Part shown: positions 1-53,960 of the stretch, piece by piece
Position numbering within the stretch: the first letter of the stretch is position 1
How the letters are laid out: every line of letters starts with the position of its first letter
NCBI GenBank assembly: GCA_902573015.1
Contig: CACGIE010000005.1
Coordinates: 1-53,960 of the forward strand
DNA: 53,960 bases
Reading direction: 5' to 3'
Origin: an uncultured Candidatus Poseidoniales archaeon
GTDB taxonomy: Archaea; Thermoplasmatota; Poseidoniia; Poseidoniales; Thalassarchaeaceae
Made by a program: the position numbers and the translations under genes
Notes under the pieces: generated by a model
The model's database searches: none
Seen by the model: only the letters and a program-made list of their open reading frames with translations
Told to the model about the DNA's origin: nothing

Positions 1-99
1 GTGACAGGTTCGTTTAACCGTTACCTGCTTAGGAAAATCAGTAGTTTACCTAAGAACGTTGAAGACAGAAACGTTCTCGGAGTTCTATGAGCTCTAACG

Positions 100-930
100 A
101 TGGAACTACCCCCCCCGGTATTGTTCGTTGTAGGAACGGCTGGTGCTGGAAAGAGTTCTTTGGTTACGTCTTTTCAAAGATGGGCTAGATTCTTGGACAT
201 CGATGTATTAGCGATTAATCTTGATCCTGGTGCTGAAAGGGTCCATTATGATCCAGAGTTTGATGTCAGGGACTTGATATCTCTTTCTGAGGTAATGGAC
301 GAGTACGACCTTGGACCCAATGGCGCCCAGATACTTGCAGCGGATCTAGTTGCTTCTCAGGCTGTGGAGGTTTTTGAGGAGATTGAGGGACTTGCAGGGG
401 ATATTATGATTGTAGATACGCCCGGACAAGTGGAGCTTTTTGCTTTCAGAGAGGCCTCTAGCCACTTAGTACATGTTCTTGGACAGGGTAGGGCATGCTT
501 GATTTTCCTTTTCGATCCTTTACTTTCCAGCACTCCGAGTGGGTTCGTTTCCCAGATGTTGCTATCTTCGATTGTTCACTTCAGACTAGGGCTACCGACA
601 GCTAACTTCCTTTCCAAATCTGATCTGTTGGAGCCTGAGACGCTAGAAAGAATCCTAGAGTGGGGGGATAACCTGGATGTTCTAGAAGCAGCGCTGTTTG
701 AAGAATCAGCAAATCAGAGCGGATTTGATGGAGGAGGGCAGAGAGCAGAGTTTGCGATAGGTCAACTTAGGATGATGCAGCATGCGGCAATTCAGCCTGG
801 GCTAATACCGATATCCAGTGAGATGGAAGAGGGCCAAGCAGATGTGTTGAGTTTCGCACAAAACATATTTGGAGGAATGTCAGATGCCAAGGATGGGTTT
901 GCAGGAGATATAGAACATGAGAGGCAGTGA
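100..930 (+). CDS. GPN-loop GTPase (PAB0955/XAB1 family)
   Basis: N-terminal P-loop GTAGAGKSS, GPN motif (DLGPNGAQ) and DTPGQVE Walker-B-like motif. 276 aa is typical for this family. Confidence 0.85.
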   Translation: MELPPPVLFVVGTAGAGKSSLVTSFQRWARFLDIDVLAINLDPGAERVHYDPEFDVRDLISLSEVMDEYDLGPNGAQILAADLVASQAVEVFEEIEGLAGDIMIVDTPGQVELFAFREASSHLVHVLGQGRACLIFLFDPLLSSTPSGFVSQMLLSSIVHFRLGLPTANFLSKSDLLEPETLERILEWGDNLDVLEAALFEESANQSGFDGGGQRAEFAIGQLRMMQHAAIQPGLIPISSEMEEGQADVLSFAQNIFGGMSDAKDGFAGDIEHERQ

Positions 931-1876
931 CTCGAAAACCGACCTACTAGCTATTGATGATTTATCGGATAGACTCTCGGAAATAATCGATTGGGCAATC
1001 AGGATAAAGAACGATGAAGAGGCACTGTATGACTTCAAACCTCTAGATGGAATGGCAATAGGATCGATTTACGAGAAGCCGTCAACAAGGACCAGGGTGT
1101 CATTCGAGATTGGCGTTAGTAGACTAGGCGGTCAGCCCCTCACACTACTTGCTGGAGACATCCAACTAGGAACTAGTGAGAGCATAGCAGATACTGCTGC
1201 TGTTCTCTCAAGATACATGGACTGCATTACCTACAGATGTTTTGGTCATGACGACGTTGCTGAACTAGCTAAACATTCTACGGTTCCAGTAATCAACGCC
1301 CTCTCCGATATGCATCACCCTTGTCAGGCTGCAGCTGATATGATGACCATAGTAGAAAACTCCGATAAAATGAACGGGCATGTTGCTTGGGTTGGAGATG
1401 GGAACAATGTGCTTCATGATTTGGTTCTTGGGTGTGCAACTCTGGGATATGACATCGTTTACGCAACACCACAGGGTTTTGAGCCAGACGATTCTGTGAT
1501 TTCAAGGGCTTTAGAAATAGCTAAGAAAACGGGATCGAAAATAGAAGGGGTTAATGATCCTAAAGATGCTGTTGAGGGGGCAGGAGCAATTTACACAGAC
1601 GTTTTTGTATCCATGGGAGAAGAGCATATGGATGGAAAGATGGGGTCATTCGATGGTTTTCAGGTGAACGAAGAATTGGTCTCGAATGCTGATGATGATT
1701 ATATCTTCATGCACTGCCTTCCTGCACACAGAGGAGAAGAAGTAACAGACGGAGTGATGGACTCTCCCAATAGCGTAGTTTTTGATCAAGCCGAAAACAG
1801 AATGTGGGCGCAAATGTCGATTCTAACCCTTCTGTGTAACGAAGTCGCTTGGCAGACCTACTGGGAATTGCGCTAG
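917..1876 (+). CDS. argF: Ornithine carbamoyltransferase
   Basis: Carbamoyl-phosphate motif STRTRVSFE, HPCQ, DGNNV and the OTCase-specific HCLPAHRGEE. The ATG at 917 overlaps the upstream stop by 14 nt. Confidence 0.85.
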   Translation: MRGSDSKTDLLAIDDLSDRLSEIIDWAIRIKNDEEALYDFKPLDGMAIGSIYEKPSTRTRVSFEIGVSRLGGQPLTLLAGDIQLGTSESIADTAAVLSRYMDCITYRCFGHDDVAELAKHSTVPVINALSDMHHPCQAAADMMTIVENSDKMNGHVAWVGDGNNVLHDLVLGCATLGYDIVYATPQGFEPDDSVISRALEIAKKTGSKIEGVNDPKDAVEGAGAIYTDVFVSMGEEHMDGKMGSFDGFQVNEELVSNADDDYIFMHCLPAHRGEEVTDGVMDSPNSVVFDQAENRMWAQMSILTLLCNEVAWQTYWELR

Positions 1877-2787
1877 CTTGGAATTAGCGATATCACTAGG
1901 AATGCAAACAAACAGAGTTGCATTGAGGTCTTGATTAGTTTCTGGGCGTTACGATGCTCCGATGCGAGGAGCTTTGGTTTGACCATCATTAGCGTAACTA
2001 CAGAGGGGATGACGAATGCTACGTGCCAATCAGTAAAAATCTGCAATATGGGCAAAAAGGGAGCAAGCATTGCAGCTAGAGCCGCTATAAGAACTAGAGC
2101 GGCTAATGCACTAGCCCTATCTTCCCCTGCCCTCATTGCAAAGGTGTCTCTTCCTTTATCTCCGTCCATATCTTCAATGTCCTTTACGATCTCCCGAGAA
2201 AAATTATACAGAAATCCCACAATAAAAACTGACCATGCTCTCTGATCCAAGGGATCAGAAACGCTAGCAGCACCAAAAATAATTACCAAGCCTACGGACA
2301 TACTGATAGCCAAATTTCCAGGCAGGCCTCTGTCCTTCATCCTAAGACTTAGTTTTGAGGGAGATTCATAGTTGAATAGAAGAAGAAGCGCAATCATCCA
2401 GATTGCAAGCGATGGAAGCCACCCGTCTAGGCCTAGTTCTCCACTATGAGAGACGTAGGCTGCGACTATCAGAAAAGATGCGGAGAGTAATGCAGTAGAT
2501 AGGATGCCCCTCCTAGCTGCGACTTCAGAAATCTCTCCCGAGGGGAGCGGTCTGTCTGGCCTGTTGATTCGATCTATCTCTATATCCATGTAGTCATTCA
2601 ATGCGTTCCAAGAGAACATGAATGTCATCACAGATAGGCAATGCAAGACCGTAATGATAGCGAAGTCTCCGCTAGGAAGTCCCTGAGAAGCTAAAATTGA
2701 CCCCAATGCCACCCCGAATATCCCCGTCACAGAGTTGCCAGATCTGAACAATTCTGCCCATGGAGCGATGGACCGGTACGTACTCAC
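1873..2787 (-). CDS. UbiA-family prenyltransferase, probably digeranylgeranylglyceryl phosphate synthase
   Basis: Polytopic membrane protein with the NALNDYMDIEIDRINRPDRPLPSG motif (NDxxDxxxD) and a second Asp-rich motif KDIEDMDGD. Confidence 0.75.
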   Translation of the reverse strand: MSTYRSIAPWAELFRSGNSVTGIFGVALGSILASQGLPSGDFAIITVLHCLSVMTFMFSWNALNDYMDIEIDRINRPDRPLPSGEISEVAARRGILSTALLSASFLIVAAYVSHSGELGLDGWLPSLAIWMIALLLLFNYESPSKLSLRMKDRGLPGNLAISMSVGLVIIFGAASVSDPLDQRAWSVFIVGFLYNFSREIVKDIEDMDGDKGRDTFAMRAGEDRASALAALVLIAALAAMLAPFLPILQIFTDWHVAFVIPSVVTLMMVKPKLLASEHRNAQKLIKTSMQLCLFAFLVISLIPS

Positions 2788-2827
2788 ACGTCATTGTCAA
2801 GGTGCCAAGACTTCATTCCTTCCCTGA

Positions 2828-3088
2828 CTAATGTTGAGCCACGGCAATTTCATCATGAGAGAGGCCCCACACACAGACGGTGTATACACTACCTCTGAAT
2901 GGACCCCTGATATGCCCGACTTTAGAGAACCGGGAATCCTTGGACATTATGTTTCCGACTTGGTTCATGGTTGCGCCCCACCTAAATCTCTCATTTAGAT
3001 GATCGAAAATCTCGACTGTATTCGCTGTTTCCTTTTCCTCTAGTAGGCAAATTACTTCCTCCCTTAGTCTGCGGGTCCTGGACATCAC
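2828..3088 (-). CDS. Small hypothetical protein (86 aa), possibly winged-helix-like
   Basis: Intact ORF whose start overlaps the stop of the upstream ORF by 4 nt (ATGA). I recognise no family. Confidence 0.4.
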   Translation of the reverse strand: MMSRTRRLREEVICLLEEKETANTVEIFDHLNERFRWGATMNQVGNIMSKDSRFSKVGHIRGPFRGSVYTVCVWGLSHDEIAVAQH

Positions 3089-3378
3089 GATACCTCCGCT
3101 TTCAGGGGCATTGTGGCCATCATCCTACTGTGCAGTCCTGCCCAACTGCTAGGACTGATCTCTATTGGGGCTGTTCTTGCCCTGAGGGGCTTCCATGTTT
3201 GATTGTCGGCTATGTTTCCCGAATTGTCGACAATCGATGTCATGTTTACAATCTCAGATTTGCTCTCGGTACGATTCAAACTGGCTAGTGGAACCACGCG
3301 ATGCGGTTCCGGCCTCTTCCTGTATCTCAGCACAGTACGCGTCATTTTCCTATTCATCATGATTGGGTGTCGGTTCAT
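3085..3378 (-). CDS. Small hypothetical protein (97 aa) with a basic N-terminus
   Basis: ORF with a 4-nt overlap to 2828..3088, which suggests a two-gene operon. No recognisable motif. Confidence 0.3.
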   Translation of the reverse strand: MNRHPIMMNRKMTRTVLRYRKRPEPHRVVPLASLNRTESKSEIVNMTSIVDNSGNIADNQTWKPLRARTAPIEISPSSWAGLHSRMMATMPLKAEVS

Positions 3379-3485
3379 TTGGATATTAACTGAGGGAAAA
3401 GAGGCGATAGTGAAAGTGAAAGTGAAATTTTACTTATCTCCAGTATGCAACCTTTTGAAAAGAGGTCGCCTTTCGATGGATTGCC

Positions 3486-3563
3486 GCTCGTGTGGTGTAG
3501 TTCGGTCCATCATGTCGGACTCTCGATCCGTCGACCCGGGTTCAAATCCCGGCACGAGCACCA
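3486..3563 (+). tRNA. tRNA-Glu (anticodon CUC), CCA encoded
   Basis: Cloverleaf traced by eye. Acceptor GCTCGTG/CACGAGC, anticodon loop CTCTCGA (CTC), T-arm CCGGG-TTCAAAT-CCCGG, discriminator A plus CCA. The GUGGUGUAGU...AUCAU D-arm is typical of archaeal tRNA-Glu. Confidence 0.85.
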
Positions 3564-3623
3564 AAATCTTCCGATTGACGCATTACAGTCATAAGTCCAC
3601 CTTCGTTGGAGTAGTAAGGTCAT

Positions 3624-4670
3624 ATGCGTATCGAACGTGATCTGAAGCTTACGTTCGATGATGTATTAATTCGGCCGAAGAGGAGTACCTTGATCTCTAG
3701 ATCTGATGTAAACCTGGTACGAGAGTTCACTTTCAGGCATACCAAAGAAACCTGGAATGGAGTGCCAATAGTCGCTGCAAATATGGATACGACTGGGCTG
3801 TTTTCAATTGCAGAAATTCTACAGGGGCACAAAATGCTGACCTGTACCCAGAAGTTCTACTCTACGAAGGAGTTCTCCGATGCTTGGGAGAATGGAGTTA
3901 ATTCTGAGTTCGTTGCGGTTACTTGCGGATCCACGGATGAGAGTTTCGAATTATTGGAGCGGAAAATGGCTACCAACAAGGGTCTGAAGATGATATGCAT
4001 TGATGTAGCAAATGGATATCGGGAAGTCTTCCTTAACTTCGTGAAGAAGGTTAGGGGAGCATTCCCAGAAAAGATAATCATTGCTGGTAACGTTGCTACT
4101 AGAGAGATGACAGAAGCCCTAATTCTAGCCGGTGCAGATATTGTCAAGGTTGGAATCGGGCCCGGCTCGGTTTGCACGACTAGAAAGGTCGCTGGAGTGG
4201 GTTATCCGCAACTTTCTGCTATTTCGGAGTGTGCTGATGCTGCTCATGGTCTGAATGGTCACGTCATGTCAGATGGGGGTTGCTCTTCGCCAGGAGATGT
4301 TGCAAAGGCTTTCGCTGCAGGAGCAGATTTTGTCATGCTCGGAGGTATGTTAGCGGGTCATGATGAGTCAGGGGGAGAATTGATCGAAGATAGTGGGGGT
4401 TCGTACAAGTCGTTCTACGGGATGTCCTCGGCCAAGGCAATGGAGACGCACTATGGGGAGATAGCCGATCACAGGGCTCCAGAGGGTAAAGAGGTCAGGG
4501 TCCCCTACAGAGGACCGTTGGAGGTTACTGTTCAGTCGATTCTAGGGGGTTTAAGGTCCGCTTGTTCCTATGTGGGCGCTAGGAGGATAAAGGACCTACC
4601 AAAGTGCACTACCTTCATCCGAGTGAGTATGACTACGAATGAGGTCTTTCAGAAGTTCAACGTAGACTAG
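3624..4670 (+). CDS. guaC: GMP reductase (IMPDH/GMPR family, no CBS insert)
   Basis: The N-terminus [28 protein letters not shown] closely matches bacterial GuaC. Active-site loop [11 protein letters not shown]. 348 aa matches GuaC (about 347 aa). Confidence 0.85.
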
Positions 4671-4672
4671 AG

Positions 4673-7600
4673 TCAATCGTAGTTATTGCACAGTTCTCCT
4701 TGAGAGGGGAAGCTGTTTGGGTCCTTAGGATTGGTATTCCATCTACTCTCGCACTTGTTAACGAAGCCATCGCCGTCAGAGTCTATCATTGAGTCAGAAG
4801 GATCCATTGGATCGTAACCGAAGTAGTACTCCCATCCAGACCACATGTCGTCGTCATCTTGGTCCTGGTGGTATACCTCAGACCCGTCATTCCATTTATC
4901 GCCGTCTGTATCGTTGTTTATCGGGCTGGTTCCATTCTCATACTCTTCGAAGTTGGTGTAGTTCTCCAGGTCATCGTAGAATGCAGAGCCGGGGCCGTAA
5001 GGATCTATGTGGCACTCGAAGTCCTGAGGATTATCCCAACCAGGACAGTACCTGTACATCAGAATTGTTCGGTTTAACCCGTCATTGTCCATATCCTCGT
5101 TACCATCGTTGATTCCATCCAAGTCTGAGTCGGGCATTCTTGGATCCATGGGGCCACGTGATCCGAGTGCGTTGAGAGTGTTGTTATCTACGAGGCCCAG
5201 TTCTATTGCCTCCTCAGAGAACCTAACCTCCCAACCATCGGGAAGCTTGTCCCCATCTGAGTCATGGTCTACTGGATTGGTGTCCCACCTGTCCGGAGCC
5301 TCGAGTGAGTTTTGTAGAGTGTCGTTATCGATATCGTAGATAGAGTCCACCGGTGAACCGAAGGAAGGGTCTAGGGCCCACCTTCCTTCATCTGGGATAT
5401 TGAATCCAGACAGATTCATCTCATACAGGAAGTAGTGAGGATCGAGAATCCCGTCATCATTTCTATCGCCTGATGAGGCGAATCCGGAGACGTAGTTCAC
5501 CCATATCCAACCTCCTGGTCCCTTTCCACACTCCATCATTGACTCACAGCCTGGCGGTAGCCAGTTGGTCTTGGAAATCCAAAGGCTGTGACTGTTGGTA
5601 TTCTCTTGGACAGAGAAAACCTGCATCTCCCAACCATCTGGTTGACCGTCGCCGTCGGTGTCGTTCAGGAGTGGATTGGTGGCGCTCTGCCACGGTCGTG
5701 GGACGAATAGGACTTCGTCTCCATCGTTCAGGCCATCGTTATCTGTATCTGCATTATTCCCGTGGGTGATGTACAGATCCTGCCCATCGATGACCTCTTC
5801 CCCATCCTCCAATCCGTCGTTGTCGGTGTCAAACGCGGATGCGTTCGTGAAGTAGTAGACCAAGGTCCCATTGTCGTACCATGGGTGCCCGTCAACGGCT
5901 TCCCTGTAGTCCTCCAGACCATCATTATCGGTATCCTTGTCCGTGGCATTTGTGAATGTCTCGTAGTATTCTACCGAGTCTGAAAGTCCGTCTCGATCTG
6001 TGTCGAAAACACCCGGATCTGATCTAACTATGACTTCACGGACCCCGAAGTCTACGATTCGAATCTTCCAGCCAATCACCTCAATCCCGTCGATTAGCCC
6101 GTCGGCGTCAGTATCCGAATCGAGTGGGTCTGTGGACCTGCCATCAACCACCCCGTCTCCGTCTCTATCCCTAGCATTGTACTCGTCTAGATTAGTGAAC
6201 CTCTCATGCTGCTCCACGACGGTGACAAGTTCCTGGAGCCTGCTTCTTACTTCGTCATCGACCTCTACATGAATATGGTAGACCCACCCCGGGGTATCGG
6301 TCTTAACTGGGATATTGACATAGTTACTATCAACTACAGTTCGGACCCACAAAATCGTGTTATTGGCTTGTACGTACTGCCCGGGCACTACATCGATCCT
6401 CTCTATTGTAGTGGCCCCAATCATATCCTTGTAGGTGACCGCCCCGTCCCCATCAGCATCGTAACCATCGAAATCTGGATCTTCATCGGCATTGCTTCCA
6501 TCATTGGGGTGTATTCCACTTTGGAACTCCCACCCATCGGGCATTCCGTCCTGATCAGTATCTGGATCAAGTGGGTTGGTGAAGTTGGATGGGCCCCAGT
6601 CGTAAGAAACAGAGAATTCCTCGACGTTGTTCAGCCCGTCTCCATCGTTGTCGCCATAAGCGTCGGTTGAATTGGCAGGGTTCAGGAACCAATTGTAGTC
6701 ATCGTTGAATGAATAGCAGAATTCGAATCCGTCCGGCATCCCATCTCCGTCTGTATCCCAATCCCCCGGGCCATTCAGCCTGCCATCTCCATCCATATCC
6801 TCATTGAACCAGTTCGGATTATCCAAGGGGTTCTTCTTCTGTAGGGTGGTTTGAACTCCTCCGTTTGGTAGCTCTTGGGCCGTGAAAACTATCTCCGATG
6901 CAAACGCCCTCAGGTGAGGGGCTGGAAGGGTTAGAGTTCCGAAGGTAGGCCTACCGCAGAAGGACTTCAGATCGACAAGGTGAGTGGATATCTCGACCAA
7001 GTCGTCAATCAAATCTCCATCGCTGTCTGCGGCACGAGGATTTGTGTCATATTTTTCTTCGACGAAGTTCCTGAGAGTATCTGGCTCTGGTTGCTCCAAA
7101 TCTAGTATGGCATCGCAGGAGTGTCCGAACTGAGATCCCATCTCCTCCCACAAATCGTCCCCAATGTCCAGCTTGATCTCGGCCTTGACAGAAGGGGTCA
7201 GGAGAGGGCAGTTCCAGTTTCCATCTAGGGGGTCAAGTAGAACGACTATTCCGGAGGGAGTGGTAACTTCGTGCGTGTGCTCTGACTCCCATCGGTCATT
7301 CAGACCGTCCCCATCGGTATCCTTCAGGCGGGGGTTTGTGCCGAGCTCAGCCTCGTCTAGATTAGTCAAACCATCCCGGTCCGGATCGCCAAGTGGACCG
7401 TTGTCTGGGTTTGGGAAGGTCTCATTCTGCTCCCCTGTTTCCCTCTCGGTGTCTACTGATGCAACTGGAATATCCTCGCATTCTACTTCGGTGAGCCCTT
7501 CCCCGATGGTGATACAAGGTTCCCCCGTATCCAATGGATCTAGTCCGTTCTCTATTTCCCAGCCATCATCGAGCCCATCTCCGTCCGTATCTGCCTCTTG

Positions 7601-7885
7601 CCAATTAGTGCCGTATAAGGTGCTCTCCATCCTATCTGCGATTCCATCTCCGTCCCAATCACATCCAATAGTTGGGACGTCAGGAGGGCATACTCTCTGG
7701 TTCCCCTCTTTTAATTCCAAATCTTCCACCGCTGATTCGAATCCCCCTCTATCGGTACTAGAAAGGCCTGCACCTACAACTGTGTATAGACCTGCCAAGC
7801 AGAGTGTTGCGGTAATGGCGGCAACTGCATATTGGTTGTGAGTCAAAGCCATCAGAATACCCCGCCCTCTTAGAGGGCGCTTCAT
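4673..7885 (-). CDS. Secreted calcium-binding protein with many thrombospondin type-3-like repeats (1070 aa)
   Basis: N-terminal signal/anchor (AVAAITATLCLAGLYTVVGA). More than 20 DxDxDGxxDxxE units, e.g. DTDGDGLDDGWE, DTDGDGLNDRWE, DTDQDGMPDGWE. Confidence 0.85.
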   Translation of the reverse strand: MKRPLRGRGILMALTHNQYAVAAITATLCLAGLYTVVGAGLSSTDRGGFESAVEDLELKEGNQRVCPPDVPTIGCDWDGDGIADRMESTLYGTNWQEADTDGDGLDDGWEIENGLDPLDTGEPCITIGEGLTEVECEDIPVASVDTERETGEQNETFPNPDNGPLGDPDRDGLTNLDEAELGTNPRLKDTDGDGLNDRWESEHTHEVTTPSGIVVLLDPLDGNWNCPLLTPSVKAEIKLDIGDDLWEEMGSQFGHSCDAILDLEQPEPDTLRNFVEEKYDTNPRAADSDGDLIDDLVEISTHLVDLKSFCGRPTFGTLTLPAPHLRAFASEIVFTAQELPNGGVQTTLQKKNPLDNPNWFNEDMDGDGRLNGPGDWDTDGDGMPDGFEFCYSFNDDYNWFLNPANSTDAYGDNDGDGLNNVEEFSVSYDWGPSNFTNPLDPDTDQDGMPDGWEFQSGIHPNDGSNADEDPDFDGYDADGDGAVTYKDMIGATTIERIDVVPGQYVQANNTILWVRTVVDSNYVNIPVKTDTPGWVYHIHVEVDDEVRSRLQELVTVVEQHERFTNLDEYNARDRDGDGVVDGRSTDPLDSDTDADGLIDGIEVIGWKIRIVDFGVREVIVRSDPGVFDTDRDGLSDSVEYYETFTNATDKDTDNDGLEDYREAVDGHPWYDNGTLVYYFTNASAFDTDNDGLEDGEEVIDGQDLYITHGNNADTDNDGLNDGDEVLFVPRPWQSATNPLLNDTDGDGQPDGWEMQVFSVQENTNSHSLWISKTNWLPPGCESMMECGKGPGGWIWVNYVSGFASSGDRNDDGILDPHYFLYEMNLSGFNIPDEGRWALDPSFGSPVDSIYDIDNDTLQNSLEAPDRWDTNPVDHDSDGDKLPDGWEVRFSEEAIELGLVDNNTLNALGSRGPMDPRMPDSDLDGINDGNEDMDNDGLNRTILMYRYCPGWDNPQDFECHIDPYGPGSAFYDDLENYTNFEEYENGTSPINNDTDGDKWNDGSEVYHQDQDDDDMWSGWEYYFGYDPMDPSDSMIDSDGDGFVNKCESRWNTNPKDPNSFPSQGELCNNYD

Positions 7886-7967
7886 GCAAATTGGGTTCGG
7901 CTATAATGATTGACGGGATTTGACCTGTGAAGAAATTACAGAAAAGGCTGCATTGAGTACGAAGGAC

Positions 7968-9227
7968 TCAACGCCCATTCAGAAAAGACTCAATTCTATC
8001 GAATGCCTCTGAAAGTAATTCAACTTCTGGGAGGCAGACCATTCTGAAGTGCCCCTTCCCCATCTCTGGAGAGAATCCGGACCCGTGGACTAGCAGGACG
8101 TGTTTCTCGTGGAGCAGGTCCAATACGAATCTCTTGTCGTCAGCAGAGTGAATGGGATCAGTAATTTTTACGAACAGGTAGAATGCCCCTCCAGGAGCCT
8201 GACATTCTAGACCCTGAATGGAATTTATCCTCTCCAGGGAGTACTCTAGCCTCCTTCTTATTTTTTCACGGTGTCCATCCATCCAATCGGATCCCTCGGA
8301 TAGTCCTGCGAGATAGCCGTACTGTGCTGGAGTGGATGCACAGAGGCGACTCCTTAGAAGTCTCTCAGCCCCATCCCTGACATTGGAGAGGACTCCCGAG
8401 GGATCATGCCATGCCATGTATCCGATTCTCCACCCGGGTGCGAAATATACCTTCGAGACGCCATTAAGGACAATCACCGGTACATCCTGCGATCGTGACG
8501 CCAAAGAGACGAAGTTGCCCGAGAAGTCAAGGCCATCGTATATCTCGTCAGAGATGATGGTGCACCTTGGAAAGTCACGTGCTAATGAGATAAAGTCATC
8601 AATCTCCTGCTCAGTCGGGACGTTTCCAGTTGGATTGTTCGGATTTATGAGGACCAGGAGTCTGACAGATTCGTCCATCTTGGAGCGGATATCGTTGATG
8701 TCTATCTTCCAACCATCCTGTGAATTCAACTTGTACTCTATGGTCTTCGCACCATACATCTGCGGATATGCCATGTATGGGGGGTAGTGGGGGCCCGGTG
8801 CCAGTACAGTGTCACCCGGCTCGAGAAATGCAGCGAAGATAATTTGCAGTGCCTCGGTAACGCCGTGTGTCACGTACACATCGTCTTCTGAGCATTTCCA
8901 ACCCTTATTTTTCTCTGCTGAGGCGATTGCCCTCCTTAGCGAGGAAATACCATACGAGGGGCCGTAACCATTGTCTTGCGAGTCGAGCGCTCTCTTGTAA
9001 GCCTCAATCATGTGACTTGGGGTCTGAAGTCCTTCGTACGCAAGAGGATCTCCGATATTTAGGCGGATTATTTCGTGACCTTGTTTCTCGAGTTCAATTG
9101 CAGGGACGACTACGTCTCGAATTGCGTACTCTATGGCCGCTGCGCGTTTAGAGGCTTCAATCGGATTAAACACATTCTCACAGTCCAAGAATTTCACGTG
9201 CCGAATCGAGAGCCTGGGGGATTCCAT
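7968..9227 (-). CDS. Class I/II pyridoxal-phosphate aminotransferase (alanine/aspartate aminotransferase-like)
   Basis: NPNNPTG motif and the PLP-lysine region SKVYFAPGWRIGY. 419 aa. The start overlaps the alaS 3' end. Confidence 0.85.
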   Translation of the reverse strand: MESPRLSIRHVKFLDCENVFNPIEASKRAAAIEYAIRDVVVPAIELEKQGHEIIRLNIGDPLAYEGLQTPSHMIEAYKRALDSQDNGYGPSYGISSLRRAIASAEKNKGWKCSEDDVYVTHGVTEALQIIFAAFLEPGDTVLAPGPHYPPYMAYPQMYGAKTIEYKLNSQDGWKIDINDIRSKMDESVRLLVLINPNNPTGNVPTEQEIDDFISLARDFPRCTIISDEIYDGLDFSGNFVSLASRSQDVPVIVLNGVSKVYFAPGWRIGYMAWHDPSGVLSNVRDGAERLLRSRLCASTPAQYGYLAGLSEGSDWMDGHREKIRRRLEYSLERINSIQGLECQAPGGAFYLFVKITDPIHSADDKRFVLDLLHEKHVLLVHGSGFSPEMGKGHFRMVCLPEVELLSEAFDRIESFLNGR

Positions 9228-12039
9228 CTGGATTCGACCCCCCGCCCTGTGCCATCGTCCTGCTCCCTCCCCCTCCTCCGCTGATATGTACGGAAATAGA
9301 GTTCAGGATATCCACTGCATTGTGCCTCTCTTCGGCTAGAGAGCCTTCTGTACTGGCGACTATAATCCTCCCTCCTCCTTCCCTTGTTCCAAGGACGGCA
9401 AGTGTTGGACTGGATGGATCGCGTGTTAGTTCTCCAAGCATTGACATCAGTGCCTTCATTTCGGCATCGACTTCCATAACAACATAGCGAACACCATCCT
9501 TCTCAACGGAGTCTTGCCCTCCTCCATCGGTTCTTAATCTGACAATCTCGGCCTCCAAAGACTCGATTCTCTTTTGCTGAGATTTCCACTGTTCAAAGAA
9601 CCTGAGTACTGCATTGGGGAGATCCTCGGGGGAAACCCCCAGAACCTCGCTGGACTCGTTCAGCAGACGCTCCTGCTCCCTTGCGTGTTCGCGTGCCGTG
9701 TCCCCTGCCACGATCTGCAGACGCTCCACCCCGTCTTGGACTTGACTGGAGCGGATGATGCGTAATTCACCAATTTGTCCGGTCGAGTCGTGATGCGTCC
9801 CCCCGCAGGCCTGTGAATCGTGATTCCCTATTCTTATCACTCGTATGTCAGCTTGTTTTGGAGGACCCCCTTGGTATATTTCAAAACCGAATTCCTCGTC
9901 TGCCTCGGCCCTATGCATCACTAGTTTCTCGACAGGGATATTTGCTTCGATGATTGAATTGGCATGGTCCTCGATTCTGTCCAACTCCTCCCTTGATAGT
10001 CTGGAGTGGTGAGTGAGGTCGATTCTAGCGTATCTGAATCCTTTGCTTGACCCTGCCTGCCAGATGTGTGGACCGAGAAGTGCTCTTGAGCTTCCTCCTA
10101 CGATGTGCACTGCAGTGTGATGATCCATGAGTTGGCTACGCCTCTCCCATGAAACCTCCCCGGATACTTTTCCGAGCGGTACTTCAGAGTCTGTAAGGTG
10201 GAAAATCACGTCTCCTTCAATTCTTGTATCTACTACTCTTGATCTACCGATCTGTCCTTGGTCTCCCAATTGACCGCCACCCTCCGGATAAAATAGGGTC
10301 CTGTCCAGAACAACATAGTGAGTCGGTGTCACCTTCACCTCGGTAGAAAGTTCTAGCAAATTTATCTGAGAATCGGTGAGCTGATTGCAAGCAAGTGCCG
10401 TTGCCTCGAATGAGGTCTTGCTGGTATCATCGTAGTAATCCCTAGAGGTTTCTGGAAAATCGTTAGATGGGAATATATCGGTTCTAGATTTCTCCTTCGC
10501 TGCAGCTTTGGTACGCTCAGCGTTTCTTGAGGCCATATCTGCAGCGAAACCGACTCTGACCTCTAGTTCGGACCATCCTGATAAATTGGCTATAGAGATG
10601 GCCATTTCCGGATTTAATCCACGTTCTTCGGAAAGGCGGAAGAGTACTTCATCTGGTGCCTCGCTTGAGTCCTTAGGGAGGTCACGAAGCGCCGTTCTAA
10701 CCGCTGATTCTCCCTTTCTCAGCATTACGTAGTACCTCTTCTCCTCGAGATCTAGGATATGTAGGACTCCCTCTCGGGATTGTGTGAATCTAGAGAAGTC
10801 TAGGTGGGCATCTATGTGATGGGATCCGAGTTCGGATAGTGATACTCCGAGTTCTAGATCATCCTTCATCCTGCAAACTCTCCTGGCCAGCATTCTAACC
10901 AAGTACCCGGCCTTTGAATTACTGGGGACAAGCCCGTCGCCAAGCATGTTGCATATTGCATGCATGTGATCGGGGATGGCATAAATGCTTGAGAGCGGCT
11001 CAGTGAGTAGTTTGAGGTCCTCAATAGATACGTCCAAGCCGGACTCCCCCAGCCTGCTTGACAGTTTTACGAAGAGTGACTCGACGTCTGTCCCCACATC
11101 AATATTCAGAATTCCTGCTAGTCTGGAAATTTCTCCTAGGAGATCCCCCGTATCTACAGAAATACCTAGATCGTCCACGAGTTTTTCGAAACTCGCCAGT
11201 TTCTTCAGCCACGTCACAGATTCGGGATATATTGCGTCGTAAATCGTTGGAGTTCCAGCAGCAGCCCAGCAGAACCTCTCGAGCCCATACCCCGTATCGA
11301 TTATCTGCAAGTCCATCTCCCTGTAATTTAGTCCCTTAATCTCTATATCCCCATCTTTGTGCTCTTCCAGATTCATGAAGACGAGTGTAGCCAGTTCTAG
11401 GCCTCCCACAATAACCTCTAGTGCAGGTCCTGCGTTCCCGCCTCCAGACCATGGATTCTCCACATAGGTTAGCTCGTTCGGGTCGATTCCGAACGACTCG
11501 ACAAGCATCTCATCGCAATATCTGACGCACTGGTCAATCCAATACACGACACTACCTTCACTGGACTTGTTGAATGCATGGTGTGCCATCATCTCGAATG
11601 TAGACAGGTGTCTTCCAGATCTTCCAACTGCGGCAACGTCTGTGAGCCTTATACAGGGCTGGCTGATCACCAAAGGATTTGCTGGAGGTGGAACTAGGCC
11701 GCTAGTCACATGGGGTTGGAAGTCTGCTATACTGGCTATAGTCAGATGAATATCGTCCCTCCATCTTGCAACTACTGGATATGGAGAAACTCTGGAGTGT
11801 CCTTTCTTTTCGAAGAAGTCCTGAAATCTTTCCCTCATAGCGTCCTTGAGTTCCTTGCCAAGGAACTGAAATCCGTCGATGATCGGCTCTCCAATGAATG
11901 TGTAGGGATCCTCTGTGCTATCTCCACAGGTTTCCCTACTCTGATCTCTAGTCCAGAATCTGGAGCCGGTTATTATGCAGGTCTTACAAACGTGGCCCGA
12001 TTCTTCCCAGAAGGGAATTTCTACTTCTCCAAAGGCCAC
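9178..12039 (-). CDS. alaS: Alanine--tRNA ligase, archaeal type
   Basis: 953 aa. N-terminal Cys-rich archaeal AlaRS region (CKTCIITGSRFWT...CGD), editing-domain HxxxH/CGGTH motifs (HTAVHIV, ACGGTHH) and a C-terminal DHHA1-like region. GTG start at 12039. Confidence 0.95.
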   Translation of the reverse strand: MAFGEVEIPFWEESGHVCKTCIITGSRFWTRDQSRETCGDSTEDPYTFIGEPIIDGFQFLGKELKDAMRERFQDFFEKKGHSRVSPYPVVARWRDDIHLTIASIADFQPHVTSGLVPPPANPLVISQPCIRLTDVAAVGRSGRHLSTFEMMAHHAFNKSSEGSVVYWIDQCVRYCDEMLVESFGIDPNELTYVENPWSGGGNAGPALEVIVGGLELATLVFMNLEEHKDGDIEIKGLNYREMDLQIIDTGYGLERFCWAAAGTPTIYDAIYPESVTWLKKLASFEKLVDDLGISVDTGDLLGEISRLAGILNIDVGTDVESLFVKLSSRLGESGLDVSIEDLKLLTEPLSSIYAIPDHMHAICNMLGDGLVPSNSKAGYLVRMLARRVCRMKDDLELGVSLSELGSHHIDAHLDFSRFTQSREGVLHILDLEEKRYYVMLRKGESAVRTALRDLPKDSSEAPDEVLFRLSEERGLNPEMAISIANLSGWSELEVRVGFAADMASRNAERTKAAAKEKSRTDIFPSNDFPETSRDYYDDTSKTSFEATALACNQLTDSQINLLELSTEVKVTPTHYVVLDRTLFYPEGGGQLGDQGQIGRSRVVDTRIEGDVIFHLTDSEVPLGKVSGEVSWERRSQLMDHHTAVHIVGGSSRALLGPHIWQAGSSKGFRYARIDLTHHSRLSREELDRIEDHANSIIEANIPVEKLVMHRAEADEEFGFEIYQGGPPKQADIRVIRIGNHDSQACGGTHHDSTGQIGELRIIRSSQVQDGVERLQIVAGDTAREHAREQERLLNESSEVLGVSPEDLPNAVLRFFEQWKSQQKRIESLEAEIVRLRTDGGGQDSVEKDGVRYVVMEVDAEMKALMSMLGELTRDPSSPTLAVLGTREGGGRIIVASTEGSLAEERHNAVDILNSISVHISGGGGGSRTMAQGGGSNPDGIPQALDSAREILGL

Positions 12040-12137
12040 TGTGTCCCCCTCGGCTAGCCCATTGGATACCGGGTCTTGAAGTCAATGCGAGAATTACTCC
12101 CGGTGTGTTGAAACGATAGGGGTTCTCAGAAAGGCTG

Positions 12138-13625
12138 ATGGAGGACTGGAGGGATTATCTCAAGCCAGACGGGGATTCTCTAATGAGGATAAAGAAAAGG
12201 AGGGGTATGCTTGTCGATGCAGTGATTGTCTCTGATTCAGAACATGTAGGTAAGAGCAATGACAGATCTCTCGAGCAATTGGCCAATGCCGCATCTCTAC
12301 CGGGAGTAGTTGGTGAAGCTTGGGGGATGGCAGACTTCCATCAAGGCTATGGATTTCCAATCGGAGGAGTGGTGGCAACCGACATAGAAAATGGCGGAGT
12401 AATCTCACCGGGCGGTGTTGGTTTCGACATCAACTGTGGAGTTCGTCTATGCTCTATTGATCTGGGTTTGGAAGACCTAGTACATTTGACTAGAAAGAAG
12501 TCTGGGAGTGGAAGTAAGGAGTTCGGAAATCGACTAAAGGCGAGAATTCCTGCTGGAGAGTCTGGGAAGGGCGGTTTCAAGTTGAGTCCCCATGATCTGG
12601 ATGAAATCCTAGCTGGAGGGGCAAAGGGTGCGGCAGAAATTGGAATAGGCCATGACGATGATCTTTCGAGAATGGAGATGAATGGTAATTTGGATGGAGA
12701 TGCCAGTAGTATTTCTGAGATTGCCAAGAGGAGGGGCTTGTCTGCACTGGGCTCCATAGGCAGGGGGAACCACTTCCTGGAGATTCAAGTGGTAGACGAA
12801 ATAATCGATGAAAGGGCCGCTAGTGCATTTGGCCTCGAGGAAGGGAGGTTGACAGCAATGATCCACACCGGATCTAGGGGGCTTGGTTACCAAGTCTGCT
12901 CTGAGCACGTAAAGGAACTGGAGGGACGTTACAGACACCATGGGGGTATTTGGGAATCAGAGGATTGGGGGATCTCCATTTCTGACCCACAGTTGGCTTC
13001 CGCACCATTCTTCTCACGGGAGGGGGAGTCTTACTTCGAAGCGATGAGGTCCGCTGGAAATTATGCATTTGCGAATAGGAATTGTGTGACTCAGAGCCTA
13101 AGAGGGGCACTAAAGGCGCATATGGGCACAGAAGTTGATGTTGATGTGATATACGACGTTTGCCACAACATTGCCAGGGTTGAGGAGCACGTTGTTCATG
13201 GTTCAAACTGCAATTGCTGTGTCCACAGAAAGGGGGCAACTAGATCGTTCGGAGGGGATAGTGATGAGCTATCCGAAGAGTTTGGGGGAATCGGGCAACC
13301 TGTTCTAGTTCCAGGGGATATGGGGACGTCTTCTTTCGTAATGTCAGGTCCGAAAAAGGGGACTAATCAGGCATTTGGTTCATCTTGTCATGGGGCTGGG
13401 AGGGCGATGTCCAGAACACAGGCCAGAGAGGAAATAGATGGTGCGAAGGTGAAGAGGGAGTTAAGGGAGAAGGGCATTGCGATATATGAGACTCATGAGA
13501 AGTACCTATCAGAAGAAGCCCCAGATGCATACAAGGACATTGACGATGTAATCAGACTTACCGATAGGGCCGGTCTCGCACGCCCAGTTGCCAGGCTCAG
13601 GCCCCTGATTGTGATCAAGGGATAG
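12138..13625 (+). CDS. rtcB: RNA-splicing ligase RtcB
   Basis: Motifs GVGFDINCGVR, GNHFLEIQ, HTGSRGLG, VPGDMGT and SCHGAGR. 495 aa, with no intein-sized insertion. Confidence 0.95.
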   Translation: MEDWRDYLKPDGDSLMRIKKRRGMLVDAVIVSDSEHVGKSNDRSLEQLANAASLPGVVGEAWGMADFHQGYGFPIGGVVATDIENGGVISPGGVGFDINCGVRLCSIDLGLEDLVHLTRKKSGSGSKEFGNRLKARIPAGESGKGGFKLSPHDLDEILAGGAKGAAEIGIGHDDDLSRMEMNGNLDGDASSISEIAKRRGLSALGSIGRGNHFLEIQVVDEIIDERAASAFGLEEGRLTAMIHTGSRGLGYQVCSEHVKELEGRYRHHGGIWESEDWGISISDPQLASAPFFSREGESYFEAMRSAGNYAFANRNCVTQSLRGALKAHMGTEVDVDVIYDVCHNIARVEEHVVHGSNCNCCVHRKGATRSFGGDSDELSEEFGGIGQPVLVPGDMGTSSFVMSGPKKGTNQAFGSSCHGAGRAMSRTQAREEIDGAKVKRELREKGIAIYETHEKYLSEEAPDAYKDIDDVIRLTDRAGLARPVARLRPLIVIKG

Positions 13626-13626
13626 T

Positions 13627-14193
13627 CTACTTCGAAACGAAAATCAGCTCGATGTCGTCATAGTCGTTCATTACGTACTCTTCGAACTTGTCATTGCTAT
13701 CTCCGTTGACTGTCATGGATATATCGAATTCTTCCCAATCAGAGACCCCATTACTGTTAATGTCGAACATCCTGTCCTCGGTCAGGGAAGGAGATGCCCC
13801 CGGAGCCTCCCTGCCCCAAATCTCGAAGAAAGCGCCCAGTGGGACGTTCATTTTCGACGGAGTCTCGATGTGGAGCTTCGTGAATCCAGAATCAGATGCA
13901 TCGTGGACGTGGATCCACCTCATTCCTTCTCTGCATCCGGTCTGATCTATCCCCGTGTTGGGTTCAATTGGAATCTGCTGGCCATCGACGATTACCTTCA
14001 GATTCGGGTGGTAGTGTTCGGATATCCCCACGTCTGCGTGATCCAAACCCCCCAAGCAACCGTCCGAAACATCCCAGTCAGGTTCGGGGTCGAAGACCTC
14101 TGGGTTAAATACTGCAACCGCGAAAAAGCCGACTGTAAAGACTGCTGCAATGGAAATTAGCCATTGCTCGGAGCTCAAGGAAGGCATTTGCAT
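13627..14193 (-). CDS. Membrane-anchored extracytoplasmic protein of unknown function with a His/Cys motif
   Basis: N-terminal TM helix (WLISIAAVFTVGFFAVAVF). HYHPNLKVIVDG...GC..(W)IHVHD...LHIE...FFEIWG pattern. Confidence 0.6.
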   Translation of the reverse strand: MQMPSLSSEQWLISIAAVFTVGFFAVAVFNPEVFDPEPDWDVSDGCLGGLDHADVGISEHYHPNLKVIVDGQQIPIEPNTGIDQTGCREGMRWIHVHDASDSGFTKLHIETPSKMNVPLGAFFEIWGREAPGASPSLTEDRMFDINSNGVSDWEEFDISMTVNGDSNDKFEEYVMNDYDDIELIFVSK

Positions 14194-14241
14194 GATGGTG
14201 CGGAGTTAGGCATTTCTCTTGAACTATGGGGGAAGAGGTGC

Positions 14242-14451
14242 CTACATCGAGTAACCGAGGCTTGGAAGAGGGGTAATCGGCTGGGCTGAGCCCGATTGGA
14301 CCCCATCCGCCTCCTCCATGATTATGGTCAGTAGTGTGTTCACTAGCGCTCTTAGCTCCTCGAGCTCCTGCTTCAATTCATCCATTCTGGCTATCTCTGT
14401 CATATTGGCATCCCATCCGAGGGATCTCTCCCTCTCACTTGAGATTGACAA
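14242..14451 (-). CDS. Small coiled-coil hypothetical protein (real start may be the ATG at 14403)
   Basis: The ORF opens on TTG. There is an in-frame ATG at 14403, and a TTTATA box (14460-14465, minus strand) lies upstream. Heptad-like MDELKQELEELRALVNTLL. Confidence 0.3.
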   Translation of the reverse strand: MSISSERERSLGWDANMTEIARMDELKQELEELRALVNTLLTIIMEEADGVQSGSAQPITPLPSLGYSM

Positions 14452-14525
14452 GTATGGCCTATAAACAAGATAGTTCGTTTTCTGCGAAATAGATACTTTG
14501 CGGTACCCCTAGAATTTCGTCGGCC

Positions 14526-17500
14526 CTACTCCTCGTGTTCCTCGTGTTCCTCGTAGTCCTCGTACTCCTCGTCATAGTATTCGCTATCTCCCGCAGACCT
14601 TCGGATTACGTAGAATGCGGCACCCATCAGGGAAACCAGAATTAGGAGGGACCCTGCAATCAAGACGAACTCGCCTCCAGACTGGCCGCCTTCGGATAAT
14701 GATGAGACCTGTATGTCGCTAATCTCCACGTTCATGTAATTATCATTGCCATAGTCCCCATCTACTACCAGTACTAGCAAAGGCTGTCCGGCTTCTGAGG
14801 GGCTGTATTCAAACTCGGCCTTGACACTGGAGCTTCCAGGAGGGAGATACAACTCTACTGGGCCGTTGATGAGTGTGGATATCGATGGTTGGAAGGTACC
14901 GTCTATCCTCTGCTCGTAGAGGCCTACATTGATTGTACCGTCGTTCTTGCCCGGGTTCTCCCAGTAGGTTACGATTGTGATCTTGTCGCCAACTAAAGGA
15001 TTCTTGGTGGGAGTTACCACGGAGCGGGTGTACTGTCCGTCGAACTCAACTAGCCTAATTGTGGGGGTCCTCGGAGAGTCGGGGCCACCGAGACCTGCTA
15101 CCTGGTTTCCTGCCTTGTCGGTGGAGGTAATCCAGAACGAGACCTTGTCCCCGTCGCTAATCTCAAACTCCAAGGAAGGCGAGAAGTCTACATCTCCCCG
15201 ATATACATGGACATCGTCTACACTTGAGAACCACGGAACTTCGCCGCTGTCCTCGGTGCCGGGGATAATCTGGCCGTTCCTCTGGAATGCCCATGAGACC
15301 TGAAGAGGTCCGAAGTTCATCCCTATCTCCTCCATTATGGTAATCGTGACAGTTACTGAGTCCATGTTGTTGGTCTCGATCACTGTGAGTGATGAGTCCG
15401 GGTATGCTTCAACGTTGAACAATGCCGTGGGCGGCTTCGTATCCACCGTTACGGATGCTTGTGAGTCATCGACCGAGTGGGCATTGCCCGGTACTCCGGT
15501 TAATGAGGTCGTGAGGACCGTCGTTGGATTAATTGGCTGGAAATTTGGCAGAGTCATCTCTACTGTGAAATTGCCATTGGCATCCACGGCACCTAATGAC
15601 TCGTAGTTCCCGCTCCCGTAGGTCATAGAAAGCACAGCGGTTAGATCCTGGTTTACCTCGGATATCCGAATTCCAGAGCCTTCGTGGTGGACAGAACCGC
15701 TAACTGAGAATGTGTCTCCCTGTCCGAGGTAGAGGGAGGTCCCTAACGCCGGAATTATGGGCTCCGATAGGTCCTCTGCCGCGTTTGGAATGGCTGATAT
15801 CCTGTTGTCTAGACGCCATGAAAGAGAGCTTAGGACTTCTGACTCTATCTGGTCCAGTCCGTCCTCCACCAATACTCTGGGCTTGCAGTCGAAGTCTTGC
15901 TCTGTGAATGGCATGTCCCACGAAATCTTGAATCTGACGCTCAGCTCGGTTACTGTGGAGGTTATGGCTTCGGTGCTGGCCCCAATAACCTCCAACATGC
16001 TACTGCTAGGGCTTAGCAGCGTAGAGGTGAATGGCTCGTAGGAGAATACACCGTATTCGCTCCCGTAGCCGCAGAGGAATACAGAGATGTTGTCAATCGT
16101 TCGGAATCCGTTGGGTTCGTCCAGCCTCACTTTGAATGTGTGCTCAATTCCCGGAACCAAGAAGTAGTCGATACTATCCTGTGTAAGCCTGTCTAATGAG
16201 AACGTTGAGCCTCCTCCGGAACCTGTCCCGAGACCCGCGCCTGCGAATTCCACCATCACGTCCTCAGCCACGACCACCGATGCCCATGAGTTGGTAGCAC
16301 CGGGACCCCCTCCTGTGGAGCCATCCTGGTAGCTAAGGCCGACCCAATCCGTACCCTCGACATAGAGATGGATAAGCTCGTTATCCATCGAGGAGACATC
16401 TAATCCCATGAACTGAACTTGCTGTTCCCCGGTTAATCCGACGCTGAGCTCCCTGTTCTGGGACTGGTACTCTGACTCATCGGCAATTCCGTCAGAATTC
16501 TGGTCGTCTACTCCCTCTCTCCAGTATCTCAGAGTCAGAGACTCCCCTCTGGCCTGGTCTTCACTGATAGTGATGTAAGGGGAGAAAGTAGTCGGGGGGA
16601 CTACCATGCCGTCAACGAACTGAAGGCCTACGGGTGTCTGGACTTGCATCCTACCTGCCACAGGGGGACTATTGTCTACTACGATATCCACCATTGGGGG
16701 GACGCCGGTAGTGTCTTCTGCTCCGTTGGTTGAGGATGATGGCCCTACTCTCAGCATTAGAGGAGAGAGGGTCATGGAAGACAACCCAGTGGGGGATTGA
16801 ACCACACCTGAGAAGGACCCCTGATCCCCTGCCTGTAGAGGGTATATGGATCCCGAGAGGTTCAATGCAACGGAAAAGTCGCTTGCTTGGGGTCTCCGAT
16901 TCTCATTATCTTGGAATCTAACTGTTCCAGATATATTCAGGGGCCCTCCTTCTTGGATGGGGAACGGGTAGAATAGGGTATCATAGGTGTTGGAAATTAC
17001 CCTATCAAACTGGTCTCTTATCTCGAAGTAGTCTATCTGTAGATCATTCTCTACGGCATTCTCACCGGAGCGACCGCTCTCCGATGTAGCGGGCCATATG
17101 GTTTCCCCGTCTATATCGTTTGCTCGGGCCTCCCACTCTATGCTGTCTACATCGTCCCAGTTCCAATCAACTTTGAACTTCCAGTGGACTTCGATATCGA
17201 CGTACCCGTCGCTGTGCAGAGACTCCGTGACATAGCTCGCGTCCATGCTCAGAGGGGCTATGCTGTCTCCTGAGTTCTGCGAGAATTGCACATCTCCAGA
17301 GCCCGTCCCCCAGAGGCCGTCGGGACTATTCTCTACCCGGAACCCGATAGATTGACCGTCCGAGGATGTTCCGACTAAGGTGATATCTGCGAGTTGAGAG
17401 TTGTCATAGAGATGATGGTGACTTGTGACGATTTCGATTATCTCACCGTCTGGGTAGAACGTATTAGGGACTGAGAAATCCCTGTTTACAAACATGAAGT

Positions 17501-20500
17501 CGTAAACTATCGAACCATCCAAGGAGAGTGCCCCGTAGTCCGAGGTATAACTCAGTGGGATGTCCGTCTCGTCTTCGAAGTCGACACCGGAGATTTCATC
17601 CAAGTATCCTTCGATTCCCGGTCCCAGTCCGGAGACGTTCTCAAAGAACAGGTATCCGATACCCATTGAAGAAATGTGTATTGTCTGAGCAGAGCTGGAG
17701 GATACGGATATTGGGACCTCGAGCCAATCCCTCCCATTCTGAGAGTCGGTGTGAGTGGGATTGAGATACCCTATTCCAGAAATTTGTGCCTGGCTGAGAA
17801 TACTTGTGAAGGCTGAGTTCCCAGAACCACCAGAAATCGAGGATCCGGCTACTGAGACTGTGACTGGGGATTCGAAGCCGTCATCGTCCGGAGAAATACT
17901 CACGAATCCAGAGGTGACTGTTGCAGATTCGGGAATCAGCGCGGTGAGACTCTGGGGGTTAGTACCGTCCAGATCTAGAGAGGCGCTTCGCGAGTATGAG
18001 TCATCGAGAGTCATCCATGACTGCCATCCTAGGTTTCCGTAAGCTAGTTGCCCCGAATCATCGATCATCGGGAATTCCCAGTCATCAGAGCCATCGTTCA
18101 GCACATCCAGATGAGGGTTTGAAGGTGGGTTGGAGAACGATGAGGTGATTCTCAGAACATCTATCCACCCGTTAGTGGGAAGGGTTACTGATGTAGAGAA
18201 ACCAACTTGCTGGGAAGAGAACTGTATGGTGCCTCCCTTGCTTGCGGTGCCGAGAGAGTTGCCCAGCTTATCGTAAATTGTAACGGAGACTGTGCTGGAA
18301 ATGTTTCCGTAAATTGTTACGCTCTTGATGGGACGGGGAGAGAAGACGAACTCAGATGATATCGTCCCGGTTATTGCAGTGGCGTTAAGCAAACCGTCTA
18401 CAACCTCAATGCCAGCGCTGTACTCCCAGCCATTTTGTCCCGAGTCTGCGTTTAGTACTCTCTTTCCACCGATGTGCACCTTCTCCAAGCTTGGAGTCTG
18501 CTCGGGGTCATCCGAGCCCATGTGGACTTTCAGTCTGACCTGCGGGTACTGTTCGGCGTCTACCCCTGCAAGGCTGAATGGGAATGAGATGTTGGAGAAA
18601 CCTGGAACCTGTTCCCCGGTGCTCGCCTCCAATAGCGAGCCACGAATCCACCCCTCCTCGCCTGCATGTCCCTCGATGTCGACAAAACCTAGGTTGAATT
18701 TCCTGTCGGAGTCCAACGAGATGGATGGACTTAGCCAGCTTCCCGGGATGCCGAAGTTTGAGATTTGGACTCCAGCGTTGTCTATGAACCATCCAGCGAG
18801 GCTGTAGTAACCATCGGATCCAAATGCGAATTTGAATTTGACAGAGTCCCCCTTGTAGGCATCTAGGTTTGCCCTGAGATTAGTCATCTGACCGGTCGAT
18901 GCCCATGTCCCAGAAAAAGCCGTACCAGTACAGTGATCCATCGTGAAAATGCCCATTCCCTGTAGATTGTGGCCTGCGAAAGAAGAAGCGGTACCAGAAT
19001 ACCATCCTGGATCGAAGTACTGCCATGCCCCATTGTTCACTTTGATGAAAACCGCGCCTCCGTCCCATCCTGCCTCTGAACACGACCAATGGTCAAATGT
19101 CAGATATGAGGTCCCATTGAGTGGGATGTCGTAGCTAGGAGAAATCAGTCGAGCCTCATCGATTCCGTTCTCATAATTGCCTGAGAACCCGACCCCATAC
19201 GCGTATGGGAAAGAGGCAGTAAGTGGGGGTCCAGAGTTTGATGAAAGCTTGTTCAATGTGAATTTGCATTTGTCATTGCTACATGTGCCAGATGTTGAGC
19301 GCGTCCACCCCGGCGCTTCTGAGACTGTTGGGGAGTTAGCAGTCGAGTCTTCGAATCCTATCATTTCGGATTGAACTCCCTTGGTTACGACCCTGTAAAT
19401 CCAGTCATCTGGGGCAGGGTTGCCTTGAGAATCCGGCATCCCGTAGTGAGACATAGTTGAGGAAGAGGAGAAGTCATCGACGAACATGCTACTTCCATCG
19501 TAATCTACCACTCTGAACTGGGATACGGTTAGTCCCTCCCTTGTATCGGGAGTCCCGCCCCCGTAATTGAATGAAGAACTGGTGTCAACGACTATTCTGA
19601 TGTCAACGCTGGACTGATCCTGGAAACCGGACGGGATGTCGAATGAGACCAATCTAAATTCGCCGCTCTGATCCCCGTATGTTTGTCCGTTGTCCGCAGT
19701 GTAACCGTTTCCGGGAATAGGTCCGGACCTGACCGAGCAATCCGAAGAAGTACTGCTAGTACTTGATGAGATATCCGCCCATGTATTGCCGTTCAATGAA
19801 AGTTCTATGCAAGCATTGTCGCTAGAACCGCCCTCCAAGTCCCACTCCATGTTGAACTCTATCTTTGACGTGGAGTTCGTTCCCGTAAGATCGATGTTCC
19901 TCCCGAGGACGCCGTAGGCGTTTGAGTTGTATGTGCAAGAAGAGGCAGTCGTGGTGTAGCACCCATGGTGCCAGACATCCAGATCCACCCCCTCATTGAT
20001 AGTCTCGATTTGATCTATGAACCATCCCGGCCTCTCATTTGTTGAATCTGGATGGGTCCAGATTACGAATCGGAATTGAATTTGATCCGCCTGGTCGATT
20101 CCGGAAAGGGAGGAAAGAGAGAAGTTACTGGTAACCCACCCGCTGTGGGAGTCAGAAGCAAATACGGGCACAGGTGATGATGCCCCGATTGGAACGGGAG
20201 CATCGGTCGATAGAGTGCTGGGGTACCCACCTTGTGGTTCTATGTAGGACCAATTTCCCCAATTGGAGTCGGACTGGAGCCTGTATTCCACCCAAGTCCC
20301 ATCCCCCTCTCCAGATGCTGTACTATCTAGGTGGTACCAGTGATCGAAGGTCAGGTAGTATTCACTGATATACTGGCTATTTGGCACTGTTTGCGCTGGA
20401 ACTACTAGATGTCCAAATGTGCCTGCAGGCACCGGTTCACCGGGCATGGTCCCGGCTGAAACCAGACCCTGAGGCGAGGATGACGGGACTATCCCGTGGG

Positions 20501-21746
20501 CCAAGGTCTGCTCCTCCCCGTAAATTGTCCCGTTTAGATCAAGGAAGGTAGTGGCCCTCCAGAGTTTGCTCTGGTGACAAATGAAGATGATGTCAGATAT
20601 CTCTGAGGAGTCAAGGTTTCTGTTCTCATTCAGGTCTAGGCCCGCTAGTACCTTGAAACCAGAATGTGTACAGTTGGCCCCGCTAGATTCTGGCAAAATG
20701 TCCACTTCATATTCGTAATAGTCACCGAGAACTGCTGAAATATCTCCATCGGCACCATTGGTGTCACTAATGACAATTGTCGGAGAAGAAGTGTAGTTCG
20801 AACCGCCATCTGTCACTACCGCGGAGTGGATTACTCCGGTGGAGTAGACATTCGCTGTCAGAGACTCACCAGTCCCGTTTGCGACTCCCACCGCGATAAC
20901 ATCTGTTGACTGGTAACCTGAACCCGCGGAATCAATATTTATCGATGTAATTGCCCCGCTCGAATCTACTGACCCCACTGATGCCTGTGCCCCTGTGCCG
21001 TCGCATTGGCATTGAATCTGAACCTGATCAGTAGTGTCGAAACCGGAACCCCCGTCATTAATTGTGATACTCTCAATTCCTGAGCTTACGGTGTAAGTTC
21101 CAGAGAACCCAGAACCCCCTCCTCCAGTAGCAGATAGGTTGCCTGCTGAATACCCCGTTCCGGCATCATCTATTGAAAGCGAAGTGATGACATCGTCATT
21201 TGCGAACGTCTCACAGAATACGAGAGTATCAATCAACTCATCGGAGTCTAGGACTTGATTGAAGTTATTATCCAAACCATGTTGAACGTAATCTCCAGGA
21301 GAACCAGAGCATCCTGAGAGGTTTGTGGAGGAGGACTTGACGAAGACCCTTCTCCAACCGGGAGAGTATGTGTAGTCAGAATTCAGAGTAACTTCGATTT
21401 CCCCGACATCGAATGTGCTGACATTTGAACGAGTCCCATCATCCTTTAGGACCAAGTCCCCATCATCATTCATCTCGACACCGAACATATTTCCAGAGCC
21501 AAAACTATCCTCGTCCCAAACGATACCAGAGTCTGAGGATGAAGATAGCGGAGAGTTGGTCACATGTACCCATCCATCCATTACAGTAGCATTCGTAGGT
21601 ACTGTGAATCCGTCCACTACGGTAGGTGTTCCATCGCTGTTAATCATCGATGGACCCGACCAATTGGAAACCCCTGCATATGAGACAGGGGATAGTACCA
21701 TTAGTAGTGTCATTGCTATTGCTAGTCTTGCGCGTTCGCTGGGCAT
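14526..21746 (-). CDS. Giant cell-surface protein (2406 aa), type-I membrane anchored
   Basis: N-terminal signal peptide (LAIAMTLLMVLSPVSYAG). Ser/Thr/Gly/Asn-rich beta-type domains, with the motif GWFID(Q/N) occurring twice. C-terminal TM helix (FVLIAGSLLILVSLMGAAFYVI) followed by an acidic tail. Confidence 0.9.
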   Translation of the reverse strand: MPSERARLAIAMTLLMVLSPVSYAGVSNWSGPSMINSDGTPTVVDGFTVPTNATVMDGWVHVTNSPLSSSSDSGIVWDEDSFGSGNMFGVEMNDDGDLVLKDDGTRSNVSTFDVGEIEVTLNSDYTYSPGWRRVFVKSSSTNLSGCSGSPGDYVQHGLDNNFNQVLDSDELIDTLVFCETFANDDVITSLSIDDAGTGYSAGNLSATGGGGSGFSGTYTVSSGIESITINDGGSGFDTTDQVQIQCQCDGTGAQASVGSVDSSGAITSINIDSAGSGYQSTDVIAVGVANGTGESLTANVYSTGVIHSAVVTDGGSNYTSSPTIVISDTNGADGDISAVLGDYYEYEVDILPESSGANCTHSGFKVLAGLDLNENRNLDSSEISDIIFICHQSKLWRATTFLDLNGTIYGEEQTLAHGIVPSSSPQGLVSAGTMPGEPVPAGTFGHLVVPAQTVPNSQYISEYYLTFDHWYHLDSTASGEGDGTWVEYRLQSDSNWGNWSYIEPQGGYPSTLSTDAPVPIGASSPVPVFASDSHSGWVTSNFSLSSLSGIDQADQIQFRFVIWTHPDSTNERPGWFIDQIETINEGVDLDVWHHGCYTTTASSCTYNSNAYGVLGRNIDLTGTNSTSKIEFNMEWDLEGGSSDNACIELSLNGNTWADISSSTSSTSSDCSVRSGPIPGNGYTADNGQTYGDQSGEFRLVSFDIPSGFQDQSSVDIRIVVDTSSSFNYGGGTPDTREGLTVSQFRVVDYDGSSMFVDDFSSSSTMSHYGMPDSQGNPAPDDWIYRVVTKGVQSEMIGFEDSTANSPTVSEAPGWTRSTSGTCSNDKCKFTLNKLSSNSGPPLTASFPYAYGVGFSGNYENGIDEARLISPSYDIPLNGTSYLTFDHWSCSEAGWDGGAVFIKVNNGAWQYFDPGWYSGTASSFAGHNLQGMGIFTMDHCTGTAFSGTWASTGQMTNLRANLDAYKGDSVKFKFAFGSDGYYSLAGWFIDNAGVQISNFGIPGSWLSPSISLDSDRKFNLGFVDIEGHAGEEGWIRGSLLEASTGEQVPGFSNISFPFSLAGVDAEQYPQVRLKVHMGSDDPEQTPSLEKVHIGGKRVLNADSGQNGWEYSAGIEVVDGLLNATAITGTISSEFVFSPRPIKSVTIYGNISSTVSVTIYDKLGNSLGTASKGGTIQFSSQQVGFSTSVTLPTNGWIDVLRITSSFSNPPSNPHLDVLNDGSDDWEFPMIDDSGQLAYGNLGWQSWMTLDDSYSRSASLDLDGTNPQSLTALIPESATVTSGFVSISPDDDGFESPVTVSVAGSSISGGSGNSAFTSILSQAQISGIGYLNPTHTDSQNGRDWLEVPISVSSSSAQTIHISSMGIGYLFFENVSGLGPGIEGYLDEISGVDFEDETDIPLSYTSDYGALSLDGSIVYDFMFVNRDFSVPNTFYPDGEIIEIVTSHHHLYDNSQLADITLVGTSSDGQSIGFRVENSPDGLWGTGSGDVQFSQNSGDSIAPLSMDASYVTESLHSDGYVDIEVHWKFKVDWNWDDVDSIEWEARANDIDGETIWPATSESGRSGENAVENDLQIDYFEIRDQFDRVISNTYDTLFYPFPIQEGGPLNISGTVRFQDNENRRPQASDFSVALNLSGSIYPLQAGDQGSFSGVVQSPTGLSSMTLSPLMLRVGPSSSTNGAEDTTGVPPMVDIVVDNSPPVAGRMQVQTPVGLQFVDGMVVPPTTFSPYITISEDQARGESLTLRYWREGVDDQNSDGIADESEYQSQNRELSVGLTGEQQVQFMGLDVSSMDNELIHLYVEGTDWVGLSYQDGSTGGGPGATNSWASVVVAEDVMVEFAGAGLGTGSGGGSTFSLDRLTQDSIDYFLVPGIEHTFKVRLDEPNGFRTIDNISVFLCGYGSEYGVFSYEPFTSTLLSPSSSMLEVIGASTEAITSTVTELSVRFKISWDMPFTEQDFDCKPRVLVEDGLDQIESEVLSSLSWRLDNRISAIPNAAEDLSEPIIPALGTSLYLGQGDTFSVSGSVHHEGSGIRISEVNQDLTAVLSMTYGSGNYESLGAVDANGNFTVEMTLPNFQPINPTTVLTTSLTGVPGNAHSVDDSQASVTVDTKPPTALFNVEAYPDSSLTVIETNNMDSVTVTITIMEEIGMNFGPLQVSWAFQRNGQIIPGTEDSGEVPWFSSVDDVHVYRGDVDFSPSLEFEISDGDKVSFWITSTDKAGNQVAGLGGPDSPRTPTIRLVEFDGQYTRSVVTPTKNPLVGDKITIVTYWENPGKNDGTINVGLYEQRIDGTFQPSISTLINGPVELYLPPGSSSVKAEFEYSPSEAGQPLLVLVVDGDYGNDNYMNVEISDIQVSSLSEGGQSGGEFVLIAGSLLILVSLMGAAFYVIRRSAGDSEYYDEEYEDYEEHEEHEE
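14531..14575 (-). repeat. Five tandem 9-bp units (CCTCGTNNT on the + strand) encoding the acidic E/Y/H/D tail of the giant protein
   Basis: Read directly from the sequence: cctcgtgtt cctcgtgtt cctcgtagt cctcgtact cctcgtcat. Confidence 0.8.
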
Positions 21747-21812
21747 GCTTAGGCTGTAGGTTATGTTAGTTATGAATCAATCTGCGCCATATGCATGTGG
21801 TGGCATTTCGAC

Positions 21813-21887
21813 TGGAGCCACTGGGGGGAATTGAACCCCCGACCTTCGCCTTACCAAGGCGACGCTATACCTCTAAGCCACAGTGGC
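21813..21887 (-). tRNA. tRNA-Thr (anticodon GGU), CCA encoded
   Basis: The reverse complement folds as acceptor GCCACTG/CAGTGGC, anticodon arm TCGCC-TTGGTAA-GGCGA, T-arm GGGGG-TTCAATT-CCCCC, discriminator U plus CCA. Confidence 0.9.
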
Positions 21888-21989
21888 AGTGAAACAACGA
21901 CCGAAGTAGTTGGTTTAATCGTGGCGACTAGTGGGTGGAGAATTTTTGAAACGTCATTGTGAAAACCTGTGGGGCTGTGGGCCTCACTA

Positions 21990-22076
21990 GCCGAGGTCGC
22001 ATAGCCCGGTATTGCGCGGGCCTGGAAAGCCCGTGGGATTTTTCCCTCGCGAGTTCAAATCTCGCCCTCGGCGCCA
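21990..22076 (+). tRNA. tRNA-Ser (anticodon GGA), class II with a long variable arm, CCA encoded
   Basis: Acceptor GCCGAGG/CCTCGGC, anticodon arm CGGGC-CTGGAAA-GCCCG, variable arm GGGA-TTTT-TCCC, T-arm GCGAG-TTCAAAT-CTCGC, discriminator G plus CCA. Confidence 0.9.
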
Positions 22077-22152
22077 AAATATGCATAATTAACTCCATTC
22101 ATCGTGTCCCAAGGATGGGTTTCTTATTCAATGCCACTAGCCTGAGAATATC

Positions 22153-23307
22153 ATGGACATGCGGAGTGACGGTAAGTCAGAAGCCGAGGGGGTTGCTCTC
22201 ATGGAAAGGCTTAGCGATCGTCCTGCAGGAAGTACCTTCTCGAATATAGACAGTCGTTTGCAAATTATAGATGATTTGTTTTCAGAGATTAGATACAGTT
22301 TGGATCTAATCAAGAAATACTGGGGGGTTAAGGAACTGGTGATGATGGCTTTTTGCGTCTCTGGTTTCATTCTGGGCACCTGGGACATCGGAATCGGAGA
22401 AATTTCGAGTGGCGGGGACTACGATCGTTGGGGCATAATGGGTGATGAAAGTGGATTCTTGCACATGAAAGATCTAGCTCTTATTGTGTCACTACTTTCC
22501 TTGATTTGTTGGTTGGGTTTCATTGTCATGCTCTGGAATAGTTACCCTATAATGAGGGAAAACATGCTTTACCTTTTGATTGGAATGGGCTTCATACTAT
22601 TCGGCTTCATTAGGGCACATGCAGAGAACCCTGATTTCCCTTCGGAAGCAGGACTAAAGAGTTGGACTTGGGTAATTATTGCAAATCTGATAATGCTTTT
22701 CCTATCCACCTTCGTAGTAAGGCGTGCTGTTGTTGAGACTCGTGATATTCATGTCCAAAGAAAGCACGCACACCCTGATCCCAGGGTGATTGATCGGGCA
22801 TGGAAAGATCACAGCCTATTTGCATGGAGCAGTGCTATCGCAATATGGATTATTTTCTTGAATATCAGTTTCTGGAGTAGCACCCACTCAATAGCACCTA
22901 GTCCGGGAGATCTAGACTTCAGTTTCTCGCTTGTCCTGATTCATGTTTTCACTGGAATAATTGCCACATTTCTCTTGTTGACTATAGTCTGGTTTCCCGA
23001 GTTCATGCTTGGTGCGACAGAAGCTAGAATTCAGTCATCTAGAGCGCGAGAGGTCTCAGGAGAAGAGGTCCAAGCTAAGAAGGTCGAGCAGGGGAAGTGC
23101 CCCGTGTGCAATCAGAACACTAGCGCTACTATGGACGAGGAAGGGGGCATCACAATCCCCTGTGAGATTGAAGGATGTAGAGGCAAGGGCATAGTCGGTT
23201 CAGAATGTAAAGAATGTGGCAGTAAGATTCCAACTAGATTAGTATGCATCAATTGCGGATCGAACACACCCGTCGGGGGTCACTTTGGAAGGGTTGAGGC
23301 TTGGTGA
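22153..23307 (+). CDS. Polytopic membrane protein with C-terminal tandem zinc ribbons
   Basis: About 6 hydrophobic helices. The C-terminal cytoplasmic region carries CPVCNQ...PCEIEGC...CKECGSK...CINCGS (four Cys pairs). Its stop overlaps the start of the next gene. Confidence 0.7.
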   Translation: MDMRSDGKSEAEGVALMERLSDRPAGSTFSNIDSRLQIIDDLFSEIRYSLDLIKKYWGVKELVMMAFCVSGFILGTWDIGIGEISSGGDYDRWGIMGDESGFLHMKDLALIVSLLSLICWLGFIVMLWNSYPIMRENMLYLLIGMGFILFGFIRAHAENPDFPSEAGLKSWTWVIIANLIMLFLSTFVVRRAVVETRDIHVQRKHAHPDPRVIDRAWKDHSLFAWSSAIAIWIIFLNISFWSSTHSIAPSPGDLDFSFSLVLIHVFTGIIATFLLLTIVWFPEFMLGATEARIQSSRAREVSGEEVQAKKVEQGKCPVCNQNTSATMDEEGGITIPCEIEGCRGKGIVGSECKECGSKIPTRLVCINCGSNTPVGGHFGRVEAW

Positions 23308-24458
23308 AGGAAAACTCTTCCTTAATCCGTGCCGGTGATGACGAGGAGTCAGTTGAGCCTTCGGGGAGAGATGCAATCTCGTCGGTGATTGCAGTTAGTA
23401 TGTCGTTGATTGTGATTTTTGCATCCTCAATTACAATAATCTACCTCTGGAAGGGAGAAGACGGGTTCGTAATAGAAAGACCATCATCGGCATTGCTATC
23501 TTGGCAAATGGAATACATGGACCTAATCGGTGCTAACAATGACTCACTATCTGGACTAGACGGAGGAGGAGTAGTTGTTTGTGTGGTGGATTCAGGTGTC
23601 GATCTGGGCCATCCCGATTTACGAGGAGTTGAGTTGAGAGGATGGAGGGACTCAGTCAATGGAATCGAAGTGCCATATGATGACGAGGGCCATGGCACTG
23701 CAATGACTGGAATAATCGTCTCCGACGGAGGTTTGGATGGGGTCGCAAAGGGAGTGGAGTTACTAGTTGCAAAGGCGATAAATGATGAGGGGCAGGGAAC
23801 CGATGGAACAGTCGCTGATTCTGTTGACTGGTGCGTACAGCAAGGTGCAGACATCATCTCTCTAAGCTTGGGCGGGAGTCAGAGTTTCGGTTCTGACTTC
23901 TTCACCACAGATGAGTTGGAACAATCAGTTGACGATGCCCTGGATAGCGGGGTATTCGTGGTTTCTTCTGCCGGTAATGATGGAGAGGATGACGATGGAG
24001 ATGTAGGTTCTCCGGGTTCAGTCGAGGGAGTTATTTGCGTTGGTGGAATTACGCGTTCAGGAAGCATCTGGTCAGGCAGCTCCGAAGGAGATAATGATGG
24101 CAGACTATGGCCAAACCCGATTCTACCTAGAAGCGATCCGGATAAGAAGCCAGAGATCGTAGCCCCGGGGCACGAAGTACCTGTCCTGATGGCTTCGGGA
24201 GTTAGTAACTCTGAATGGTGGGGTTGGTCCAGCGGAACTTCGGCAGCAACTGCCTGGATAAGTGGTTCTCTCGCACTTTTGTTGCAGGAGAATCCAGAAT
24301 TACAGAGAGAAAGTTCTACTGGCAGGCAGGCAATCGAAGGTGTGAAGGATGCTATTACTCAGTCTTCACAGAAGAAGGAAGGGCAGGAGAGTCATGATGA
24401 TCACTATGGGTATGGTCACCTTAGGATTGATTTGCTAATCTCCTATTTCGATGATTGA
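23301..24458 (+). CDS. Membrane-anchored subtilisin-like serine protease (peptidase S8)
   Basis: Catalytic triad motifs VVDSGVD (Asp), HGTAMTG (His) and SGTSAATAW (Ser). One N-terminal TM helix and no long propeptide. TTG/GTG start overlaps the upstream TGA. Confidence 0.9.
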   Translation: MVKENSSLIRAGDDEESVEPSGRDAISSVIAVSMSLIVIFASSITIIYLWKGEDGFVIERPSSALLSWQMEYMDLIGANNDSLSGLDGGGVVVCVVDSGVDLGHPDLRGVELRGWRDSVNGIEVPYDDEGHGTAMTGIIVSDGGLDGVAKGVELLVAKAINDEGQGTDGTVADSVDWCVQQGADIISLSLGGSQSFGSDFFTTDELEQSVDDALDSGVFVVSSAGNDGEDDDGDVGSPGSVEGVICVGGITRSGSIWSGSSEGDNDGRLWPNPILPRSDPDKKPEIVAPGHEVPVLMASGVSNSEWWGWSSGTSAATAWISGSLALLLQENPELQRESSTGRQAIEGVKDAITQSSQKKEGQESHDDHYGYGHLRIDLLISYFDD

Positions 24459-24460
24459 CT

Positions 24461-25255
24461 CTAGACTTTTTTGAGGAAAGCGACGAGGGTGCCCCCCGTC
24501 AAGTCAGTAAAACCGACCAAATGATCTTCGTTGACCTCCCTCACTAGCTCAATCCATCTGTTAAATGATCGAACCTTCATCTGAGCGGGTGTGAGTTCAA
24601 TTCCGGAAGTAATCTCTCCTACGTCACCCGTAGGAACGGTGGGCTCTACGAGAAGGACTAGCCCTCCAGGAGAAACCAACTCAAAGACAGATTTCGCTGC
24701 ATCTGCACGGTCATCTTCTGGCAAATCTACGACGACCAAGTCTACAGGCATTGGTAAATCGGAGCTCAATGCTGATTCGTCAATAGAGACGTTTGAAGCC
24801 CTTGAGGAAATAGTCTCAGCTATCACTTCTTGCCAATTCATAGAAACGACCTGTGCCCAATCTCCTGCTTCGTACCTCCTGATTAGTCGCTCAATGATGA
24901 CGCAGAACCTTTTTCCGGGCTCAATAATCCTGAGAGATTCTGGGCGATTTGTTTGCATTTTCTCATTCTCAGAACTGATGGGTGACCATAGATCGAAGAG
25001 CCATGCAGACAGATGACCTATGCCCCCCCCTATGATCACAGCATTCTTCGGATTTATTCTCGAGCACACATCTCTGATCCTAGCTCTGATTGATCGAGGA
25101 AGGAGAGGAATGTCCATGTGCAGCATTTGCTCTCCAATGCTTGATGCCACCTCTGGTTCAGACTGGTCCCTCTCTTCGTCCTCTGAGAGAAGAATGGCCA
25201 TAATGTCAGAATCTGATCTCAATGGCAAACCTGAACTTCTTTCGCCTACGTCCAC
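24461..25255 (-). CDS. Probable class I SAM-dependent methyltransferase
   Basis: Gly-rich motif I (VIIGGGIGHLSAWL), acidic post-I/II residues and LVSPGGLVLLVEP (motif IV-like). Confidence 0.5.
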   Translation of the reverse strand: MDVGERSSGLPLRSDSDIMAILLSEDEERDQSEPEVASSIGEQMLHMDIPLLPRSIRARIRDVCSRINPKNAVIIGGGIGHLSAWLFDLWSPISSENEKMQTNRPESLRIIEPGKRFCVIIERLIRRYEAGDWAQVVSMNWQEVIAETISSRASNVSIDESALSSDLPMPVDLVVVDLPEDDRADAAKSVFELVSPGGLVLLVEPTVPTGDVGEITSGIELTPAQMKVRSFNRWIELVREVNEDHLVGFTDLTGGTLVAFLKKV

Positions 25256-25330
25256 GTGTTACTCTGGCAACCACTACACTTCAATAATGCTCTAGGATGG
25301 TTTGAAGACTATGCAACCTCAGCATCTATC

Positions 25331-25930
25331 ATGGAGGGAGACGGTGGCACCTCACTCGCAGAGTGTCCGCAATGTCTTGAAGTCGTAGAACATACTATCA
25401 TCAAAAGGAAAAAAAGGGGTTTGGGCGAAGATGTATTGGCGAAGTGCGAAGAGTGTTACACTGTTCACACGATAATAATCAGGCCGCCTAAGGCGACTTC
25501 TATCAACACCACGCTATCTGACGGAAGGGAGAGTTTCAATGAAGAAATTGAGGTTGACAAGGATGAGGAGATTTCGGTAGGAGACATGTTCGAACACAAT
25601 GAAATTACATGGAAGATTACTAGGATTGATAATTCTCAATCTCGACCCCAAGAAAATCTACCAGCGACAGAGATATTCTCAATGTGGGCTACAAGGACAG
25701 ACAGAACCATCGTTGGAGTGACAATGACCGATGGAGAAGTTAGCGAGTCTGGGAAAATAGAATGTGAACCGGATAGGATTTTCTCATGTGGTTCGATTAT
25801 CAAATTCGCAGATTCAAAGTGGAGAGTCAGGGCCATTCACACGGGAAAAGGAAGAACACTCAATGGAAGTAGGATGGCCTATGAGATACGCAGAATATAC
25901 CTCCATCCTCAAGATAATGTGAGAAGGTGA
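25331..25930 (+). CDS. Zinc-finger protein, HVO_0476-like family
   Basis: N-terminal CPQC...(21 aa)...CEEC zinc ribbon followed by a conserved beta-rich domain. I prefer the ATG at 25331 over the GTG at 25256. Confidence 0.6.
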   Translation: MEGDGGTSLAECPQCLEVVEHTIIKRKKRGLGEDVLAKCEECYTVHTIIIRPPKATSINTTLSDGRESFNEEIEVDKDEEISVGDMFEHNEITWKITRIDNSQSRPQENLPATEIFSMWATRTDRTIVGVTMTDGEVSESGKIECEPDRIFSCGSIIKFADSKWRVRAIHTGKGRTLNGSRMAYEIRRIYLHPQDNVRR

Positions 25931-25952
25931 AATCCGACCCCGATAATAGAGA

Positions 25953-27845
25953 TTATTTTTCTTCTTTATTTTCAAATTCAGTTAAATTTACCGATCTTAG
26001 TCGGATCAACGAAACGGTGAGCATCCCTAATAGAACAACTACGATAATGGATAAAACTGGCACTATGGCAGAATTTACTGAATCACCAGAGCCACTTGTA
26101 AATACGGGTTCAGAATCAAGAACGAAGACCTGGGCAACTAAGTTTGTAGAAGCGTCATCACCAAGAATAGCCCGCACCATTACAGTCTGATTTCCTTCGA
26201 TTTGATTGCCAGGAAGATATTGGAGCCGATCCACCAACATAGTGTGGCTGATCTCGAAGTTTTTTTCGCCTTCGAGGAAATCTGGGTGACTCATCCAATT
26301 GTCCCTCATGTCCCAAGTTCTCCATTGGACCTCCATTGGAGACCCTTGTACCGACACAGAGAATGACTCGCCTGGTTGTAGATTTATCCTGTTCTCTTCT
26401 GAGAGGTCAGATTCGACGCTTAGGTTGATATCGGTATTTAGACCATATACATAGCTTGCAGCCTCTAAAAGAGCAGGAAGTCCCTCGACATGCCCATGCC
26501 CATACACATTGTTCTGCCTATTCTTGGGAATCAGGTCCTCCGGGCACGGCTCATTTGCAAGCAGGTAGTGGCATTGCCTGTAGGTCGAGGTTTCCTGCAT
26601 TATATTCCTGATATCAAACGGTGAAAGATCTGGGTTGGCCTGATACATTAGTGCCGCCAGTCCTGCTGCCCCCGGAGTGGCCATGCTGGTTCCTGAGTAA
26701 GCTACGTAGCCATCTCCCGAATTTGCCTCCGGAGCCATTACGCTGGACCCGACAAATGCGATATTCGGTTTCACCCTCCCCTCTTCTGTAGGTCCTTGAC
26801 TTGAATAAACTGCTATCGAAGTATCCTTGTCCAGAGCCCCTACGGTGATGACGTCCTCTGCAGATCCTGGAGTGCCGATCTGGGCGCTAATCGCGCTGTT
26901 TCCAGCTGCAATGAATAGTGCTACGCCCGACCTAACCATCTCATTGGCCATTCTATTGACGCTTTCTTCCTCGCTGGATGTCCATTCTATCAGGCCAAAA
27001 CCCCCAAGGCTCATACTAGCTGCTCTTATGTTGAAGTCATGTCTCTTTTCCACCGTCCATTCCATCCCTGCCATCACGGTGGCGAAAGACCCGGAGCCGC
27101 CCTCATCCAAGACCTTGACCCCGACCAGTTGAGCCTGTGGGGCCACTCCGATGTTAACGAAATCTGGTGCACCGGTTCCTGCGGTAATTCCAGCACAGTG
27201 CGTACCATGCCCTTGGTCGTCATATGCCTTAATTTCGGTTCCGTTCGTCTTATCGGGGTTGTTTACAGCATCATAGAATGCGATGACCTTTGAGTCATTG
27301 GTGGAATTGTCATCATCCAGATCGTCTAGTCCTACATGATCTGAGTCTATTCCAGTATCGATGATTGAAACCACACTCCCCTCTCCAGTGTAACCGGTGT
27401 CCTCCCAAATCATTGGAATTCCATGTATGTCGTTCACATCGCTCATCTGCGTAGTTAGAATCCCATCTAACTCGATAAGTACTACCCCAGGAAGACGAGA
27501 GGCTTCGACCAAATCTTCCACTCCTATCCTTCCTGCTATGCTATCTATCAGATGATAGCGGAACTGAGTCTGGAAATCTACCTCCCTCTCCAACATCAAT
27601 TGATCCTGAGATGTCGGAGTATGATCAAAGTCTACAATCACGCTGATGGTATTTTCTCCGTCCACCCAATCATACAATTCGCTGTCTATTGCCGACCAGA
27701 TGGCATCATGTATCTTGTCGCCATCCCTATCCATAGAAGTTGACTCCCACCATGGTGACTCTTGATACTCCCCTGTCCCAATACTAGACGAAGAAAGAGG
27801 GGCGAAGGACAAGATAGCCAGAACTGCAATCGCCGCGGTCCTCAT
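25953..27845 (-). CDS. Secreted subtilisin-like serine protease (peptidase S8) with a C-terminal TM anchor
   Basis: Signal peptide MRTAAIAVLAILSFAPLSSS from the ATG at 27845. Triad motifs IIDTGID, HGTHCAG and SGTSMATPGAAG. C-terminal helix IVPVLSIIVVVLLGMLTVSLI. Confidence 0.9.
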   Translation of the reverse strand: MRTAAIAVLAILSFAPLSSSSIGTGEYQESPWWESTSMDRDGDKIHDAIWSAIDSELYDWVDGENTISVIVDFDHTPTSQDQLMLEREVDFQTQFRYHLIDSIAGRIGVEDLVEASRLPGVVLIELDGILTTQMSDVNDIHGIPMIWEDTGYTGEGSVVSIIDTGIDSDHVGLDDLDDDNSTNDSKVIAFYDAVNNPDKTNGTEIKAYDDQGHGTHCAGITAGTGAPDFVNIGVAPQAQLVGVKVLDEGGSGSFATVMAGMEWTVEKRHDFNIRAASMSLGGFGLIEWTSSEEESVNRMANEMVRSGVALFIAAGNSAISAQIGTPGSAEDVITVGALDKDTSIAVYSSQGPTEEGRVKPNIAFVGSSVMAPEANSGDGYVAYSGTSMATPGAAGLAALMYQANPDLSPFDIRNIMQETSTYRQCHYLLANEPCPEDLIPKNRQNNVYGHGHVEGLPALLEAASYVYGLNTDINLSVESDLSEENRINLQPGESFSVSVQGSPMEVQWRTWDMRDNWMSHPDFLEGEKNFEISHTMLVDRLQYLPGNQIEGNQTVMVRAILGDDASTNLVAQVFVLDSEPVFTSGSGDSVNSAIVPVLSIIVVVLLGMLTVSLIRLRSVNLTEFENKEEK

Positions 27846-27909
27846 GTCCGTTAGGTGGAGCATCAAGACTTCAATCAGACGGTCAGGCGTGTATGGATTT
27901 GTCATACAT

Positions 27910-28737
27910 TCAGGCGTGTCCCGGGAAGCAATAGGGACAATACTCGCCAACTAGATAATTTTCTGATTTCTGCTCTTGCACGGATAGTGGTTCCCTACAT
28001 TTGAAGCACATCTCGATAGTGGTCTCTGAAAGTTTGTGATCGATTGCTACACGCTGATCGAAGACGAAGCAGTCCCCGTTCCAATGTGAGCCACCGCACT
28101 CTTCGAAGTATCCAAGAACTCCCCCTTCAAGTTGCTTTACATCGGAAAACCCTGCATTCAGCATAACTGCAGAGGCTTTCTCACATCTTATCCCTCCAGT
28201 GCAATACATTACCACCTGCTTGGATTTGTACTCATCTGGAAGCGAGTTGATAGCTGCAGGGAACTCCCTGAATGAAGAGATTCCGAGGTCTATCGCTCCT
28301 TCGAATGAGCCGATTCTGACCTCGTAATCGTTCCTTGTATCCAGCACCAAGATATCTTGTCTTTCATCCAATAGTTGTTTGAAGTCGCTTGGTTTGATAT
28401 GAGGTCCTGTGAATAAAGAAGGTTTGATTTCTTGCAAACCAAGAGAAATAATCTCATTCTTCCTCTTCACCAGCATTCTCCTGAAAGGCTGGTAATCTGT
28501 GTAACTGGACTTTATTGGGATGCCACTGAAACGAATGTCTGACTCGAGGAAATCGATGAAATCGCTGACTCTATCCTCAGGACCAGCGAGGAAGAAATTT
28601 ATCCCGTTCGGACTCAGGAGTACGGTTCCCCTTAGCTCTAAATTAGTGCAAAACTCTAGGAATGATTCTCGGAGCTCGTCTCTATCTGGCAGGTCTATGA
28701 AACGATAGCCAGCGATATTCAGAATCTCCCTACTCAC
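27910..28737 (-). CDS. Rhodanese-domain protein of the UPF0176/YceA (TrhO, tRNA U34 hydroxylase) family
   Basis: The N-terminal ILNIAGYRF...LRGTVLLSPNGIN matches the YceA-type N-domain. Rhodanese active loop YCTGGIRCEKAS. C-terminal CxxC...CxxC. Confidence 0.8.
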   Translation of the reverse strand: MSREILNIAGYRFIDLPDRDELRESFLEFCTNLELRGTVLLSPNGINFFLAGPEDRVSDFIDFLESDIRFSGIPIKSSYTDYQPFRRMLVKRKNEIISLGLQEIKPSLFTGPHIKPSDFKQLLDERQDILVLDTRNDYEVRIGSFEGAIDLGISSFREFPAAINSLPDEYKSKQVVMYCTGGIRCEKASAVMLNAGFSDVKQLEGGVLGYFEECGGSHWNGDCFVFDQRVAIDHKLSETTIEMCFKCREPLSVQEQKSENYLVGEYCPYCFPGHA

Positions 28738-28775
28738 GCAACGATGGAGGTCGATTTAGGGTAAGAACGCTGTTA

Positions 28776-29753
28776 TTACCTTCTATTTGTCCAAGGAAAA
28801 AACAGAGACTTTGTAACGTGGACAGCTACGTCTGGATTCTCTCTAAGTCTCCTCATCCCATACTCGTACCACTTTGTTCCATATGGCAGGTAAATCCTCG
28901 TCCTATGTCCCTTTTCTGCCAGTGATCTACGAACGTTGCCCCTTACTCCCAAAAGAAATTGGAACTCATAACCGGGCCCTTTTCCTTTGGCCCTTGGCAC
29001 GGTAGTATCATGACGAGGGTCATCCTTACCAGGTCCCAAACCTCTGGACTCCAACGACTTTAGAGCATGATCAATTACTGGCAAATCATGAGATGCTATT
29101 GCAGTGTAGGCTCCGGATTCTAGCATCATATCTACGGCTTTATTCGTTCCTTCAACGATGTCTCGATATGAAGTATGGGCAATTTCACGAGGTTCCAAGT
29201 AGATCCCCTTACAAATTCTAAAATCTGCCTTCGGACCTAGAGTTTCACACATTTGGGAAATATCGGATGGGGTTCTGAACATCCTTCCTTGGAGAACTAA
29301 GCCGATATTCTCCAGGCCACGGGCTTGCATGTCGAGAGTAGCATCAATTGTAGCTTGAGTGGCTCTACTGTCCTCCATATCCAATCTTACAAAAATTCCA
29401 TTTTCCGATGCCTTGCGTACTATACGCTCGATATTTTTGTAAGCTGATTTCTGATCTATCAGCAGACCCAATGCTGTTGGCTTGATAGAGATGTTTGCAT
29501 CTATTCCACTTTCTGCGATTGAGTCCAGTACTCTCTCATACTCATAAATGAACCATGATGACTCCTCGATGGAGTTAATCTCCTCACCTAGAACGTCTAC
29601 TGTGAAGCATGCTTCTTCAGATGACAATTTTGTCATCAATTCGAGAGCCTGCTCTAGGTTCTCCCCTGCCATGTATCTCTTTGCCACCCATCCGACGACA
29701 AAGCGTGGTGCGAAAGGCAAGAGTGCCACGATAGTCCTTCCGAAGATCCCCAT
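28776..29753 (-). CDS. Proline dehydrogenase (monofunctional PutA-like)
   Basis: Motifs ICKGIYLEP, IASHD, FQFLLGVR and YLPYGTKWYEYGMRRLRENP are typical of the PRODH TIM barrel. Confidence 0.85.
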   Translation of the reverse strand: MGIFGRTIVALLPFAPRFVVGWVAKRYMAGENLEQALELMTKLSSEEACFTVDVLGEEINSIEESSWFIYEYERVLDSIAESGIDANISIKPTALGLLIDQKSAYKNIERIVRKASENGIFVRLDMEDSRATQATIDATLDMQARGLENIGLVLQGRMFRTPSDISQMCETLGPKADFRICKGIYLEPREIAHTSYRDIVEGTNKAVDMMLESGAYTAIASHDLPVIDHALKSLESRGLGPGKDDPRHDTTVPRAKGKGPGYEFQFLLGVRGNVRRSLAEKGHRTRIYLPYGTKWYEYGMRRLRENPDVAVHVTKSLFFPWTNRR

Positions 29754-29784
29754 GGCTCTCTCAACTAGACCAGAGACTTGACAA

Positions 29785-30783
29785 TTACGGGAGGAGGATT
29801 TCCTTCCCTCTTCTCACTGGGACGTCTAGTTCCGAAAGGAGGGAGGATAATGCCTGTCTTTGCCACCCCTTGAAGGATTTCCTGTCTAGGTGAGCGAAGA
29901 CATGCCCTCCGGGGAATGCTGTTCTAGTAGAATCCACAGCAGTACGAACAGAGTGCTCCCAAGGACCTGAGGGGGAAGATTCCTCCTGGTCCTCGAAGAC
30001 TATGGCATAGTTTGCCAAGATATGCCCTACCCAAACTTCTGTCTCGGAAATGATTGCTTTATGCCTAGGCGCATAATGCCCACCCCCTAACCCTATCATG
30101 ACATCTCCCTCTCCCGGCCATTCTCTTTGTTGAGTTTCCTCGGACATTCCCAAGCAGATTGAAATTGTCTGTGCCCAAACGCGTGCAGCTCTTGAGTCCG
30201 CCCATCTTTCCTCGTCTGATCCAATTTCGAGATACAAGGTCGGACTGTCCAATAGCGGACCGTGGTGTGTTGCCTCTAACGTAATATCATATTCTTTGTC
30301 GAGACTTGCTTCTATGGCGATCTTCCTCATAGTCCTAAACATATCTCCGAATCTTGTTGATGGGGGGACTGCCTTACCCTTGATTCCCCCAGATCGAGCC
30401 CTCTCACCATGCGGAGTTTCCCCCGGAACTCCAATTGCATGAAGAGTGAGTGCCGGGACTTCGGATGCAGAGGCGTGCTTGGAGAGAACAAGGACCTCAT
30501 CGACTGGGAAACCTGTGCTTTCCTCGTGTTCTTTGTCTATCCCATCTGCCAGAATATGCAGATTGTCAATAAGGAGAATCTGCACTTCGAATTCTTCATG
30601 AATAGTTACCAAACCATGTGGAAAATCCTGTTCCTCGCCCCATCCCTCAATCTTGAGCACCTCGGACAGAATGTTCATCGAAGCAGTATCCTTTGTTGAC
30701 GATAAGAGTAAGGTTCCCACGAAAGCGGGACGGGGGGGCGGTTCAAAACTCTCGGGTTCAAATTCAATAGTTACTTGTCCCAT
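29785..30783 (-). CDS. dtdA: D-aminoacyl-tRNA deacylase, archaeal type (DTD2)
   Basis: TKDTASMNI, EATHHGP, YLEIGSDEERW, GGGHYAPR and GHILANYA match the DTD2 family as recalled from the Pyrococcus enzyme. I prefer the ATG at 30783 over the TTG at 30825. Confidence 0.75.
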   Translation of the reverse strand: MGQVTIEFEPESFEPPPRPAFVGTLLLSSTKDTASMNILSEVLKIEGWGEEQDFPHGLVTIHEEFEVQILLIDNLHILADGIDKEHEESTGFPVDEVLVLSKHASASEVPALTLHAIGVPGETPHGERARSGGIKGKAVPPSTRFGDMFRTMRKIAIEASLDKEYDITLEATHHGPLLDSPTLYLEIGSDEERWADSRAARVWAQTISICLGMSEETQQREWPGEGDVMIGLGGGHYAPRHKAIISETEVWVGHILANYAIVFEDQEESSPSGPWEHSVRTAVDSTRTAFPGGHVFAHLDRKSFKGWQRQALSSLLSELDVPVRRGKEILLP

Positions 30784-30858
30784 GGTACGCCCCGGGTACC
30801 AATGGTCGATGGGAAAAGTAGGCAAGCCTGGAGATTTATTGATTGGATAACTAGGCCA

Positions 30859-31779
30859 ATGGAAACGGGAGAAATAGGATTTTCACCGTCTGGAGTCGCT
30901 AGAGGAGATGATTTTCATGTCCTTACTGGTACACAAGGCGAAGTGGTTAAAATCAATAGAGAGGGCATACTTCTTGGTTCCGTAGTATCCCTATTTCCAT
31001 CCCCCGTTGTTGACTCTACAATAGTAGGGGACAGATGGTGCGGAATGTGGATGGATCGAGAGTTGAGGCAGGCAAGGATGGCAGCAATCCCACTAAACGA
31101 AGACTGGGTGGATGGTCCCAACAGGGAGCAATTGAGGATCTCCATCCACTCAACGAATGGTGATGTCTTGAAGCCTGCAATGTCGATTTGGCATAGGACC
31201 CTAGATTCAGAGCCAATGAAAATAGGAGTTTCGGGAGAAAACATAGTTTTCACTACAGTAACTGGGGTGTATATGATAGACTCGGATGCTAACGAGATTT
31301 GGAGGGGGATGTTACCAAGATGGCCTGATATCTCGAGTCTATTCGCATTCGATCAGATCGTGGGGATAGTAGAATTTCCTGGAGGATTATCCATTTGGTC
31401 CAGAGCAGGCGGAGTCTCGGTTCTTGACCCCACCAATGGGCTAGAAATTTTCTCAAGGACAATTCAATTTGGAGATAAGATATCAGGAGTTTCTTACTGC
31501 GAAGAAGGCGGTTGGTTTGTTATGTTGCATGAGGGATCCATAGCCGTGATGGACAAAATTGAGGGTGATTTCAGTCCCTTCAACACAGGTTCTCCTGTTT
31601 TGGATGCCCAGTTCATTGATGGCTCATGGAGGTGGACTGGATGGCGGCATGATGGAAGTCTTACAGGGCAAGTAGTGGATATTTTCGAGCGAGACAACGT
31701 CGGCGTCTCCATCATAAATGGAAGTGTTCTGACAAATGATGGTTCATGGAGCGAGTGGGGGGCTACTCGTCAGACTTGA
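30859..31779 (+). CDS. Hypothetical protein, possibly a beta-propeller (PQQ/WD-like repeats)
   Basis: Long ORF with repeated strand-turn patterns and Trp-containing repeats. I chose the ATG at 30859 to avoid overlap with dtdA. The 3' end overlaps the S27ae stop by 17 nt (convergent). Confidence 0.4.
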
Positions 31780-31951
31780 TCGTGTAGCCGCACTTGCCGC
31801 ATACTTTCCTGTCGCTATGCTCACCGAGAAAAACCCCTGGACCGCATTCAGGTTGGGGACAGGGGATTCCCTTCCTGACCAGTTCTCCGTCCACGATTTC
31901 GTATTTTGATGGCTTGGATTTCTTCCACTTCTCTCCAGATCCAGCCATCAA
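31763..31951 (-). CDS. rps27ae: 30S ribosomal protein S27ae (eS31)
   Basis: Zinc ribbon [27 protein letters not shown]. 62 aa. 4-nt overlap with S24e. Confidence 0.9.
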
Positions 31952-32325
31952 GCATCACCTTCCTCGGACTCTTCTGGTTGGCTCTCAGACTCTTCTGGTT
32001 CGGAATCCTCTTCCTCAGAAGGAGCGTTTTCCTTAGTTGCGGAGTTTACCCTTGAACTGTGCCTCTCGATTATGTACTCTGGCTCAATTGATTTTGATGC
32101 TGCTGAGCCGTAAATCAGCGCTGTCCCTGTAGTTCTGGACATTCCAAACCTCGTATTCACGTTCTTTACGACAACCATGTCTCTATCTGCTCCAGGCTCT
32201 GCCTTAGCAGCCGCCTCTACCATTTGGGAAAGAGATGGAGTGGCTTCGTTGGAATGGTCCCACTGAAATTGTAGTTCGACCCGGTCAAGCGCCGGATTCT
32301 CCTTCCTGTTGATTATCTCCATCAT
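31948..32325 (-). CDS. rps24e: 30S ribosomal protein S24e with an acidic C-terminal extension
   Basis: [20 protein letters not shown]...[24 protein letters not shown] is an S24e core. The ATG at 32325 is preceded by GGTAGGTGGG, just after the spt4 stop. The upstream part of the 174-aa ORF overlaps spt4 and is discarded. Confidence 0.85.
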
Positions 32326-32330
32326 CCCAC

Positions 32331-32558
32331 CTACCTGATATTTACCTTGAGTGCGTAGCTTCCGGGCCTCTCTATTTGCAATCTCTTCGCGACCTCGGAC
32401 CTGTCTGGATGCATAATTACGACGAAACCTTGCCAATCTGTTGTAACTGGCGCGCTTGGGCAATGGTTGCATTGTGGTGGTTCTGACTTCTTCTCAGGAT
32501 CTGGCAGAATCATATTGCACTCCCCACATGCAAATGGTTGCTTCGCCATCTTATTCAT
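32331..32558 (-). CDS. spt4: Transcription elongation factor Spt4 (RpoE'')
   Basis: Zinc ribbon CGEC...CNHC followed by WQGFVVIMHPDRSEVAKRL. 75 aa. Conserved position between rpoE' and S24e. Confidence 0.85.
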   Translation of the reverse strand: MNKMAKQPFACGECNMILPDPEKKSEPPQCNHCPSAPVTTDWQGFVVIMHPDRSEVAKRLQIERPGSYALKVNIR

Positions 32559-33105
32559 CTCCCTTGGGCCAATCGAATCCCCCTAGGCCGTCCATTTTGC
32601 AATTCAATCCAATCTTGCTTGAACGAGGATCGTTGTGATTAATTGACTTAGAAACAATTCTAGCCCGAACCGATGATCCCATGACTAGAGACCTACCACT
32701 CTGCTGCCCCTCAATTCTAGCTGAATCACCGCCCAGATTAACCTGTACGGGTTCATCAAGAATCTGTGACTTGTGAAGTAGAGCCTCCATTGGGCCTATC
32801 CTCACGAAGGCACCGTACTCTGACACCTCGGAAACGGCCCCATCGATGACCTCGTTGTTATCCATTGTGAAAACTAGAGCCTTGAAACGGACGTTCTGGT
32901 AAATCGCACCGTCCCCGTGAATTATCTTCCCTCTGCCGACTGCTTCGTGATCGAACGTCAGTAGGGTGAAATTCTCATCCTCATCAAATCTACACTCAAA
33001 TGCGTCATGAGCCAACTCGTCTATGTGGTCCTCAAGTCTACGGCCCCTTCTGATATATTCAGCTGGGATTCTGATAGTTGACTCTCTTGTCTCTAGGGTA
33101 TACAT
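32551..33105 (-). CDS. rpoE: DNA-directed RNA polymerase subunit E' (Rpo7)
   Basis: MYTLETRESTIRIPAEY... N-domain plus an S1 domain (GAVSEVSEYGAFVRIGPMEALLHKSQI). The ATG at 33105 is preceded by GGTGGAAAAGAA. The 126 codons upstream in the ORF call look non-coding. Confidence 0.85.
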   Translation of the reverse strand: MYTLETRESTIRIPAEYIRRGRRLEDHIDELAHDAFECRFDEDENFTLLTFDHEAVGRGKIIHGDGAIYQNVRFKALVFTMDNNEVIDGAVSEVSEYGAFVRIGPMEALLHKSQILDEPVQVNLGGDSARIEGQQSGRSLVMGSSVRARIVSKSINHNDPRSSKIGLNCKMDGLGGFDWPKGDE

Positions 33106-33232
33106 TTCTTTTCCACCGACGCGGACCTTCCCGAAGCCGGACGGAGGGGGGAGTCGCCTCCCGTCCCTCATCGGCCATGCCTCTGGAGGAGAGGTCCGTG
33201 CGACCCGGCGACCGACCCCTCCTGTATAAGCA
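33106..33232 (-). promoter_or_regulatory. Candidate promoter (CTTATA box at 33225-33230, minus strand) plus a GC-rich structured leader of the rpoE'-spt4-S24e-S27ae operon
   Basis: The stretch is visibly more GC-rich than its surroundings. 33120-33129 pairs with 33191-33200 (core CGGACCT/AGGTCCG). An internal hairpin of about 10 bp spans 33139-33166 (GGACGG-A-GGGG / CCTCCCGTCC). Confidence 0.3.
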
Positions 33233-33343
33233 CAACGGATTGAGTTGGTAGTTCGGCTACTTCGATTAATCGTCAGACCGTAGGTCTGAATGTGCGTTTG
33301 GTGCGAATGTTCAAGTGGATTCGGAAACGCATCTCTGATTCTG

Positions 33344-36300
33344 ATGACAGCGGCTAGCTTGCAGAGGCCTTCTCGGCGGGGAATTATATCGGGATTTGTA
33401 ATTGCGATGATGCTATCCGTTCCACTAGTGTCTATTGACAGGGGTATGGAGAAATATTCCTTGAAAGATGGTATTGATATCAAGATGAATACGCAGGAAG
33501 AGTCGGATTCGACTTGGATAGATGGAGGGCAGCCCTGGCCTCAGTCAGGTAGAACAGCAACTAGGATAGCGGATGTCCCGATTCACTCTCCAGATGGCGG
33601 TGCTGGATATGGAGATCCTACTAACTCGAGTTCACTTATGTCGGTGGTTAAGCCGGCGATTAACTGGGAGTTTGGTTCATACTCAATTGGTACAGACTCA
33701 CTGGCTACTCCCATTGCAGAAATGAGTGGTTCAATAGAGATTGGTCCCGGTGCGGAGGAGAGGTGCGGAGGTAGATCGCTGTTCACCGTTTTGGTTCAAA
33801 GCGAAGACGTTGCTGGTTCCGAACACAGTATACTGAGACTCATAGAAGGAGAGGACGCCGAACTAGCTTGGCAGGTAGATCTTGGAGTAACTGAGAAAGT
33901 CAAGGCCTCACCAGTCGTGGTAGACATCGATGAGGATGGGAGTCCTGAGATAGTTGTAGCGTATGATGCAGGGGGGTCGTTGTATGTGGATGTCTGGTCT
34001 CCCAGAATGTTCTGCTCGGTAACTGGGTGGACTTACTCGGGCCACTCAGAAGACCTGCTTTGGACTTGGAGTGACGAGTCTTTGATGATTAGCAGTGAAG
34101 AAGGACCGTACACAAGTGGAATTTTAGGAGGCCATAAGCCGACTACCCAGCCCCTTCTTGCTGATCTAGACCTCGACGGTGATGCGGAATTGGTAATCGC
34201 TGCTCTAGACGAGATATCCGAGGATCCGGTAGTACTTGCTCTACCGTTGCAAACCAGCGGATCACCAAATACACTTTGGCAAGTTTCTCTGAGTAAAGGA
34301 AGCCACCCCTCCGACCCTGCCTTTGCACAAGTTGATGATGACACCGGATATGTGCTACTGACTACCATCGAGGCAAATAATGGAGGGATGTGGGTTTGGA
34401 AGATTGACTCTGAAACCGGTAGTTCGATTTGGCAAGGGGGTTTGTCATTGAACAACCTGGATGGGGATACCAATTCACCTCATGTTAGATTACCGGGGCC
34501 CATCATAGCCAATCTTGATTCTGACTCTGACCCTGAGATAATAGTCACAATACCCAGTGACGCAGATGGTTCGACTGCTGTGGATGGGGCTGAATTCAGA
34601 GGAATAGAAATTTCAGATGGTTCGCAATTGTGGGAATTCGAGGCAACAAATGGATTTGCCGATGCCCCTCCCACTGCTATTGACACCGATGGCGATGGGA
34701 TGCATGACAGAGTGTGTTGGAACACATGGTGGCAGACTACAACAGACAGGCAAGGTGCAGCAGGGTGTCACGACGTAGAGGGGACTGTGCCGAACCAGGA
34801 GTGGGCGCAAGATCTGGAGCAAAGCAGCGGCAATCCAAATGATGAGATTGCGGTTGCGGCTCCCATATGGATGAATATCGATTCAGAAGACGAGCCAGAG
34901 CTCCTAGTCTCTTATGGCAGATCTCTTTGGGCATTCGATGGATCGAGTGGTTCCCCAGCGGGGATTAATTCAGAGTGGTCAAATGATGTCGAATTGTCGC
35001 ACAGGACTTGGTCATCTCCTGCCATAGCCGATGTGGATGGCGATGCCACGGCGGATATTGTGTTGGGTAGCATGGTAGTATCTATGGCAATGCCCGACGT
35101 CAGGCCAATAACCGATGGAAGGGGAATAGAGTTCAACCCAAGTGCTCCCGATCCTGGTGAAGAAGTAACTGTCACGGTTTACATAGAAAATGCTGGAACT
35201 GCAGATACTGAAGAGGTAGTGGATGTAGCAGTATTTGCCAACGGAGAGAAGATTGGGGGAGAAGGCATTGAAGTTCTAAATCCAGTAGATCCGACAGGTT
35301 CTGGTTCATTCGCCTCCTTCAATGTTGAGTGGAGCGGCGATCTTGGCGAGCATACCTTCGAATTGATTGTTGACCCATATCGAAACTTGAGTCAAACAAG
35401 GTTCGATAACGACAAACAGATTAGAACCCTATCAATAATCCCAACATATAACGCGACTTTCGAGATTCCCACTGAACCAATCAGAGTCGATCCGGGAGAG
35501 GATGGAGATGCGCGATTTGGAGTCAGATCAACGGGGAGGTTGGCAGGAACCTGGACGCTTAATGTTGACAGTACCTCTCTACCTGATGGATGGACTTGGG
35601 AAGACGAAACTCCCGGAGGTATTACTTCAATCGAAATTGGTGTTGGACAGGTCTGGACCCCCTCTTTGAGAATTATCGCACCCTCGGACGCACTGGGATC
35701 AGATGCAGGTTTCCTGGCCCTGACCCTTACACGAGATGGAGGAGACGAGGAGATTTATGCAAATCTCCCGGTAGAGGCTAACAGAACCAGAGGCCTTTCG
35801 ATAAGAGGTCCGGACGGGACTACACAGAGTACCGGTTTTGGACTTGTATCAGAGGATGCTAGGGCATGGTTACTGATAGAGAATGTTGGAAACGCTGAGG
35901 AAAGTCAGATCGCTATTTCCTGGGACGGAACCGAATGGGGCTCAGATCTGAGAATCTTCGATTCTTCTGGATATGAGATAAGTGCCCTGACTCTCGGTCC
36001 GGGAGAGGAGAGGGAAGTGACTGCCAGACTCCCTGTACCTTCCGGTACAGCGCCTGGAGAGTCCGTAACCACCCCTCTGAGCATGTGTGTTGGAGCGGGA
36101 GATGAGCAGGAGTGCAGTCAAGTACAGTTGGAATTTATCTCTTCCAGGTCAGTGATGGATCCCAGTCACATCAGATCGGTGCCTGAACAAGGGCTAACCT
36201 GGGAAATCTCAGCCGACATCCCAGAGGGAGTTGGGAGTATGAATTGGTCATTATCTGATTCCGGAATGTCAATCCCAGGGTGGGATTGGAGTGGTTCAGG

Positions 36301-38974
36301 GCAAGTATCGGTCTCGGGTGACGCAATATCTATCATCGGAGATTCCGGGACCAGAGCAACTGGTTCACTCACTTTGGACCTTCCAGAGGATGCTAGGCCG
36401 TCTTTCCATCTCTTTGAAGACGATGGCTCGGGAGTGTCTGAGTCGCCATTGTCTATTTCCATAGAGGTATTGCAAATCCATAGGGCGGGCATGGATGTCA
36501 ACTCACCTACAATGCAACCTTACGTCGTTGACGTCGAAGAGTCCAACCTAGTGGTACTGAAGCTCGAGAATCCGGGTAACGGAGATGACTCATACTTGCT
36601 TTCTCATGAAATATTACTCGACGAGAACATGACTTCTGACCCCGGCATTATTGTTTCATTTTCCAGCAACCCAGTTCATCTCGGAGCAGGGAGCCTTAGA
36701 ACCGTCCCACTTAGCGTCACGCTGCCAGAGAGCACTCCTGCTAGAGTGCCAATTGCAATATCTTTCACCATGACTTCACAGGGCAATGTGTCCGTCTACT
36801 CTCATGAGATGATTGTTTTCGAGGTAAGACAAGACCATAGGTGGGACTTCGACCTGATTCATGATGGAGAAGAGATCAACGGAACGAAAATATTCCTAGC
36901 ACCCGGAGAAGTGCGGGCCATATCGATTAATGCAACAAATACAGGGAACCTAGTTGATGACATATCTCTAGATTTGGACACTCATATTTTCCCATTGGGT
37001 TCGGATTCGTCAGAAGGATGGAAGGCCAACGGGAGTTCGATTGAGGGAGTGGAAGTTAACGAATCTGTGTCTTTGGAAATTAATCTTGAGACGCCCGAGG
37101 ATTCGTGGAATGGCTCTATTATGAGAGTAGATGTTACTGGTATGGCCAGAGATGAGGCGATTATGGAGTTCCATTTCATGATCGAGGTTACCAGAGTTCC
37201 AGGTTGGGGAGTGTCTTCTTCGATATCTGATTTGGAGATAGATGCCAATGGATCAACCATCGAAATAGAGATTTTGCAGATGGGGAACAATCCTAGTATA
37301 CCATTCGTTTCAACTTACATCACCGGACAAAAAGGATGGTTGATCGAAGATTTAACCCAACTTCCCGAAGTGATTCCGGGAGATTCTACAACGCTGGAAA
37401 TCAACGTAACACCATCAGAAACTGCTAGTCCGGGAAGATCCGTAGAGTTACATGTAAGAGTTAGAGACGGCGATTCTACTGGATTGACAGAGATTACAAT
37501 GCCACTTAGAGTATCTGCGGTCCAGAACTTCTCTATCGAGTCTCAAGGTTCTTGGGCTGTTTCCAGCCAAGGTGGTCAACCTCCCGCAATGGTATCAAAC
37601 ACAGGAAATTCACCTACGACCATCGACTTCCACATAGAAGGAGTCCCAGATGGATGGGAGGCTGTTGGGACGATGCAAATTGTACTCGCACTGGGAGAAC
37701 AAAGGGGGATTCCAATTGATCTGGTTCCAGAAGAAGATTGGACTGGCCCTTCCGAGACAGTAACGATAGTAGCGGAAGATGCGAGTGGTAATGAGAGAGA
37801 AATCGAGCTTGAAGTGCACTACTCAGAGTTCTCATGGGCTAGCTCGCCGTACATCTTTGGTCAGAGTGGGGACTATGCAACCATTAACATCCATGGAACT
37901 GACGAAAGTACAGAAGTTCTTGACACTGGCAGTAGACTAGAGTGGAGCGAGATGGGTTGGTTGCTGCCAATTGATGATTCGACCAATGGAATCCTGTCCA
38001 TAGATGGAGGGGAACTGGGTTATTTCCTATCCTCGGAGTATTCCGAATCCAGAGTGGTCTCATGTTCCATAACAGGGGATTTCGACGACATGGGGGCTAC
38101 GTGCTCCGTAGGGAACGGAACCATGGGCTTTGATTTCCAAATACTACTAATTTCGGACGAGGGTTCTGTTCTAGACTACTTCTACGGTAGTATCGAGTCA
38201 AATCAGTCTGCTCAGCAGATAAACCTGAGTGGATCCGAATGGAAACCCCTTCCAGGGGAAAGGAGCGTAATAATCAGGGTCCTAAACGATAAGGGAGTGT
38301 TGATTGGCGACTTTGAGAGGGAGTTTGATGTTAGGAGGAGCGACTGGAACGTGGGAATCGGAGAAGTTGAATTGGTCGGAGAGGGTGCAGGGCAACAGGT
38401 CAGCGTCCCTACAAAGAGACTCAACGAAAATCTACTATCCGATGCGGATTGTATAATCTCCCTAAGTGCCGAAGGAAGCTCTGGGAGTCACTATTCTGAG
38501 CATATTGTCGATATGACCCAGGCATTCGTACCCGCGCCCAAGTTCGATCGGCCCGATGTGGATGACTCAACGGAACTTGTGATTACGATTAGCTGCTCTT
38601 TCCCATGGGATATCGACTCAGATCCAAGTGATGATCAGAAGACAATAGTACTCAGTGGGGGTTCTGCCCTAGAGGACAGAGTTGACGAACTGGGGACGGG
38701 TCTTCTTGCAGCTATTCTTGTAGTTGGCTCCTACCTTGGTTTGTCTTGGATTATGAGCAACCGCCGGGAGTCTGAGAGGATGATGCAAATGGCCCAGGCT
38801 GCAATAGACGAGAAGATTGCCGAGAAGCAGTCCGCACCCTTGATTGAGGAAAATGAGCCCGAAGGAGTTGAAGAGCACGAGTCAAGTGATGATGACGATG
38901 TAGAAGTAGTTCGGAATAAATCAGAAGAGGGTGACGAGTACGACGAGAGACTCAGAAGGCTTCTTGACAGATAG
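33344..38974 (+). CDS. Very large surface protein: FG-GAP (integrin-alpha-like) beta-propeller, a CARDB-like domain, many Ig-like domains and a C-terminal TM anchor
   Basis: Signal-like start MTAASLQRPSRRGIISGFVIAMMLSVPLVS at the ATG at 33344. Repeated DxDxDGxxE[IL]V motifs (DIDEDGSPEIVVA, DLDLDGDAELVIA, NLDSDSDPEIIVT, ADVDGDATADIVLG). CARDB-like EEVTVTVYIENAGTADTE. TM helix LLAAILVVGSYLGLSWIM plus an acidic tail. Confidence 0.85.
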   Translation: MTAASLQRPSRRGIISGFVIAMMLSVPLVSIDRGMEKYSLKDGIDIKMNTQEESDSTWIDGGQPWPQSGRTATRIADVPIHSPDGGAGYGDPTNSSSLMSVVKPAINWEFGSYSIGTDSLATPIAEMSGSIEIGPGAEERCGGRSLFTVLVQSEDVAGSEHSILRLIEGEDAELAWQVDLGVTEKVKASPVVVDIDEDGSPEIVVAYDAGGSLYVDVWSPRMFCSVTGWTYSGHSEDLLWTWSDESLMISSEEGPYTSGILGGHKPTTQPLLADLDLDGDAELVIAALDEISEDPVVLALPLQTSGSPNTLWQVSLSKGSHPSDPAFAQVDDDTGYVLLTTIEANNGGMWVWKIDSETGSSIWQGGLSLNNLDGDTNSPHVRLPGPIIANLDSDSDPEIIVTIPSDADGSTAVDGAEFRGIEISDGSQLWEFEATNGFADAPPTAIDTDGDGMHDRVCWNTWWQTTTDRQGAAGCHDVEGTVPNQEWAQDLEQSSGNPNDEIAVAAPIWMNIDSEDEPELLVSYGRSLWAFDGSSGSPAGINSEWSNDVELSHRTWSSPAIADVDGDATADIVLGSMVVSMAMPDVRPITDGRGIEFNPSAPDPGEEVTVTVYIENAGTADTEEVVDVAVFANGEKIGGEGIEVLNPVDPTGSGSFASFNVEWSGDLGEHTFELIVDPYRNLSQTRFDNDKQIRTLSIIPTYNATFEIPTEPIRVDPGEDGDARFGVRSTGRLAGTWTLNVDSTSLPDGWTWEDETPGGITSIEIGVGQVWTPSLRIIAPSDALGSDAGFLALTLTRDGGDEEIYANLPVEANRTRGLSIRGPDGTTQSTGFGLVSEDARAWLLIENVGNAEESQIAISWDGTEWGSDLRIFDSSGYEISALTLGPGEEREVTARLPVPSGTAPGESVTTPLSMCVGAGDEQECSQVQLEFISSRSVMDPSHIRSVPEQGLTWEISADIPEGVGSMNWSLSDSGMSIPGWDWSGSGQVSVSGDAISIIGDSGTRATGSLTLDLPEDARPSFHLFEDDGSGVSESPLSISIEVLQIHRAGMDVNSPTMQPYVVDVEESNLVVLKLENPGNGDDSYLLSHEILLDENMTSDPGIIVSFSSNPVHLGAGSLRTVPLSVTLPESTPARVPIAISFTMTSQGNVSVYSHEMIVFEVRQDHRWDFDLIHDGEEINGTKIFLAPGEVRAISINATNTGNLVDDISLDLDTHIFPLGSDSSEGWKANGSSIEGVEVNESVSLEINLETPEDSWNGSIMRVDVTGMARDEAIMEFHFMIEVTRVPGWGVSSSISDLEIDANGSTIEIEILQMGNNPSIPFVSTYITGQKGWLIEDLTQLPEVIPGDSTTLEINVTPSETASPGRSVELHVRVRDGDSTGLTEITMPLRVSAVQNFSIESQGSWAVSSQGGQPPAMVSNTGNSPTTIDFHIEGVPDGWEAVGTMQIVLALGEQRGIPIDLVPEEDWTGPSETVTIVAEDASGNEREIELEVHYSEFSWASSPYIFGQSGDYATINIHGTDESTEVLDTGSRLEWSEMGWLLPIDDSTNGILSIDGGELGYFLSSEYSESRVVSCSITGDFDDMGATCSVGNGTMGFDFQILLISDEGSVLDYFYGSIESNQSAQQINLSGSEWKPLPGERSVIIRVLNDKGVLIGDFEREFDVRRSDWNVGIGEVELVGEGAGQQVSVPTKRLNENLLSDADCIISLSAEGSSGSHYSEHIVDMTQAFVPAPKFDRPDVDDSTELVITISCSFPWDIDSDPSDDQKTIVLSGGSALEDRVDELGTGLLAAILVVGSYLGLSWIMSNRRESERMMQMAQAAIDEKIAEKQSAPLIEENEPEGVEEHESSDDDDVEVVRNKSEEGDEYDERLRRLLDR

Positions 38975-38980
38975 TCAACA

Positions 38981-39613
38981 GTGTGTGCCATGGGGAGTTA
39001 CATTCCGCCTTCTTCATTCCATACTTTCGACCCCATAAGGAATAGTCCTGATTCGATAGTAAACGGAATCATCTCTTCCATGTCTGGGAATCATGGAGAG
39101 TTACTCCTTTCAGCAGCAGGAATAGATGAGGTGGCGGGCCTAAAGAAGGGAGAAGACTCTCCCCTTGACAAGGCAACACTGCTATTCATCTCTATTCTCG
39201 ACTGGCAAGACGACTGGAGCGTTCCCCGATCCCTTGATGCAGGACACTCAAGAGAGAGGCTAGGGAGGTTCCCTAGTGATGATGGCAATGCAATAGAGTA
39301 TCTCCTCCGCTACACGAAAGAGGGAGAGGGTTCAGATCTTCACAGTCTATTGGAGAAGCTATGTAGAGGCCTGAATGAGGATTCATTCGGATATTCTGGG
39401 TTCAATGAGGGCTCCGCGGGGATCGAGATGCTCGGTTGGCTCGATGGAGAAGATATCTCCAAAATTAGGAGGGAGATTGAGAAGGGAGCTTGGTCAGTCA
39501 AGTCCGATGAGCCCCTCGATGGAGGAGTTCAGGATGCATTCAGGCATCTTCTTGTATTTCTCAGAGCCGCCGTCAAGAGGAAATGCGGGATTCTGATGAG
39601 AAGGCATTCCTAG
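38981..39613 (+). CDS. Hypothetical protein (about 207-210 aa)
   Basis: Intact ORF immediately after the large gene (GTG at 38981 or ATG at 38990). No recognisable motif. Confidence 0.4.
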   Translation: MCAMGSYIPPSSFHTFDPIRNSPDSIVNGIISSMSGNHGELLLSAAGIDEVAGLKKGEDSPLDKATLLFISILDWQDDWSVPRSLDAGHSRERLGRFPSDDGNAIEYLLRYTKEGEGSDLHSLLEKLCRGLNEDSFGYSGFNEGSAGIEMLGWLDGEDISKIRREIEKGAWSVKSDEPLDGGVQDAFRHLLVFLRAAVKRKCGILMRRHS

Positions 39614-40341
39614 GTCCTGATGCGCATATCTCTGAGCTCTTGATAGATCATTTTCGATTCTTCTAGGACGGAATGAATGTGTTCGCTCAACTCCCCTTCC
39701 TTCGAAGATGGAGGAGAAAATCCTGAGGATTTCCATACCGAATCATACCAGTATTTACCCCATAAGCCATCACAACTCCTTGGCCCTGGATCCCAAGATA
39801 ACATTCTCTGGGAGAATGGAATGCCGATAGATTCGCACAGTACTGAGAGGATTGATTCGGGATCTTCCAAGACGTCTTCCGAATCGATAACAGGAGGGAT
39901 TTTCCCGGAACTCTTGATTACATGCCTGAAGATTGTTATTTGCTGAGGAAGGCCTGTCGATAGCACATCAATAGAGTCGGTAATCTTGGAAAGGGATAGA
40001 AGAACGTCTCGAGGATTCCTGATCAAGAAGCAGTTCTTGAAATCATCAATCCAAGAAATGTCAGAGTCCTCGGGTATGTGATGACACATGTGCTTCTGGT
40101 ACCAAATTTGCTTTTCATCGGGAATAGGACCAGTAAGTGTTGCGATTATCTTTCCTACATCGGTCTCATTTTTCTCAATTACTTCCTCCGCACCGGGATG
40201 AGGAGTCCCGCTGTTCAGGAGGAAAGAAGCATAGAGGGGTTCATCGGTTGCATGGCAGTCATGTCTATTTTCGAATGAGTACATCAGTGCAGTTGAGATG
40301 TTGCGGGGTCCAGACCACATCGCGACCCTAGTTCTATCCAA
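39610..40341 (-). CDS. Sulfotransferase-like P-loop protein (homologous to the N-terminal half of plant BCAT-like fusion proteins)
   Basis: WSGPRNISTALMYSF, DEPLYASFL, FLIRNPRD, VIDSEDVLEDPE and IPFSQRMLSWDPGP...DGLWGKYWYDSVWKSSGFS. The start is ambiguous: TTG at 40341 or ATG at 40320. The longer call to 40392 overlaps the upstream gene. Confidence 0.55.
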   Translation of the reverse strand: MDRTRVAMWSGPRNISTALMYSFENRHDCHATDEPLYASFLLNSGTPHPGAEEVIEKNETDVGKIIATLTGPIPDEKQIWYQKHMCHHIPEDSDISWIDDFKNCFLIRNPRDVLLSLSKITDSIDVLSTGLPQQITIFRHVIKSSGKIPPVIDSEDVLEDPESILSVLCESIGIPFSQRMLSWDPGPRSCDGLWGKYWYDSVWKSSGFSPPSSKEGELSEHIHSVLEESKMIYQELRDMRIRT

Positions 40342-40346
40342 GCGAG

Positions 40347-41246
40347 TTACCTCATTACGAGTTCTTGATACAGTTGTTGAATCCTTTCGCATATCCTTCC
40401 CCTTGATCCTTGTCCAATCACAGTACCATCAAAAGAAATTACGGGAGTCAAACCTGCGAATGTCCCGGTCACGAAAGCCTCGTCTGCCAAATGTACGTCC
40501 TCAAATGTGAAGTTCCCCAGAGTGTATGGGATTCCGTGAGAATCGCAAATTTCCAGGACCTTGCGTCTAGTAATCCCATCTAAGCAGTATTCCCCCTTTG
40601 AAGTCCAAACTACGCCATCCCTTACCATGAAGAAGTGAGTCGAGTTACAGGTTGATACAAACCCATGTGGGTCCAGCATCAAACCCTCCTCTCCCCCTTT
40701 GTTATCTGCCTCGATGCAAGCCGCAATGCAGTTGTGCTTGGAGAGGCTGTTAATCCTAGGATTCTGAACCTCTGGGCCGCTTCTCCTGATATCTACTGAT
40801 ACAAGCCTAATGCCATCGATTGACCTTTTTTCATTAGCCTTCTTGAACTCTGGGATGATGACGATTGTAGGTATAGAAGAAATCACCCAAGGAGCCTGGT
40901 ATGGAGTTGGCTTGAGGCCCCTTGAGACAATTAGCCTGAGATGGACGTTATCATGCATTTCGTTAGCAGAAATCACCCTGAGTATCTCTGACCTAATCTC
41001 GTCTCTAGACCTCCCGGGGTCAAGGGAAATCTCCGATGCCCCGTGGAAAAGCCTGTCCAAATGTTCTTCGATGAACACTAGTTTCCCATCATGGAGCCTG
41101 AATGATTCCCAGACGCCGTCTCCCAAAAGAAATCCAGAGTCGAAAACGGAAACCTTCGCTTCTTTCCTTGGAAATAGTTCCCCATTTACAGATATCAGTA
41201 CATCCTCGTTTCTAGGGTCATCCTCGTACTCATGTGTACCCATCAA
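40347..41246 (-). CDS. Class IV (fold-type IV) PLP aminotransferase-like enzyme (BCAT / D-aminotransferase / ADC-lyase family)
   Basis: VSVFDSGFLLGDGVWESFR, EEHLDRL, and the SKHNCIAACIEA and LDGITR motifs characteristic of fold-type IV. The ATGA overlaps the purC stop. Confidence 0.8.
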   Translation of the reverse strand: MMGTHEYEDDPRNEDVLISVNGELFPRKEAKVSVFDSGFLLGDGVWESFRLHDGKLVFIEEHLDRLFHGASEISLDPGRSRDEIRSEILRVISANEMHDNVHLRLIVSRGLKPTPYQAPWVISSIPTIVIIPEFKKANEKRSIDGIRLVSVDIRRSGPEVQNPRINSLSKHNCIAACIEADNKGGEEGLMLDPHGFVSTCNSTHFFMVRDGVVWTSKGEYCLDGITRRKVLEICDSHGIPYTLGNFTFEDVHLADEAFVTGTFAGLTPVISFDGTVIGQGSRGRICERIQQLYQELVMR

Positions 41247-42154
41247 AGAGCCTCTCCAGTAAGCCGCTGGAACATACTAGCGTATAGTTCAGCCGTACTG
41301 GCAATAATGCTATCTGGAAGAGGGGGGATGGGTGGTTCGGGAGATCCAGATTGTCTTGCTTCGTATAGTGCCGAATGGTGACCTGATTCGATGTAGTGTT
41401 TTCTTACTGACTCCTTGGAGAGCTGTACTATCTCTCCATTCTCATATGCTTCGGCATCCCACCATCGATCCTCATCGAGAGTGCCAAAGGAGTCTATCAG
41501 AACAGGCTCTCGACCTTCTCCCAGAGCAAATTCCTTCTTCCCGTCAACATGGATAAGTCCTCTCTTAGATGTCTCTCTATCGATTATCGAATCCACCTCT
41601 AGCACTATCGCTAGAATTGCGTCAAGCTCTGCTGGATCCAAATTTGAAATCTCCAATGCCTCCTCCCTATCCAGATTCCTATCGAACTTTTCGAACTTAG
41701 TGGAGACTTCCAGGAACGGCTCTGGAAGCCGGACTCCCTCATCAAGCACCTCTCCTGCTTCGAATCCGAAGTCCTCAGGCTTTACCTCTCCTCTCTGATA
41801 TCGCCTCCATGCGGTACCTGCCAGATAATGACGACAGATTACTTCTAGTGGGACGAAGAAGTTCTCTGCATCTCTGGAAATGGCACCAGGTTCTCTAATC
41901 ACGTCAAAACGTCTTGCTAGAACTCTGTCTGGAGCATTCATCTCTATGACATGAGTCTTGCAAATTCTTTCATCCTCAATCAGTCCGAACCAATGACAAG
42001 ATGCCCTATTCAATGACTCTCCCTTCCTCGGAATCAAACTAGGAATGACTTGGTCGAAGACTGATATCTGATCCGTGTATCTGAACTCGATGATATCAGG
42101 ATCATCCGTGCTCCAAACCTGTTTAACCTTGCCACTGTACAATAATTCTGTCAT
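41243..42154 (-). CDS. purC: Phosphoribosylaminoimidazole-succinocarboxamide (SAICAR) synthase
   Basis: LLYSGKVKQVW...DQISVFD N-terminal signature and overall SAICAR synthetase length. I prefer the ATG at 42154 over 42184. Confidence 0.9.
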   Translation of the reverse strand: MTELLYSGKVKQVWSTDDPDIIEFRYTDQISVFDQVIPSLIPRKGESLNRASCHWFGLIEDERICKTHVIEMNAPDRVLARRFDVIREPGAISRDAENFFVPLEVICRHYLAGTAWRRYQRGEVKPEDFGFEAGEVLDEGVRLPEPFLEVSTKFEKFDRNLDREEALEISNLDPAELDAILAIVLEVDSIIDRETSKRGLIHVDGKKEFALGEGREPVLIDSFGTLDEDRWWDAEAYENGEIVQLSKESVRKHYIESGHHSALYEARQSGSPEPPIPPLPDSIIASTAELYASMFQRLTGEAL

Positions 42155-42266
42155 GATTCGACCCGAACAAAGTTCGGACATCAATATTGCCCAATGAGCC
42201 TCTGTGTCAAATTTTTTCTTAGTAGACTAGACTAAATCCTCACAGCCCAGCGAGAGGGCGGGTATT

Positions 42267-44645
42267 GTGGCATCGGAAGCGTCTCTCTGGAATGGCCCCA
42301 AGGGCAAGCGTGGTGCAGATTTTCTAATCGCATTCGTACTAGTTGCCCTTCTTTTCTCATTTGGAGAAGTTTCTGCTCAAGAGGTTAGGAGTGGATGGGA
42401 AGTTGTCGACAGCGGGACCGAGGAGAATCTGTATACTGCAGAGTACCTAGAGGGCGAGATATGGGTATTCGGATCTGGAGGAACCATGATCAGGAGTATC
42501 GATGAAGGGAGAACTTGGTCTGAATCTGGAATACCAGTTAGCCAAGATCTAACTTCTTCTGATTCGAGTTACGAATCAATAATAGTGGCAGGAAATAGCG
42601 GTACTGTCCTATTGATGAATGAAGGCGTCTGGATGGATATAAGTTCTGATCAATTTGGAGATATCAAGGGCGTTGCCCTCACTGGGAATGATAGTTTTGT
42701 TGTCATTGAGCAAGATGAAGTCTGGACTTGCACAGTGACAGTGGAATGGGATACTGAATGCGATTCAGCAATTGAAGGAGAGGGGATAAATTATCTCAGT
42801 GTATCATTCTTGGATTCAGAAAACGGAATTATTTCTGGAGAGAACGGGGCAATAATTGCATCCTCCGATGGAGGTAGAAACTGGGAGTATAGAGATGCGC
42901 CTAGCGAGGTTTCAACGAAGGCAATTATCGATATTGAATACTTCAGTACGATTAGGGCGTACGCGATCTCAGAAGAAGGGCACATTCTGAAGTCATCGAG
43001 AGAAGGAAATGTTCCCGTAGGATTTGTCTGGAGCATAGTGGATATCGAAAGAGAATACCCTCCAGGAGGCGGTGATGAGTTCGAATCTGGAGGTTCGAAT
43101 CTGGACTTCGAAGTATTTGGGATGAAGGTTCTTGGGCAATTCAAGTTCATGCTTTCTGGTCCGGGAGGTTATCTCTCCCTCAGTCTGGACGGAGGGAATA
43201 TAGTCTCTCAGCAGATGATTCCAGTCTCGAATGAGACTGTGTTCAATGGATTTGCTATGCTGAACGGTTTCACAGGGGTTGCCGTAGGAGATGGAGGAGT
43301 TGTACTCAGGACAGAGAACGCAGGATCGGAGGAGTTCGTTGGATTCGAGGTGATTGACTTCAACGATTTCGGACAATTCGTCGACTACTCCAAGGAGAGA
43401 TTGATGGATGGACTTGTAGCGACTGCTAAGATTGTGATTTTTGGAATTATAATGGGTTTCTCTCTAGGAATAGTCCTTTCAATGCTAAAGACATCTCCAA
43501 CTACACTCAAGAATGTCGCTCAGACCAATAGATTCCAGATTCTATTGATGTTCGTAGTTACTCCATTATGGTTATCTTTCCAGATTCCGATCTCAGCGAT
43601 TAACTCAACTAGATTGGGCAGAAAATTGAATCTGGGCAATCCTTTCAGCAGCGCATTGGGCTACTGTAGAGGGAGATCCTTGCACATCGCAGCTAGTGAG
43701 CCACTGAACATTATCTCTATTCGTACAATCGGAGTAATTCTGATATTTTTCGGGATTTATCGAATTTTCAATAATCTCGATGAGATTAGTGACCTAAACC
43801 TAGATGGTTGGGAACACATCTACTCGCCTATCGGGGCTCCTGGGGCAATGTTCTGGATTCTACTGGGTCTTGGAATATCGATATTGGGAGGTATATTTTT
43901 GTCATGCAATGGAGACTTCTCCATACGAGAAATTGAGTTCAGCAAGGTGAGTTTTTCTCTCGATCCATGGAGTATCAGGCCATTGAACACGATTGCAACG
44001 GTATATACGGACATTTTCAGAAATACCCCATTGCTCGTTCAGTTCATGTTCATACACTTCGGATTCGAGCTTGGAAGGAGATTGCAGGACCCTGGGCTAA
44101 TGTTGTTCGACTTCGAATATCTGGAGGGCAACTCTAACTTCATCACCGATATTTTCGTAGTTTACGAGACGAATCCCGAATCGCTGGCCTATGGTAGGCC
44201 GATTGGGGGGATTCTTGAGGACAGGGCATACATTAGCGCGATTTTCGCACTTGGTTTGAACTCCGGAGCATACCAGTGCGAGACCATCAGAGGGGCTATC
44301 GCTGCGATTCCCTCCGGACAGATGGAAGCCGGCAGAAGTATTGGCCTAAATTATATGCAATCGATGAGGCTGGTGGTAATGCCCCAAGCTGTCAGAATCT
44401 GCATACCTCCACTAGGTAACGAGATGGTCAACCTAGTACTGAACTCTTCATTGGCTATGATTATCGGTTATGCTGAAATCACAAGACAGGGGAAGTTAAT
44501 CGTCGCGACTACTTTCCAGGTTTTCTGGACTTGGGGAATGGTGCTGATCTCATACTTCCTGATCACATGGACCCTAGCACTCTTCCTCAGGTACCTAGAG
44601 GAAAGGACTAGGATTCCTGGTTTAGGAATATCAGGAGGTGCTTGA
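42267..44645 (+). CDS. Fusion protein: extracytoplasmic BNR/Ycf48-like beta-propeller plus a polar-amino-acid ABC transporter permease (HisM/GlnP family) with extra insertions
   Basis: Signal/anchor FLIAFVLVALLFSFGEVSA. BNR motifs SIDEGRTWSE, SSDGGRNWEY and SLDGGN. Permease motifs FRNTPLLVQ, NSGAYQCETIRGAIAAIPSGQMEAGRSIGL (EAA loop) and MPQAVRICIPPLGNE. Confidence 0.8.
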   Translation: MASEASLWNGPKGKRGADFLIAFVLVALLFSFGEVSAQEVRSGWEVVDSGTEENLYTAEYLEGEIWVFGSGGTMIRSIDEGRTWSESGIPVSQDLTSSDSSYESIIVAGNSGTVLLMNEGVWMDISSDQFGDIKGVALTGNDSFVVIEQDEVWTCTVTVEWDTECDSAIEGEGINYLSVSFLDSENGIISGENGAIIASSDGGRNWEYRDAPSEVSTKAIIDIEYFSTIRAYAISEEGHILKSSREGNVPVGFVWSIVDIEREYPPGGGDEFESGGSNLDFEVFGMKVLGQFKFMLSGPGGYLSLSLDGGNIVSQQMIPVSNETVFNGFAMLNGFTGVAVGDGGVVLRTENAGSEEFVGFEVIDFNDFGQFVDYSKERLMDGLVATAKIVIFGIIMGFSLGIVLSMLKTSPTTLKNVAQTNRFQILLMFVVTPLWLSFQIPISAINSTRLGRKLNLGNPFSSALGYCRGRSLHIAASEPLNIISIRTIGVILIFFGIYRIFNNLDEISDLNLDGWEHIYSPIGAPGAMFWILLGLGISILGGIFLSCNGDFSIREIEFSKVSFSLDPWSIRPLNTIATVYTDIFRNTPLLVQFMFIHFGFELGRRLQDPGLMLFDFEYLEGNSNFITDIFVVYETNPESLAYGRPIGGILEDRAYISAIFALGLNSGAYQCETIRGAIAAIPSGQMEAGRSIGLNYMQSMRLVVMPQAVRICIPPLGNEMVNLVLNSSLAMIIGYAEITRQGKLIVATTFQVFWTWGMVLISYFLITWTLALFLRYLEERTRIPGLGISGGA

Positions 44646-45383
44646 TTGTCAGAAATTATCCTCAGTGTTGAAGAAATGGAGAAGACGTACGTTGGAGGCG
44701 TCCATGCGGTCAGAGGAGTCTCGTTCGAAGTGAAGGAGGGGGAGTCATTGGCCATTATTGGCTCATCTGGGAGTGGCAAATCTACCGTACTTAGGTGCAT
44801 CAACCGGCTGATCGAGCCCACCCAAGGTATCGTGAGGTTAAAGGGAGAAAGGATCAATACCCCTGCTGCTGACGTTAATGATGTTCGCTCTAGGATAGGG
44901 ATGGTCTTCCAGTCTTTCGAATTGTTCTCTCACTTGAGGGTGATTGACAATGTTTCCCTTGGGCTAATTCATGTAAGGGGAATGAGCAAGGAGGATGCTT
45001 TTGACCATGCTCGCAGTGTTCTTGAGAGGGTCGACATGCTCGATAGGGTTGATGCCTATCCAGGAAACTTATCTGGTGGTCAGAAGCAGAGGGTGGCTAT
45101 CGCAAGGGCACTTGCGATGAAGCCTGAGGTCATGCTCTTTGACGAGCCCACCAGTGCCCTAGACCCAGAACTAATCGGTTCCGTTCTTGAGACCATACAG
45201 GGTTTGGCTGAGGAAGGGATGACCATGGTAGTGGTCACCCATGAGATAGGATTCGCCAGAGACGTTGCTGATCGTGTGATATACATGGACCAGGGCCTTA
45301 TTGCAGAGGAGGGGGGATCATCCATAATAGACAACCCGAACACGGACAGGATGAGAGATTTCCTCTCTAGCATAAATGACTGA
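44646..45383 (+). CDS. Polar amino acid ABC transporter ATP-binding protein (GlnQ/HisP-like)
   Basis: Walker [11 protein letters not shown]-loop, signature [15 protein letters not shown], Walker [12 protein letters not shown] and H-loop VVTHE. The TTG start directly abuts the permease stop. Confidence 0.9.
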
Positions 45384-45385
45384 AT

Positions 45386-46750
45386 CTAGCAAAATGACAC
45401 GGCTTCCCATATGTCGTTCGAATTGCTGGTGCTGTAATCGTAGTACGAGGTGTCGGATATCTGCGATTCTCCCTGTGTGACGGTTACTATGAACGAATAG
45501 CAACCATAGTCACCGGCGGAGTCGAACTCGTCACGAGGGACGTACTTCCCGAAGGTTGCATCGAAGACAGATCCTTCCATCGCGAATTCTGATCCGTATT
45601 CCCCCCAAGTTCCTGAACCAGTTCCGAAGACCCCACCCTTGGAGTCCCATGATGCTTCCGTGTTGCTTACGGAGATTGTAGGATAGGCTATTGCCACATC
45701 ATTCCCTTCCATTAGAAAAGCCTCTACAGTGTAGTCGGCAAAGGGCATCCTTGCAGGCTTTTCTGCGCCGGTGTCGAGTCCAGACCAACCTGACATGACT
45801 ACTCCAACCAGGCAATTGTCCGCATCGCCACTGCACCGGTCTGGATCCTCCTTGACGACTCCAGATGCCAGGCCGTCAACTCCTGTGATATCCCTTGAGA
45901 GGGCGTCTGCTCCAGTCCACTGAGTTGTATCCCAAGTAATCTGGCTGTAAGTTAGGTCTCTGGTTGAACTATCCCCGTCTATGGTCAGCTCCAATGTGTA
46001 AGGCGAGTCTGGAAGGGCATTCGTGGAATAGAAATCGTCGACAAATATGGTGATCTCTCCCTCTCCATTCCCGCTATCTATGGAGAAGTTAGCAGTAGAA
46101 GACCATACTTGCTGCCCGGCCTGAAGGATAACTATGGAAGCCTCCATGTCCCTATCAGAGATAGTGTTCTGGAGTACCTTGATGGTGATCGACTCGCCAT
46201 CCTCACTGTACTCAACCTGACCAACCGAAAGTTCGCCCTCTAGCAAGGCACCTAGGATCAGCGGAAGAATTAGCATCATTATGTAGGAGATTGCTACTAC
46301 GGATGCTGCTAAAGCGCTGGTCCCCGTTATAGCGAATCCGGAACTGGAAATGGAGAATACCCGCAATCTCCACATCACAACGGATAGAGAAAGTAGGAAT
46401 ACGAATGACATGACCAACGAGGCCCCAATCACGGGGATAGTTAGTTCGTCACCCGGGAGATACACAAGAAGAATACGTGTGAGGAAAACTGGCAGAATTC
46501 CGAACAATGCTACTGTCTTGAGTGATTCAACCAGTCCTGCTGCCTCTGGAATGGGTCCTTTTTCCTCTTTTACTGGATCTTCGGTAATAATGGCTACAGG
46601 AGTCGGGGTTTGACTTTGCTCGGCAGCCTTCTCTAGTAGTCCTGCTGATTTGCTAGCAGGGACTACCTCGTTAGCGTATTCACCGACCTTGGCACCCGTA
46701 ATCGGATCTATGCGGTCTGACGTTCCATCTTCTTGCCCCATTCCAATCAC
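45386..46750 (-). CDS. Membrane protein with a large extracytoplasmic C-terminal domain, unknown function
   Basis: 454-aa ORF. Four to five hydrophobic helices in residues about 75-170, followed by a Ser/Thr/Asp/Gly-rich beta-type domain. Confidence 0.55.
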   Translation of the reverse strand: MIGMGQEDGTSDRIDPITGAKVGEYANEVVPASKSAGLLEKAAEQSQTPTPVAIITEDPVKEEKGPIPEAAGLVESLKTVALFGILPVFLTRILLVYLPGDELTIPVIGASLVMSFVFLLSLSVVMWRLRVFSISSSGFAITGTSALAASVVAISYIMMLILPLILGALLEGELSVGQVEYSEDGESITIKVLQNTISDRDMEASIVILQAGQQVWSSTANFSIDSGNGEGEITIFVDDFYSTNALPDSPYTLELTIDGDSSTRDLTYSQITWDTTQWTGADALSRDITGVDGLASGVVKEDPDRCSGDADNCLVGVVMSGWSGLDTGAEKPARMPFADYTVEAFLMEGNDVAIAYPTISVSNTEASWDSKGGVFGTGSGTWGEYGSEFAMEGSVFDATFGKYVPRDEFDSAGDYGCYSFIVTVTQGESQISDTSYYDYSTSNSNDIWEAVSFC

Positions 46751-46862
46751 ACCATCTAGTCACTATTCTCATGCCCATCTATGAAAAAGGTACATCCCTC
46801 GGCTATCTACGTTAGACTGAAGGTTATCAATCCGTTGCCTGATGGCTCTTGGAAGGGCGTAT

Positions 46863-47861
46863 CTAGAAAAGACGGTTGTCCAACGGGATGACGTTTCCGT
46901 CATCGTCCACAGAAACCTGGTTTTCATTGGTCTTTCTGCCAATGGCTGCACCGGCCAGTGCCGCCATCATGGCAGTCCCCACAAGTTCGAATCCTGGCAG
47001 ATATACACCTCTGATGTAGATGGTCATCACCTGTATCTGATAGTTGGGGACACCTTCGGATCTGACCGAGTACTCGGAAGTCGCCTTGAACTGTAGTGAG
47101 AAGTACTTGTCTGTCCATCCTTGGTTCTTGGGCGTCCTCATCTGCACCCTGAACTTCTCCGGCGGAGCAAGGGAGTCGATCTCCTGGGATATCAGCGGTA
47201 GACTGAGCTGGAAGCCCTCGTCAACCATCTCGTCGTAGTTCTGAATCTCAACGTTGAATTTGTCCCTGGCGTTTCCATCGTTGTAAACGTCGAAGACCAA
47301 AGTGTAGTCGACCTTGGGCCTGAGTTGGATGAAAGCTAATTCGGCTCCGACTCTTAGTCGGCTGAATTGCTTGAATACGGTCATCACCTTGGCTTCTGTC
47401 GGAGAAGTAGCGGCAGTAACAGGAGCCCCATTCCACTGAGTCACAGTAGCGGTTATCGTTACCACTTGCTGGCCCTCTGGTTGCCTCAGGTCTGCCCTAG
47501 CAGCAACTTGGAAGGATGTGTCTCCAGGAGGCACGGTTGCCGAACCTGGGCCTGCAACTGAGATGATTCCCTGTTGATACGTGAGATCTACCTTCTCTGA
47601 GAATGTAGTCGGGTTAGTGAGTGTACAATATATGATTGTGGACCTCAAAGCGCCCGGATAAACCTCAATCGGGGCTGGTTGGTCACAGGTAAGCGAAACA
47701 TCGGGCGAGGTCTGGGCTTGTACTGCTGCTGCTCCTGACCACAGGCTCAGGAAATACACTGCCATAATCATCAGTGGCACTCTAATCGATGCACTCATCA
47801 CAAAATCCTCTGGTTGAACCGTATTTGAGGCTTCGCCCGAGACGGACGTGAAATGCGTCAT
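46863..47861 (-). CDS. Secreted surface protein with a PGF-CTERM-like anchor motif
   Basis: Signal peptide IRVPLMIMAVYFLSLWSGAAAVQAQ (alternative start ATG at 47798). Near the C-terminus, PGFELVGTAMMAALAGAAIGRK followed by a 22-aa tail. Confidence 0.65.
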   Translation of the reverse strand: MTHFTSVSGEASNTVQPEDFVMSASIRVPLMIMAVYFLSLWSGAAAVQAQTSPDVSLTCDQPAPIEVYPGALRSTIIYCTLTNPTTFSEKVDLTYQQGIISVAGPGSATVPPGDTSFQVAARADLRQPEGQQVVTITATVTQWNGAPVTAATSPTEAKVMTVFKQFSRLRVGAELAFIQLRPKVDYTLVFDVYNDGNARDKFNVEIQNYDEMVDEGFQLSLPLISQEIDSLAPPEKFRVQMRTPKNQGWTDKYFSLQFKATSEYSVRSEGVPNYQIQVMTIYIRGVYLPGFELVGTAMMAALAGAAIGRKTNENQVSVDDDGNVIPLDNRLF

Positions 47862-47880
47862 TATTCGGGGTCGTAATTGA

Positions 47881-47957
47881 TGGTGGACCCGACCGGATTT
47901 GAACCGATGACCACTCGGTTATGAGCCGAGCGCTCTAACCAACTGAGCTACGGGTCC
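47881..47957 (-). tRNA. tRNA with a CAU anticodon (elongator Met, or Ile2 if C34 is modified), CCA encoded
   Basis: The reverse complement folds as acceptor GGACCCG/CGGGTCC, D-arm GCTC-AGTTGGTTA-GAGC, anticodon arm CTCGG-CTCATAA-CCGAG, T-arm ATCGG-TTCAAAT-CCGGT, A73 plus CCA. It is not initiator-like. Confidence 0.85.
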
Positions 47958-48058
47958 CCGTGGTGCTCGCCCGCGAATATCGAAATGAACCTTGTCTATG
48001 CGATGATAGTGATTCTGAAGCAAGTAAGTGTTCCAATCTAAACCTAGTGTAATGGTTT

Positions 48059-50746
48059 ATGCCTAGGTTCCTTCTCGGGAGCCCGAGTGAAACTATGGAA
48101 AACAACGGAAATATTGCATTGAGTGTTGGAGTAATTCTTCTACTGGTGAACGTCGGAGTCGGCGTATCTGGAGTTCTGGACGGAGTTATCGAGGGTAATG
48201 TGGAGACCGCAGTTAAGGACGGTTACGATGGTTTGGACGATGATGGGAATCAGAATTACACGGCCGATTTCGATGACGAATGGATGAATGCTTCTTCGAC
48301 GAAGGCATACTTCGCTAATTCGATATCAAATCTAGAAGAGGTTCTGGCAGAAACCTCGGCTCCCGAATACGAGAGGGTAGGGCCTTTCATCTACTACGAA
48401 AATACCACTAGAGAGGTCATTGAGTACGACTATGAAGAGGGCTCTATCACTTATTCTGGATACGAGACGTTCGAGTGGTGCGAAGATTGCACATGGGAAG
48501 GTGAGCAATCCGTATCTGGCGATACTGTCGTCAACCAGATCAACATCCTCTGGAACACTCAGAGAATTGGCGGGATGGGTTCTGGAATCGAGTATGGTGA
48601 GATTTTTGCCAAAGCTATGTTTGCGGCTCAGATGATCGAGTTCGACCTCTCGAACAGGGCTCCGAGCATTTGGGCTTCCGACGACATAGCAGCATTGGCT
48701 AGTGCAGCTGGAGGAGGAAGTTTAGGGAACATGAGTGCTGAATTGGGTGTTGCGGCTGCTGCATATTCGGATCCAACCGGTCAAACCAGTATGTGGACTG
48801 TTGCAGATGATCATGACCTAGCTCCAATCAGAAGTGCGTTTTACACAGCGAATGACGGATATGGGAACTGTATTGCTCTCACTTGCGATATAGGACCGGT
48901 CCTGATAGCGGGCATGGGTGCTCCTAGCGATTCGGTCACGCCAACTCGGGCTGCTCTTCTCGGTTACAATAACTGGACCTCCGCACCGGAGGACACCGTA
49001 GCATTAGACTGGGCTGTCTACACGATGGCGGCGTCAAAATTCGTTGAGCATGGCGGTGGTGCTGACATAAACTCCGAGACGCCTCAACTCAAGGAGAGGA
49101 TGAACGAAGTCAGTGGGTTGCTAATACCAGATCCAGTTCTCGAAAATCTCCTGTTCAACGAGAGCGTTGGCCTACTCACATCATTCGAGGTCGGAGGTAT
49201 TCCGCTCCCTGGAATGGTGGTTGGACTTCTCCTGCCACTCCAGAGTGGCGACTACTTCGGGGCCATGACGACTTACAACCTCGACCTACTCAAGATCGCC
49301 AGCCTTGCAGATTACGTAGAGCCGTGGGTCGGACTTGGCCTTACAGGAGCGCCGACAGAATTCGAACTGATCCTTACCGGGGGTACTGGAACAATGGTGT
49401 CCAACGAGTGGTGGCTAACGGCATTCGGAGACTATGACCCACTGGGCGGAGTATACATTCCAATCGGACTCAACCGAGATGGTTTCGCAGGAATGGCAGA
49501 ACTAACGATGGAGAAGTCTGATTTCATCCTAAACGATCCTGAGATAGGCCTCAAATCCTCTTTCCCAGGGCAGTTCATGTACGGTGAGCTCTCAGGGATG
49601 TCCCTTCCGGACTCCGACGGAGTTGCTCACACCTGGGACGATGCATACGTCGCAAACCTATACGGAATCTCCGAGCAAGAGGCGAGTGCACTGAGAGACT
49701 GGGTGTCAAACTTCTACTTCGATACAGTGATGCCCGTTCTGCTAAACTTCGTCACTGGAAACACTCCCTACTACTCCATGCCAATAAGCAATTGGCTTTA
49801 TGGCTGGAATGACGCAGTGAGTGCTTACTTCGGATTCTGGTCCTGGAACAGCCTAGAGACCAATGCCACATACTACGGTTCTGATGGCATAAGCACCGGA
49901 GACTGGTCCGTCTACAAGATGAGTACAAGAGGAGACACGCTCGGACAGAGGATGGCTCAGGGCTACATCAACTCTGACGGGGATGGGATGTGCGACTATG
50001 ACTACGACGCAAATGGCGATTTCATTGGATTTGACATCCCGTGCGAGGACGGACAGGTGTACGGCATGACCGAGCACCTGACTTGGAGGGCCCCACACAG
50101 GGAAGAGGCAGCTAGTGGTCTGCTGTCAGCAAATGCTGGCAACAATGATACCTCGCTGATGGGTACCGTTGGATCCCTGGCATCCCCCAATGACCCGTTC
50201 AACCTGAATGTTGCAGGGTACGCAATTGCCACATCAGAGGTTGGCAGTACCACCGAATACAAGGGAATCGAAATGATTGAGCACACAGTAAAGCTAAACC
50301 CATCCAATTCCCAGATTCAGGGCAAGCTCATTAGTTCGACGTCGTACGTAGACGTAATTCCAGGGGCACTCCCAGTATATCTGGAGGCTGACATTGATCT
50401 GAAGGTAGAGCCTATTACGACTGCTATAATGTATGGGAAGGTAAAAGTGACATTCCACTTGGACACTCGCGGACCCGGTAACCTGAATCCAGACATTTCC
50501 GTGAATAGTACTGAGTCGATGCCAGTCTTCGAAATTCATACCTTCAGCGAAATCGGTGACGATGACGCTGATAGCTTCAAGGCTTCAGTGACTGACAACA
50601 TGGGCACCTTTGGCTGGACAAACTTCGGAGGAGAGGCTGGTGCTCCGCTAAGTTACGTGCATGTTGCGATAGCAGCGACATATGCAGCATCGATAGCCTC
50701 GATTGGAATCGGAGCGAGATCGATGATGGGCCTCGAAGAAGAGTGA
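48059..50746 (+). CDS. Two-TM membrane protein with a large ectodomain, putative CD36/SR-B/LIMP-2 family homologue with a large insertion
   Basis: TM helices at both ends (IALSVGVILLLVNVGVGVSGV and VHVAIAATYAASIASIGIGA). The motifs YFANSISNLEEVL, PEYERVGPFIYYEN, QSVSG, NWLYGWND, VEPITTAIMYGKVKVTFHL and MPVFEIHTFSEIGDDDADSFKASVT line up in order with recalled CD36-family signatures. The confidence given is for the family call; the CDS itself is near certain. Confidence 0.55.
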   Translation: MPRFLLGSPSETMENNGNIALSVGVILLLVNVGVGVSGVLDGVIEGNVETAVKDGYDGLDDDGNQNYTADFDDEWMNASSTKAYFANSISNLEEVLAETSAPEYERVGPFIYYENTTREVIEYDYEEGSITYSGYETFEWCEDCTWEGEQSVSGDTVVNQINILWNTQRIGGMGSGIEYGEIFAKAMFAAQMIEFDLSNRAPSIWASDDIAALASAAGGGSLGNMSAELGVAAAAYSDPTGQTSMWTVADDHDLAPIRSAFYTANDGYGNCIALTCDIGPVLIAGMGAPSDSVTPTRAALLGYNNWTSAPEDTVALDWAVYTMAASKFVEHGGGADINSETPQLKERMNEVSGLLIPDPVLENLLFNESVGLLTSFEVGGIPLPGMVVGLLLPLQSGDYFGAMTTYNLDLLKIASLADYVEPWVGLGLTGAPTEFELILTGGTGTMVSNEWWLTAFGDYDPLGGVYIPIGLNRDGFAGMAELTMEKSDFILNDPEIGLKSSFPGQFMYGELSGMSLPDSDGVAHTWDDAYVANLYGISEQEASALRDWVSNFYFDTVMPVLLNFVTGNTPYYSMPISNWLYGWNDAVSAYFGFWSWNSLETNATYYGSDGISTGDWSVYKMSTRGDTLGQRMAQGYINSDGDGMCDYDYDANGDFIGFDIPCEDGQVYGMTEHLTWRAPHREEAASGLLSANAGNNDTSLMGTVGSLASPNDPFNLNVAGYAIATSEVGSTTEYKGIEMIEHTVKLNPSNSQIQGKLISSTSYVDVIPGALPVYLEADIDLKVEPITTAIMYGKVKVTFHLDTRGPGNLNPDISVNSTESMPVFEIHTFSEIGDDDADSFKASVTDNMGTFGWTNFGGEAGAPLSYVHVAIAATYAASIASIGIGARSMMGLEEE

Positions 50747-50816
50747 GGCTTGGTATTCTAACCCATACAGAAGCATTGAACCATACCCCCCGAAGTAGCA
50801 CGTACGAGGGGATGGT

Positions 50817-51893
50817 TTGAGGCTAGGCCACATAGATAGGATCAGGGCGATTGCAGTTCTCTGCATGGTAGAGGTCCACACAGCTGCTATCGTCCCTCCT
50901 GAAGGTATAACGGTAGGTCACCCAGCGGCTTTCGTCGCCGCTGCTTTTGGAGGGATGGCTGCACCGCTGTTCGTCACCATTTCCGGATGGGGGATGTACA
51001 GGAGTGCGTCCAGAAGAGTCGAAGAGGGGCATACCTCGGACCAATGGGCAAGGTGGATTATTCCTAGAGTGGCCCTACTATGCCTTTGCCAGCTGACGGT
51101 CAACGTTCTCCTTAATGTGGAGAGGGGCGGGAGGTTCGAGTGGCACACACCAGGAGTGCTCACTCTACTGGCTATCTCAGCCGCCATATGCCCAATATTT
51201 GTCAGAACCAGTAAGTCCCTGAGATCTCTGCTGATGCTAACGCTGTGTGTGTCCCCCCTGATACTTGGGGGGAACGCTGGGCAAGACCTCAGTTGGTTCG
51301 AGAGGGTCCATGCTGCAAATTTAGAGGAGTGGGTTGCCAGGCTTCTCTGGAATGGGACATACCCAGTTTTGCCTTGGATGTTCTTCGTAATACTTGGCAC
51401 ATTGCTCCATGACTTCACCCATGAGACGAGAATCAGGGAGAGGGGCATAGTACTGGGAGTCATTGCCACGTCGGCTACAATCTTTATATCTGTAATCGAG
51501 GATGTGGATTGGGCTCTAACCTCTGGAGATGCTGTCCTTACTTTCTTCCCTGCTAGTATGCCATTCCTGGTAGTTTCAGCGACTGTAGTCGTACTTTTGA
51601 TGAGGTTGCTAGAGGGGGGCGAAGTTTCTGGCGGGAGTCCCTTGTTGGGGAGTAGGCTTTCATTCCTAGAACCGGCGGGGAGGCTTTCCCTGAGTATCTA
51701 TGTGTCTCACTTCGCAGTTCTGGGCCTGGTGGCATTGGTCATGGAGGGAGAACCCAGGTTGTCCCTATTATCTGCATTCGCGGTTACCATTATCCATACA
51801 GCAATATGGATCCCACTGGCAGCCCTTCATGAGAGGAAGATTCCATGGTTCTCTTTGGAGGGTCTTCTCAGGGCGAGTCAGTCATCCAAGTAG
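50817..51893 (+). CDS. Polytopic membrane protein, DUF1624 / heparan-alpha-glucosaminide N-acetyltransferase-like acyltransferase
   Basis: The N-terminal RLGHIDRIRAIAVLCMVEVH resembles the R..(L/I)D..RG.A...M...H start of DUF1624/acyltransferase-3 proteins. About 9-10 hydrophobic helices. TTG start. Confidence 0.5.
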   Translation: MRLGHIDRIRAIAVLCMVEVHTAAIVPPEGITVGHPAAFVAAAFGGMAAPLFVTISGWGMYRSASRRVEEGHTSDQWARWIIPRVALLCLCQLTVNVLLNVERGGRFEWHTPGVLTLLAISAAICPIFVRTSKSLRSLLMLTLCVSPLILGGNAGQDLSWFERVHAANLEEWVARLLWNGTYPVLPWMFFVILGTLLHDFTHETRIRERGIVLGVIATSATIFISVIEDVDWALTSGDAVLTFFPASMPFLVVSATVVVLLMRLLEGGEVSGGSPLLGSRLSFLEPAGRLSLSIYVSHFAVLGLVALVMEGEPRLSLLSAFAVTIIHTAIWIPLAALHERKIPWFSLEGLLRASQSSK

Positions 51894-53960
51894 TCGGTCG
51901 ACCACGTCACGGGGCCGAACCATGTCTCTCCTGCATCATTGGACGCCCTTATCCTCGCGTAGTAGTCGGTTCCGCAGCATGAGAGTCCGGTTATCTCGAT
52001 GTAGTCGTCACCGACATCCGTACTTCCGTGGAATATGCTATTCGACCATGCTGATGGCTGCGAACCGCCATCGGACTCGCCGTAGAACACTGTCAGTGTG
52101 ATGTTGGTGCCGTTGTCGTAGGTCTCCCACGAAATATTTGTCGAGTTGGTCCCGGATATGCTAGGGGTGTGGAGGTCCCTCAGGATAGCGGGGTACTCGA
52201 AGTATTCACCCCTCAATGGGTCGTCCACCCAGACGGGCAGGTGATCCAAGGAGTCGAAAGTAGACTGGTCGAGGGGGAACCCCCAAGCCTCGTGATAGGG
52301 TGCCAGGTTCATTCCTGTGGAGTTAGACAGGTGTAGGACCCATGAATTGAACTTCTCCTCTCCGGTGTATGGGACCTCTGATGCAGGGAGGTCGTAGTAG
52401 ACGGAAAGAGCATTTGTGATCGCGGACCATGACCATTCCTCCTTGACCATCAGGAAGGTCTCAAGCGCAACCCACACAGACCAGTGAGATATATTGGCCC
52501 CGTTTTCGAAGTATGACCTAGTCCTGGAATCTCGCTGCTCAGGGGAAATCGCGCCATGCCCGGAGACCCCTACGAGGTCCTCCATTAGATGCACGCTCGC
52601 GAAGTTGCATCCGGTCTCGGTGGTTCCCGGAAGGGTGGAGGGCATCCACTGGTGGTTGTGGCCCAGCTCGTGGAACATGCCCCAATCCCCCTCCTCGGAC
52701 ATTTGGGTGACGTTGACAACCCCGGGGACGCTCAGGTCGTGTGCCATGAACGGGTATCCGGAGTGCATCCACCCAGCGGAAATCTGAGCATCGAAAACCG
52801 CCCTCTCCACTCGTGGCCAAGGTAGGAAGCCGTAGAGTTCGTGCTCCATTGAAAGGGCCTGGTCCCACCAGTCCATCAGGTCGTCGGGATCGTCGAGGTC
52901 TCTGATTTCGTGGCTAGGGACGGAGAGGATGAAATGGTCGCTGGCTATCTCAGCCCACGGAGCAGGGGAGTGGCGCGCGAAGTCTATCCAGTCTTGGACG
53001 TCTGTGTGGCCGTGGACGTAGGTGGGCGCCTCTACCGCGTTCGATAGAGTCGCTTCGAAGGTTCCGAGGGTCGAGCCTGGCTCTATTGCTAGGTAAATGG
53101 CTCCCCCGAATGCGTTTCCCACCTCCATTGATTCATCATCCACCAACCACCAGCGGTCGATGTCCGGATGGCGATGGAGCTGATCCTTCCCCCATAGGCT
53201 GTCGCTATGGGCCCCGACTAGGATGTAGGCCCCGGAATCCACGACGTGGCTGGGGACCGTTACCGAGACGACCTCGCCCGGTGCAGCATATACTCCCGTT
53301 GTCATCCTGACGTGGGCCCTAGCAGAGGAGTACCCGAAGTTGGAGGGGAGTCCGCTCTGATTGCCGTCTATCGAGACCGTCTTGGTAATGCGGTCCGATT
53401 CAGGGGGGACCGCTCCCGGGAACTCGGCGTGGCTTGGGTGCGATGGCAGTTCGCTGGCAGGTAGACCCTGTGTCAGGGCCGCCTCCACACGGAGGAGGGT
53501 GTCTGCGACGGGGTCCTCGCCCAGATTGTACCCGACGTCCGCCCATAATGTCCCATACTCGATCACCGTCCATCCCGTCTGGTTGACCACCTCCCTCAGG
53601 GATGACCAGAAGTTATGGAAGTCTAGGGAAACGACACCGGTACAGATTGAGAGGGTCGAGTCAGCGATCGTGGCATCCTCGATGGAGAGTGATTCTCCAT
53701 CTATCCTATCGGCTCTGATTGCTTCTATCGCGGCTCTGGGCCTGGAAAGATCGTGTGGCGAATCGGTCATGTCGACCTCGTTGTAACCCCAGGCATTTGA
53801 GACGAACAGGCCAGTTCTCTTGGCGATCTTGTTTCCGGGATAATTATGCGAGACATCCGTGTTCGAGTACGACCAGTACCACGCATGCCCTCCCATCACC
53901 AAGCCACCTCCATCTTGAAGGAAGGAGATGATGGCTGAGTTGTCCTCGTCGTCGTGGCCG
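51878..53960 (-). CDS. Peptidase M60-like (enhancin-like) zinc metallopeptidase, 5' end outside the window
   Basis: Zincin motif MFHELGHNHQW, with downstream Glu residues. The frame stays open from the called TTG (53902) to the window edge (...GHDDEDNSAIISFLQDGGGLVMGGHAWYW), so the gene is N-terminally truncated here. The C-terminal part looks like an Ig/FN3-type beta domain. Confidence 0.8.
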   Translation of the reverse strand, partial: GHDDEDNSAIISFLQDGGGLVMGGHAWYWSYSNTDVSHNYPGNKIAKRTGLFVSNAWGYNEVDMTDSPHDLSRPRAAIEAIRADRIDGESLSIEDATIADSTLSICTGVVSLDFHNFWSSLREVVNQTGWTVIEYGTLWADVGYNLGEDPVADTLLRVEAALTQGLPASELPSHPSHAEFPGAVPPESDRITKTVSIDGNQSGLPSNFGYSSARAHVRMTTGVYAAPGEVVSVTVPSHVVDSGAYILVGAHSDSLWGKDQLHRHPDIDRWWLVDDESMEVGNAFGGAIYLAIEPGSTLGTFEATLSNAVEAPTYVHGHTDVQDWIDFARHSPAPWAEIASDHFILSVPSHEIRDLDDPDDLMDWWDQALSMEHELYGFLPWPRVERAVFDAQISAGWMHSGYPFMAHDLSVPGVVNVTQMSEEGDWGMFHELGHNHQWMPSTLPGTTETGCNFASVHLMEDLVGVSGHGAISPEQRDSRTRSYFENGANISHWSVWVALETFLMVKEEWSWSAITNALSVYYDLPASEVPYTGEEKFNSWVLHLSNSTGMNLAPYHEAWGFPLDQSTFDSLDHLPVWVDDPLRGEYFEYPAILRDLHTPSISGTNSTNISWETYDNGTNITLTVFYGESDGGSQPSAWSNSIFHGSTDVGDDYIEITGLSCCGTDYYARIRASNDAGETWFGPVTWSTDYLDD

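Follow-up and report, generated by a model that had tools for sequence, protein, structure and literature searches.

Members of the CD36/SR-B family of eukaryotes (CD36, SR-B1, LIMP-2/SCARB2, the insect SNMPs and Dictyostelium LmpA-C; Pfam PF01130) share a hairpin topology with short tails and an asymmetric beta-barrel. CD36, SR-B1 and LIMP-2 move ligand through an internal tunnel, and in CD36 and LIMP-2 ligands bind at the membrane-distal three-helix apex; structures of both show bound lipid (CD36 in 5LGD, LIMP-2 in 5UPH). The barrels of the family carry a lipid tunnel adjoining the apex, differences in size are concentrated at this helical bundle, and the ectodomain disulfides are treated as a metazoan feature (PMC10715195). 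Independent and lineage-specific helical expansions of the apex, some of them modelled with low confidence, are found in Aurelia SR-B, Dictyostelium LmpA, Phytophthora SR-B_1 and Tetrahymena SR-B_2, in which the barrel is otherwise conserved (PMC10715195). Analyses of the family have so far kept to eukaryotes and trace it to their last common ancestor (PMC10715195).

In prokaryotes, LmcA and PgfA (MSMEG_0317) of the actinobacterial DUF3068/PorA family (PF11271; PDB 7N3V and 7SHW) have been published as CD36-fold lipid-handling proteins (PMC8972800, PMC9678360). They are membrane-anchored and extracytoplasmic, they contain a CD36-like elongated beta-barrel enclosing cavities, and they have been implicated in lipid or lipoglycan trafficking. 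LmcA is without any apex bundle, and DUF3068/PorA is reported as restricted to actinobacteria. The tie of this family to CD36 is one of structure only, whereas the archaeal family described below has a direct match to the CD36 sequence profile.

Of the archaea in the surface ocean, those of Marine Group II are among the most abundant, and they are thought to live on proteins and lipids; to our knowledge, no fatty-acid or lipid uptake route has been described for them. The DNA analysed in this work is a stretch of 53,960 nucleotides (the window; contig CACGIE010000005.1) from an uncultured Candidatus Poseidoniales archaeon, and it contains a gene whose product is, with high confidence, a real and very divergent archaeal member of the CD36/LIMP-2/SR-B family in both homology and fold. 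The original prediction held that CD36-family proteins had been characterised only in eukaryotes. This view needs qualifying in light of LmcA/PgfA and of the name "CD36 family protein" that NCBI already gives to one archaeal member, although no paper on these archaeal proteins was found in the literature on archaeal or prokaryotic CD36. The finding of an archaeal CD36 is not wholly new, given that label, the LmcA/PgfA fold and the apex expansions of eukaryotes.

Sequence relationship to the CD36 family

The Pfam CD36 profile matches the window protein at 32.2 bits (E 5.5e-8; the curated gathering cutoff of PF01130 is 26.5 bits), with residues 82-166 aligned to profile positions 53-133. The same profile matches all 16 diverse members of the archaeal family (23-78% identity), likewise above the cutoff, the best at 70.5 bits (E 1.3e-19). 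N-terminal blocks of family members match profile positions 2-134. Segments of other members located after a large insertion, searched alone, match positions 158-252 in four cases (E 5.4e-8, 9.7e-6, 9e-4 and 2.5e-3) and positions 355-443 in one case (E 6.8e-5), and the matches before and after the insertion run in profile order. A profile check on either side of the insertion had been proposed, and both sides were matched, the after-insertion matches coming from other members. The window protein's own match spans just 85 residues, and a Pfam search with its C-terminal third alone gave no match.

Profile-profile alignment extends the similarity. In hhalign, the N-terminal block is aligned with CD36 and LIMP-2 at a probability of 94.6% (E 6.7e-8); the C-terminal block is aligned with CD36 residues 156-468 over 223-257 columns, reaching the C-terminal transmembrane (TM) helix, at E 1.6e-4 and a probability of just 50%. 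The C-terminal homology of the window protein is supported by its homologues, this profile-profile alignment and the predicted structure. Direct similarity to eukaryotic members is very low: when the window protein was searched with phmmer against 1.84 billion proteins, a single direct match to a eukaryotic member was found, an insect SNMP2-like CD36 protein at E 3.9e-5. No meaningful match among PDB sequences was detected with the window protein (phmmer) or with a profile of its close homologues (hmmsearch), and an NCBIfam search of the window protein gave no match.

The archaeal and eukaryotic proteins share blocks equivalent to FxNxxNPxE..GPYxY, LLWGYxDP and the C-terminal xPxxxxxE..I..E.A..F. 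Four motif blocks had been claimed from the sequence, and three of them are reproduced by the profile alignment: block 1 (YFANSISNLEEVL..YERVGPFIY), block 2 (NWLYGWNDA versus ELLWGYRDP) and block 4 (PVFEIHTFSEIGDDDADSFKASVT versus its CD36 counterpart). Block 3, the pairing of VEPIT with IEPIT, is not; in this region hhalign places PGALPVY against EGRPVY and FHLDTRG against TYLDIEP, in an uncertain register. The human strings quoted for the comparison are correct, CD36 being identical to PDB 5LGD chain A and the LIMP-2 strings being present in 4Q4F/4F7B. The archaeal family does not share the metazoan ectodomain disulfides, of which mammalian and insect members conserve three pairs; there is no invariant Cys in the 16-member alignment, and some members contain a single Cys. 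Their absence does not bar membership in the CD36 family, since they do not define the wider family (PMC10715195).

Topology, predicted fold and the apex domain

The features of the gene and its product are listed in Table 1. The start of translation is probably the ATG at 48095 (Met13), giving a protein of 883 aa, because sequence conservation in the family begins at Met13, distant homologues start there and gene callers also output the 883-aa form. The protein is strongly acidic (pI about 4), another difference from its eukaryotic relatives.

Table 1. Coordinates of the CD36-like gene and of the parts of its product in the window
Feature	Position	Strand	Remarks
ORF of CD36-like protein	48059..50746	+	895 aa from first ATG
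N-terminal TM helix or signal anchor, about residues 17-40	48107..48178	+	KD 2.36; helix in AF2 model
CD36 N-terminal block, about residues 71-166	48269..48556	+	Predicted first long beta-strands of barrel; contains YFANSISNLEEVL and YERVGPFIY
Apex insertion domain, about residues 167-566	48557..49756	+	Boundaries from Pfam and hhalign matches
CD36 middle and C-terminal blocks, about residues 567-845	49757..50593	+	NWLYGWND and remaining predicted barrel strands up to PVFEIHTFSEIGDDDADSFKASVT
C-terminal TM helix, about residues 864-886	50648..50716	+	KD 1.56; aligns to CD36 C-terminal TM helix
Short acidic cytoplasmic tail ARSMMGLEEE	50717..50743	+	Basic residue, then acidic tail after TM helix

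The CD36 topology had been claimed from two terminal TM helices flanking a large ectodomain, and this layout is borne out by the hydropathy of all 16 diverse members and by the terminal helices of the AF2 model (residues 864-893 at the C-terminal end). The N-terminal hydrophobic segment is strong (Kyte-Doolittle (KD) value of 2.36 at residue 19); the C-terminal one is weaker (1.56 at residue 867). Both are present in each of the 16 members, with C-terminal KD values of 1.56-2.7 (1.67-2.7 in the other 15), and in all of them the C-terminal helix is followed by a basic residue and then by an acidic tail. The predicted topology is a hairpin like that of the eukaryotic proteins, with both ends anchored in the cytoplasmic membrane, short tails inside and the large, acidic ectodomain outside; the orientation is deduced from the basic residues that flank the TM helices.

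The ectodomain is predicted to be built on a CD36-type asymmetric beta-barrel. In the AF2 model of the full protein (pLDDT 73.7, pTM 0.67), strands are found at residues 77-161 in the N-terminal block and at residues 571-831 in the middle and C-terminal blocks; residues 600-670, part of the barrel, have a pLDDT of just 50-60. When the model was compared with the PDB by Foldseek, the top 13 matches were all CD36 (5LGD) or LIMP-2 (4F7B, 4Q4B, 4TW0, 9FJF and 5UPH), with E values from 6e-6 to 1.4e-3 and a probability of 1.00; the target-normalised TM-scores were modest (0.35-0.51), with large rmsd. Structure prediction had been suggested as a check, and the nearest PDB neighbours of the model are those expected. 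Pfam on both sides of the insertion, hhalign and the Foldseek neighbours agree in supporting the predicted CD36-family homologue in an archaeon.

The CD36-like sequence runs to about residue 166, equivalent to CD36 residue 138, and is taken up again at about residue 567, equivalent to CD36 residue 166. The insertion falls at the apex helical bundle, with CD36 residues 139-165 replaced, and contains about 400 residues versus about 27 in CD36, a net gain of about 375. This agrees with the roughly 400-aa insertion of the original prediction. The three-helix bundle is absent as such, and in its place the AF2 model has a mostly alpha-helical domain of about 400 residues that is conserved across the family and forms the largest part of the protein. 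Folded alone, the domain gave a pLDDT of 83.7 and a pTM of 0.82. It has no significant structural neighbour in the PDB (best Foldseek E 0.32), the search returning noise alone (membrane transporters and Taq polymerase at a TM-score of about 0.1). The insertion alone has no Pfam match, and its profile finds no PDB sequence by hmmsearch. A conserved domain of this size, with no structural relative in the PDB, sits where CD36-family proteins bind their ligands.

The altered apex does not exclude membership in the family, as eukaryotic members also deviate there, and helical expansions arose independently at the same position in eukaryotic SR-Bs (PMC10715195). An apex insertion as such is not peculiar to archaea. 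The archaeal domain differs from the eukaryotic expansions in being conserved from 23% to 100% identity, throughout an order, as one compact and confidently modelled domain; it also sets the family apart from LmcA. Prokaryotic relatives without the insertion were found neither in an exhaustive search of representatives nor with the most divergent member as query.

Host, gene neighbourhood and possible functions

The family was found in at least 252 species-level genomes; of the 80 that were listed, almost all belong to Poseidoniales. The host is an archaeon of Marine Group II/Poseidoniales, since the gene is found in conserved synteny on Thalassarchaeaceae/Poseidoniales contigs of up to 1.6 Mb. 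That the resemblance to CD36 is spurious, arising from composition or chance, or that eukaryotic DNA contaminates the archaeal bins, might be suspected from the 85-residue Pfam match of the window protein and the lack of a PDB sequence match by phmmer or family profile. Chance is excluded by the Pfam E value of the window protein together with the fact that every one of the 16 members, even at 23% identity, is matched, with the matches before and after the insertion in profile order, and CD36 and LIMP-2 stand alone at the top of the Foldseek results. As for contamination, synteny with archaeal genes is kept in related loci on contigs of up to 1.6-1.86 Mb, and the GC content of the gene matches its local surroundings. 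This explanation is effectively refuted, and we give it hardly any weight.

Conservation in so many species-level genomes argues for a selected function. We propose that the enlarged apex would capture a hydrophobic ligand outside the cell and that the barrel would pass it between the outside and the outer membrane leaflet. Marine organic matter may supply the likeliest cargo, free fatty acids or other lipids, which would then be degraded by beta-oxidation. Every genus of Poseidoniales encodes fatty-acid degradation (PMC6461757), and transcription of beta-oxidation genes is high (PMC9723583); no genes for fatty-acid activation or beta-oxidation lie nearby in the window or in the related loci. 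On balance, the protein probably handles lipids or other hydrophobic molecules; fatty-acid or lipid uptake as its specific job is possible but somewhat doubtful. The best overall explanation, which we favour with a little better than even confidence, is a CD36-family homologue with an enlarged apex acting as a putative lipid conduit. A conserved surface protein with a predicted CD36 lipid-tunnel fold is a concrete and testable candidate for lipid uptake, and the sequence-detectable archaeal branch is a possible outgroup, which prompts one to ask whether the family arose before eukaryotes or was passed from one domain to another. In its fullest form, a speculative and rather unlikely reading, the protein would be the first conduit for lipid or fatty-acid uptake known in Archaea. 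If this is true, the order-wide and deeply diverged spread would mean that SR-B/CD36 predates the last eukaryotic common ancestor (LECA) or passed between early eukaryotes and marine archaea, work on SR-B evolution would gain from the archaeal family the outgroup that it lacks, and the apex domain would be a new fold that captures marine lipids.

With the same fold and homology, the protein could serve in outward or within-envelope lipid trafficking. The barrel would then take membrane-extracted lipids, lipid-linked glycans or lipid-anchored proteins from a transporter to the cell surface or S-layer, much as LmcA/PgfA work with MmpL3. MacB/Lol-type ABC transporters usually extract or expel substrates, and a subfamily with a short insertion (P0151 type) is encoded beside an ABC ATPase and an 808-aa permease of the MacB/LolCDE type with an FtsX domain, in an operon that is conserved and tightly spaced; this linkage sets the subfamily apart from the eukaryotic family and hints at export rather than uptake. 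It is, however, confined to that one small subfamily (14 clusters), and the ABC/FtsX pair is absent near the window gene and in 80 other loci. LmcA structures are the next structural neighbours after CD36 and LIMP-2 (Foldseek E 8e-3 to 2e-2, target-normalised TM-score about 0.3), and both LmcA and PgfA take part in the trafficking of lipids and lipoglycans in the periplasm (PMC9678360, PMC8972800). PF11271 does not match the window protein; two members (P0142 and P0151) give weak matches in the C-terminal barrel, but at 15.5-17.6 bits these are far below the cutoff of 29.5, and the archaeal sequences resemble eukaryotic CD36, not the actinobacterial family. In the window and in about 30 related loci, the next gene downstream encodes a membrane acyltransferase-3, yet the acyltransferase gene is split from the CD36-like gene by other genes in some lineages and missing in others. 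We regard a trafficking role as an unlikely alternative, though one to be taken seriously. Less probable still is that the protein is chiefly a surface receptor or adhesin without bulk lipid transport, the apex binding a macromolecular partner (for example a particle, the surface of an alga or bacterium, or a secreted enzyme), by analogy with LIMP-2, which binds glucocerebrosidase (GCase). The apex is a protein-ligand site in CD36 and LIMP-2 (CD36 with PfEMP1 in 5LGD, LIMP-2 with GCase in 9FJF), apex expansions have been proposed to tune ligand specificity (PMC10715195), the archaeal apex domain is large and well conserved, and many secreted and surface proteins are encoded nearby (an M60-like peptidase, subtilases and giant adhesin-like proteins). 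Against this, no partner is identifiable, and the barrel blocks are the most conserved part in common with eukaryotes, which suggests that barrel function is retained; a receptor role is, moreover, compatible with lipid transfer.

Two other features of the neighbourhood were considered. The 792-aa and 245-aa genes upstream of the window gene were rejected as the counterpart of the ABC/FtsX pair of the P0151 operon, as the 792-aa protein contains no FtsX domain; in it a BNR/sortilin-like propeller is joined to a type-I importer permease (BPD_transp_1). Tandem paralogues in the gaps beside the gene, in loci such as L018, were also rejected. These gaps hold other genes, encoding a TctA-family protein, a protein with PLD-like and lamin-tail domains, and a pyrimidine-nucleoside phosphorylase. 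True divergent paralogue pairs occur in the L067/L072/L074 lineage only.

Relationship to the CD36 family

The CD36-like gene was found exactly where the original prediction had placed it, as an 895-aa open reading frame. Translation more probably starts from a second ATG in frame, at 48095 (Met13), since the invariant columns in close relatives and the starts of distant relatives both fall at Met13 and gene finders also call this 883-aa form. The product is strongly acidic (pI ~4.05) and contains six cysteines; the GC content of its gene equals that of the surroundings. A hydrophobic helix had been predicted at each end, and both terminal segments are present in 16 of 16 diverse family members, each followed by a short tail, basic then acidic; in the window protein the N-terminal segment is strongly hydrophobic (Kyte-Doolittle value, KD, 2.36) and the C-terminal one weaker (KD 1.56).

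Pfam PF01130 (CD36) matches residues 82-166 of the window protein (E 5.5e-8, 32.2 bits; curated cutoff, 26.5 bits), and phmmer with the protein directly matched one true CD36-family protein (E 3.9e-5), an SNMP2-like protein of a beetle in which Pfam finds two CD36 domains (E 2e-240). When 1.84 billion representative proteins were searched exhaustively, only 104 related clusters came back, about 16 of them full-length (730-969 aa). PF01130 matches every member of alignment A2, which joins the window protein to 15 full-length relatives of 23-78% identity, with a best E-value of 1.3e-19 and coverage of profile positions 2-134. A Pfam scan of the C-terminal third of the window protein alone gave no match. 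The post-insertion pieces of other members, also scanned alone, match positions 158-252 (E 5.4e-8 at 32.2 bits, 9.7e-6, 9.3e-4 and 2.5e-3) and, in one member, positions 355-443 (E 6.8e-5); the CD36 profile is thus matched on both sides of the insertion and in profile order, the opposite of the result that, by the original prediction, would have refuted it.

In profile-profile comparison with the verified sequences of PDB entries 5LGD (CD36) and 4Q4F (LIMP-2), the block before the insertion aligned with a probability of 94.6% (E 6.7e-8), and the block after it with a probability of 50% (E 1.6e-4); this second alignment spans 223-257 columns, beginning at CD36 residue 156 and reaching the C-terminal TM helix. 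The human sequences that the original prediction had quoted agree with the PDB sequences, and hhalign reproduced the first, second and fourth of its four motif blocks; the third, VEPIT with IEPIT, was not reproduced, PGALPVY being paired with EGRPVY and FHLDTRG with TYLDIEP in an uncertain register. The AlphaFold2 model built from A2 (mean pLDDT 73.7, pTM 0.67) has beta-strands at residues 77-161 and 571-831, helices between them, and one helix per terminus. When this model was searched against the PDB with Foldseek, the top 13 matches were all CD36 (5LGD) or LIMP-2 (E 6e-6 to 1.4e-3, probability 1.00, target-normalised TM-score 0.35-0.51), followed by Mycobacterium smegmatis LmcA at E ~1e-2. 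Sequence matches and predicted-structure neighbours together make the predicted homology of this archaeal protein to the CD36 family well supported, with modest TM-scores and a barrel of which part has low confidence, in a structure that is itself only predicted.

The apex domain

The CD36-like sequence stops near residue 166 (CD36 138) and restarts near residue 567 (CD36 166). The predicted insertion of about 400 residues is therefore present, and it takes the place of about 27 residues of CD36. It lies at the apex three-helix bundle, the tip at which CD36 and LIMP-2 bind ligands (PMC10715195, PMC8972800), a site where eukaryotic SR-Bs of several lineages also carry helical expansions (PMC10715195). 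The region is conserved throughout the family; it has at least two parts, as the subfamily of protein P0151 (730 aa) is without ~145 of its residues. Modelled alone from its own alignment (A5), it gave a compact, mostly helical and confident fold (pLDDT 83.7, pTM 0.82) with no significant neighbour among PDB structures (best E 0.32, TM ~0.1). Its sequence had no match in Pfam or PDB sequences, and the domain was not found outside the CD36-like family among the representative proteins searched. Within it, a beta-hairpin and helix, LTSFEVGGIPLPGMVVGLLLPLQ, are conserved, hydrophobic and rich in glycine (KD ~1.6; G371, L373 and G385 invariant), and could touch lipid or membrane.

Host, precedent and origin

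The nearest homologues, 90-99% identical, are from marine metagenomes and MAGs of Candidatus Poseidoniales/Thalassarchaeaceae, the latter a family within Poseidoniales, phylum Thermoplasmatota. With one genome per GTDB species scanned, 252 stretches proved to encode a relative, and the best 80 of them are nearly all Poseidoniales/Thalassarchaeaceae MAGs. Two of these 80 bear bacterial names (L052 and L060; Pedosphaera sp. ARS72 and Gemmatimonadetes bacterium RS373) around an archaeal gene in archaeal synteny, and are probably mis-binned. Eukaryotic contamination was rejected as the source, because window-like flanking synteny is found in ~40 of these loci, on archaeal contigs of up to 1.6 Mb; the organism that carries the gene belongs to the Marine Group II archaea.

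The original prediction held that the family was characterised only in eukaryotes. This needs qualifying for actinobacteria, whose DUF3068/PorA proteins are a published prokaryotic CD36-fold family, recognised by structure only and described as exclusive to that group (PMC8972800, PMC9678360); on archaeal members no paper was found, and the broadest study of SR-B evolution covers Eukarya only (PMC10715195). Novelty is further reduced by the eukaryotic apex expansions, by precomputed PF01130 matches for these archaeal proteins in databases, and by the NCBI title "CD36 family protein" of one member (MCH2637922.1), most others being "hypothetical protein". We therefore describe a branch of the CD36 family that is archaeal and order-wide and whose large, conserved apex domain has no known fold. 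Similarity to every eukaryotic sequence is very low, and within Poseidoniales there is deep divergence as well as paralogy; taken together, these features speak against recent acquisition from a eukaryote, while an ancient origin and an ancient transfer are both possible.

Gene neighbourhood and possible function

Features of the window and of related loci (L-numbers)
Feature	Position	Strand	Remark
Giant predicted surface protein, 1069 aa	4673-7885	−	Bacterial TSP3 repeats
Giant predicted surface protein, 2406 aa	14526-21746	−	
Two subtilases	23301-24458 and 25953-27950		
Giant predicted surface protein, 1894 aa	33290-38974	+	CARDB, FG-GAP, Ig-like domains
BNR/sortilin-like beta-propeller ectodomain fused to type-I ABC importer permease (BPD_transp_1), 792 aa, and ABC ATPase	42267-45383	+	
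454-aa protein	45386-46750	−	No Pfam match; hydrophobic segments
332-aa protein	46863-47861	−	No Pfam match; hydrophobic segments
CD36-like gene	48059-50746	+	
Apex hairpin and helix	49175-49243		Residues 373-395
Acyltransferase-3/HGSNAT-like membrane protein	50817-51893	+	70 nt downstream of CD36-like gene
M60-like (enhancin-like) metallopeptidase	51878-53902	−	With its N-terminal domain
Short-insertion gene, ABC ATPase, FtsX permease	L081:8001-13311, L084:35-5387, L086:6001-11308		
Divergent CD36-like paralogues, 870 and 869 aa	L067:3266-8541		Also L072, L074
1025-aa protein	L018:8699-11776		Two PLD-like and lamin-tail domains

A tRNA-Met gene (−) lies between the 332-aa and CD36-like genes. 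The gene order around the CD36-like gene, from the 454-aa protein to the peptidase, persists in relatives down to ~44% identity; in some lineages other genes have been inserted into it, and in the most distant relatives it is missing. The 454-aa and 332-aa genes, which separate the ABC pair from the CD36-like gene, keep their synteny in more than 40 loci; the pair itself, an unusual propeller-permease fusion directly followed by a 245-aa ATPase, is kept upstream in ~20. The acyltransferase gene adjoins the CD36-like gene in ~30 related loci, is separated by inserted genes elsewhere and is absent near the most distant relatives, and its functional tie is an unproven candidate. The convergent peptidase gene overlaps the end of the acyltransferase gene by 16 nt and is kept in synteny in 33 loci.

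CD36-family barrels move fatty acids, cholesterol esters and other lipids through an internal tunnel beside the apex (PMC10715195 gives a summary). Every Poseidoniales genus has genes for fatty-acid degradation (PMC6461757), and transcription of the beta-oxidation genes in these archaea is high (PMC9723583). On these grounds the window protein is most likely a surface conduit for lipids, anchored as a hairpin, and its enlarged apex would capture the ligand, with uptake and export alike possible. No fatty-acid activation or beta-oxidation genes were found in the window or the loci examined. For the short-insertion (P0151) subfamily at least (14 clusters, 725-742 aa), a role in envelope trafficking or export is favoured by the parallel with actinobacterial LmcA/PgfA (PMC8972800, PMC9678360) and by gene order: an ABC ATPase and an 808-aa FtsX-domain (MacB/LolCDE-type) permease follow with spacings of 6-13 nt or overlap, an arrangement kept down to ~69% identity, which hints that the CD36-like barrel is coupled to an ABC transporter. 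No linkage of this kind is seen around the window gene. The apex may possibly act as a receptor or adhesin, a role compatible with lipid transfer.

Some lineages carry two divergently transcribed CD36-like paralogues; those of the L067 type share ~50 nt of intergenic region and have 28% and 33% identity with the window protein. In L018, the 1025-aa protein, of the secreted phospholipase D or nuclease type, is encoded directly 3' of the CD36-like gene, with a pyrimidine-nucleoside phosphorylase next. The giant surface proteins and subtilases of the window fit a particle- and protein-degrading lifestyle.
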